Assembly (NCBI RefSeq): GCF_026571515.1
Contig: NW_026859562.1
Location: 372,001 to 436,000 of the forward strand
Direction: 5' to 3'
Origin: Ruditapes philippinarum
Taxonomy: Eukaryota
DNA: 64,000 nucleotides
The notes under the pieces: model-generated
What the model was told of the DNA's origin: nothing
What the model saw: only the letters and a program-made list of their open reading frames with translations
The model's database searches: none
Shown here: positions 1-64,000 of the stretch, piece after piece
How the letters are laid out: the number at the start of each line of letters is the position of its first letter
Numbering within the stretch: the first letter of the stretch is position 1
Translations under genes and position numbers: made by a program

Positions 1-3000
1 TGAAATAAAAGTGAAATTTTCTGTCATTTTAAAAAAAATCCCGTGTAAAATTTTGGGACATCCGTCGCATGAAAAATGCTAACGTTTAAAAAAACGTAAA
101 ATAAAAAAGGGGACATTTGGAATGCCCCACGTTCGCTTTAAAAAATTTTTAAAAATTTAGCCCGATTTGGAGCAAAAAGATTTATTTTTTTAAAAAATTT
201 ATTCCCTTCCCCCTTTTAAATTTGATATGTGAGCTGAAATATTAAAATATCTTTTTACGTTTGTTTTAGTTTTAAGTATTTTTAAATTTAAAAAAAATCC
301 CCTGAGCCTTTTCAATCTTTGGCGCAATCTGTTATAGAAAAGGGTCGAGTTCTCTTTGTTTTTTTGTGGTACCGGTTTAAATTTTAAAATTTCTTACCAA
401 ATTTTTTAATATTTTCTAAAGTTAACTGATATTGAAATTATGCATATTTTTTTACTTAAAATTTTTTTTGTTTACCCCTTAAATTATTTTTTAACCCTTT
501 CCCTAGTTTTTAAAAAAAAACAACAATGTTGTTATATTTTAGTAAGGATTTTTTTTTATTCTACATGTTTTTTTCCGTTACAATTTTCACTTTAAATATT
601 TTTAAACCTATCTATAAAATAGAATTTTCACAGGAAAAAAAAAAGGTAGGAACCCCTAATCAAAATGTTTTAATTTTAGACAATGGGATTGGGTTTTAAA
701 GTTTTCCTTTCATTTTTTTTTCAAAATTTTTCCAAAAGGTAAATGCATACGAAAAGCACGGGGAAAAACACAAAGAATTTTAAGTTGTTTAAATTTTTGA
801 AACTCTGTTCAAAAATGTTTTTTTTTTTTTTTTCTTTTTAAAATGTTCAAAATGTTTTTAAAAAGCTTTTGTTTGTTTTTTTTTTTTTAAAAAAATGTTC
901 AAAAATTTTAAAAGAAGAAAAAAATTTTCCAATTTTTTTTATTTTAAACTAATTTTTTGCTTTTTTTCCAAAAAAGCCAAAAAAGCCCGGGGGGGTCTGT
1001 GGCGGAGTTGGTTTTAAAACCCCCTTGCCCCTCACCCCTTTTTTTTCTTGTGGGCTGATATAAAAGCACGGAGTTTGGGACGTGAATCTATTTCTCGATT
1101 AAAACGTTGGAAAAAAACCGCAAGGGTGAAATTTTTCAGGTCTCCCTTGCACATCATAAAACTATCGACTTCGAAGTGAAATTTTTAATTATGGACAAAT
1201 AAATTAACCTAATCTGTCTTTTAATTTAAAAGGGGTTTTAAATTGGAATTATTTATTTAACCTTTTTTTAAAAACCCCTCAAAACCCTGAACCACTACCC
1301 ATTTAAAACCGGGAAGCTTGGTAAAGGGGGTTTTTTTTCCAAAGTTTTAATTTAATTTTTTTGAGGGGTTTTTTTGGACATTTAAAGTTAAATTTTTGAA
1401 ACGAACTGCAAAAGGAAAAAAATTTTTTCCCAAATTTGTCAAAAACAAATTTTTCTTTCAACCCTTTGGGAATGAAAACGAAGGTATTTTTTTGTGTTTT
1501 TTCAAACGGAAATGCAAAAAATTTTAAAAGCAAAAGCTGGGGAAAAACCCTGCATGAAATTTTGGGCTTTAGAAATAAATAATTTAGTGCCTTTTTAATT
1601 TTTTCAAAGTCAATACCATGATTTTGCGGGTGTAAAGGGCTCCATCATTTTGAAATAAACTTAAACCCCTAACAGATACCGCATTTTCCCAAAAAGGTTT
1701 TTAAAGAGAATTTTCAATGTGGAAAATTATATTGACTTAAGGTTATGTAGTAGAAAATTTTAAAAGGAAAAAAAAAAAAGTCAAAAATCACCAAAATTTT
1801 AAAAAACTTTCGCAAAAAAAGTTAAAGAATTTTTTGCTTTTTTTCGTTTTTTTTTGGAGGGGGGGGGGCGAGGAAAAAGAGTCGGGGGAAAAAAAAATGT
1901 TTTATGGAAAATTTTAAAGTCAATGTGAAAAGTAAAAATTTTAAATTTGCATCACCAGAAGCGCAGAATTTGGCACCGTCATTGTTCTTAAAGGTTATGC
2001 GATAATGGTTTTTTTAAAACAGTTTTAGAGACGAAAAAGTAAAATTTCAAACAGTAATGGGAAGTCTTGCCAAAAGAGATAAAGATTTACTGAAAAAATT
2101 CCAAAAATCTGTGGGGAATAAATTTGGTTTATTTTCCCCCTTTTTGCTTTTAAACAACCAATATTTTTTTTTACTAAAAGAAAATTTTTTTACATGTAAA
2201 TTTTTTCTTTTTTCATTTCAGTTTCACGTGTGCCCTTTAGTTCCACAGGTAGAAATGAATTCCCAAAATGGGTGAAAATTAGGCAAAATTTTTTTATTGC
2301 AAGAAAATGAGATTGTTGGAAAAAATTTCATATGCAAAGAAAAAAATAATTATTTTTGTCCTTTTACCAAAAAAAACCCAAAGGGGGAAGCCCTTTTGGT
2401 TTATTCTGAAGGGTGGTCCCCTATGGAAAAAGGTTTTAAACCTTGGGAACTCTTTTCTTTGATCTGAAACTTTTTATTGAATTTTAAACAAAAGTTTTTG
2501 ACTTGTAAAAGAAAAAAAATTAAATTTAAAAAACATATCGACTTTTTGTAAATTGAGTTTTTTGCAAGTATAGTCATTTTGGTCATGAAAAAAGGAAACA
2601 TTTCCTCACACTGAAAATAGATTTGGAAAAGGATTCATCACCTTTTTTTCATAAACTTTTAAAAAATAAGGCTTATATCAAATTTTGGGGTTTGGGAGCA
2701 TGTAAAAAATTCTAAGAAAAACCCAAAAAAAATTTTTATTTTTTTGAGAAAAAGTATCTTTTAGGTTAAATTATTAACACAACAAATATTTTGACGCAGG
2801 AAAACAAATGAAAAAAATTTGGCCAGTTCTTTTTTTTTTTTATTTGTTTTAATGGATTTTTACAGCATATGATTTTTTGTTCTTTTGGTTTCTGCGTAAT
2901 GTCATTGGGCCCCTTTAAAAATAATTCAATAGGTATTTTTTGGTCTGACAGACAAGACAAAGTTATTGTTCCCCTTTCAGTGTAAACCCCAAAAAAGAAG

Positions 3001-4950
3001 GGGAAAAAAAGCCACTTTAAAAAATAATCTTTTCTTTATGCAATGCACAAAAAAGTTTTGAAATTTCCCCTTCCCGGGCTGTTTTTGTTTCTGATGGGTT
3101 AGTAAAATTAGTGGTAGGAAAATGTTGGGGAAAAATATTAAATTTTTGTAAAAATTTTTGCAAAAAGAGGAAATTTTTTAGAGAAAAAAAAACCCAAAGT
3201 CTAAACTAAAAGTATAAAAAAAAATTTAAAATTGGGATTACATTGTATTGCCGTTCGTCTTTATAATGTCGGTGCTGTAAAATGTACGTCACAATTATTT
3301 ACCGCTTAATTTTAGTGAGCAAGTAAAAAATATTATTTGTATTTCCTCAACATTTGACTTTAATGTGTACCGATTTTTACCGCTACTTAATACCATTATG
3401 TTGCATGTATAAGGTAGAAGTCAGTACATTTACGCTGTACCATCTCTAATTAACATATCAGTAGCGATGATAATTTTAAAATACTGATTTTAACCATTAT
3501 GTTCAGAGCTAAAGGAAACATTCAAAAATTAAATGTGCAAGAGTACATCATCTACATGTATGGTGCTGATGATGATGAAAACTTTCAGTAGATCCTTTAA
3601 TCATGGAAAAGTAAAATAAAAGAAAGTAACATATCAAAGGGGGGAAACTACGCGATATACACGCCTTTTAACGCCTTTTTCACCCCCCCCCCCTTGATGT
3701 CTCAAATGGTGAAAAAATGCCTTATTTAGGCCCCCAACACTTGTTGTTTGTTTGAGAAATGTTGTTAAAAAAGTGGCCACTTTTTCGGCGCGGCCCCCCA
3801 ACCAAAAGATACATCAAGGGGTTGGCAGAAGGGGGTGTGCCCCCTTCTGTTTGGGGGTTTGAAGGGGGCGGAGTCCCCCTCATCGCCAAGAAAATTTTGG
3901 ACTTGTGGGAGGCTATAAATGACTCCAGATTGATCATAAGGTAACGTGTAACCAACGCTGAAAAGCATCTGACTCTATCTCAATCCATTGAGAAGTTGCA
4001 GCACTTTGAAATCAATTTTGATGGAAAAAATCAACGCAAAATAATGATATTTGGCAATTTTGAGATGTCCCCTCGTTGCCATGGTAACAGAAAATTTAAG
4101 TCTGAGCATGTTGTTGCAAGGGCAATGGTCCAGTCAACATTTGTGCCAAGTTTGATTAGTGTTGAAGCAGTTTTTATAGTATTATAGCAATTTGAACTTG
4201 TAACGGGAGACTTTTCAAGGAAAACAGCCATTTTTCACAAAATGCTCATGAAGTAATGGGTTAAAATACAGATGCAAGAGTTTTTGGCTTGTCTTTTAAA
4301 TTGGTAAGGCATCATGACTGAAGTGACGCCTTTCAGATTTGCTAACCCCGAGTTCACATATATTACTAAATATACTTCAATTTGTATAAAGTTGTCTTTA
4401 AAAGGACGCTGATTTTAGAGGTAAATGAAGATTAACAATGCCAAAATTATATAAATGGGATAACAATGAACAACGATATGTTCAAAATAAAAGAAGCACA
4501 ATTTCCATTTATTCATAGATTTTAATATTGTATATAATATGTTATTTTTTAAATTCATTGTAGTAGCTATATGCATATAAAGAATACAAATTTAACAATT
4601 AAAAGTATTTGAAATGTCAATACATGTATAGGTAACAAGCATATACAAAACAAGGCTCACCATTACCATAGCAACATATTGTGATAAAAAATTAACAATT
4701 ATTAAGAAATCAGATAAAAGTTCTACTATATGCATTTAAAATACAATATTCTCTATAAATAAAGTATTATTGAATACATGTAAAAATGTAACAATAGTAC
4801 AATTGAAATAAAAAATTTGAACAAAACGCCACTCCATATTATTCCTGTATATGGAAATGGACAATATTGTTGGAAAATCAATTTAGCCACAAAGGATTCA
4901 GATTTCACCATTTTCACAAACGGACAGCAAAGCAGTGTTCTTTTTATGTT
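1..4950 (+). repeat. Left copy of a tandem segmental duplication (matches ~5310-8680); 1-3240 is homopolymer-noisy
   Basis: Collinear matches: 223 gatatgtgagctgaaatatt vs 5461 gatatgagctgaaatatt; 2531 aaacatatcgactttttgta vs 7525; 4425 aatgaagattaacaatgccaaaattatat vs 8129. The copies differ by insertions (2830-2985, 3494-4260). Confidence 0.85.
3494..4260. mobile_element. Non-autonomous TTAA-flanked TIR element (piggyBac-like MITE)
   Basis: TTAA at 3490-3493 and 4261-4264. Imperfect TIR: ccattatgttcagagc vs reverse complement of right end cccattacttcatgagc. Absent from the duplicate copy. Confidence 0.55.
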
Positions 4951-5462
4951 CTTTAAGCCAAAAAAGCCAAAAGTGTTTTTATTTTAATGACGACATTTTC
5001 GAATAAATAAACGTTGCAACTACAAACTGTTGAAAAAGGATTACACAATAACCCAATGTTAAAATGACGAGAAATTATAGGATGACATTTTTGGGGGTTT
5101 ACGTTTTATACCAAACTCGACAAAAATTAAGACCAGTTTCATTTTTGTACCAGACTATTTGGTGTATTATAAAATTTAAACTTACGTCTTGGTTTTTGAG
5201 CTTTTTGAAGTGGCCTGAGATGGAACTTGGTGTCATTATATCAAAAATAGTTTGTAATCAAATAGATGAAACATCAATTTTTGGGCAGATATAAATTTAA
5301 TGGAGAAAACATGAAATTTATCAGTTATTATAAACAAAGTCCGGGTAATTCGGGATCTTCCGGTGTATGACAGTGCTATCGTAAAATAAACGTGACGTGT
5401 CGCTTAAAACATTATATATTTATGTTCGATTGTGCAGATATATCAATTTTTCTATATATAGA

Positions 5463-7456
5463 TATGAGCTGAAATATTAGCATATCTATGCATTTGTTTT
5501 AGTATTTAGTAGTTTTGGACTTTAAAACCCTGTGATATTGCCATCTGCGCAATCTGTAATAGAAAATGGATCGAGTTCTCGTAGTTATTCTGCTGGCATT
5601 GGTATTTTTAACATACTTACATTTCTTTAATATTTCTACATTTACTGATTCTGTTCACTTATTCATATTTTTGCACTTATTCATATGTTTAAACTTAATC
5701 ATATTTTTACACTTATTCATATTTTAAAATAAATAAACTACAATAATATTGTATTATAATATGTTATTTTTCATACGTATATGCATGTATAAAGTTGTTC
5801 TGCAACAATATTTACGCAAAAAATAAAAAAGGTCGACCGATAATTAACGCGATCGACAAGTGTTTAACTGTAGGCACAAATGCGCCATGTATGGTTTAAT
5901 GTTACTTTCTTATTTTCAGACAATTATCCAAACGATAACTGCAAACGCAAGTCTATTTGAGGGCAACAATTCTATGATGTAAGTTGTGATTATTGGACTC
6001 TGTTTAAATGTTTTTTGTTTGCTTTTTACTCTTGTTTAAAACTGATAGAATGAAAAGATTTTTCAATTCTTTATTCAAACCATTTTAGCTTTTTTCCAAA
6101 TCACCCAACAGCCAGGGATGTCCGTGGCGGAGTGGTTAAACCACTTGCCCCTCATCGCTATTTGTGCTTGTGCCTGGCACAATGCAAGATGCACGTGACA
6201 ACTATGCTTGACTAAAAGGTTGAGAAAAAAACAGCAAGAGTGATTTATCAGGCCCCCATGCACATCGCAGCTATCGATTTCGATATGTATTCGAATTAAA
6301 GGACAATATCAATTAATGCGTCTTGTATGCAGGTTTGAAAAAAGTATCTATTTTATAACCATTTTCCTCTAGCCACTACCATACCACAGCTTGGTAAAAA
6401 TGTGTATTCGTGCACTTCTAAATACATGTAAGTTCCCTCGAGGGGTTTCATAGCAACATGAGAAACTTAAATTTAATGGAACTGCCAAGTACAATATGGT
6501 CAATTTGTCATTGTTTTTCAGCCTTGTGGGACTGAAAACGAAGGTATTTGTGTGTGCTCAAACCGTAATGCAATCACTGATGCCAATGTTGGGGAAAATC
6601 CCTGCAACAATTTTGTCTGCAGAGGTAAGTTATACAAGTTTAAATTTGGAATGTCAATACACAGTGATTTGCGACTGTAAGACTCCTTCATTTTGAAATA
6701 ACTTAACCATAACCTGTCCTAAGATACCACATGCCGTTTGGCAAAAGGGTTTAACGAGATTTCAATATGGCACATCATATTTACTTAACATTATGCTAAA
6801 GAAAAATTTTGAAAAAAGACAAAGACCAATAACTTCAAATTTAAGCAAACTTGAACTGAGTTATGAATTTTTAGCTTTAAACATTTGTGTTTGGAAAGGG
6901 GAGGCGAGGAAGAGAGGCGGGGGTATAAAAAAAACTTTTTTATGAATTCTTAAGTCTATTTGACATAACAAATAATTAGCATCACCATATGTAGAATCGT
7001 CATGGTCTTTGTCTAGTTAAAGGTAATCATCCGTATATATGACCATGAACATCAGCAAATCTTGTCAAATAAATGTTTTGAAACAGATTTTAGAGACGGA
7101 AAATTTGAAGATACAATCAGTAATGTAAGTCTTGCCAAAGAGACAGATTCCTGAATAAATGCAATATCTATGGTGAGATTAGAGTGTGATTTTCTTTATT
7201 GCTTTTAGCAACAATATTTCTATTTATTTATGGAATCTATTTATTTCTTCTTTATTTCATTAGCAGTACACGTTTGCTTCAGGTGCACAGGTAGAGATAC
7301 AATTCCTAAAATGGGTGAAAATGGGCAATTTCTTTATTGCAACGATGATGCAAATTGTGGAAAAATTTCAAGTGCATGAAAACTAATTATTGTTGTCCTA
7401 TACCAAAGGGCAAGCATTCTGGTTTACTGACGGATGATATGTTTGGAGGAAAATGA
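5463..7456 (+). pseudogene. Decayed multi-exon gene for a small secreted cysteine-rich protein with a C-terminal Lustrin/WR1-like Cys repeat
   Basis: GT-AG exons: ~5463-5601 (signal-peptide-like HIYAFVLVFSSFGL, with stops); 5920-5978 (DNYPNDNCKRKSI*GQQFYD); 6522-6624 (PCGTENEGICVCSNRNAITDANVGENPCNNFVCR); ~7087-7172 (CKSCQRDRFLNKC, frameshift); 7283-7456 (CTGRDTIPKMGENGQFLYCNDDANCG/frameshift/NFKCMKTNYCCP). Several stops and frameshifts. Confidence 0.55.
6114..6280 (+). mobile_element. Degenerate tRNA-derived SINE fragment
   Basis: Pol III A-box-like head ccgtggcggagtggttaa followed by cacttgcccctc. A noisy copy lies at ~995-1170. Confidence 0.4.
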
Positions 7457-9089
7457 TTCAAACCTGATAACTCTTACTTGAAATCATCAATGCATTGATT
7501 TGTAACGAATAAATTAATGAATAAAAACATATCGACTTTTTGTATTAAATTTTCGCAAGTATAGTCATGAAAAGAAGCATTTCCTCACACGTGAAAATAG
7601 ATTTCAATGGATTCATCACCTTTTTGACATAAACTCTAGAACTAAGGCTTATATCAAATTTGGTATTGGTGCATGTAATAAGTAACATGAAAAAGTTTAT
7701 GTTTTTGAGAGGAATGTAATGTCAAGGTACTACTTATGTAACACAACAACGTATTTTGACGCAAGATAAAATGAAATAAACACAAGAAAAGAAGGAACAA
7801 AAGCCACTTAAATAATAATCTTTTTTCTAATTATGCAATGCACAATCAAGTACAATGTATGTATTCATCAAAATTAAGACTCAAATTTAAATTACTACGC
7901 AAAATTATTAGATCTGTATGATTTTACTGAGTTAATTTTTCAGTGAAATGTTTTGACCAGTTTTGCTTACAAAGTAATATTTTAAGGAATACAATATTCA
8001 AAAAATTCCTGGGAATGCATTCATCAAGTCCAAATATTTAAAACAAATTACAAAGAATTTTCCAAACGTGTTTTACTTTTCAAAATATACGAAAATGTTT
8101 CTTTGACAGGACACTGGTTTAAACGTAGATGAAGATTAACAATGCCAAAATTATATTAAAGGGATAACAATGAGCTACATACATTTTTATATGTCAAAAT
8201 AAAGAAGCACAATTTCCATTTATTCATAGATTTTAATATTGTATATAATATGTTATTTTTTAAATTCATTGTAGTAGCTATATACATATAAAGAATATAA
8301 ATTTAACAATTAAAGGTCTTTGAAATGTTTATCTAGGTAACAAGCATATACAAAACAAGGCTCACCATTACCATAGCAACATATTGTGATAAAAAAATAA
8401 CAATTATTTAGAAATCAGATAAAAGTTCTACTATATGCATTTAAAATACAATATTCTTTACAAATAAAGTATTAATGAACACATGTAAAAAATAAACAAT
8501 AGTAAAATTGAAATATGAACAAAATGCCACTCCATATTGTTCATGCATATAGAAATGGACAATCATGTTGTAAAATCAATTTAGCCACCTGTAAAGTTAT
8601 CAAAGGATTCAGATTTCTGAACAAACTATTCAACATTCTCACAAATGGATAGCTAAGTGGTTTTCTTCCCCTAATGGTCTTTTAGCTATGTTAAAGATTT
8701 ACCTTAACAAAAGCGTAAGAGACTGAAAAGCATAAAAGAAGATTGGCTGTTACATATGTTTTGATATAATTCTATATGTTATAATAGAATGCTAAAGCCC
8801 CTCATTTTAGTGAAACATAATTAAGTATTTTTGTTCTCCTGCTCTATTTACCATTACATGGACCCTAAACCTAATCTAGGGGTGCATATAAATTTGTTAG
8901 TATTTAGAGATACTTCATTAGATATGCACAATCTCAGAACTCTCTTTGAGCCCTGTTTGAAAGACAGACACTTTTGATAATAAAAAGCAATTTAATAAAA
9001 TTTTGTAAAAAACGCAACCAAAGTCCCCGAATAAAACATAAAGTGACAATTTAAACTCAATATTCAGTTTTTTCCATTCATTGTGGTGA

Positions 9090-9990
9090 AACCCTTTGAG
9101 TGAACAAATAAGATGTAACCGTTATTAAAATGACATAAAGAGACAAAAAAATCAGAGCTCTCTTTTCTCTCCACTATGAAGGGGAAGAAGTAAATGACAT
9201 TTTTGAAACATTAAAAACCTGGGGTAACTACAAACAACAAAAACTATGTAGACAGAATACTTTTCCTTCAAAGAAAAAATCAGAATTTTAAAATTTTAAA
9301 AAATGTTTACAGACACAATAGGAAGCTGATGAAAACATTGATATATTCCTCATATGATTGAAACAATTAGGCCTGAACTGCAAAGTTTGGAACACAGAGA
9401 AATTACATTACAAATCATTCAAAACTGCATACCAAAATGACTGCATCTCAAGGCACTGCACAATTACCTGACATTGGACAATTTCGTTAAAGAAGCAAGA
9501 ACACTAGAATTATCGGACTAACCAGCATCTAAAATTGAAAATCAAGCAAAACATAACTCCGTAAATGTTATGACAACATTACTAGGAGAAAAACAAACAA
9601 ATAAGTAGGTAATGACCTGACCACATCAGTAAGAAAAACAACATTAAGATACTGCGGTTATGAATATCCTCATAAATCGGGAACATTCCCAACCAGTGGG
9701 GTAAAACATGCACATTTTGCTCAAAGAAAAAACCAGTCTGAAGCAGTATAACTCTCAAAGATAAAAGGATAAAAGATTTCACATACAAACTGAATGATAA
9801 TTCTCAAAGTAAAGTGATAATGAAAAAAATGACAGTGAAAATGAAATATATGGACCCTCTGTAAATTACATGCAATTGCAAAGACTGAACTTGAACGTTT
9901 ATATCAACAATTGCAAAATCAAAGCATTAATAGCCACAAGATCATCAATAAATGTAATTAATGAAAAAAACCACATCCTTCAAAGCTTCA
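9090..9990 (+). mobile_element. Ty3/Gypsy LTR-retrotransposon gag-protease relic
   Basis: Broken frames give RALFSLHYEGEEVNDIFETL, QIIQNC..L.LKAL...LTLDNFVKEARTLELS, the zinc-knuckle remnant CGYEYPH...GKTCTFC, and the protease site LIATRSSINVI (decayed LIDTGSS). Confidence 0.75.
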
Positions 9991-10676
9991 ATAAAGTAAT
10001 GTTGACTGACAGGCGGAAGGTTAATACAATAGACCTCCCACATATCCTGTTTGCTCTTTGTTTGATATATATGCATGGGATGAAATGGAACTTTGTAGAT
10101 GGTACATAAATGAAATACATTAACAAACTAAAAGTGGTATCATTTCCTCAAGATCAGTATCGTTGAAACAAAATATGTTTAAGATAAGAACTTATAAGTT
10201 TTAAGTCTACTATAACAGGAAAATGAATACCAACTCTGTTTAAAAAAGATTTGTTCAATTAAGGTAAATCATTATGGTTAATACATGTATAAAGTTCAAC
10301 ATATACACAGTAACAACTAACATATGATAAAATCTAAATGTGCAACCACATAAAGTTAAGAATCTCATATATCTTGTAACAGTTCTTTAGCCTCAGTGGA
10401 CATATGAAATTTCTATAATATATATATCAAGGAAGATTACATAATTTGAAGGTTATCTCAAAAACTCACTTGGCCCTGAAATAACATAAATTGTGGCCTT
10501 AAAAAATAGCCAAATAATTTTAAGTTTTTAACTGTGCCAATGCCACTTAAAACCAACCAAGAAATAAATATTCAAAATTTAAAATATTTGTAAAAGCACA
10601 TCTTATAAGATAAATACATTGTATCTATTATACATTCATATATTACATTAATATGACCAATTTCTACATATATATA

Positions 10677-11839
10677 CAGTAAAATCCAATAACAAACTCA
10701 TTGGGACATTCAAATCTGTTCCTTATATCCAGAGTTTCTTGTAAGCATATAGCGAATTAGTTCCTTTTATCAGGAGTTTTTATAGCAAACAGATTTACAT
10801 ATAACAAACTGATTGTTTACCATCATTCTTTATTTTGAAGAGCATTTGATTTGGGTTCTCCATTGTTTACTCCCTTTCTCATTTTGTCGTAAAATACCAT
10901 ATTTTGTTTCTAAACTCGGTGCTTTTCGTTTTCTTTCCATCATAAAGAATATTTTTCCTTCCTTTTTATAATGAACATTTATTATATTTGAACTAAGACT
11001 TTTACTTATGAAAGAAATAGATTTCATTTCATTTCAGTCAAACATACTTTGTACTTTTTCAATGGATTTTTCTCATTGTTTGTTTGTTTCATTTTATGCC
11101 TTTTCCCCAACAGTATTTCAGTCATATAGGCGGGTAGTTTCCTAACCATCGATATGGAGTTACACCAGTACTAGACTACCTTCCTCTGTGCTTAACTACC
11201 AAAGCATCTCCCAGGGATCGATCCCACGCCAAAGAGGTAACTGGATTATAAGTCATCGACTGTAACCCCTCGACCATGGAGGTGGGTTCTTCTCAAGAAA
11301 TAGCATAACCCCTCGACCATGGAGGTGGGTTCTTCTCAAGAAATAGCATGAGTATATATATGTATTTTGAAATCCGATTATAAATGATCATAGTTTTTTC
11401 CTCGTGAAAAAAGAAAAACTATTAAAGAAAAGAAATAATGGAATAAAATGAATAATCTTTTTATCTTGTTGACAAGAACTCATGCAATAGAACTGCTATA
11501 CAAAATTTTAATAGCTGTATTGAAGTACATACAACAATAAACTGTACAGTTTAAACGCAAATTATAAAATGCCAGTTTAAACAAAAGTAGAAAATGCAGG
11601 TTCTATTGACAGACAGCCGATATTTGTGAGTTCATAATAAACGCGTAATTTTCTGTACTTTAACTTAATTGGGGCTAAACAATGAGTTCTTTATGAGCGA
11701 TAATTCCTTATAACTGTGTTCGCTATAACCGTATATCTTTATAATAATTAAAGAAGGGAAAAATTCGGGCCCCAAAAAAGAGTGTCCCTTATAACCAGAA
11801 GTTTGCAATAACCATGTCCGCTATTAGTGAAGTTTACTG
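10677..11839. mobile_element. TA-flanked TIR element (Tc1/mariner-type MITE) containing a SINE
   Basis: ta|cagtaaa ... tttactg|ta termini with subterminal ttata/tataac motifs. Confidence 0.5.
11077..11285 (-). mobile_element. tRNA-derived SINE, family 1
   Basis: Minus-strand A box tggtcgagggg, B box ggatcgatccc and (aaac)n tail. Near-identical to 22575-22790 and 49739-49901. A ~43-bp tandem duplication at 11263-11349 spans its head. Confidence 0.85.
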
Positions 11840-12982
11840 TACATGTATGTGTTATATATCAGATAAACCAGATGAACAATCTTTGATCTCTTACATATCT
11901 GGAAAAAAATCAGTAATAGCAAAATATGTTCAGATATTTACATGTATAGGTCAGGATATAGTTTCAATTCTAACATATATTATTCCCCTAATAAAAACAC
12001 AGGACAGTCAAATGCATTATCACTAGATACAAAATGTAAATACACTGCACAAAAAGGAATGCTTACAGGTCATATGTGCTTAAAAAAATTGTTATATAGA
12101 TTGGTAAATAACATTCCAGTAAAAGATACAAATGGGTATCAAATATATAACTATGAGAATGATTACAAAGCACTGGTATGAATTAACTCATTAATGTTGA
12201 AAATGTTTTTTCTGTAATTTAAAGAAACTAAAATTCAAAATATACTATGATTCTAAATTATACGAAATGTATGGAAATCAAATAACTAAAAAAACTCTTA
12301 ATACTTTTGGTCAATTGATGTCAAAATATTTAATATTAAACTCTAAATATTCTTTTAAACTCATTCAATTGATGACATATCCCTATTAAGAAGCACTGCT
12401 CTAGCGTAATATTTTAAAATCATGACACAAATTTGTAAAATTTGGGAGCATAACTCTGCCAATCTAAAATAAATTTGTGTCAAAATATCCAGGTGTGTGT
12501 AACTACTCTTAGAAACTTTTAAGACTCTGACAGTTATAACTTTTGTTACAAGTGGCACAAACCTGTCTACTGACAGTGTAACAGTGGGATGAACCAGGGC
12601 AAATTGGCAAAAAATGGGCCTCCCACCCCATGTGGTGATGGTATAATAACATCCACTTAAAAGCATTTTAATGAATAACAGTAGACATGTGAAATATTGT
12701 AAAAATAACAGGAATATGATATTAACATGAGAATAAAAATATATAAGAAACACTAACATGGTTAACAATCAGCATTACATACATGAAAAATATTTCATTC
12801 TATCACTATATAATTATGTTCAATGTAAATTAGTAAAATCAGTCAAGATACATATGCATTTATATGTGCTTAAAATATAATGCTTTATAAGTAAATAATT
12901 AACGTAAATCATAACTATAAATTGATATTTGAATCATAGGCTCTGTTGAAAATTATATAAAAAGTAGCACAATGCTTGTATT

Positions 12983-15900
12983 TTACATTCTAGGCATCAT
13001 ATAACCATATCTGTCAATATGTTCCGACGGAGGCTGTGAATGAAGTGGGCCAGATTCCACCTGCTGCATTGGTCTTGTTCCTGGGACTGACTTGGTCAGA
13101 TCATGGTCAAGTGTAGAATGATTGAGTGCATTAGTCATATCCTGTTGGGACGTTAGATGAGCTATTGAGCCAGGTACATCATGGTGCGAGGTGGGCTGTG
13201 TTAGCGCGTTCGACAACATAGCTGGCATGGACTGTGAGGGTTGATGTGATGTCATGATATGCTGTGATGGCGGAGATGAAGGTTGCTGGTGTGAATCTGT
13301 CTGAATGTTTGGTGGCTCATTTTTATGAGTTTGCATGTGTGTTCGCAGTAAAACATTCTGCTTGTATCCTTGTCCACAAATCTGTAAAATACAAATGAGC
13401 TGCGTCATGACAAAACCAACATAATGCGTTTGCAACCAGCATGGATCCAGACCAGCCTGCGCATCTGCGCAGTCTGATCAGGATCCATGCTGTTCGCTAT
13501 CAGTTTCTCTACTTGTAAAAGGGTTGTTAAGCGAACAGCATGGATCCTGATCAGACTGCACGGATGCGCAGGCTGGTCTGGATCCATGCTGGTCGCAAAC
13601 GCACTATGTTGGTTTTGTTGTGACACGGCTCAAATACAGTTTAACTCTCCAAAAATAATCCTTACTGACTGAAATTCAAAAATGGACATGTCAGTTTTAC
13701 AATTTTTGGAACTACATGTATACGTTAACAATTTTAAGATGTCAGTATGAAAATTTGAAGCTGATCAGCCAACAGTGTAAAGTATAGTCAGACTTTGTAG
13801 CAAGGGCTAACCATTGCTGATTTCTGCAGGTTAAGGGTTAAAAAAACCCATATTAATAAAGGGTTAAAATGCTAAATTTTTGGTTGTTGCAATTCTGCCA
13901 TACAGATATTTTACTCCAGGTACAAGTAGCTTCCTGGATTAACCATGATAGTGCTGTATGTTGTTGCTTCATTAATGCTTATACCCATGTTGTCTACACA
14001 GAGGCAAAGATTTTAACCATGACAAGCTGTTTTGATTGTACAATTAAATGCTGTTTGATTTTTTGAAGAACATACAAAGTTGCAACAACAAAACTCAGTA
14101 CATCTCTCTTGGAGACAAAAATATCTACTGAACAGCAAAACATCATTAAAATTATGAGAATGAAAGAACTGATCAGTAAAGTTAAGTTGTGATGCAAAAC
14201 ACTTTTCATAGTGCTAAATAAAAAGTTTTCTCTACATTCCAAGAATGAACAGATATAGCACTGGACGATCTATGTTAGTGATCTTCTACGACATTTGACC
14301 TTTAACTGATGAAAAACAATGCTTATTACAATATATAAGTAATATTTTATATGAGAGAAAATTTACATGGCATTTGTATGGTGTTTCTCCAGTGTGTTGT
14401 CTGATATGTGTCACCATGTTACACTTCTTTATAAACCCTTTACCACAATACTGACATGTAAACCTCTTCTCCTGATTGTGTATACGAATATGATCCTTCA
14501 ACGCATTGTGAGCTTTAAATTTCTGAAAATAACATTGGTATAAACATAAAATGTCCTGATGGGAAGAATTTTTCCAAGGTGATTGTTTTTACCCTTGACA
14601 TACTATATTTTTCCCCCAAAAATATTGTATTCTTTTCAATTTAGAATTGTGTTTTATTGAATTTACTGTTTTCAATGTCAAAATACTGTTATTTAGCAAA
14701 CACTTCATGTACGACTACCAGGCATGTTGATATGCAGACAGACTTATACTGGTAGAGTAGGTTCCTTATATCCACTATTAGTCATAGGTTAATTTGCAAC
14801 AAGTTTAACAGATACTATGATGACAAAATGATTATTTACATTGATACATTAATTAATACATAGAGGATATTTGTTTGTTTGTGTGTAAGATGAAATTTTA
14901 TTTCATCGAGTGGGCTTTAAAAACAGTATTCTCACGAGTGGCGTAGCCACGAGTGAGAATACTGTTTTTAAAGTTCACGAGATGAAATAAAATTAAATCT
15001 TACACAACAAACAAACAAATTTTCTTTTTATTTTATGCTAAAAAACAAGTTAAAACGAAATTTCCATAATATAAATGTAAATATTAAAATCTGTTTTCCC
15101 CATTGAGAGCCCCTTTTAGTCGGAATTTCTCATTAAAAACAAGAAGTCTTGAGCTGTAAAATAAGTCCGACAATCAACGTTAAATGACAGTGATATTATT
15201 TATTTTGTTAAAAAAATATGAATGATCGCTTGTTTTAATAATAAAAACAAACAATTCTTGTAGGAGAAAAATTCCAACCATCCATCCATATTTCTGTAAC
15301 TTACTGCGTATTTATATTAGACCTGGCTTTGTTAAATGTAAGCGGCAGCCATTTTTTAAAGTTGTGTATTTCACGGGAGGAAAATAATTGTGTTTTATTC
15401 AGAGGGATATCATTTGGATTTGTTAGTCATACACCTTTTTAAAAGAAAGAAAACATATTTGAGGATTGAAACAGACAAAAAATAAGTGTTGACAGATGTG
15501 AAAACATTCAGAAAAGGAGCTTGGAAAATGGAAAACTTGGAAGCTTGCTCGGAACGCTGGGTGGTTTAATTGTTCTACGAGGTGAGAGCTGTCATTGCTT
15601 TTCAATTTTTCATAAAGCGTACAGCAGTTATTGCTCGTAGGATACTTTAATGTGCCCAAATGTCATCAAGAGCAGTTTGCATGTGGAAGGAATGTATTTG
15701 TCAGACTGTAAAAATGAAACAAAAAATTTAGAGATGAAATTTGGTGATTGGAATTTGAATGAATAGAAGTAAGTTTTCTTCTTTTTATTACTTTTGACGT
15801 TTAAGTTGATTATCAATTTCAGCTTTGCGTTTTCTTTAAACAGCCTGATATTGTCAGAAGTGTCAGCAAAAATAAAATTGAGGTACCACATGGGGAAAAT

Positions 15901-18900
15901 CTTAAAAAAGTAGTTTCGTCATTGAAAAAAGTGAAATTATATTTTGATAATTTTCACTGTGAAATTATCAAATATAATTTTCACGGATAAATCAGTAATC
16001 CACTGAAAAGCATAAAATAAATGCAATAAATTACTGACAACTTATCAAAACCAGCTCTTGCATCATTTTTGTTGATCAACAATGAAAATGGGATGATTAT
16101 TAATTCTTTGGTTTTACTCCAAATTCAACATACTTTTGGTCATATCTTTGTGGTCAATCCACCAAACTGGCTGTCCAGTCATTTACTTAACTCTTTCAAG
16201 TTAACTAACAGTAATGACCAAATTCTCCAGAAATGACTGACGACTTATCCAACATGTTTGTCATAACCAAAAGTGAGAGACAAGTAAACATTAGACTCAG
16301 TGTTTGAGATCAAACATCACAGATAAATTACGCCTTGCTCAAGAATCAAACCAGCCACCCCTGCATTACAAATCCAATGCTCTCCGTATTTAGCTAAGCA
16401 ATTATGCTTGTAAGTAAATAATGTAATAAAACCTACCATTCCGCAGATATCACAGCTAAACTTCCTCTCTCCAGTATGTACCAACATATGTTTGGTAAGT
16501 GTATTAGAGTGCATGAACTTCATACCACATGTATGACAAACAAAAGGCTTCTCTCCTGTATGTTTTCTCATATGTACATTCAAATTTGTGTTACGTGGAA
16601 ATCTTTTCCCACAAATTTCACAAGGGAATGGTCTGATATCTGAAACAGACAAAATGTTTCAATGTATCTTAAATTTAAACATTTACCGGTACACTCCTGA
16701 ATTTGTGTATTGGGCTTGCTTCACTTTTAATTGGGAAAAGATCATAAGTAAAAACAGGATTGCAGCATTCAGATGCTCAATTTGATCCACAATGAGTATA
16801 GAGCTTGTTTGGGTAAATACTGATCATATAGACTTGAAATTACGATTGTAAGCTTTCAAACATTTAAAGCTGCATGCCTCCAGATGAGTCAAAATATTTC
16901 GATAAAATCAAACGTAAAATGGTTCAAGATTCCAGTAATATTTTACATGTTATGTGCAGTTTGTGACTGATTTTTAAGCATTTACAACTATATTTCTACT
17001 GCGTTACTAATGCAGTAAGGGCTATTTATGCATATTTTGACCACTTTTTGGTAATTTACATGGCTTGTAAGTGCCATTGATATTATGTAAATGGCTTCCT
17101 TTGGGTTATTTCACAATATTATACATTTTCAAAATTTTCTTGAAAATTAGCATGAATCTGGAGGCGTGTTGCTTTTAATTTATTATCATTAAAATCAGGA
17201 TTTTTTTTTTAAATAAAATTAGTTTATGTCAAGAGAAAACAAAACTTCTCACATCCACTGTATTCAAACAAACTATAACTATAGAACTAGCTTTTATCTT
17301 TAATCTGAAACTAATACAAGTAAATAGACCAATGGCCAGCATTTATCAATAAAAACTAGAACTATCACTAAATGTGATTAATACCCCCACAAGACTGCTT
17401 CGAAAATGAGGATGTTACTAGTAACAGAATACCTTGTAAAAGAATTGAAATATAGAGTTATGGTTGTGGGCAATTAAAGATAGTTGTGGTTCTTGTATGT
17501 TGCATTTCCTTTCAATGTGGTTGGCCTTTGATGAAGTTTTATTGAGTCCAGAAAGACAAGGAAAAGGAACAAAGGGCAATAACTCTATAAATACTAAGAT
17601 GGAGTTATAGTTCTTGTGCACTGCACTTCCTCTTATTGTGCTTGACCATGGTATGAAGTTGTTTTGAATTCCAACCAGTACCTTTTAAGTTATGCTCCGG
17701 ACAAGGAAAAGTATCAAAGGGCAGTAACTCTGTATTTTGTCAAAACGGAGTTATGGCTCTTGTGCACTGCACATCCTTTTAATGTCCTTGACAACTGTAT
17801 GAAGTTGTATTGAATTCCAAACAGTAGTTTTCAAGTTATGCTCTGGACAAGGGAAAGTAACAAAGGACAATAACTCTGTAATTAGTCAAGATGGAGTTAT
17901 GGTTCTTGTGCACTGCACTTCCTCTCAATGTGCTTGACCATTGTTTGAAGTTATATTGAATTCCAACTAGTAGTTTTCAAGTTATGCTCCGGACAAAAAA
18001 GCAATGGAAAAATAACAATGGGCAGTAACTCTGTAATTAGTCAAGACGGAGTTATGGTTCTTGTGCACTGCACTACCGCTGATTGTGCTTGACCATTGTA
18101 TGAAGCTGTTTTGAATTCCAAACAATAGTTTTCATGTCATGCTCTGGACAAGGAATAGTAACAAAGGGCAGTAACTCTGTAATAAGTCAAGATGGAATTT
18201 TGGTTCTTGAGCACTGCACTTCCTCTCAATGTGCTTGACCATTGTATGAAGTTATAATGAATTTTCACAATAAGTCTTTAAGTTATGGTTCAGACAAAAG
18301 AATGCAATGGAAAAGTAACAAAGGGCAATAACTCTGTAATTTCTTTAGATAGAGTTATGGTTCTTGTGCAATGCACTTCTCCTTATTGTGTTTGACAATT
18401 GTATGAAGTTGTTTTTAATTCCAACCAGTAGTTTTCAAGTTATGCCCCGGACAAGGAAAAGTAACAAAGGGCAATAACTCTGTAATTAGTCAAGATAGAA
18501 TTATGGTTCTTGTGCACTGCACTTCCTCTCAATGTACTTGACCATTGTATGTAGTTATATTGAATTCCAACCATTAGTCTTCAAGTTATGCTCCGGACAT
18601 GGAAAATGCAACGGACATCTGGACCGACCAACCGACCGACCACCGGGTGACTCCTATATACCCGGTCCCCCCCCCACCCCAACTTCGTTTTTGGGGGTAT
18701 AATAAATCAGCAACAAAAAACAGATAACACCGTCTCATTGTCTTTAACAGTTAAATCTTATACTGTAAGTTTTTATTTCCCTTTTGGAATCCTTAATAAA
18801 ACATTATATGATTTGTTACTTACCTAAACAAATTTTTATATGACCTTTCAAATTCTGACGGCACTTAAACACACGCCCACAGTTTTCACACATGTGATCA

Positions 18901-21085
18901 AAATTAGGGTTATGTCGTCTGCTAACATGTAAACTCAACTGACTCCTACTCCTAAAAACAATAAAATCAAATACGTATGTTAAAAGATCACATTTTGATT
19001 AATTTGAAAAAAATAATCAGACAAAGTTTTATGTAAATTAAAAAGTCTTTTCCATTTCAAAACTACAAATTTTCATATACCTAATTATGAACCAAGTCAC
19101 AAAGAAAAATAAATTTCAATATGTGATATATGATGAATAAAATCATATACCAATAAATAATTGTCAATACATGTTTTGTTTTATTTGGCTTCTTCAGTTG
19201 ACTTATAAATAACAAAGGAAATACAGTCATATACACTCATTTAACAAACAAGATCTTAAGGAATTTCAAATTTCAATTTCATCATTGAAAAAGCTACTCA
19301 AATTCAAACAGAACAAATAGAAAACCTACCGTAAAATTCCTATTAAATGCCCCCGGGGGCTAAACATTTTCCAAAAGGGGGGCTATTATTACAACACGTT
19401 TTTCCTAAATCCAAAAATCATTGAAAATACATTTAGTGTAACATGGGTTGGTAATAACATTAAAATGTGTTAAGATTTTAAAGTTCATGTGATACATTTT
19501 TGTGTTTACTATGAAATAAAATGGATTCTGAAGGATTTGAATAAAATTACGGATTTATTAAAGAGTTCACCACTCATGAGCAGATTTTTTTCCATATCAA
19601 AAAGCCTGGGGGGGGGCTTTTATTAGGGGAGGGGCGTTTATTAGGAATTTTACGGTATACATAAATAGATTTACCTAAAGTAAGTTCCGCAATCTTTGCA
19701 TTCAAACATTTTTTCACCTGTATGCATAGTTATGTGATCTTGAAGATTTTGTGTTGATGACAAATGTTTTTTACATATATGACACTCATACTTCTCACGA
19801 AGATGAATTTTCCGATGTTTCGATATTTCTGCTTCAGTAACAAACGCTTCATCACAATATCTACATTTATAATTCTTTTCTAGAGGATGTTCTTGAAGGC
19901 AATGGCGTTTTACATGTAAGCTGTTTTGGAAATACTTGTTACAATATTTACATTGTATAGGAGGTTTTTTTGTTTCTAAATAATCTTCCTTCTTGACCTT
20001 TCTTTTTCTATTTTTTATTGCATCTTTTTTATTTGACTTTAATATCTGTTTTTTCCTTGCTCCTTTTTGTTTTCTCTCCTTCACCTTATTCTTTAATGAT
20101 TTAGAATTTAAACTTTTCATATTCTTTATCATGTTTTTAACTAATTTGTTGGTGTTGTCAATATCTTTCTGACCCTCAGAGGATACATATTCATCATCAT
20201 TAGAATCCGGGAACCAAGGATTGGATCCCTCATCTGTATCTCCTGAATAAGGATCATCCGGTGTCAATATTGGAACTTTCACATCATTGTCTAAACCTTC
20301 ATTTTTGGAAATTTCACCATTATCAACATTTAGCTGGGACTCAGATGTCTCTACCTTAACAGTAACAGACACCTCATCATCTCCTACCTCGCTTTCCATT
20401 TCTGTGTAATCCTGTCTGTTCAAGGTATCTGTCAGAATTTCCTCAGTTTGAGTCTCTGTGCATACAAGGTTAAATGTCTTACCAACACACTCCAAATCAG
20501 TTTGAGTTTCATGGCAAGTGGTGTCATATTTCGGGAAAGCTGTACGTGTACGATGATCATAATGGTACGAGCCTCCAGGTGTGTGCAGCTGAAGATGTTC
20601 ATGTAGCTGCCAAATCATTGGATACAAAGCAGAACATCCTCCACAGTGAAACATGCAGTCAACACCATAAGGTAATGAGGATCTTAGATCTGTAAAGTAT
20701 GTTAAAATAATGAAAAAAATGTCATATTACATGTACTGTACAAGTGGTTAATTTTGCGGCGTGGAAATATTTGTGAATTGAAATTATTCGCAGATATTTG
20801 ATCACGCAAAAATAATTCCTTCTAAGGCAAACTTTCTTCTATCATTTGAACACGTTGAAGAAGAAATAGAATATATATACATGTAGCAGTAAAAATATTC
20901 AAATATATATATAACATGGCATCATATATAATTTTTGATGGCCACGCTAAAAGTAAGTACACTTATTTATGTTTACAGAATAAAAGTGTATATATACCTT
21001 GAGCTACTTCATTCTGATAAGCTGTTCTTGGTGCTGGTATTGGAAGCCTCCAATCTAATCTATATCCAGCTTGACTTGGATCCAT
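12983..21085 (-). CDS. C2H2 zinc-finger protein A (~662 aa; 1 N-terminal finger plus a 10-finger array)
   Basis: Coding exons (minus): 21085-20998, 20689-19675, 18951-18824, 16639-16437, 14522-14367, 13381-12983. All GT-AG, phases 1,2,1,0,0, total 1989 nt, open. HTGEKPF linkers, acidic and Lys-rich central region. The start may lie further upstream because the frame is open to the acceptor at 21099. Confidence 0.9.
13396..13632. mobile_element. Palindromic MITE (~237 bp hairpin)
   Basis: Arms tgagc..catgacaaaaccaacata..ccagcatggatccagaccagcctgcgca mirrored by tgcgcaggctggtctggatccatgctgg..tatgttggttttg..gctca. A second copy lies at 36261-36448. Confidence 0.85.
14858..16020. mobile_element. 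Non-autonomous element with a ~150-bp terminal hairpin and short subterminal inverted repeats
   Basis: Hairpin 14871-15020 centred on gagtggcgtagccacgag. tttattttatgct (15027) is inverted as agcataaaataaa (16009). Confidence 0.6.
16868..17173. mobile_element. TTAA-flanked MITE (Kolobok-like termini)
   Basis: ttaa|agctgcatgcctccagat ... atctggaggcgtgttgct|t ttaa. Confidence 0.6.
17354..18705 (+). mobile_element. Helentron/HINE-like non-autonomous element carrying ~7 tandem ~146-bp repeats
   Basis: Begins aactagaac. Repeated core aaagggcaataactctgtaattagtcaagatggagttatggttcttgtgcactgcac, then a (gacc)n microsatellite and a terminal cccc..ttcg..ggggta hairpin. Confidence 0.75.
19329..19655. 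mobile_element. Tc1/mariner-type MITE
   Basis: TA|ccgtaaaattcctattaaatgcccc ... ggggcgtttattaggaattttacgg|TA. Confidence 0.8.
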
Positions 21086-21486
21086 TAATGCTGCCTTCAC
21101 TAAAGAAAATATATATAATGCTTAAAATTGAGCACAAAATTAATCTAATTAAACAAATTGGTGTCAATCTGCCACCAAATTACGCCTGTCAAATTAAAAT
21201 GCTCAGTGTTATAATAGTAAGCACTTGGATCACAATCTCTCAATGCATGATGACTGAATGATCAGTACTGTACTCACATTAAAAAATATATTAACTGACC
21301 TATGACCTATGTGTATGACCTTAAACTTGGTCAAATTGACCTGAATAGACTCACTGCGGGAATAAAAATATTTTGGTTTATTCCAAGTTAATCAGGGAGT
21401 ACAAACCCTAACAGTCACAGCTCAATATGATGACTAATCTATTGTGTCCAGTAGTGCTCTGTGAAGCTATAACTGTTTGTTTTTTT

Positions 21487-22574
21487 TAGGGATGGCAACA
21501 AATACCAAAATCAATACTCGAGTACTCGGTCATTGTTCCGATCGAGTACTCGGTTACTCGGATAATTTCCAACGATATTTAAAGTTTTATCACACAATAT
21601 TAACACCCCCTGCATGCTACTTTCGTTTTCTATTTTAATTCATAGAATTCGTAACTATAAATAGAACTGCAAGAAATACATATATAAATAAAAACATAAG
21701 AAATGTCAATGACAGCATTAATCATATACCTACAAATTTTTCTCCTTAAAATACAGGATGAACTTGAAGCGCAAATATGCTTCAACGAATAGAAAATTCC
21801 ATATTATGTTAGTGACAAATGCGGTACCTGCCAGACTATTTTTGACGTTGGTTCTGATCTTAGCTGTGTATAAACGTAGCATTTGAAAACGGAAACCAAA
21901 ATTATAAAAGGCGTGGCCGCTTTTGCAAAAATTACGTATTCATCCGTCGGTCATAAATTTATTTCTTGACAGCTACATTTCTGTCATTTTCTGAATTTTT
22001 TTATAGAAGTGTAGTATAATGAAAATCATTTATAATTTAGACGAAAATGTATATAATAAAAGGAAAATTATGTTGCAGTAGCTTTTACAGCCTATGCATT
22101 TTTCTACTCACAATGTTGGAAAATTGATATTTCGCTCGACCTTCGGTCTCGCGAGATATCAATTTTTCCACCGCTGCTCGTAGCAAAATACAAAGCTACA
22201 ACATAATAGTCCATAACTATTTACGTTTTTTATAATAAATAAGTTTCGACTACAAACTGTCTAATATTTAAAGGTGATTAAATATCATAAGACGACCGAA
22301 TGCATAAACGACACAGGACTGTGTTCAATCCCATACGCGTGTCAAACTGCTGATCGCCTCGTTTTTACAATATCATTTTCACACCTCTGCAAGGATGTTT
22401 TGATTGAATTTTACAAGTATTTATACATATACGAATTTCCGAACTAATCTTTTTAAATCGCAAAAAAAGTAGAAATTAAATATTTTTTCCGAGTAATCGA
22501 ATATCAATTTTGATAACCGATATTCGGACGTTCGACCGAGTACTCGGTTAAACGGTTACACGTTGCCATCCCTA
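21487..22574. mobile_element. hAT-like MITE with 8-bp TSD, inserted in a SINE tail
   Basis: TIR tagggatggcaac / gttgccatcccta; TSD gttttttt on both sides; subterminal cgagtactcg palindromes; internal hairpin element at ~22077-22220. Confidence 0.8.
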
Positions 22575-22790
22575 GTTTTTTTTTGTTTCATTTTACGCCT
22601 TTTCCCAACAGTATTTCAGTCATATAATAGGCGGGTAGTTTCCTAACCATCGTTTCTGGAGAGTTACACCAGTACTAGACTACCTTCCTCCGTGCTAAAC
22701 TACCAAAGCATCTCCCGGGGATCAAACCCACGCCAGAGAGGTAACTGGATTAGAAGTCATCGACTCTAACCCCTCGACCACGGAGGCGGT
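22575..22790 (-). mobile_element. tRNA-derived SINE, family 1 (tail continues at 21474-21486)
   Basis: A box tggtcgagggg, B box ggtttgatccc; TSD agctataa at 21465 and 22792. Confidence 0.85.
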
Positions 22791-23331
22791 CAGCTATAAT
22801 AATAACTGTAAAAGCTTTTTTGTACCAGGGAATAATTTTGGGAAAACACACATTAGTCAAGTTCCAGATAACATCTATTTTGTTCGGATTTTTTTTTTTG
22901 TTATGCATAGGTCTTTACATAACACACCACACTAGTCTTGTCAACAAAATATATATCCTTGCCTAACATAAACTACAATCAAATACATTCAAATATGTGT
23001 AAAACAATCATCATGTTAATATGCATTTATAGGTCAATAGCTGATTGTATAAATAGTCATTTTAGTCAAGTACATTTATACAGTACAACAATAATAGAAC
23101 TTTTATGCTTAATAAGTAATTGTAGTCATTTATTAACATCATTAGTCTTTGTCAATGTGCATCTCAAAAGATATTGTGGGTTAGTTATTTGTTGAGGTTT
23201 TTTACAAATTCTATTTCTTTTATGTGTTATCATTTAAAATGCCTTTGTTGAATGCATATAGTTACTAGTCCTTTGTTAATTGTGTTATCAAATCAGAATT
23301 AGCTTATGTTATGTTATTATTGTTTTGTTTA

Positions 23332-25064
23332 AAACCAGGGATTTTTTTTGGCTTATTTTATAGCCGTTATTGGGTCATATTCCCAATTGAAAATAGTATA
23401 TTTTTTTCCCAATCCACAGGAAAATATTCCCAATTGAAAGTTACAAAAATATAAATATTGAACAAGAAACATGGCAATGCCACGAAACCAGGTTTTCAAT
23501 TATCACCATTGTAGATAAATATGTTGTAGTTGAAATACAAATACAAGCAACAAACACTGTAACTATGTGCAATGTAAGTCATGATTAATGAATTTTCTAT
23601 TTTTAGTAACTGTAACCTTGACCCTAGGAGGCCAAAAAGCCATCCCAAATGAGGTCTTCATAAAAACTTGCTTTACCACAAATTTCATAAAAATATCTTA
23701 TTCCAAACAAGTTATTGACCGACAACCTATTTTCTATTTTTAGTAACAGTGACCTGACTGGAAACAGATTTTCTATTTTTAGCAACAATGACCATGACTC
23801 TACAGGGCCCAAAAGCAGGCAGATGAGCTGGCAGGCATGCAACAACCTAGATAGTTTCTGTTTTATAACTAAATAAAAATTGTTGTGATTAATAGGATAT
23901 ATTACACTAATAATTAAATTTTATGGAAAAACAAAGGGCCATAATAAGGTAAAAGGTAAAAACTTATCCAATCATAAAACCCTGACAATACACAGCAGGG
24001 CACTTGAAGATAAAGCTAATCTGTGAAAATTTGAACAAAATCCTTTGAGAAATGTAGAAGCAGTTGGGCAACAGAAGAAATTGTTCACTATATACTCTAT
24101 ATAAGGGAAAAAATCAAAGGGCCATAATTAAGTCAAAAATTATCCAATCACAAAAACCCAACAATATGCATCAGGGCACTAGATGACAAAGCCTCTGTGA
24201 AAGTTTGAACAAAATCACTTGAGAAATGTAGGAGGAGTTGCGCACAGAAGAAATTATTCACTATATATTCTGTATAAGGAAAAAAAACAAAGGGCCATAA
24301 TTAGGTCAAAAATTATCCAATCACAAAACCCCAACAGTATGCCTCAGGACACTTGATGACAAAGCTTCTGTGAAAGTTTGAACAAAATCCTTTGAGAAAT
24401 GTAGGAGGAGTTGCGCACAGAAGAAATTGTTCACTATATATTCTGTATAAGGAAAAAAAACAAAGGGCCATAATTAGGTCAAAAATTATCCAATCACAAA
24501 ACCCCAACAGTATGCATCAGGACACTTGATGACAAAGCTTCTGTGAAAGTTTGAACAAAATCCTTTGAGAAATTTAGGAGAAGTTGCGCACAGAAGAAAT
24601 TGTTCACTATATATTCTATATAAGGGAAAAAAACAAAGGGCCATAATTAGGTCAAATGTTATCCAATCACAAAACCCTGACAATATGCACCAGGGCACTT
24701 GATGACAAAGCTTCTGTGAAAGTTTGGTCAAAATCCGTTGAGAAATGTAGGAGGAGTTGCGCACAGAAGAAATTGTTTACGCCCGCCCGCCCGCCGACAT
24801 ACCTCAATCTAATAACCAGATTTTTCCTTCGGAAAACCTGGGTTAATAAAGAATTCTAAAATCTTTGAAAATAAGGGCTTCTTCACTGTAATAGTGTTTA
24901 AATGTTTGAAGAAGCCATCCTAGGCAGTGATTGCTTGCATACATTTAATCACTGCAAAATTTCAGTCATGCATTTTTCCCCAATTTTTAACAAAATATCG
25001 CTGAAATTCCCAATTCCATGGGTATGGGTTATGTTCCCAAAATCCTGGAAAAAATCCCTGGTTT
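23332..25064. mobile_element. TIR element containing a nested HINE-like element (23461-24848) with ~5 tandem 173-bp repeats
   Basis: TIR aaaccagggattttt / aaaaatccctggttt. Repeat period 173 (agggccataatt at 24118, 24291, 24464). (gccc)n microsatellite and ttttccttcggaaaa hairpin at the 3' end. Confidence 0.7.
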
Positions 25065-25157
25065 ATGTACATTTAATGTACTGATATTTTATGTAATTGT
25101 ATGCCTGAGAAGGCCCATGATTGGTAATAAAACATTATTCTATTCTATTCTATTCTA
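25065..25157 (+). mobile_element. LINE 3' tail fragment
   Basis: aataaa followed by a (tattc)n tail, typical of non-LTR element 3' ends. Confidence 0.45.
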
Positions 25158-25334
25158 AACTAGGCATAAAATAAACTCGATTGGTGATACACAGTTACTG
25201 CCTATAATTGACTGCAATTTACACATTTACAATGTATGTGACATGATATGCAGCTCCATTGGACATACAGCCTATGTCATTCACTGGTGTGAAGGATGTT
25301 CGAGCAAATATGTAGAAATCTGTTATTGGCCTTC

Positions 25335-26310
25335 CTGACCTTGAACCACTGACCCCTAACTCAATTGAAAGGAAAAACATCTTCCAACAAAATATGAAAA
25401 ACATCATTCCATAAATAAAGGTTATATGGGCAAAAGTGGAAAAAAATCTATTTTCAGCACTGGTGACCTTGACCCAACTGACCCCTAACTCAATCCAAAG
25501 GAAGAAGACCATGCATGTTATCATCCTACCAAATACAAAAAAAAACATGTCAAAAAATAATGGCTGTATAAACAAATGCCTAGAAATCTATTTTTTTGCA
25601 TCCTTGACCCACTGACCCCTACCTCAATCAAAAAAATATATCAATATCATGTAAGTTTTCTCCCTACCAACTATGAAATACACCTGTCAATAAAAAAAAC
25701 TATGTGAAAGTGAAAAAATCTATTTTTAGCACTGATGACCTTGACCCACTGACCCCAACTCCATCCAAAGGAAGAATACCATGCAAGGTATCTTCCTACC
25801 AAATATGAAATACATTTGTCAGTAAATAAAGGCTGTATGAGCAAAAGTGTAAAAACCTATTTTTAACACTGGTGACCTTGACCCAACTGACCCCTAACTC
25901 CATCTGAAGAAAAACAAGAGCCGGTTGAACTGGGTGATGCTCCTCGAATATGTTTTGGACAAAGAAAAGTATACCTCTTGTAGTGCCAGAGTTATGTCCC
26001 AGACAAAGTTCAAAGTGCAAAAATGAACAAATGGCAATAACTCCAAAATTAGGCAAGACAGAGTTACAGTTCTTTTGACCTGCACTTCTGCTCAATTAGA
26101 TCTAATCTATCTACCTACAAAGTTTCATATTGATATCTCTTATAGTTTAAGATTTATATCTAGGACAAAGTTTAAAATATAAATATGAACAAAGGGCAAT
26201 AACTCCAAAATTTAACAAAGGGTAATAACTCCAAAATTACGCAAGACAGAGTTACGGTTCTTCTGCACTGCATATCTACAAAATAAGATCTGTCTACCTA
26301 CAAGGTTTCA
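25335..26310. repeat. Degenerate satellite/HINE fragments (gaccttgacccactgacccc repeats, then aaagggcaataactcc repeats)
   Basis: Recurrent tgaccttgaccca(a)ctgacccctaactc at 25335, 25464, 25603, 25735 and 25873. Confidence 0.55.
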
Positions 26311-27833
26311 GGGGTTCTGTTTTCTAAACCGTCTGCCCAAATTAACCCGTAAAGGTCAATCTCGTAATCAGGTGGTCAAACATTTTGCAATATGGCAGCC
26401 AAATGCTGATATTTTTTACCTGTCCGAAGGTATCAGGTAGTTTATGTTCGTGATAAGTTTTTTATGTGTCCATCCTTGGCTTATCAACTGATTATACATA
26501 GTTATATCAAGGTATGCTTCACTTTACTTTATGGCATGTTCGATGAATGAATATGAGCATGTCAAATTCCTGGCACGATTATTGGTGGACACGCCTTACA
26601 GGTCTGTCTTCAGCGTTCACGTCATGTCATAGTATATAAACGGGTACGCTGAAGACCTTAAGCTAATCTATGGGTGAATTTTTGACTTTGTGAATGGGGC
26701 CCTATTTCAGACTCAAAACTGTGTAAAACAGATTATAGCATAAAACATGTGTTTACTTATATTAAAATCATTCAAAATGTGACCGATTTGGTAATGGCCG
26801 ATATGACTGGGCCGAAAGGTCTTGGGCCGAAAAGACTAGAAATCATCCGGACAACCCCTACTAGACGAACTTTGCTCAGTTTCAAAGTTCATATTTGATA
26901 CACGCTGGATATGTAAATATGCTCATTAAATGATGAATGAGATAGTTTAAGCATATGAAATAGCAAATAAAAATAAATAAATCAGTAAAACTGCCTAAAA
27001 ATCACATTAAAACGTACAGATTAGCAAGAATACTGGACTTTAGTGGCTCAGTTAAAACAAAATGTGACTGTATTTTATATCCTTGTCGTCTCGAATATAA
27101 GTGGAGTGCACAGACGGAAATGTCTTTCAAATGTAACTACTGTAGAAATGATATCAAGACTCTTGAAATATATATGTTTGGTTAAAAATAATTCAGTTTC
27201 AATAATTATAGGCAACAGTAAAAAAAACTATGGTATAAAAGAAATATCCAGTTACAGTAAAGATACGGTGAATTGCACGGGTTTTAACTAACCAGCTTTT
27301 AAAGCTAGCATTATTTTGTATTCGTACAGAAAATTTAGCTTTTTATTCTTGGCACATTTTAATTAAACTTTGCTGAATGTAATATCACCCATAAATTAAG
27401 ATCCGTCATACTCGATATCTTCCCTTATTTTTATAAATAACCAATATAATTCAATATGAAAATATTCGAATTTTTGGTCAGTGCTCGCTAAATGAATTAA
27501 TTTTGTAGATTTTTTTTATATATTGTAAAGTATTAAAGTATGATGTGTCATTATTTTGTTCACATGCGATGGAAAGTATTTAGAAATACAAAGTACACTT
27601 ATGTTACAATTATTAACTTATTTTTGAAAATATCAGAACGAAATGCAAAATTGTTTTTATCAATATCAGTTTGTCTGTTTATTATTTTATATATATGTCA
27701 GACCTCTTGTTGGAGACCTAGACATACATAGCACTTCTTGTTAACGCCAGATAACTGCTTCCTTATAATTGTTCTAGAGTGCATTGGCCCCTGGACCTCC
27801 AGAATAACTTTAACCCTACACCTCTTAACTGGA

Positions 27834-28276
27834 CCCTAGTCCAACTAATTGTACTCCGTGACGAGATATTGTGCTATTTTCGTGTCTGGGCAATATCTCG
27901 CCGTTAAAGCGAGATTCTGGCCTAGAACAAAAATATCTCAGAATCAACTTTGGCACGTCAATATATTTTGACTAAACTGGACCCCTCCTGTTTGTCACTG
28001 TCCTAGGTAAAAAGATCTAGTCCTTCATTGAACGGCATGCCATTTTCTTTTTTCTACAGTTTTACGCTTATCGGAAAAAGCAAGTTTTACCAATGTAAAA
28101 AATCTAAGCTTCAAATCAGCAATTTACGTCTAAATATGCATTAATAGGCTTAATTAGCCTTGTTAATTTCGCATGAATGGTTTGACCAATTTTACAGACT
28201 GTTTTTTTATATACTGTCAAACAGTTGTAAAAAAGACATAACCCATCAAAATTATCTTTATGTCTCTTTGAGAAGT
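27834..28276. mobile_element. MITE with TIR ctagtccaactaat
   Basis: ctagtccaactaat ... attagttggactag. Its left part recurs, split in two, at 43988-44012 and 45209-45325. Confidence 0.65.
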
Positions 28277-29138
28277 CTTATTAGTTGGACTAGCCCTAGG
28301 TAGTCCTAATATGTACATGTACACTCCAACGTCTTATCGACTCGTACATAAGTACCTTTAGCAAAACACGAGAGAATAAACAGACATCAACCACTTTGAT
28401 CTGTCCATTCTCTCATAATAATATAATGAACATTTTTATGCCCCCAAAGGGCGGCATATTAAAATGATGTACCGTCTGTCTGTCCTTACAAACATATATA
28501 GATACTTAGGTGGCTATGGAAGCAATAGGTAACAGTAAATTTCCTTTGATGCTATTCATTCAATAAGCTCTTATGTGGCTACTTTTTCTGTTACGTGGCT
28601 AAAAGAACATTGTTAGAGAGAACAAAAGAGTAGCTGCTTAAATACCTAACTTTGAGGACAGACGTCTGTGCATCCCAACTTTATTCGTGTCCGGACTGTA
28701 ACTTTGTCATACATTGAGGTATTTTTGAAAAAGCTTGGCACAAATGTCTACCACATCAAAACAATGTGTTGCATCCAAGACCCTTATCCAAAGGTGTTAA
28801 GTTTGCTATAAATAGCACTTCATTTCACAAAAACAATTTTAAGCAATTAGTTTCTTTTATTCTCTTTTCTTTTCATAATACCTGCATGCTTAAGAAACCT
28901 TTTCAGGGGCATTTGTCAATATCATGACAGGTTGACAGCTCTTGTTTTGAAGTATCTTGTTAAATGTACTGCCAAATTATAAGTATTGTCATACGTAATA
29001 ATATATATTAGCTAATAATGAAATACCATTGATTGTCGTAGTAATATAGTTACACTTTTATTCTTTTCTTTACAGTTTCAATCTTGAACGTAATGCTATT
29101 AGCAAGGTGGAGCAGTAATTGTAAAGGAAAAAGCTACC

Positions 29139-34874
<5,736 letters not shown>

Positions 34875-35023
34875 AGAATACTTCATTATGAAATCAGTGC
34901 CTACTTTTGAGAAAGCTGAAGGATTTAACTATTTTAGAAAATACAATTTAGAAAAAGTAGAAAATAATTATTAGGAAGATCATATTTATTATTGAACATT
35001 TAAGCAATTGGAACATCAGTATT

Positions 35024-36027
35024 TTTTAGCTCGACTATACAAAGTATATATAGAGCTGGCCTACTCGCCCCGGCGTCCGCGTCCAGATTTTAGATTAAAG
35101 TTTTGGTGCAGTAAAATATTTTTCACTATTACTTTGTCATTTCTCAAGGTATCAACTTCAAACTTCAAATATATGTTCCTTATCATCAACCACATCTTAT
35201 GTGACAAGGTTCATAACTTTAGCACCAATATTTTCAGATTTATCTCCCCTTGAACTTAGAATTTTCCTTAAAAAATACTATTTTTTACTGTTACTTCTTT
35301 ATTTCTTAAGGGATCAACCTCATACTTCAAATATATGTACCATATCATCATCCCCATCTTATGTGACAAGGTTCATAACTCTAGCACCAATATTTTTAGA
35401 TTTATCTCCCCTTGAACTTAGAATTTTCCATCAAAAGTATTATTTTTTACTGTTACTTATTTATTTCTAAAGGGATCAACTTCATACTTCAAATATATGT
35501 ACATTATCATCATCCACATCTTATGTGAAAAGGTTCATAACTCTAGCACCAATATTGCAAGAATTATCTCCCCATAAACTTAGATTTTTTTACTAGAAAA
35601 ATGTTATTTTTTACTATAACTTTTTTATTTTTAAAGGTATCTACCTCAAACTTCAAATACTTATTCCTTATCATCAATTACATTTTATGTGACAATGTTC
35701 ATAACTCTTGAAGCAATATTTACAGATTTATCTCTCTTTGAACTTAGGATTTTCTTTAAGAAATATAATAACTTCTTTACTTTTTAAGGTACAATGTATC
35801 TACTTCAAAACTTCAATATATATTTTCTTATCATTACACAAATGTTGTGTGACAAGGTCCATAACTCTAGCATGACTATTTCTATAATTATTCCCCAACA
35901 AATGTTATTTTTTTACTATAACTTAATACATAATTATACATAATTGATGTTTCTTTCATAGTTTTGCCCTTACTGCGTCCAGTATTTTATTAGTCGAGCT
36001 TCGCTGTCTCCTGTGACAGCTCTTGTT
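35024..36027 (-). mobile_element. Helentron/HINE-like element with ~5 tandem ~162-bp repeats
   Basis: Subterminal IR agctcgacta / tagtcgagct; end ctgtctcctgtgacagctcttgtt; repeated tgtgacaaggttcataactctagcaccaata. Confidence 0.75.
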
Positions 36028-36260
36028 ACAGTTAAATCGGCTTTACTATTAAAAGAATAGTACAATTATTTTCAGGCAAATTATTACAAAAAAGGTTGCA
36101 CTTTACCGTGTACTGTGTTTCAACCTTGTTAAAGTTTATGTCCAATTTTACATCAAGCTTTGATAACATTCAGAACTACATACATGTCTTATTAGTCACT
36201 GTCCAAGTTCCATAGCCCTTGCATGGGTTTTCATTTATAGCCCTGTTTGTGAACTTTATT

Positions 36261-36448
36261 TGAGCCGTGTCATGACAAAACCAACATAATGGGTTTGCGA
36301 CCAGCATACCAGCTTACAAACCCTATAACAAGTAGAGAAACTGATAGTGAACATCATGGATCCTGATCAGACTGTGCAGATTCTTAGGCTGGTCTGGATA
36401 CATGCTGAGGGGCAAACCCCCTTAGTTGGTTTTGTCCCTGGCGCGGCT
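36261..36448. mobile_element. Second copy of the palindromic MITE (right arm noisy)
   Basis: tgagccgtgtcatgacaaaaccaacataat..catggatcctgatcagactg..ggctggtctgga matches 13396-13632. Confidence 0.75.
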
Positions 36449-39400
36449 TTATTTGTTTTTTATTTGCTGGCCAAAGGTTTTGGAAAAAGTTTCTTGTTTT
36501 TCCAAATGCAGAAAAATTAAAACCTTTCAAATTTCTCCATTCTTCTGGGGCCCAAAATTGTAGGGCAGGGGACAAAGACAAAATTTAAAATCTAAACCAA
36601 GTTTTGGAAATTTAACCTTTTTTTCAAAAGGGAAAAAATTTTTTATGGGCAAGTATTTGGGGAAAGTTTAAAATGTTTTGACCCAAATTTTGGTTTTTAA
36701 AAACGGTATTTTAAGAAAAAACATTTTTGGGGGACCCATCCCTTTACTAATGTTTAAATTTCCCGTTGGGTGAAAAGTTAGGGGATTTTTGGGAAATTTG
36801 ATTTATATTTCTCCTTTTCTTTAAATCCCTTTTACCCCAGTAAATTTCTATTTTTTTTATTTAAAAATAATTTTGTTAAAGTTTAAATTTTTATATCTGT
36901 TATGAATGTAAATATTATATCTTTAATAGATTGTTGTTACATCTCATTTATAGTACTTGTACATTATTGTTATACAGTAGAATTTTAACATCTACCATAC
37001 GGTAAAAATAAAACATTTTATCTCACCTGTGCATATACCGTGTGTTGTGTGAACTGTAAAAATTGATGACTGTCATTTCACTGTTTTTAAATTGTCTTAA
37101 ATAATTTTAAATGGCGAAAATATTTAAAAAAAGATCTTAAGAAATTTTTAGACTTCAAAATATGCTGCTGGGAATTTAAAAAAAAAATCTTTAGAAATCT
37201 TTGTGTTTATGCCTTATTTTCTTTTTTGTATTTAGCATCATCTAATGGTCCTCTATTTTAGATGCTTTAATCAGAGTTGAGGTCAATATTGATGGTGTCC
37301 CAGGAGTCAACATATTTAAATTTTTATGTACCTCATGCATTTATTTGCCAATTTAGTGCCCTAGAGAAAAAACTCTAACCTAGGGTCACTTATTTCTCCA
37401 ATTATTGTTCATAATTAACGCTTTATTAAGAAAGTTATGCCCAAAACTAAGTTTTAAGTTATAAAAATCAAGTACATTTTGTATATGTGAACTTTCACCT
37501 CTTGTTTTAATGGTGACAATGACTCTTTTTGATTGAAATGCTTGCATTTTTTCAAGCTTGGCTTTTCAAATTTTAAGGGTCTTATGTGCTTCCATGAGTG
37601 GAATGAAAGGTTGACTCGGTGACTGCCCAGTGATCAATGTTTGTGAAATTTTAGCTTTAGTAATCTAATTTAGACCACTAGTGTCCTTGGTGACCTTGAT
37701 TGTGAGCCATTTCTTTTCCTTGCCTCTCTCTCTTGTCCTTGGAAAGACTGAGATAGTAATGGTTTGCAAATGCCTTTGAGGACTGAGGAGTTGACACACA
37801 GAATAAAAACCTTCTAAAGGTTTGGGTAGTAATTTAATATAAGGTACATGTATATACAATAAGTTCATCAATCTTTTCAGGGTTTGGGTTGAAATGACAG
37901 TCAAATACCACTTGTCAAGGGCTTACATGTTCATGGTATATGGCCTAAGTATATTACTAATAATCTTGCAAGAGCTTACGCCATTGGAAGGTGTATGCCA
38001 CTAGTATAATGACCTCTTTATGTCTTTAACTGCTGTGTGTTTTCATCCTGCCAAGAAACTTGATTACTTTTATGCAATAGCTTGGTTACATATTCTCAGG
38101 TGACTGCCAATGGCTGAAGTAACTAATTCTTATTCAACCAGTAGAGCTTGTGAAGCACTGAACAATTCTCACAGCGTCAATTTAAAAAACCAGTCTTCCT
38201 TACCATTAATTTTCCTTAAAGAGTTTTCTTTGTCTCCAAGAAATCTTAAAACAGAACAATTAAATTTCCAAATTGACTTCATATAATTGTTGTGAGGAAA
38301 TCTTAGTCTCAAATTCAATATGCATTGTAAACATTTGTTTGAGATATTATTATTGCATCATTAAAATGGATAATTCTTTGAAGTCTTTCTACAGCACTGT
38401 GTACTTTTGACTATATTACTATAACTAAACAGTTGAGATTCTTCATCCAACACAGCAGTATTGTGTAATAAAGCAGCGATAGTAAAAAAATGATAATACT
38501 AATTTTGTGTGTTCATTTCTTGAAAACAGATATTCATATTTTTGTTGACATGCCTTAATTTATTTATCTTAAAAATATATATTCTTGTTATATTTTTAGT
38601 GTCATAAAATTTAAAATAATAAACATTAAAAATCTCAGGGAAAATTGTTATTTATACCATTTACATCAGTGATACTTCAGATTTTTTATTTCCTGTTAAC
38701 AATTAGAGGATATTTATAAAATTCTTCATACAAGAACTCTCTCAGCATGTTAGAAAATGATACACCTGGAATAAGTGCTGTCTTGAGATATACAATGTTA
38801 AATTGTGACTCAATTGAAAAATAGAAGAAAACAACCAGACCAAGTTTATTCATCAGACAAGGATTAAGGTGTCACTGTGAGCTTAAACCTAGTAACCTCT
38901 TAATAAATAGGAGTCATCAACTTGCCATGGGCAATGTTCCTACCACGCATCAGTGTGAGCTTCACCTTTGATTTAATAGCCTCATAATAGATATGGGTCA
39001 TCTACTGGCCATGGACAATGTCCCTAACCAGTTTTGCTTATTTGCTCTCAAGTTATTGACTGGTCAAGGATATTCCAACAGTGTCAATGTGACCTTGGCC
39101 TTTGACCTTAGGACATTCAAACTCATGATAGGGGTCATTTACTGGGAATGGGCAATATCCCTCCAAAGTTTCACAAATATAGGCTAATTCCTTCTTGTGT
39201 TATTAATAGGTCAAGGATTTCCACTTAGTGCTATTCACTGATTAAGCTGTTTAATTTTTGGTATTTAAGAATTGTTGATGGCGGTCTATAATCTTGTTCA
39301 TGTTAAGAGTATAGAAAAAGCAGTAACATGTAGCTCACATTAGTACATTTGTTACACAGAAAGAAATGCTTTACATTAATGTATAGATCAAGATTGTCCA

Positions 39401-39479
39401 AACCAACAAGTACTTACTCCCCTGAATGGTGGTGGTGTCATTGTTTTCACTCAGAATTACAGCAGGAGGCCCCATTGAA

Positions 39480-39728
39480 TTTACAAAAGTACAGTTCAGC
39501 CACCACATCATTCCTTGGCAGGCTGTCAAGCAGTTTACCAGTACCAGTTGCCTTCACTTTCACATGGAACTGATAAACTTCTATACATGCCAGAGCAGAG
39601 GTACAGTTTTGAATGACCATAGAAGGATTTTATGATTAATCACAATGAAAGTGACCTGCACCTTCCAAGAATCTAACCCGAATTGCCAGATTCGGTCAAA
39701 TGCTCAACCTATTGAGCTAATCGAACAG
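39480..39728 (-). mobile_element. Old tRNA-derived SINE, family 2
   Basis: Minus-strand head ctgttcgattagctcaataggttgagc (A box) ... gggttagattc (B box). Confidence 0.5.
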
Positions 39729-40024
39729 TGTAATTCGTCACAAATGAAGTGTACACCTGGGTTTCCAACATTTAAGCATTATGAATTATAAAGGAAATAC
39801 AATTGAAACATGCTTAAGAATTTATTATAAAATCCAACATGCACACATATTCATTGCACATACAATGTTTTTATATTGACAACTAAATACTTCATTAATA
39901 TTATACAGGAATGTAAAGTTCATATGTAAATTATGTTATCACAGTCTTTATAAACAATATATTCTAACCATATATAATAATAAAGGTCTCTATAAAGGTC
40001 TCTAATCCTACCCAACAGTTTGCG

Positions 40025-43000
40025 TCAAGATTGGCTTGGATGTTCATCATTCTCTCTGAAAATAAAACGTGATTATGTAGGGATTAAAAACAACAAAAAA
40101 CATAAAAAAGTTCACTATTCTTTCAATAGAATACATGCAATATTGAATAATAGTTATGATAGTGAATATTGCATGGGCTGTTTTGGCAGGTTGTATCACT
40201 CAAGTTAATAATGTAAATGGTTCTCCCATGACCCTGTGGGGAAAGTGTGAACCCCATTCAACACAATCTAAAAGACAGATAAAATCCATCAATGTTGCAC
40301 ATCCCTGTAATTTTCATTTTACTTTATTCAAATGCTTAATTACCTAAACATAGACTAGAATTGTATATGGATAGTTTACCTTTGACCAAGACATAGACTA
40401 GGATTGTATAGGGATAGTTTACTGTAGAATTGTATATGGATAGTTTACAGTTGTCCTAGACATAGACTAGAATTGTATATGGATAGTTTACCATTGATCT
40501 AGACATAGACCAGAATTGTATAGGGATAGTATACCATTGTCCTAGACATAGACTACAATTGTATATGGATAGTTTACCATTGATCTAGACATAGACTAGG
40601 ATTGTATAGGGATAGTTTACCATTGTCCTAGACATAGACTACAATGGTATATGGATAGTATACCATTGATCTAGACATAGACTACAATTGTATATGGATA
40701 GTTTACCATTGATCTAGACATAGACTAGGATTGTATAGGGATAGTTTACCATTGTCCTAGACATAGACTACAATTGTATATGGATAGTTTACCATTGATC
40801 TAGACATAGACTAGAATTGTATATGGATAGTTTACCATTGATCTAGACATAGACTACAATTGTATAGGGATAGTTTACCATTGATGTAGAATTAGACTAG
40901 AATTGTATATGGATGGTTTACCATTGACCTACACATAGACTTGAATTGTATAGGGATAGTTTACCATTGAATTGTATAGGGATAGTTTACTGTTGATCTA
41001 GACATAGACTAGAATTGTATAGGGATAGTTTACCATTGATCTAGACATAGACTAGAATTGTATATGGATAGTTTACCATTGACCTAGACATAGACTAGAA
41101 TTGTATAGGGATAGTTTACCATTGACCTAAACATAGACTAGGATTGTATAGGGATAGTTTACCATTGATCTAGACATAGACTAGAATTGTATATGGATAG
41201 TTTACCATTGATCTAGACATAGACTAGAATTGTATAGGGATAGTTTACTGACAGAATTGTATATGGATAGTTTACCATTGACCTAGACATAGACTTGAAT
41301 TGTATAGGAATAGTTTACCATTGATCTAGACATAGACTAGAATTGTATAGGGATAGTTTACCGTTGATCTAGACATAGACTAGGATTGTATAGGGATAGT
41401 TTACCGTTGGTCATATTCCAAGCCATGATCACCAGTACTATCATAGTGAGATAAGTATTCTTGTTGAACATCTTCTTTGAAGTCTTTTATGAAATATGTC
41501 CAACATCTCACCACCTTGCTATCTACAAATAGTAAACAAATGTCATTATCATCCTTTTCCAAAAAATCTACAGAATGATTAGATTAGGCAATCTGTTCAT
41601 ATAGAATGGATATGAACTAACATAATGTCCACTATATACTGGTGTCATTGACAAGGCATTATCATAGCTTGAGGTAGTATTTAGAAAGTTAGAATTTCAT
41701 TATGACAGGGTATATGACATAAAATATCTGAAAACCAAAAAAACATTGAAGTTACTTTATTGTAACATTCTTAATTAATTTCATTGATACTACACCAGAA
41801 ATGTTTAAATAAAACTATTTGGTACATAATAAACGACAGGGAAGGTATTACCATTTTTACATTTTTTCATTATCTTTGTTTGTTTTTCTGATTCTGAACA
41901 AGTTATAATAGAACTAGTGTGTAACATTTGGTAAAGTCCTTCTGTACAATCTTGTCATAAAATCTTTTTTGACGTCACTGTTTTGTGCAGATCAGTAAAT
42001 GCATTATGAATAAAGATCAATAAAGAAACATATTTGAACCTTTTATTAATTCAACTTCTATTTCTGTCCTCTCGTAAAATTCTGGATGTCCTTCAAAACG
42101 GTCAAGTTCTTTTAGGGAATCATCGTTAACTTGATATACTTCCCCTTTCACTGCCTTTTTTTTTACATGAAAAATAAAAAAAAATCAAACTGGGCTCTGT
42201 ACAGTTGGTACAGTCACATATTCAGCAGGTCAAATTCATTCAAAGATGTTAATTTGTTTCTCCAGTGGTTACTTTAAAATGCATACTTATCAGCTGATTT
42301 CATATTTTATCATTTTACCTTAATTCTCCAAAAAAGGCACCCATGCATTTACAACTTCAAAGAATTTTTTTTATTTGGATAAATATGGTACATGAATATA
42401 TACAACAGCCTTTCAAATAGTTCTAAAGCCCCTGTTTCTTTCAGGTTTGAACAAATCAATAATCAGTAAACAGAAAATGTTAAAATTGTGCAAGCATAAT
42501 AAAGTACTAACGACATGTAAAATGTACTATTTTTATAAATGATACATGTTCTAGCAACAACTAAAATTATATTGAACTTGTATTCTGATACAACAGGTTT
42601 CAACATTGTTTGGTCACTTATTTAATCCCTTACCTTGTCTATAATCCCCAACCTTTCCCAAACTAAACATATACATGTATATGTATCTTAATTTTTCTTT
42701 GTTGCTTGAAATGAAAGAAATGTTATCACAAACTTATATATACATGTAATTTCTAATTGCATGTTACATGAATAAAACCCACTGCAGTTTAGATTGTTTG
42801 GGAAAGGTTGTGGTTATAGAGGGGGTTTGGACTGGTAGTGACCAATCAAAGCACCAAACACCTGTTCATACCTTGCCCTTTTCCTCCCTGTTCAATAACA
42901 TAGGTAAGTTCCATTGATCTCTATTTATTATTAACGGGTACTTCTTACAGGTTTCTGCTAGACCTAGAAACTCTACACATGGTAGTGAATTCATAAAGTA

Positions 43001-43063
43001 CTCATTTGGTTGACCTTTTTTCAGAGTCCCATACATAAAAACCATGTACAATGTCTCAGCCAT
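40025..43063 (-). CDS. GGACT: Gamma-glutamylaminecyclotransferase (GGACT/A2LD1, AIG2-like fold), 151 aa
   Basis: Exons (minus): 43063-42872, 42154-42040, 41522-41405, 40055-40025; 456 nt, open. Motifs VFMYGTLKKGQPN, YPLII, VKGEVYQV, LDRFEGHPEFYER (catalytic Glu), CWTYF and YDSTGDHGLEY. AATAAA on the minus strand at 39821-39826. Confidence 0.9.
40345..41410. repeat. 43-bp minisatellite (~24 copies) in the last GGACT intron
   Basis: Unit tagacatagactagaattgtatatggatagtttaccattgatc. Confidence 0.95.
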
Positions 43064-44019
43064 GATTGAAATTAATCTGTCTCATTGAATCTAAACAACC
43101 TGAAATGATAGATTTTAAAAATGATATAAGTAGGTAAGGCAAACTTTTCTCAGTTTAATTGAACAACTATTCAAAGGTCCTTGTGAAAAGGATATATTTG
43201 ATACTATTAGTAGTGTAGTAACATTGCTTTTTTTATTATTCTATGTATAACCCTAGACCAACCCAATCTTCCCATAGTACCAACTCAACAGATTTCAAAT
43301 AAAAGGGAAGACATTTAAAATCCACTCAAAATAAATTTTTACTCTTTTAATTTTAAAAATTTAAGTTTCATATACATTTTAAGTATAAGATGTTCATTTT
43401 CATTTCCTATTTTAGTAGATATATGCCCCACCTCTCTAGAATCCACATTAGAAGACTCAATTAAGTCTGAAAATTGCTAGCAACACATGGAAAGCCTTAA
43501 ACTTTGATGAATTTTTCTTTGTTGTTTGCAATGTTTTTATGGGTTCTTTTATGCAGATTTTTACAAATTATTATGTACAGTTACATATGTAGGGTCAGTC
43601 AGATGACAACATGTCTGCACTTTCATTTTGGTGCCAAAACAAAACCATCACATTGACTCAACAGTGTAATAATATACCAAAAATACTATCTCATTAAAGT
43701 CAAACCAATAATAACATTTAGATATGGATTGAGTTCTTTGGAGAGTGTGTTGTGAATGACTACTTAACAAGACCACAAGCTTTGTGAGTGTTCATGATTC
43801 ATATGTTTATATTTCTCAATTCTTTTTGCAGGACCCACTTGGATATCTGTAATAGTTGGAATGGTTAATGATTGAGCATTTTAATTAAGTTTCATTTTAC
43901 CAAAGAACTATAAACAAATGTTATATCTTTGACTTAATCACTCTTTATCTATCTATATGATCTATACCGTCTTGATCTTATACTAAACAAACTAATTGTA
44001 CTGTACAACGAGAGCAAAC

Positions 44020-45204
44020 AGGACATTTTGGCCCCAAACCAAATCGGCCCCAGTGGAAAAATCGGCCCCTGGACGTTTCGGCCATTTTCTGCAAGACGTT
44101 TCGGCCCTACTATAGTATATTGCTTGATTGATTAACAACAATTAATTTAATTACAATTAAACAATTATGACACTTTAATTCTTTAAATCATTATTTATTA
44201 TCTTTTGATCTCTTGAACCATTTAGATATACGTTAATGTTTTTAAACGTGTAACAAACAATAAATGCAGGTTAATCCTTAATTTATAAAACAAACCACTA
44301 AAACTTCTGGATTAAGAAAGTTAATTACAATTTTTCCTTAGAAAACATTTATTATCTTTTGATCTTAATTAAACTATACGTAAATTTTTCAATGTGTAAC
44401 TAGTTAACTGTTTATAGCTTTATGCTAATTGGCGGTAAGTAATATCAGAGAAAACTTCAAAAGATTTTGTTTGTTTGTGTATTATATTTTTTCAAAATAA
44501 AGTTTATGTTCTGTTCTGTTTAATTGTATTAATAAATTATTATCTATATATTTGTTTGTTTGTGTATTATATTTTTTCAAATATTAATAAAGTTTATGTT
44601 CTGTTCTGTTTGATTACTTTCCCCCTTCTATTCCTTCCCTACTATTATAACCTTATTCTTATACAAAATGATTTATACGGGGAAGTCAAAGACCGGGCCC
44701 GCGAAGCGGGTCCGGGCTTTGGCTTGCCCGGCTATAGACTACACGTGTATATTTAAAAGAAAATGAAATAAAAAACAATTAAAAAATATATAGAATTCTA
44801 TACCTATCAATGAAATTTTCAGTGTCAGTTCTAGTTGGGCGCCGCCATTTACAATGTAATAGGCGGGGTATTCCGATAACGGAACAAATCTCAACTTTTC
44901 GGATAAATGATAATCGTCGAGTGTTCCGAGTGAAAACGGAAGCGGTGCATATAATACCGAATGACACTTTTAAACGGAAAGAATGAAAGGAATTCTTAAC
45001 AACTTCCCCGTTCATAGGCTTTGCCTAAGTTCATATTATATATATCAATTGATTCATTTATTTATTGAAATGCTATGAATATACCGGTTTAAAAACACAG
45101 TACTTATTCTAGGGCCGATTTGGTAAAGGGCCGAAACATCTGGGGCCGAAACATCTTGGGTAATTTGGGGCCGATACGTCTTGGGGCCGAAACGTCTCGA
45201 AATC
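44020..45204. mobile_element. DNA element with subterminal tttcggccc/gggccgaaa repeats; contains a nested 360-bp element at 44668-45029
   Basis: Left cluster acgtttcggccc is inverted as gggccgaaacgt at the right end; a related end lies at 26790-26845. The nested element has the hairpin gaccgggcccgcgaagcgggtccgg and an inverted copy at 58148-60119. Confidence 0.65.
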
Positions 45205-46086
45205 CAAAGAGATATTGTGCTATTTTGTGTCTGGGCAATAGCTTGCCTCTTAAAAAGCGTGATTCTAACCTAGAACGAAATATCTCAGAGAATCTGGCTT
45301 TGGCACGTCAATATATTTTGACCACATGTGGAAACTGCACCACCCCCATTTTGAGTACTCCAATATATCAGGCGTTACGGGCTTGTTATTATTTTTATGT
45401 CCGTCAAGCTTTGCCCAGAAGCAAAAATATCTCAAAGCGACGTCATATTTATACATGTAGGACTACCTGTCGTAAGTTTCGAATATTTCGTGCAGGTGAA
45501 CATAGGTGCAAGAAATTGAAAGAAGAAATGTACAGAAGAAAAAAAGTAGTACAGTGGCGACGTCCCGATAAAGCTGATAATCACACTGTTTGTGTTGAAA
45601 GAAAGTCTAACACCCGATCTTTTTTCATGTCAACAATGATACAAAAGACGTAAAATTATTAAGGGGAGGTAACTTTGCAACGGAAATATTGATATAATAT
45701 TTATAATGGAAGGCCTCTTTCTAGAGCTGAACATATGGTATAATTTCATTGCTATCAGTCTTGGACGACTAAAACTGTTTCTGTTTAGTTTAGCGCTTCA
45801 TATCCAGTAAGATTTATGCACATTGCATAATTATGTGAAACGAAACACTGTATTATAGATTTATTTCCCTTTAATTCGTTGACGCCATTTGTATTGAAAA
45901 AAAGCGCATTTAACACTATCTAATCAGCTAATTACAAGTCCTGAATGTAACCTATTTTACGTTTTCCTTCATTATGTCTGATAGACATGTTGAAAAAACA
46001 TCGATACGTGTTATATTATTGAAATCACAGGAAACTGAAGTGTAACAGAAAAAACAATTTTAAACATCTATAAAAACTTAAAAAAG

Positions 46087-46197
46087 GTAAGACATTTTGC
46101 AGATGATACTTTTGTCTAGACTACCTAACTATCAGATCCAAACAAGATGCCCAAACCCTTCAAGATGACCTACATGCTTTAGAAATATGGGGAAAAT
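46087..46197 (+). mobile_element. LINE reverse-transcriptase fragment (CR1/L2-like)
   Basis: Translates VRHFADDTFV*, then after a frameshift YLTIRSKQDAQTLQDDLHALEIWGK: the FADD catalytic motif plus LQxDL..L..W. Confidence 0.75.
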
Positions 46198-46664
46198 ATA
46201 AACGATGTCTTTTATGAACAGTTTCCTGACAACGCTCCTGCTAGTCATAATCAGAATTGATTGTTTTAAAAGCAGTAACATGTAGATGCAGATAAAGACT
46301 GAATGTTTAAAGTGAAAAATAATCATTTTTCATTGACCTGCCTATAGTGTAATGTTAACATTTAGAGCGTCTTTATGCTATATTTGAATATTAACGCAAA
46401 TGACGTCTTGTTAAAATATATGCATGCACGTCCATGCAATGGCGTTGCAAAAGCAGCACGGGACTTCAGGTGTGTGATAAATATATATATTTTGCCACGT
46501 TGAGTATGTTCAAGTTTCCATTTTTGTGTATTTCATAATAGATTGGTCATTGAATTTAATTAACTTTTCAACATGATGTACAATATATGTTATTATTTTT
46601 ATGAATAATATGTTTATGTACTGTTTTTCAGACTGTGTAATTAGAGTGAGACATATGTGGCAAA

Positions 46665-49600
46665 ATGTCTTTTTACATATCACCCCCAGGCGGCAATATC
46701 TCTTTGCAGAAATTGTCACAATTTGCTGTGACAAGGTTCAACTTTCTAGTCAAGGTAACATTGAAAATGATTGATGCATACCAACATGTCAATTAATAAA
46801 TTTTGATTTGATGTTGTAAAGTCGGCATGCATTTAGTTGACTGGGATATTGAATTTGATAAAAATTAAAAATTGTTCAATGTTGACATTTAAGGCTTTCA
46901 GCTTTGGCATTATCTTTTTCTGACACAGATATTTTGATTTAGGATAATCAATTTTAATCAAGAAAATAATGCCAAAATAAGAGGAAAATTGAAAAGTACA
47001 ACACATCAACACCAGAGCTGGTTGTTTTTTTACTGGTTTCGATTATATCGAACCTTCGTCAGGAGAAAATAATATTTTGAATTAAAAACTACAAGGCAAT
47101 GTTGTCATTTCCAAGCCTAGGATAAGACAACCTTAGTCCATCAGGAATAGAACTTTTTGCATGACCCTCATTATTTCGTATAACATTCAAAAAGACTTTT
47201 GTGTACAAAAATAAACATATTTAGCTGTTTACTTAAATTTATTATAAAAAGTTATTTGATTTACAGATTTATGATACAGGAGGTGATAGGGTGCAAATAT
47301 TTGATATTTTAAATGATGAGGAACAAGTGAATGAATCAGAATGTCTGATAGAGGGGACAGTGAAGGACAGACTGTCACACTTCATACTCAGGTTAATGGA
47401 TTAAATTTAAATGTTTCTCTAGCTTTTACAAACCATATTTCATATGATATCAGAAAATGAAATGTATGAAACCATAATGGCATTTGTGTGTTGACAGTTC
47501 TAAATCTATACAGCTTCTCATTTTTGAATTCATTTCTTTATATACACTGACAGTGACAGTAGCGTAATGATGCAGTAATTTCTTGTCAATTGATACACAT
47601 GCTACCATTTTTAGCAACTGACTTTACACATTGCACAAGTCATAATTGGTTTTATATCTGGTCCAGAACCTCCTGGTTGTTATTAGTCACATGTGAAACT
47701 TAACTATCATCATGAGTATTATGTGACTATGATGTAACTATGATGTCTTATTTTATGTTATCACACAAAATAACCTTTCTAACAAGCTAGATTTAGTTTT
47801 AAATGTTTTTAGAATGGTTATTTTCACTAAACCTGAAACATTTAAAAGTGGCAATGTTTTATAGTTATATCCAATCATGTTTAGAAGTAAATACCAATAC
47901 ATTAATAATTTTCAACATGAGGTGAGATATATGCAAGGATATTAAATGTAAATTTGCTGATACCTACCTTTACTGGTTTCAGCTAATTCATATTATGTTA
48001 TGTACACATGTATATAGGTGATACTTATACTTTATTACCAATTTTTCTTCCAGACTAGCCTGTTGCTATGACAGAGATATGGCTGAATTTTTGGTGAAAG
48101 CAGAAACATTATTATTTGACTTCCGGTTCAATTGTATGACCGAAGATGAGCTTTGTAACCTATTTAAATCAGTAGACTATCCAAGACATGGTAGCAGAGC
48201 CTGTGATTTACCGTCATATGTAACACAGTTTTTGAAAACAATGTCTTTGATTAAAGGAGATAATAAAAAATGGAGGACTGTAGTCAAAAAGTACTTGAAG
48301 GGGGATATGGATTGTTTTATGCTACCATTTTTGACTGTGTTACAATTTGTTGCAACAAGACAGGTTGTGTTGAAGCATGGAATTGCTCATGTACCAGTCT
48401 GTAAACTAAGGGAAACTGTAACCAGTCTATTTGAAGAGCTCATACAGAAAGGTGTGAAACATGCAGCTAAAGTTTTTAAAACAGAAGATAAAAGGATAAA
48501 AATTCTTCTTAAAACAATAAAGGTTTGTAGAAAATGTTTCTCATTTAATCAAATGCAAAAATATGAAACAAAAATTTAACATCATGATTAATACTTTAAT
48601 GTTTGTCAGTAACATATTGTGGGGAGTCTTACTAGTAACAATTGGCAAGGTCACAAACACAGTGTAATACTAAATCAAGAGTTACATGTACAATCTTTAT
48701 ACATGTATACATGTAGCTTAATTCACATTATGCATTGAGTTTATAGGACATTTTCAAGTTATCAATTAATCAATTATATAAGTAAAATAATTATGTAATA
48801 CCAATTTATCAAGCTTATTGTGTTATGAAATGCCCATTAAAAAAACTATTTACTTTTTTAAATTAATTTCCTTGGGCAATGTTGTTATTTATCCTTCGTG
48901 CGGAGTAAATTATAAACTTGAAAAGATTTTTGGCGAAATATAAACTTTTTTCATTTTTACCTGTTCAGTATTATACATCTGTAAGAAATTTTAAATTTTG
49001 GTTATATTTTCACATATTTGTATTGTTATTTGTAGGTTATGTTTTACAAACATTACAAGGATAAATATCCAGGAAACCAGCACCATTATGATCTGTGTCA
49101 CACAGAAGTAGACAATGTCTCTGAGATGTTCCCTCCATGTATGTCACATCTTCATAGGTCTCTGAGAATGTCACACAGGCTGAAACATCATTCCAGGGTT
49201 TTTAATCTTATACTGTCTATCTATTACGTAATATGTGTATGTAAGATCAGTCTTGCTGTTAGTTAATTTATTCACATCAAGTTAATTAATTCCTTCACAT
49301 CCAGTGGTCTTGTATGTTTTATATTTAACTTAATTTATTTATCTATACACCTCCAGTATAGCTAGTTACTCAAATACTTAATAGCAATTAACATGAAACT
49401 TTGTATGTATAAATCTTGGTAAGTTGTACCCGTCACACCCATTTTTGGCTCTAAAGGTCAAGGTCACTGTTTTACTTCCAATAAGAAAACATAAAATTGG
49501 CCTTTTAAATCAAATGACTTTGAGCTTCAGTATTAATTTTCAAAAAATTGTGTGTGGACACACCTTGAAGTGTTCTACCTGCCACACTTTTTCCCGGGTC

Positions 49601-52600
49601 AAAAAATCAAAGGTCAAGGGCCTTCAATAAGAAAGCATTAAACTTGACATAAAATCAAAGTGCATTGAACTAGGTTCTTTATACTTTGTAAATGGATGAA
49701 CTTTTATGAGTTCTACCTGTTCAATCCATTACATGTAAGCGTGGGTTCGATCCCCGGGAGATGCTTTGGTAGTTTAGCGCGGAGGAAGGTAGTCTAGTAC
49801 TGGTGTAACTCTCCGGGAATGATGGTTAGGAAACTTTGTAACCCACCTATATGACTGAAATGCTGTTGGGAAAAGGCGTAAAATGAAACAAACAAACAAA
49901 CAGATTAAGTGTTAAGAGGTCATTGTGACCCTTTATGCAATCTCTTTATTTCAAAATAAATAGTAGTTAAATATACAGGACAGAGAAAAGTGGAGGACAC
50001 TGCTCCTTGAACAGTTGTGTTAAGTAGTGGCCCTTAACAGACAGTTGTTTACAGTATTCTTGCATTCTTGTCATTTTCCAGATAAGGGTAACACTTTATG
50101 CCATAATACATGTAATTTATTCCAGATCCAATACTCACTGTTTCTTAAGGAGATTGGGTTACCTATTCATGAAGCTTTAATGTTTTGGAGGAAGGAATAC
50201 ATGCAGTCTCCTAACAAACAAGATGGCTGCCAACATTTATGGTCAAAAGATGAAGGTAGATATACATACAACATCAGACACCTGTATGGTTTAGAAGGTT
50301 CAAGAATCAATTACAGGGGGCACTCTTGTGCTGCTTTACAAGTAAGTTTCTGTGTGAAATGTTAGAAAGTAATATTATTGCTATAGTATTAGTACATTCT
50401 TGTTGCTATAGTTTGGTTGTAAAACATTTTCCCCTCTAAATATGTTTATTGTTAAACCATTAGAAATTCTCTTTATCTGTAACAAAGTGACAAGGTGAGC
50501 TTTTGTGATTACCATTCGTCCGGCCGTAAACTTTTACTTTAAATAACATCTCCTCGTAAACCGCTTAGCCAATTTCATCCAAACGTCACAGGAATGTCCC
50601 TTTGATGGTCACCTTTAAAAATTGTTCAAAGAAATTAATTCCAAGCAGATCTCTGTTGCCATGGCAACCAAAAGAAAAAAACTTGAAAAATCTTGTTTAA
50701 AAAAAAACCCAAAGAGCTAAGATATTTGGCATGAAACATCTTCTATTGAGTGTCTACTAAGTGTTAAAAAAAAAAAGCCCTTGGTTCAAAATTGGCCCCA
50801 CCCCAGGGGATAATTGATTTTCCTTATATATATATAGGTAAAACTTAAAAAACTCCTTTCAAAAATCCAGAGCTTAGATATTAAGTATGATAGTGAGTGT
50901 CTACCAAGTTTGCTCAAATAAAAGCCCAGGGGTCAAAATTGGCCCCGCCCTGGGAGTCATTAATTTTCCTTATATGTATATAGTAAAAAATTTGAAAATC
51001 ATCTTTTAAAAAACTCAAATAGCTATAGTTTAGATATTAAACATGAAACATCTTGTAGTTGGTGTCTACAAAGTTTGCTCAAATAAAAGCCCTGGGGTCA
51101 TTGATTTTCCTTATATATATAATACCTTTAAAAAAAATCCAAAGAGCTAGAGCTTAGATATTAAGAATGAAAAATCTTCTAATGAGTGTCTACCAAGTTT
51201 CTTTTAATTAAAGCTCTTGTGTCAAAATTGCCATCGTCCCATGCAGTCATCGATTTTCCTTATATGTATATTATAGTAAAAACTTAAAAAATATTCTTTA
51301 AAAAACAGAAAGAGCTAGCGCTTAGGTATTAGCATGAAACATCTTGTGAGTGTCTACTAAGTTTGTTCAAATAAAAGTCTTGGGGTCAAAATTGGCCCTG
51401 CCCTGTGGGGTCATTGATTTTTATGCCCCCGCCATGTAATGGCCGGGGCATATAGTGTTACCCTGTTCCGTCATTCTGTCATTCCGTAATCATCAGTTTC
51501 CGTTCATTATCTTAGTAATGGTTGCACACATTCAACTCAAATTTGACATATGGATAATTATGTCATAAAAAAATACAGGTCAAGTTCGAATTTGGTCATG
51601 GTTCGATGATATTTGGCAGAGTTATGCCCCTTTTACTTTGAAAATAATATGAAATTTTCAGTTTCCGTTCATTATCTCCCCAACGGTACAACACATTCAA
51701 CTCAAACTTGACATATGTATATGCATGAGAAAATACAGGTCAAGTTCGAATTTGGTCATGGTTTGATGATTTTTGGCAGAGTTATGGCCCTTTTACTTTA
51801 AAAATAATATGAAATTTTCAGTTTCCGTTCATTATCTCCCCTACGGTACAACACACTCAACTCAAACTTGACATATGGATATGTCATGAGAAAATACAGG
51901 TCAAGTTCGAATTTGGTCATGGTTCGATGATCTTTGGCAGAGTTATGCCCCTTTTACTTTAAAATAATATGAAATTTTCAGTTTCTGTTTATTATCTCTC
52001 CAACGGTACAACACATTCAACTCAAATTTGACATATGGATATGTTTTTGGAATACCCAGGGCAAGTTCGAATTTGGTCATGGTTCAATGATTTTTGGCAG
52101 AGTAATGCCCCTTTCACTTTAAAATAATATGAAATTTACAGTTTCTGTTCATTATCTACCCAACAGTGTTACATATTCAACTCAAATTTTACATATGGAT
52201 ATGTTAAAGGAATGGGCAGGTCAAGTTGGAATTTGGTCATGGTTCGATGATTTTTTGGCAGAGTTATGACCATTCCCCTTTGAAAATAATATAGATACAT
52301 CTTAGGAATAAGCAGTTTAAGTTTGAATTTGGTCGTGGTTCACTGATTTTGGACAAACTTATCTTTCCTGAATGTTGGAAAAATTTTGAACTTTCAGTTT
52401 CAGCACTCATACTTTTGTGGAAATGTATGTAGCCATTATTTTGGCTACAAATATGCAATATGCTATTTTCAAAAGGTTAAGACTGAATAATTTCAGTGCC
52501 TTGAACATTGTATGAAAATGGTTTGTGTTAACTTTGAAAAGTTTTAAGGGCTTTGAACTTAAAATGAAAAAAATAATTTGTGCAAACATATTGGGAACTA

Positions 52601-54366
52601 AATATTATAACATCTGAAATTTTGGCTGCATGCGGGGGCGTCCGTGGCATAATGACACATTTCTAGTGTGCACATCTTTTGGAACTGTTGTTTTCCCTAA
52701 GCAATAGCAACCAGTTATTATTTAACACATGCACTATTTCAGAAACAAATAAGAACTTTGTGATATCAGTTAAAGAATAAGATTTTATAAATAAGATTTT
52801 TTATCAGCTTTTATTTATAGTTTACAATATTACTTGTTCTTTGTCGTAGAGAGTTTCTATATTCAGGTGAGCGATTTCAGGGCCATCATGGCCCTCTTGT
52901 TTTTTTGTGTTTGTTTTTGTTTTTTTTGTTTTTATGAGCAGTCAATATGTGGTCATGTATTTAATGTTTTGATAGATATGTAGTATTATAAACAGCAGAT
53001 TCATCTACATTGTATAATCTTTGTTACCGTGACTTCGAAAATGTTGTAATATGGTAAGATTTTATTTTATTCTGAGTATTTAAGATCTTATACAGTGTGC
53101 CAGAAATATTTGTTGATATCATTCACACCAAAATATACATTGAATGTAAGTTAATCTATTCAAGGAGAATTACCATGGTCCCCATGAGAATAGTGGATGC
53201 CCATTCAGCCATTTTGATTCTTCTCATATGTTGGACTTATTATACATGAATGGAATATCATCTGCTTCATCTACAGAAAAAATACTGAAGCTTTCTGAAG
53301 AGAAACAATATTCACAAGCTTGCACTCTATACTTTATGCTAAAAATACAGGTTTGATTTTAAAGTTATAATATTATCCCGTATGTTTGCCATGTGTTCAA
53401 AGTCATAAGTAGGTCTTTTAAATAGAACTAAGAAGAGGTATATTATGAGTAAAAAGTATTCAAAATAAAAAAAAATCAGTTATCTTGTACTACTTACTCA
53501 TGTGAAGAAATTAGCAGTTCTTTACAGATAGAACTTGTACATAATTTGATTTCATTATTTAGTAACTGCCAACCTGTAATTTCTAACAAGCAAGGAAAAC
53601 AAATAGGAACAAGTCTGAATTTCACTGGTTTAGGTATACATAAAGAATTTTGATCATTCACAATGTGTACAGAATGTTTACCTCTTCTTTTGTTGCAATA
53701 TCTTTCTATAAAATGTCATTGTAATTTTTTAATTTGTAGTTTTTTTTAATGTGGATATTTTTATTGTAGAAGAAAGAATATGAGACTGGATTGCTGAAGA
53801 AGATTAATCACAAATACTGTGACAAATGTGAAAGTCCTGAGTCTAAGGCTGAACTTGTCACAGTCCTGGGGAATTCACACCAGGACAATGTTATTAACAA
53901 CAATGACATAGTTGGAACATGTACTCCTTGTGACACTGAATGCAACCATCCAGACACTTCAAGCTGTATTTCCCATGATAGAATTCAGTTCAATCAGAAA
54001 AAGTGTTTATGTGACAGTAGTAGACAAACTAGTGAAGATGATGTGATCCCAACAACAAAATCATATAATCATGGTTTTGTAATCAAGCACAAAAGCATTC
54101 ACAAAAGAAATGGTAAAACTTGTTCCTGTCAAAGTGTTGTATCGGACAAATTAGTGAAAGATACAGCTTCAGACAGTGATCTTTCAAACTGTGATTGCTT
54201 TGATGTTGAGAACATAGCAAATACTAAGTTAAGTGAAACAAAGTTTGATGGTAAGAAAGAAATGATGGATTGTCATGAACATAGTGGAGACAATATGAAA
54301 GTAGTGTTGAAACCTGCTGAATATTATAGCAAGTTTAAATTAATCTTAAATGAATTAAAACTATGA
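46665..54366 (+). CDS. DNA primase large subunit-like protein (divergent PRIM2/PriL family member, ~614 aa)
   Basis: Exons: 46665-46754, 47267-47391, 48054-48522, 49036-49197, 50126-50341, 53165-53350, 53770-54366; 1845 nt, open, phases 0,2,0,0,0,0. Motifs FYISPPGGNISL, DRLSHFILRLACC, FPPCM, LKHHSRIQYSLFLKEIG, YTYNIRHLYGLEG, SC, GCPF and YSQAC, so all four Fe-S cysteines are present. AATAAA at 54369. Confidence 0.88.
49739..49901 (+). mobile_element. 5'-truncated tRNA-derived SINE, family 1
   Basis: B box ggttcgatccc; body matches the other two copies; (aaac)n tail. Confidence 0.85.
50485..52900 (-). mobile_element. HINE-like element with ~150-bp repeats, interrupted by a second HINE-like element (51419-52667) with 160-bp repeats
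   Basis: Outer ends ggtgagctttt..cgtccggccgt and caggtgagcgatttcagggccatcatggccctcttgtt. Inner period is 160 (gtttccgttcattatct at 51661, 51821, 51981, 52141). Confidence 0.75.
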
Positions 54367-55171
54367 AGAATAAAGTATTTATTTGTTAAGCTGATACTAG
54401 TATTTTGTTACGATATGTAGTCACAACAGATTAAATATTTAAAGGAAGCTGTGTGTCTGTCAAATATTTGGATATGAATATGAAAAATTATGTGGCTTCA
54501 TTTGGATATGAATATGTGGCTTCATACATTTCTACTTGCCAATCCAGCAACTTGCCACATAGGAATTCAAGGAAATGAAAAAAATACAATGAAGATGCTT
54601 TAGCAAAAGAATCATAAAATTCTAAAATAGTTACCAAGTAATGAAATTTAACCTTTCATTTGTAAATTGATGTCATCTAAATGAAAAAAAAGGACAAAAG
54701 TGTTTACTAACAAACTTCATTATATCAGCACCTGTCTTGACATAAAACTATCTCTTCTAAACCATTAATTATGTACAGGAAATAAATTTGTATTCTATTA
54801 TTTATTTCTAATATTTAACTAACTTGTGACATTTGTACTTGATAATTATAGCATTTGGCGTGGCATTAATGTGTCAATGTGCCTTTTATTCTAAACAAAC
54901 AACAAACAAATAAATTTGGATAAAAAGTTGATGATGAATATTGGACAGTTTTGATCTCACCATTAAATAGCTATTTGTGCACATGTGAGTTGAGCGGATA
55001 TTTTGGAAAATGTCTACCTAAACTCTTGGTCTGTAAACTACATTTTAATTTGTGTAGAATCATTAGGCTAGAAAATCTTTAACAAGAGGACAATTATATC
55101 GGCCTTTTATCACAGTAACGGACAATTTATATCAATAATTATACATGTAAATGAAAATTGGGTATTACCGG

Positions 55172-56090
55172 GTATGTCAAAACCTAGGTCAACTGATAAT
55201 CAAACTTCAAGTCTGCATCTGATATATTAAAATTCACTGGTTATGAATGGTAGCTATATTAACGGCAATAGTTGCTATAAAAAGTCAATTGTTGGTATAC
55301 AAGATACAAGAAACTTTATTTTAAGTTGGTTTACATATTACAATGAACATTAGCTAATAAGCTATTTACCGACAATAACAAAGGCATAAAACATATTTAC
55401 TAACATATAACAGTTCTGAAAATAAAAACATATAAAACTATGTAAGTCAGTGGTTGCTAAGGGAAGTCAAGGATTGCTTTGAAAGTCACTGACTGCTGAA
55501 GAAAGTCAGTGGTTGCTATGGAAGCCACTGGTTGTAAAGAAATGTCAGTGGTTGTTATAGAAGTTACTGATTGCTAAGGAAAGTCAGTGGTTGCAAATGG
55601 AAATCAAATGGTTGTTGTGAAAGTCACTGAAATTAAAAAAAATTAAGAGATGTCTGTGATTGCTGTGGTAGCATGAATGTTAATTTTTGCTGAGAAAAAT
55701 TGATTATTGCTATGAAAGTTTATAGTTGCTACACAAAATCAGTTGTTGCTATGGAAGTTAATTACTAATTGTTGAGGAGAGTGAATGGTTGCTATAGAAG
55801 TGCCTGGTTGCTCTGCGAAGTAAATAGTTGTTATAAAAGTCAGTGGCTGCTAAGGGAAGAAAATGGATGCTGTGGAAGTTACTTGTTGCTTTGGATATCA
55901 CTAGTTGCTAAGGGAAGTCAATGGTTGCTATGGAAGTCACTAGTTGCTATGGAAAAACAAATTTGCCTTGAAAGTCACTGGTTGATCTGGAAAGTCAACA
56001 ATCAATGGCTGCTACAGAAAGCCAATAGTTGTTTTGGGACTTGTTGGTTGCTAAGGAAAGCAATGGTTGCTATGACATTAAGTGGTTGCT
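55172..56090 (+). repeat. Degenerate 19-bp minisatellite element (gtcagtggttgctatggaa); inverted relative of 61350-63355; contains a LINE tail at ~55298-55440
   Basis: Unique flank gtcaaaacctaggtcaactga..tctgcatctga matches the reverse complement of 63305-63355. Confidence 0.75.
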
Positions 56091-56542
56091 TAATCAGTTT
56101 TAACCCCAGGGCTATTATTTGCTAAAACTTAATTAAATAGCATTCTACTTAAAATCTTTCATGCCAAATATCTATATAAAAATCTATATTTTGCTTTAGA
56201 GAACGGGAGTTTTTAAGTTTTTTGTTCATTTATTGAAGGAAAACCCATATGCTATGAAATGAATAAACTTTAAGAGGTCCACTAAAATGTTTCAGACCTG
56301 TTGGTTCTTTCTGAGGTTCATAATTGACCTCCATGTTATTTTCACGAAAACAACTTATTTTCAGTATCCCCGTAGGCTATTTGATAAATCATTTAAAACT
56401 CGATATATGTGGCAAAACCGGTCAACGCTTTGAAGGTGCCAAAATAGCACGCACAGGCACAGTATTTAGTAGTATTTATTTTGTTGATAAATAGTGGCTT
56501 ATAACCTAATTGGTTTAAATTTGATTACCTCCCTTGTGTTTT

Positions 56543-56556
56543 GTTACCTTGGCGAT
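56543..56556. promoter_or_regulatory. RFX X-box candidate
   Basis: gttaccttggcgat reads ATCGCC-AA-GGTAAC on the minus strand, one mismatch to GTNRCC(N0-3)RGYAAC, 13 nt upstream of the ATG of a ciliary gene. Confidence 0.55.
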
Positions 56557-56569
56557 CTCGAGAAGCAAA

Positions 56570-59500
56570 ATGGCTGCTGATCCGGAGAATGAAAAGTTTT
56601 ACCTTGAACGTATCCTTTTATACATTATAACCTATGCGATTATTTTTATTTTTATATTTGATTTTGAAAGTGTGGACTTACTTGAAAAAATGCGAACAAT
56701 CTTTCTCGAAATTATTTTTTGTTCAATTCTTTTACAATGTCACATATTTTCGCGACGTATTGTTTTTTTTCAAAATCCTTTCCCTGTATTGTTATACTGA
56801 ATCTGTACGCATAAAAAATTAGCAAATACTACATCGGCAAACATGTTATCGTGAATAAATCAAATTATCTCTTATCGCGTGAACAGGTCAACCAAAAAGC
56901 AAACAAAACCCTTTGTTTCATATTCCATGATCAGATAATGTAAAACTGAGAACCGGGTCACTGAATTTACTGAACACTACTTTTTGTTAGCAAAATACAA
57001 AACTTACTTGTTGTTAAATTGTTATTAAAATTATATTGAACTCTTAAATGCAATAACATTTATTCAATTTATACATTTTCCCATATCATTATTCAACTTT
57101 TCTAATCTCTTTTCTATAAGATTCGCCATCGTCTAGTTGCTCACACCTCTCCAGAACATCACGCCATGGCCATCCCTTGTATTATAGGTTATTCACAGTA
57201 ACTTCAGACTGTCATATATTCTCCTTTCCTATGACGGTATACCACTGGAACCACCTACCCATAGTCCAACTAATTAGACTTGTCAAAGAGACATCAAGAT
57301 AATTTTGAACAGGCTACACCTACCACCTGCAGTTGCCCTACTCCCTACCCAAGGGCAGTTCTGTGCAGCCATAGCTTGCATTTAACATGTCTCGCCCTAG
57401 TTTTCCAGCACCCTAGTGTTTTTAACGTTTTTAATATTCTTCTTTTAATTTATCCTGTTTTCAAACAGCTCTTTAACTTTCTAGAGATTTTGACACGCAG
57501 ATATTTCTATGTCCCCACAAGGGGTTTGACATTAATGGAAGATAGATACTGTAGAACCAATTAAAACAATCTGGTAACCAGAGTACATTGACACTTATTC
57601 TACAGAAAAACATTGAAATTAAGTATCATTTATGTCTTTGATTAAAATTTTTACCATGAACACTATTCAATAACATGTACAAAGCTACAGAACCTATCAG
57701 CATCTGTTGGTTTTTTGGGGAGTTTTGCATCGCGAAAACTGCGCACACTACATCTTTCTAGACAATAATTTTTTCAATATTATTTTTTGATGGGTAAAAT
57801 ATTCTGGTAGATAGTACTACCAGAATATTTCTTAATAATTTATAACAAAAGAAAATTATTTATTTGTCTCCAAATGATGTTTACAACCATTCACTGGTAT
57901 GTCACTCTTAAAATCAGCAGTTTGAGATTCTCATTGAATGGAGCCCTATCCAGGTTATGTTGTTGGGGTTATTATTATATCAGATACAATTTGTAGTACC
58001 AGTGACTCTTGATAACCCCAACAGTTTCTTGTCTTGTATTTCCATAGTTGAAGTGTTCGTTTATTTGTTTTCATGAAATATAAACCTTGTTGTGTGTTTC
58101 TCTCATATTAGTAATAGTAATTGTAGTTATGATATATAATATGAAATTAGGCAAAGCCTATGAATGGGGAAGTCATTCATTTTTAGCTCACCTGAGCTTG
58201 CTCAGGGTGAGCTTTTAGGATCGATGAATGTCCGTCGTCCGTCCGGCCGTCCACAATTGCTTGTGAACACTCTAGCGGTCGCATTTTTGCCTCAATCATC
58301 ATCAAACTTGGTCAGGATGCTTATCTAGTTGAAAGCTCGGATGAGTTCGAACATGGGTCATCTCAGATGAAAAACTAGGTCACAAGAGCTAAAAATAGAA
58401 AAACCTTGTGAACACTCTAGAGGTCACATTTTTGACCCAATCTTCATCAAACTTGGTCAGGATGTTTGTCTAGGTGATAGCTCGGATGAGTTCGAATATG
58501 GGTCATCTCGGATGAAAAAGTAGGTCACAGGAGCTATAAATAGAAAAACCTTGTGAACACTCTAGTGGTCACATTTTTGAACCAATCATCATCAAACTTG
58601 GTCAGAATGCTTGTCTAGTCAATTGCTTTGGATGAGTTCGAACATGGGTCATCTCTGATGAAAAACTAGGTCACAGGAGCTAAAATAGAAAAACCTTGTG
58701 ACCACTCTAGTGGTCACATTTTTGACCCAATCATCATCAAACTTTGTCAGGATGCTTGTTTAGATAATAGCTCGGATGAGTTCGAATATGGGTCATCTCG
58801 GATGAAAAACTAGGTCACCGGAGCTATAAATAGAAAAACCTTGTTAACACTCTAGCGGTCACATTTTTGCATCAATCATCATCAAACTTGGTCAGGATGC
58901 TTATCTAGTTGATAGCTTGGATGAGTTCGAACATGGGTCATCTCGGATGAAAAAGTAGGTCACCGGAGCTAAAAATAGAAAAACCTTGTTAACACTTTAG
59001 CGGTCACATTTTTGCATCAATCATCATCAAACTTGATCAAGATGCTTGTCTAGGTAATAACTCGGATGAGTTCGAACATGGGTCATCTCGGATGAAAAAC
59101 TAGGTCACAGGAGCTAAAAATAGAAAAACCTTGTTAACACTCTAGTGGTCACAATTTTGACTCAATTGTCATCAAACTTGGTCAGGAAACTTGTCTAGGT
59201 CATTGCTGGGAAGAAATCGAACATGGGACATCTCGGATGAAAAACTAGGTCACAGGAGCTAAAAAATAGAAAAATCTTGTTAACACTCTAGTGGCTACTG
59301 TTGTGATCCAAATATTCTGTTAATTGGTCTGAAAGTTTGTTTTGATGATTTCTAAGTCAAGATCGAACATGGGTCATCTTGGATGAAAAACTAGGTCACA
59401 CCGCCCAAATATGGAAAAACCTTGTTAACATTCTAGTGGTCACATTTTCGACTCCATTATCATCAAACTTGGTCAGAATGCTTGTCTAGGTAATTGCTTG

Positions 59501-60434
59501 GATGAGTTCGAAATCGCATGTGAAACTAGGTCACCGGAGCTAAAAATAGAAAAATCTTGTTAACACTCTAGTTGCTACTGTTTTGATCCAAGTATCCTGG
59601 AAATTGGTCTGAAAGTTTGTTTTGATGATTTCTAGGTCAAGTTTGAATATGTGTCACCTGGGTAAAAAAACTAGGTCGCACTGCTCAAATATGGATAATC
59701 CTTGTTAACACTGTAGTGGTCACATTTTTGACTCACCTGTCATGAGACTTGGTCAGAATGCTTGTCTAGGTAATTGTTTGGATGAGTTTGATAATTCAGG
59801 TGAGCGATCTAGGGCCATCATGGCCCTCTTGTTTACTTTACATTTCCCATTTTATAGGTGGCGTTTGGTATTTAATGCACCACTTCCGTTTTCACTTAAT
59901 GGAACACGGCCCTTTAATTATTAAGCCAAACATTTCTAATTGTTCCGTTGTTGGAATACTCCTCCTAACTAGACATGACACTGAAAATTTCACTGATAGG
60001 TATAGAAATCTATATAAATTTTTAATTGTTTTTTATTTGATTTCCTTTTAAGTATACACATGAAGTACATAGCCTGGGGCAAGCGAAAGCCTAAGCCTTT
60101 GATTTCCCTGTATAAATCAAGTGTAATACTCAAGGAAAAACATCACTGAGTGATGCATATTGAATCCAAAACATAAGAATTTATCATTTTAAGAAAAGTA
60201 TTTAAATTTAAACTGTTTCACTTCACATCTCACAGGATAATCTCAGTGCATATGTTTTTTTATAGGTGCCTTTGTTTTATGGGCATATTTTCTATTAAAA
60301 TGCAATAATTTAGTAGTGAAAGGTGTCTTGTATATTTCCTTAACATTGATTCTCAGGTGAGCAAATTACAGTGGAGTCAGATGATGAGTTTCAATATGAA
60401 GAAGTACCCATTGATGAAGATTTTGTCACACCAG
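56570..60434 (+). CDS. SPAG16: Sperm-associated antigen 16 (PF20 axonemal central-pair WD40 protein), first two coding exons; the gene continues past the window
   Basis: Exons 56570-56609 and 60357-60434 splice (phase 1) to MAADPENEKFYLEREQITVESDDEFQYEEVPIDEDFVTP, resembling the remembered vertebrate SPAG16 segment YYLEQVTITEASEDDYEYEEIP. An X-box lies upstream. Confidence 0.75.
58180..59833 (-). mobile_element. HINE-like element with ~10 tandem 145-bp repeats, inserted into the element at 58148-60119
   Basis: Ends ttttagctcacctgagc..(cgtc)n and caggtgagcgatctagggccatcatggccctcttgtt. Period 145 (tgtgaacactctag at 58263, 58407, 58552). Confidence 0.85.
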
Positions 60435-61349
60435 GTATTACTTAACTAATATACATAGTCTGAAAGTTCTCTCATTGTTATAACAAAAAAAGGAAACACA
60501 CAATTATTAAAACAACATACTTGGAAAATAATTGAACTAATATACATGAATATACTTTTAAAAGAAAATATTGTTTTTAGGAGAATAAGATTAGTTATCA
60601 AAGTTATGTGACAAATGTGTCAAAATGATAAGTGTCTTAATTAAAGTCTGAGTCAGTGAATTCCAGAGTGTTATAATTATATTTAGAAAGTAGTTGTAAA
60701 TAATGCACAGTTCAAGTTCAGATGAGCAGTAATTATGAGTAATATGATTACTAATGATGACAGTTAACTGTCACAGTAGGACATTCAAAATATTTGAAAA
60801 ATAAACCATGCATAATTTTACAACAATGCAGTGAAATTTGATTAATATTTCCATTCTAATATATATTTGTTTAAAGAGAATTAATATAAATATGTTGAAA
60901 TTCACTGAGCAGACATTATAAGTGTAAAACTTCAATGTCATTCATCTTTTAACTAACAAACAGATGATCCAAATTGTAAGTATGAACAAGGATTTTCAAT
61001 TTAAAAATTATTTTGTAGCGTGATAGTATTTGTGTAGCCGTCACAAGCTTTCATTTCACCAAATGTACATTTTATTTATTTTTTAGCTGTAAATTTGAAT
61101 TTATGATATTGATTATGTATTGTAGACCTGCCTTTGTTAAGTATGTATATTTTGCTTCTACATTTCTGTGCATGGCAAAATTCACAAAATATTTTAGACT
61201 TATTTGTGTTTTATAGGTATAAATGATTTTCAATACTTCTTATAAGATAAAGAATTGCCATCTTTTGCTGTACATCACTGGGTCTATTAAACCTTGGCTA
61301 AAAAGTCTTTCAAAACTGAGGAAAGTCCTTGTTTTTGGCAAGTGCTGTA

Positions 61350-63355
61350 TAAGCCATGCAACAGTTGACTTTCCATAGGAAATAGTGACTTCCATAGCAA
61401 CTTTTGACTTTCCCTAGCAACTTTTGACTTTTTAAGTAGCCTGAGTGACTCCTATAGAAACAAGTGACTTCCACAGCAACCATTGACATACACAGCAACC
61501 ATTTACTTACATAGTAACCGTTGACTTACATAGCAACCATTGACTTACATAGTAACCATTGACTTACATATAGCAACCATTGACTTACTTGTAGTAACCA
61601 TTGACTTACACAGTAACCATTGACTTACATATAGTAACCATTGACTTACATATAGTAACCATTGACTTACAAAGCAACCATTGACTTACATAGTAACCAT
61701 TGACTTACATAGCAACCATTGACTTACATTTAGTAACCATTGACTTACATAGAAGCCATTGACTTACATACAGTAACCATTGACTTACATAGTAGCCATT
61801 GACTTACATATAGTAACCATTGACTTACATAACAACCATCGACTTACATAGCAACCATTGACTTACATAGAAACCATTGACTTACATAGTAACCATTGAC
61901 TTATATAGTAACCATTGACTTACATAGTAACCATTGACTTACATAGCAACCGTTGACTTACACATAGTAACCATTGACTTACAAAGCAACCATTGACTTA
62001 CATATAGTAACCATTGACTTACAGAGCAACCATTGACGTAATTACAGAGCAACCATTGACTTACAAAACAACCATTGACTTACATATAACCATTGACTTA
62101 CATATAGTAACCATTGACTTACACAGCAACCATTGACTTACAATACAACCATTGACTTAACATAGTAACCATTGACTTACAAAGTAACCATTGTCTTACA
62201 TAGTTACCATTAACTTACATAGCAACCATTGACTTACATATAGTAACCATTGACTTACATAGTAACCATTGACTTACATAGCAACCATTGACTTACATAG
62301 CAACCATTGACTGACATAGTAACCATTGACTTACATAACAACCATTGACTTACATAGCAACCATTAACTTACACAGTAACCACTGACTTACATATTAACC
62401 ATTGACTTACAAAGTAACCATTGGCTTACACAGTAACCATTGACTAACATAGTAACAATTGACTTACATAGTAACCATTGACTTACAAAGTAACCATTGA
62501 CTTACATAGCAACCATTGACTTACATAGCAACCATAAAAAAGTAACCATTGACTAACACATTGTAACCATTGACTTACAAAGTAACCATTGGCTTACATA
62601 GTAATCATTGACTTACATAGTAACCATTGACTAACATAGTAACCATTGACTTACACAGCAACCATTGACTTACATAGTAACCATTGACTTACATAGTAAC
62701 CATTGACTTACATAGCAACCATTGACTTACATGTAGTAACCATTGACATACATAACAACCATTGACTTACATAGCAACCATTGACTTACAAATTAACCAT
62801 TGACTGGCACATAGTAACCATTGATTTACACAGCAACCATTGATTAAATAGTAACCATTGATTTACATAACAACCATTGATTTACATAGCAACCATTGAC
62901 TTACATAGTAACCATTGACTTTCATATAGTTACCATTGACTTACATATAGTAACCATTGACTTACATATAGCAACCATTGACTTACATAGTAACCATTGA
63001 CCCTTATATAGTAACCATTGGCTTACATAGTAACCATTGGCTTACATAGTAACCATTGACTTACATAGTAACCATTGACTTACATAGTAACCATTGGCTA
63101 AAATAGCAACCATTGACTAACATAACAACTATTTATTTACATAGCAACCATTGACTTACATAGCAACCTGTGAGTCCCATAGCAATCAATGACTTTTTGT
63201 AGCAACCATTGACTTCTATAGCAACTGTTGGCTTTCCTTAACCACTAGTGACTTCCATACCAACAATTGATTTCCATAGTGACTAGTGACTTTACATGTG
63301 CACTATTTCAGATGCAGATTTAAATTTTGATTCCAGTTGACCTAGATTTTGACCA
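61350..63355 (-). repeat. 19-bp minisatellite (ttgacttacatag[c/t]aacca; ~85-90 homogeneous copies at 61480-63170) with degenerate flanking units
   Basis: Direct reading of 19-21 bp units. Confidence 0.95.
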
Positions 63356-64000
63356 AATACATGCTTTTCATTCATTTTTTGAGCCCTTACAGTCCAGTGG
63401 GCTATACTATATTAGGACCATCATGGTCTTCTTGTTTAATTTTATAACATTTGCATAATTCAAGAAAGTTTACTCCAATATTCATAGCCAACTTTGCTGT
63501 TAAATTAAAGGTTGAGGTTTCCATGGTCACAAAATTGCTTTCAGTTATTTCAGTTGTAATGTTATAACAGAAAAATGCGATATTTAGTGAAAGATACAAC
63601 TTAAGTCTAAAATGATTATTTTGTGAAGTTAAATTTTGCACACAATTGTATAGCATTTTTTTTGTGTGAGAAGAAAATATTTGGTTTTGCACAAAGTATA
63701 GCATGATGTAGATATATAGCTTCAATTTTGATGGAATATCCTATCAGTCAATGCACAAGGTGTTTTCAAAGATTTGATATGTATTCTGGTTTAGAGGCAC
63801 TTTTCTTGTGTGTGTTTTTTCACATTGTTTAAGCAAATTATTATTTTTATTATTGTTATTATTATTTTTATTATCATTATTTTGAGTTTTAAGCGATCCA
63901 AACTTATGTTTATTGGCTTGACATTAGCTTATTTTAATCTATTACACTGTAAATTGTATCCCTACTTGAAATTTTACCTTAAAGGTTATAGTCTAAATTG

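Follow-up and report, generated by a model that had tools for sequence, protein, structure and literature searches.

Eukaryotic primase is treated as a single PRIM1–PRIM2 pair tied to Pol alpha, and archaeal PriX and baculovirus LEF-2 are both PriL-derived accessory factors. The gene described here, located in a 64-kb stretch of the Ruditapes philippinarum genome (the window), shares with eukaryotic PRIM2/p58/Pri2 (PF04104, PF26466; PDB 4rr2, 5f0q, 8g9f) a two-domain layout, four Fe–S cysteines, the predicted fold, the span of the interdomain linker and the residues R306, H303, H351 and Y345/Y347 (human numbering). It differs from PRIM2, however, in that it is only ~31–33% identical, falls in a clade of its own, lacks the N-terminal tail, has a shorter segment 49–99, gains a C-x-H-x-W loop, carries Arg in place of H300, belongs to a family in which R302 is free to vary, and has an altered H-P-N motif; in many of its relatives, moreover, the last helix is preceded by a long insert of variable sequence. 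Matches in the ESM Atlas were confined to generic PriL clusters, among which eukaryotic PRIM2 clusters scored 0.97–0.98, whilst PriX and LEF-2 are distant PriL-related clusters with feature scores of 0.84–0.87, below eukaryotic PRIM2, and the clam gene is set apart from both by its spliceosomal introns and eukaryotic N-domain. A viral or mobile origin found no support; none of 16 pattern matches in viral contigs was confirmed, and a count of at least 500 structures included no viral one with an E value of 0.001 or lower.

The earlier note on this DNA had described an intact seven-exon open-reading frame of ~614 amino acids, and this was borne out: the joined exons (Table 1) give 1845 nt, or 614 codons and a stop, with no internal stop codon, all six introns are GT-AG, and an in-frame TGA lies upstream of the ATG at 46647–46649. 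Spliced contigs join exons 3-4-5-6 (X1 record 2), 4-5 (X2 record 6) and 6-7 (X2 record 8), so that among the matches listed the junction evidence runs from 3-4 to 6-7; the runs behind these contigs are presumed to be RNA, although none is recorded as such, and they stand without a DNA-run control. Exons 1 and 2 occur in contigs at a depth of 19.6, equal to that of X1 record 2, and because this record extends 357 letters before exon 3, longer than exons 1 and 2 together, a further non-coding exon of ~110 nt probably lies upstream. Two splice sites recur at relatives' loci, the AG before I283 in 16 of 18 and the GT after Q354 in 18 of 19 (counting loci in which the motif was found, from 23 fetched, ten of which, L008–L017, look closely related). 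In two raw RNA runs, of which 4–5% was read, exon bins had a depth of ~0–3 per mate direction, like that of repeat-free intron bins, which suggests low or tissue-restricted expression. A selected subset of 40 of the 468 listed difference rows included 23 exonic differences in 18 codons (6 silent, 12 replacing), none of them at a conserved site.

Table 1 Coordinates of the primase large subunit paralog gene and its features in the window.
Feature	Position	Strand	Remarks
5′ untranslated part of first coding exon	46631..46664	+	AG acceptor precedes
Coding exon 1, aa 1–30	46665..46754	+	Protein begins level with human L26; no N-terminal tail
Exon 2, aa 31–72	47267..47391	+	Short family-specific segment replacing human 60–97, then conserved D-x-x-S-H-F helix
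Exon 3, aa 72–228	48054..48522	+	Remainder of N-terminal domain; spliced contig
aa 161–188 within exon 3	48319..48402	+	Conserved half of small subdomain, probably PRIM1-facing (human 184–212); F188, R198, G205 kept
Exon 4, aa 229–282	49036..49197	+	Linker; first predicted Fe–S cysteine C263 (49138–49140); spliced contigs
Exon 4 residues			R276 (human H300), K278 (R302), H279 (H303), R282 (R306)
Exon 5, aa 283–354	50126..50341	+	C-x-H-x-W loop (50207–50242); second predicted Fe–S cysteine C350 (50327–50329)
Exon 5 residues			Y328/Y330/N331/H334 (human Y345/Y347/N348/H351)
Exon 6, aa 355–416	53165..53350	+	Predicted Fe–S cysteines C366 (53198–53200) and C407 (53321–53323); spliced contigs
Exon 7, aa 417–614 and stop	53770..54366	+	~180-residue variable insert, then K-P-x-x-Y-Y helix from 54310; spliced contig
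Likely 3′ untranslated region	54367..54786	+	AATAAA at 54369 and 54781; contigs reach 54780 (X1 record 5) and 54718 (X2 record 11)

The PriL architecture and four Fe–S cysteines claimed from the letters alone held up. Four of the seven exons match, in the expected order, PF04104, the C-terminal domain of primase large subunits (E 9e-4, 4e-7, 7e-14 and 3e-7, three of them above the curated cut-off), and the N-terminal domain PF26466 is present by precomputed annotation on full-length orthologues such as P0001; exons 1 and 2, both short, gave no Pfam match when searched alone. When a profile of the paralog family is aligned to PRIM2 of human and Xenopus, the match begins at residue 27–29. The four cysteines align with human C287, C367, C384 and C424, the Fe–S ligands listed for human PRIM2 (PMC13255074), and are conserved throughout the paralog clade (144/144, 142/142, 141/141 and 140/140, respectively); they probably bind a 4Fe-4S cluster in a domain folded like p58C. 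Compared with p58C in complex with template-primer (5f0q), the predicted model of the Mercenaria orthologue fits to 1.9 Å over 171 columns. The exon 7 insert, which makes up most of that exon and is not mentioned in the earlier note, lies inside the Fe–S domain and is poorly conserved; in the Mercenaria model it is predicted to be disordered whilst the final helix is confidently folded. A single-sequence fold prediction of the bee orthologue had a pLDDT of 37.

Phylogenetic analysis separates this gene from replicative PRIM2. In a FastTree tree of 355 rows the paralog clade held 145, comprising 144 database rows and the clam protein, and in an IQ-TREE analysis of 50 rows, all 200 bootstrap trees (100%) split the 18 paralog rows from the 18 rows of canonical animal PRIM2. 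Grouping the clam paralog with canonical bivalve PRIM2 was rejected in an AU test of 22 rows (p-AU 1e-80). All 32 species picked by name from both hit lists had one copy in each clade, and the nearest relative, Mercenaria, carries both; the clam paralog shares 61% identity with the Mercenaria paralog, 32% with Mercenaria canonical PRIM2, and 75% over 411 columns with the Mercenaria LOC123561011 protein. The tree, the AU test and the 32 two-copy species, all other than the clam itself, thus support the suggestion that the gene is a paralog rather than the replicative p58, and support its assignment to an old second family of primase large subunits. The family extends well beyond a single lineage: named clade members come from a sponge, molluscs, annelids, arthropods, echinoderms, hemichordates and amphioxus, with orthologues named in beetles, butterflies, bees, locusts and sea urchins, and also in starfish. 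No vertebrate, tunicate, fly, cnidarian or flatworm occurred among the 94 named of the 144 database clade rows, which were top matches (one listing holding the best 150 of 3415). Database orthologues are called “DNA primase large subunit-like”, “PRI2-like” or “uncharacterized” (for example Mercenaria LOC123561011, and Homarus “DNA primase large subunit-like 2”), and these automatic names fail to split paralogs from canonical PRIM2, itself often “-like”. Literature searches, which covered few subscription papers, found no published description of the family.

The age of the duplication is less firmly constrained. An animal-only origin was weakly rejected (22 rows, p-AU 0.04), and proteins from the choanoflagellate Didymoeca and the chytrid Cladochytrium share indels of the paralog family. 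However, the tests did not reject a position of the Cladochytrium protein among fungi (p 0.38), nor one of the Didymoeca protein among canonical animals (p 0.078). Both are long branches, so a pre-animal origin rests mainly on the shared indels and is only suggested.

Of the residues that would hold the primer, some are near-invariant and others vary. In human PRIM2, roles have been described for R306, H303, N348 and H351 (PMC5333051) and for R302 and R306, with R302 called key for priming (PMC10415149); the clam paralog has K, H, R, N and H at R302, H303, R306, N348 and H351, confirming that the R306 and Y-x-YNIRH equivalents are retained, and the motifs quoted in the earlier note are present in its protein. 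Across the paralog clade R306 is kept in 143/144 rows, H303 in 143/144, H351 in 140/143 and Y347 in 142/142. Position 302, by contrast, is Arg or Lys in 62/144 paralogs vs. 139/141 canonical rows, N348 is retained in 49/142 vs. 89/141, and position 300 is Arg in 140/144 paralogs yet His in 139/141 canonical rows, a family-wide change that the earlier note had passed over. G305, G310, G315 and K355 are altered in the paralog, and the K-P-x-x-Y-Y helix aligns with the canonical H-P-N-Q motif, whose His (100% of canonical animals) is replaced by K, S or R in paralogs. The extra C-x-H-x-W loop also stands, the stretch between the W327 and Y345 equivalents being 25 residues long in the clam, whereas canonical animal PRIM2 has a median of 17. 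As a possible sign of a zinc site, loop Cys/His counts were 3.8 in members without His at human position 365 vs. 3.1, but this difference is confounded by insect kinship.

The N-terminal domain presents a different balance of loss and retention. In the canonical protein the tail (M1/F3 on a linker) binds GINS PSF2 and its deletion leads to longer lagging-strand products (PMC10501992), whilst a C-terminal motif of POLA1 is also bound by PRIM2 (PMC3390648). At most five residues precede the Y29 column in 114/124 paralogs, vs. at least 15 in 138/139 canonical rows. The paralog's own start is nevertheless M-x-F in 88/124 rows, as at the end that binds PSF2, and it may therefore still bind GINS; yeast with a mutated PSF2 contact grew comparably to controls (PMC10501992), so loss of the contact is no bar to fork use. 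Within the small subdomain, whose limits we took from PMC5333051 and bioRxiv 2023.03.16.533013, the first half (146–183) is 16% conserved, whilst segment 184–212 keeps its spacing and F188, R198 (139/143) and G205 (140/143) family-wide, with 42% identity between clades and 43% within paralogs. Segment 60–97 shares 7% identity between clades and 32% within paralogs, and between-clade identity over 60–97, 146–183 and 213–253 is 7–21%. Segment 49–99 has a median length of 39 in paralogs vs. 55.5 in canonical proteins, and the R245–C287 span is near-constant (median 44 vs. 43). Within-clade identity, paralog vs. canonical, is 57% vs. 73% in the Fe–S core, 43% vs. 66% in 184–212 and 26% vs. 64% in 213–253; the paralog family evolves much faster than canonical PRIM2, and partner surfaces may therefore have been lost.

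Our preferred reading, in which our confidence is evenly balanced, is that the paralog is an alternative primase subunit that probably pairs with PRIM1 and probably helps to initiate RNA primers at sites other than the normal fork. The four cysteines would hold a 4Fe-4S cluster in a p58C-like fold, R306, H303, H351 and Y345/Y347 would hold the triphosphate of the initiating nucleotide and the template-primer junction, with the family-wide Arg at 300 perhaps replacing the unconstrained R302, and the retained half of the small subdomain would bind PRIM1. Without the N-terminal tail the paralog would not be tethered to GINS, and recruitment may fall to other partners, perhaps via the new loop or the replaced 60–97 segment. 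Candidate processes are restart or repair, telomere fill-in and the germline, with Pol alpha possibly in the complex. A broader version, possible though rather doubtful, holds that most animal phyla keep a fork-independent primase of PRIM1 and the paralog, of pre-animal origin, which primes in a dedicated setting (restart, telomere fill-in or germline), may bind a further metal at its C-x-H-x-W loop, and has escaped notice owing to the loss of the paralog in vertebrates and Drosophila.

Several of these features could be read otherwise. The loosened position 302, the replaced H300, the changes at G305, G310, G315 and K355, the lost H-P-N motif, and an Fe–S domain that has gained a bulky loop and a long variable insert would suit a non-priming regulator, one that binds PRIM1 or 5′-triphosphate primer junctions but cannot initiate, acting as a decoy, brake or primer-end protector; the near-invariant R306, H303 and H351 and the constant linker span are, however, what would be expected if the domain still shuttles primer, and the clam protein has Lys at 302, so we consider such a regulator unlikely. 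That the paralog acts together with some other catalytic subunit (an archaeo-eukaryotic primase other than PRIM1, or a polymerase), or alone as an Fe–S nucleic-acid end-binding protein, is quite improbable: isolated p58C does bind a template-primer junction at ~33 nM (PMC5333051) and the N-domain surfaces outside the core have been replaced, yet the family as a whole retains the conserved half of the subdomain that probably faces PRIM1, which makes action without PRIM1 less likely, and no partner gene was found adjoining the paralog within the window.

A role as a replacement for PRIM2 within the usual Pol alpha-primase at normal forks, limited to certain tissues or stages such as the gonad or cleavage embryos, would account for the full two-domain architecture, the unchanged linker span, the common M-x-F start and the low depth in two bulk RNA runs, but the family has lost the flexible tether at the N-terminus, and its fixed family-wide differences would be needless for a mere swap-in; we regard this as very unlikely. 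It is scarcely credible that the gene is the clam's divergent replicative PRIM2 or a decaying duplicate. Although the two-copy evidence comes from other species and not from the R. philippinarum genome, grouping with canonical bivalves is rejected, Mercenaria has both copies, the frame is intact and spliced, and orthologues span many phyla.

That another primase large subunit has been retained in animals as far apart as a sponge, bees, clams, starfish and amphioxus implies that many animals may have a priming route absent from standard models. If the preferred reading of an alternative primase subunit is right, the paralog would be a natural variant in which the primer-holding core is kept and the GINS tether removed, and so would offer a direct test of what off-fork priming is for, one open to study in tractable animals with orthologues such as beetles, butterflies, bees, locusts and sea urchins.

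The earlier note had described an intact seven-exon reading frame of about 614 codons at window 46665–54366, and these exons, once six introns (all GT-AG) are removed, do read as 614 codons with a terminal stop; another in-frame stop lies 18 nt upstream of the ATG, in AT-rich animal DNA (GC about 0.32). Exons 3–6 matched Pfam PF04104 in collinear order, and exon 5 matched the human, Xenopus and yeast chains of p58 (PRIM2, the primase large subunit) in the PDB. Exon joints 3-4-5-6, 4-5 and 6-7 were present in contigs from two runs taken to be RNA, 0–3 nt from the predicted sites; depth over the primase exons was at background in two raw RNA runs (4–5% of each run read), pointing to low or tissue-limited expression there. 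Repeats in introns 4 and 5 recruited RNA-run reads at very high depth. Elsewhere in the window, the long exons of both C2H2 genes carry a similar F-Y-x-x-x-T-x-T-A-x-P-K-like stretch after the first finger, and the GC-richer stretch upstream of the primase gene could be a shared promoter with an unlocated primase 5′ exon.

Features of the window around and within the primase gene
Feature	Window position	Strand	Remark
C2H2 zinc-finger gene	12983-20726	-	one long exon
C2H2 zinc-finger gene	29103-34874	+	one long exon; opposite orientation to the other C2H2 gene
Tandem array	40356-41409		43-bp unit
Gamma-glutamylcyclotransferase gene (GGACT/AIG2-like, PF06094)	42020-43062	-	head-to-head with primase gene
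GC-richer stretch	near 44680-44990		between GGACT-like and primase genes
Out-of-frame ATG	46655-46657		10 nt 5′ of primase start codon
Dispersed repeats, introns 4 and 5	49739-49911, 50477-52900		include 160-bp unit ×5 at 51493-52292
Tandem acceptors, primase exon 7	53768-53773		3 nt apart; alternative use, one Lys difference
Tandem array	58260-59788		145-bp unit
Tandem array	61454-63215		19-bp unit

All 37 candidates from an exon 5 search were relatives. A profile built from 26 sequences found 132 proteins in one search and 3415 in an exhaustive one (best 150 listed), and oyster canonical PRIM2 as query gave 2626 matches (best 120 listed); 368 proteins were fetched, 359 (≥300 aa) were aligned with the window protein, and removal of five gappy rows left a tree of 355. 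Mercenaria supplied the nearest relative of the window protein (86% across exon 5, 75% across 411 columns), which points to a clam host. The window protein fell in a clade of 145 rows whose named members include bivalves, gastropods, a chiton, octopus, annelids, nemerteans, a brachiopod, a bdelloid rotifer, the sponge Sycon, a horsehair worm, the nematode Romanomermis, chelicerates, crustaceans, many insect orders, echinoderms, hemichordates and amphioxus. Vertebrate, tunicate, fly, cnidarian and flatworm members were absent from its 94 named rows; a Drosophila review gives a single Prim2 (PMC7714529). Each of 32 species, picked by name from both match sets, had one row in this clade and one among canonical animal PRIM2 (32/32), and the two groups split in 200/200 bootstrap trees (IQ-TREE, 50 rows). 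Grouping the window gene with canonical bivalve PRIM2 was rejected (p-AU 1e-80), in line with the earlier proposal of a paralog distinct from the replicative p58; a divergent ordinary PRIM2 is very improbable. Two intron positions recurred in metagenome loci (16/18 and 18/19), and one family member (locus L001:3315-4568) aligns over residues 1–419 uninterrupted, without either intron. Three database gene models of orthologues look fused or mis-spliced: P0044 (Saccostrea echinata, small-GTPase domains), P0085 (Operophtera, a cytochrome b5-like domain) and P0001 (Mercenaria, 16 extra residues at the exon 3-4 junction).

It is safe to state that the duplication predates the sponge–bilaterian split, and a still older origin is possible. 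Choanoflagellate P0123 (Didymoeca costata) and chytrid P0116 (Cladochytrium) branch with the paralogs at 99/96 and 97/99 (IQ-TREE, 50 rows), and share with them an extra Arg before Y345 (human numbering) and a shortened 49–99 segment (28–29 residues vs. canonical-group medians of 55.5 and 51). Both are possibly early members; they have His, no Arg, at 300 and lack the C-x-H-x-W loop. Each sits on a long branch, and placing P0123 or P0116 elsewhere was not rejected (p 0.078 and 0.38, respectively). Three GC-rich (0.60–0.66) metagenome loci (L021:82-174, L022:165-359, L023:187-261) carry a related R-Y-x-Y-x-I-R-H-L-Y-G-L-E-G motif, with no Cys/His loop seen in them, and are possibly protist relatives.

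The simplest reading, which we favour at about an even chance, is an alternative regulatory primase subunit, which would bind PRIM1, would hold the initiating nucleotide and primer end and, untethered from GINS, would reach DNA through other, recruiting partners. All four Fe-S cysteines are invariant across the family, and R306, whose retention had been noted from the sequence, is near-invariant with H303, H351 and Y347; in human p58C, R306 binds the primer triphosphate, H303 stacks on the first purine, with H351 and loop 355–366 lying against the template (PMC5333051). The Mercenaria orthologue model, mostly confident to residue 445 (two short stretches excepted), fits the p58C-DNA/RNA structure at 1.9 Å over 171 columns. 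The linker, whose length partly sets primer length (bioRxiv 2022.05.02.490354), is unchanged in span (44 in paralogs vs. 43 canonical). PRIM1 is bound by the smaller p58N subdomain (PMC5333051), flanked by hinge loops (Xenopus 153–157 and 216–219; bioRxiv 2023.03.16.533013); of its two halves, the second is conserved at matching sites in paralogs and canonical proteins alike (42% identity between clades, 43% within paralogs), and the first is not. Action with another partner, or with none, is improbable.

Other features are changed. Arg occupies position 300 in 140/144 paralog rows and 302, a triphosphate-binding Arg in human (PMC10415149), is basic in only 62/144, so the alignment suggests that positive charge may have moved from 302 to 300. 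The relaxed 302 position and the family's fast evolution count against an alternative subunit; a non-priming regulator is unlikely, if less so than another partner. The C-x-H-x-W loop is conserved in 122/142 paralog rows and 0/118 canonical rows scored (Trp in 142/142, H-x-W in 132), and segment 60–97 has a motif of the family's own. The insert that precedes the final helix ranges from zero to hundreds of residues, and with such variable length is probably not central to function. The N-terminal tail is absent in 114/124 paralog rows; in the human replisome it puts M1 and F3 into the GINS subunit PSF2, and its deletion lengthens lagging-strand products (PMC10501992). Also counted against the alternative subunit are the paralogs' own M-x-F start (88/124 rows) and yeast's tolerance of GINS contact loss (PMC10501992). 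A stage-specific swap-in at normal forks is the least likely of these three rivals. CST touches PRIM2N via TEN1 (bioRxiv 2021.12.16.472968); nothing in the sequence analysis favours a telomere, repair or germline role over the others.

Orthologues are already in databases under automatic names. We found no description of the family in the accessible literature, supplements and most subscription papers being outside this scope, and the available text of a 2025 replisome evolution paper (PMC12680538) names no duplicate of PriL in eukaryotes; a supplement gene-family table could already list it. This variant family of a well-known primase subunit, to which the window gene belongs, is real, conserved and apparently not yet described.
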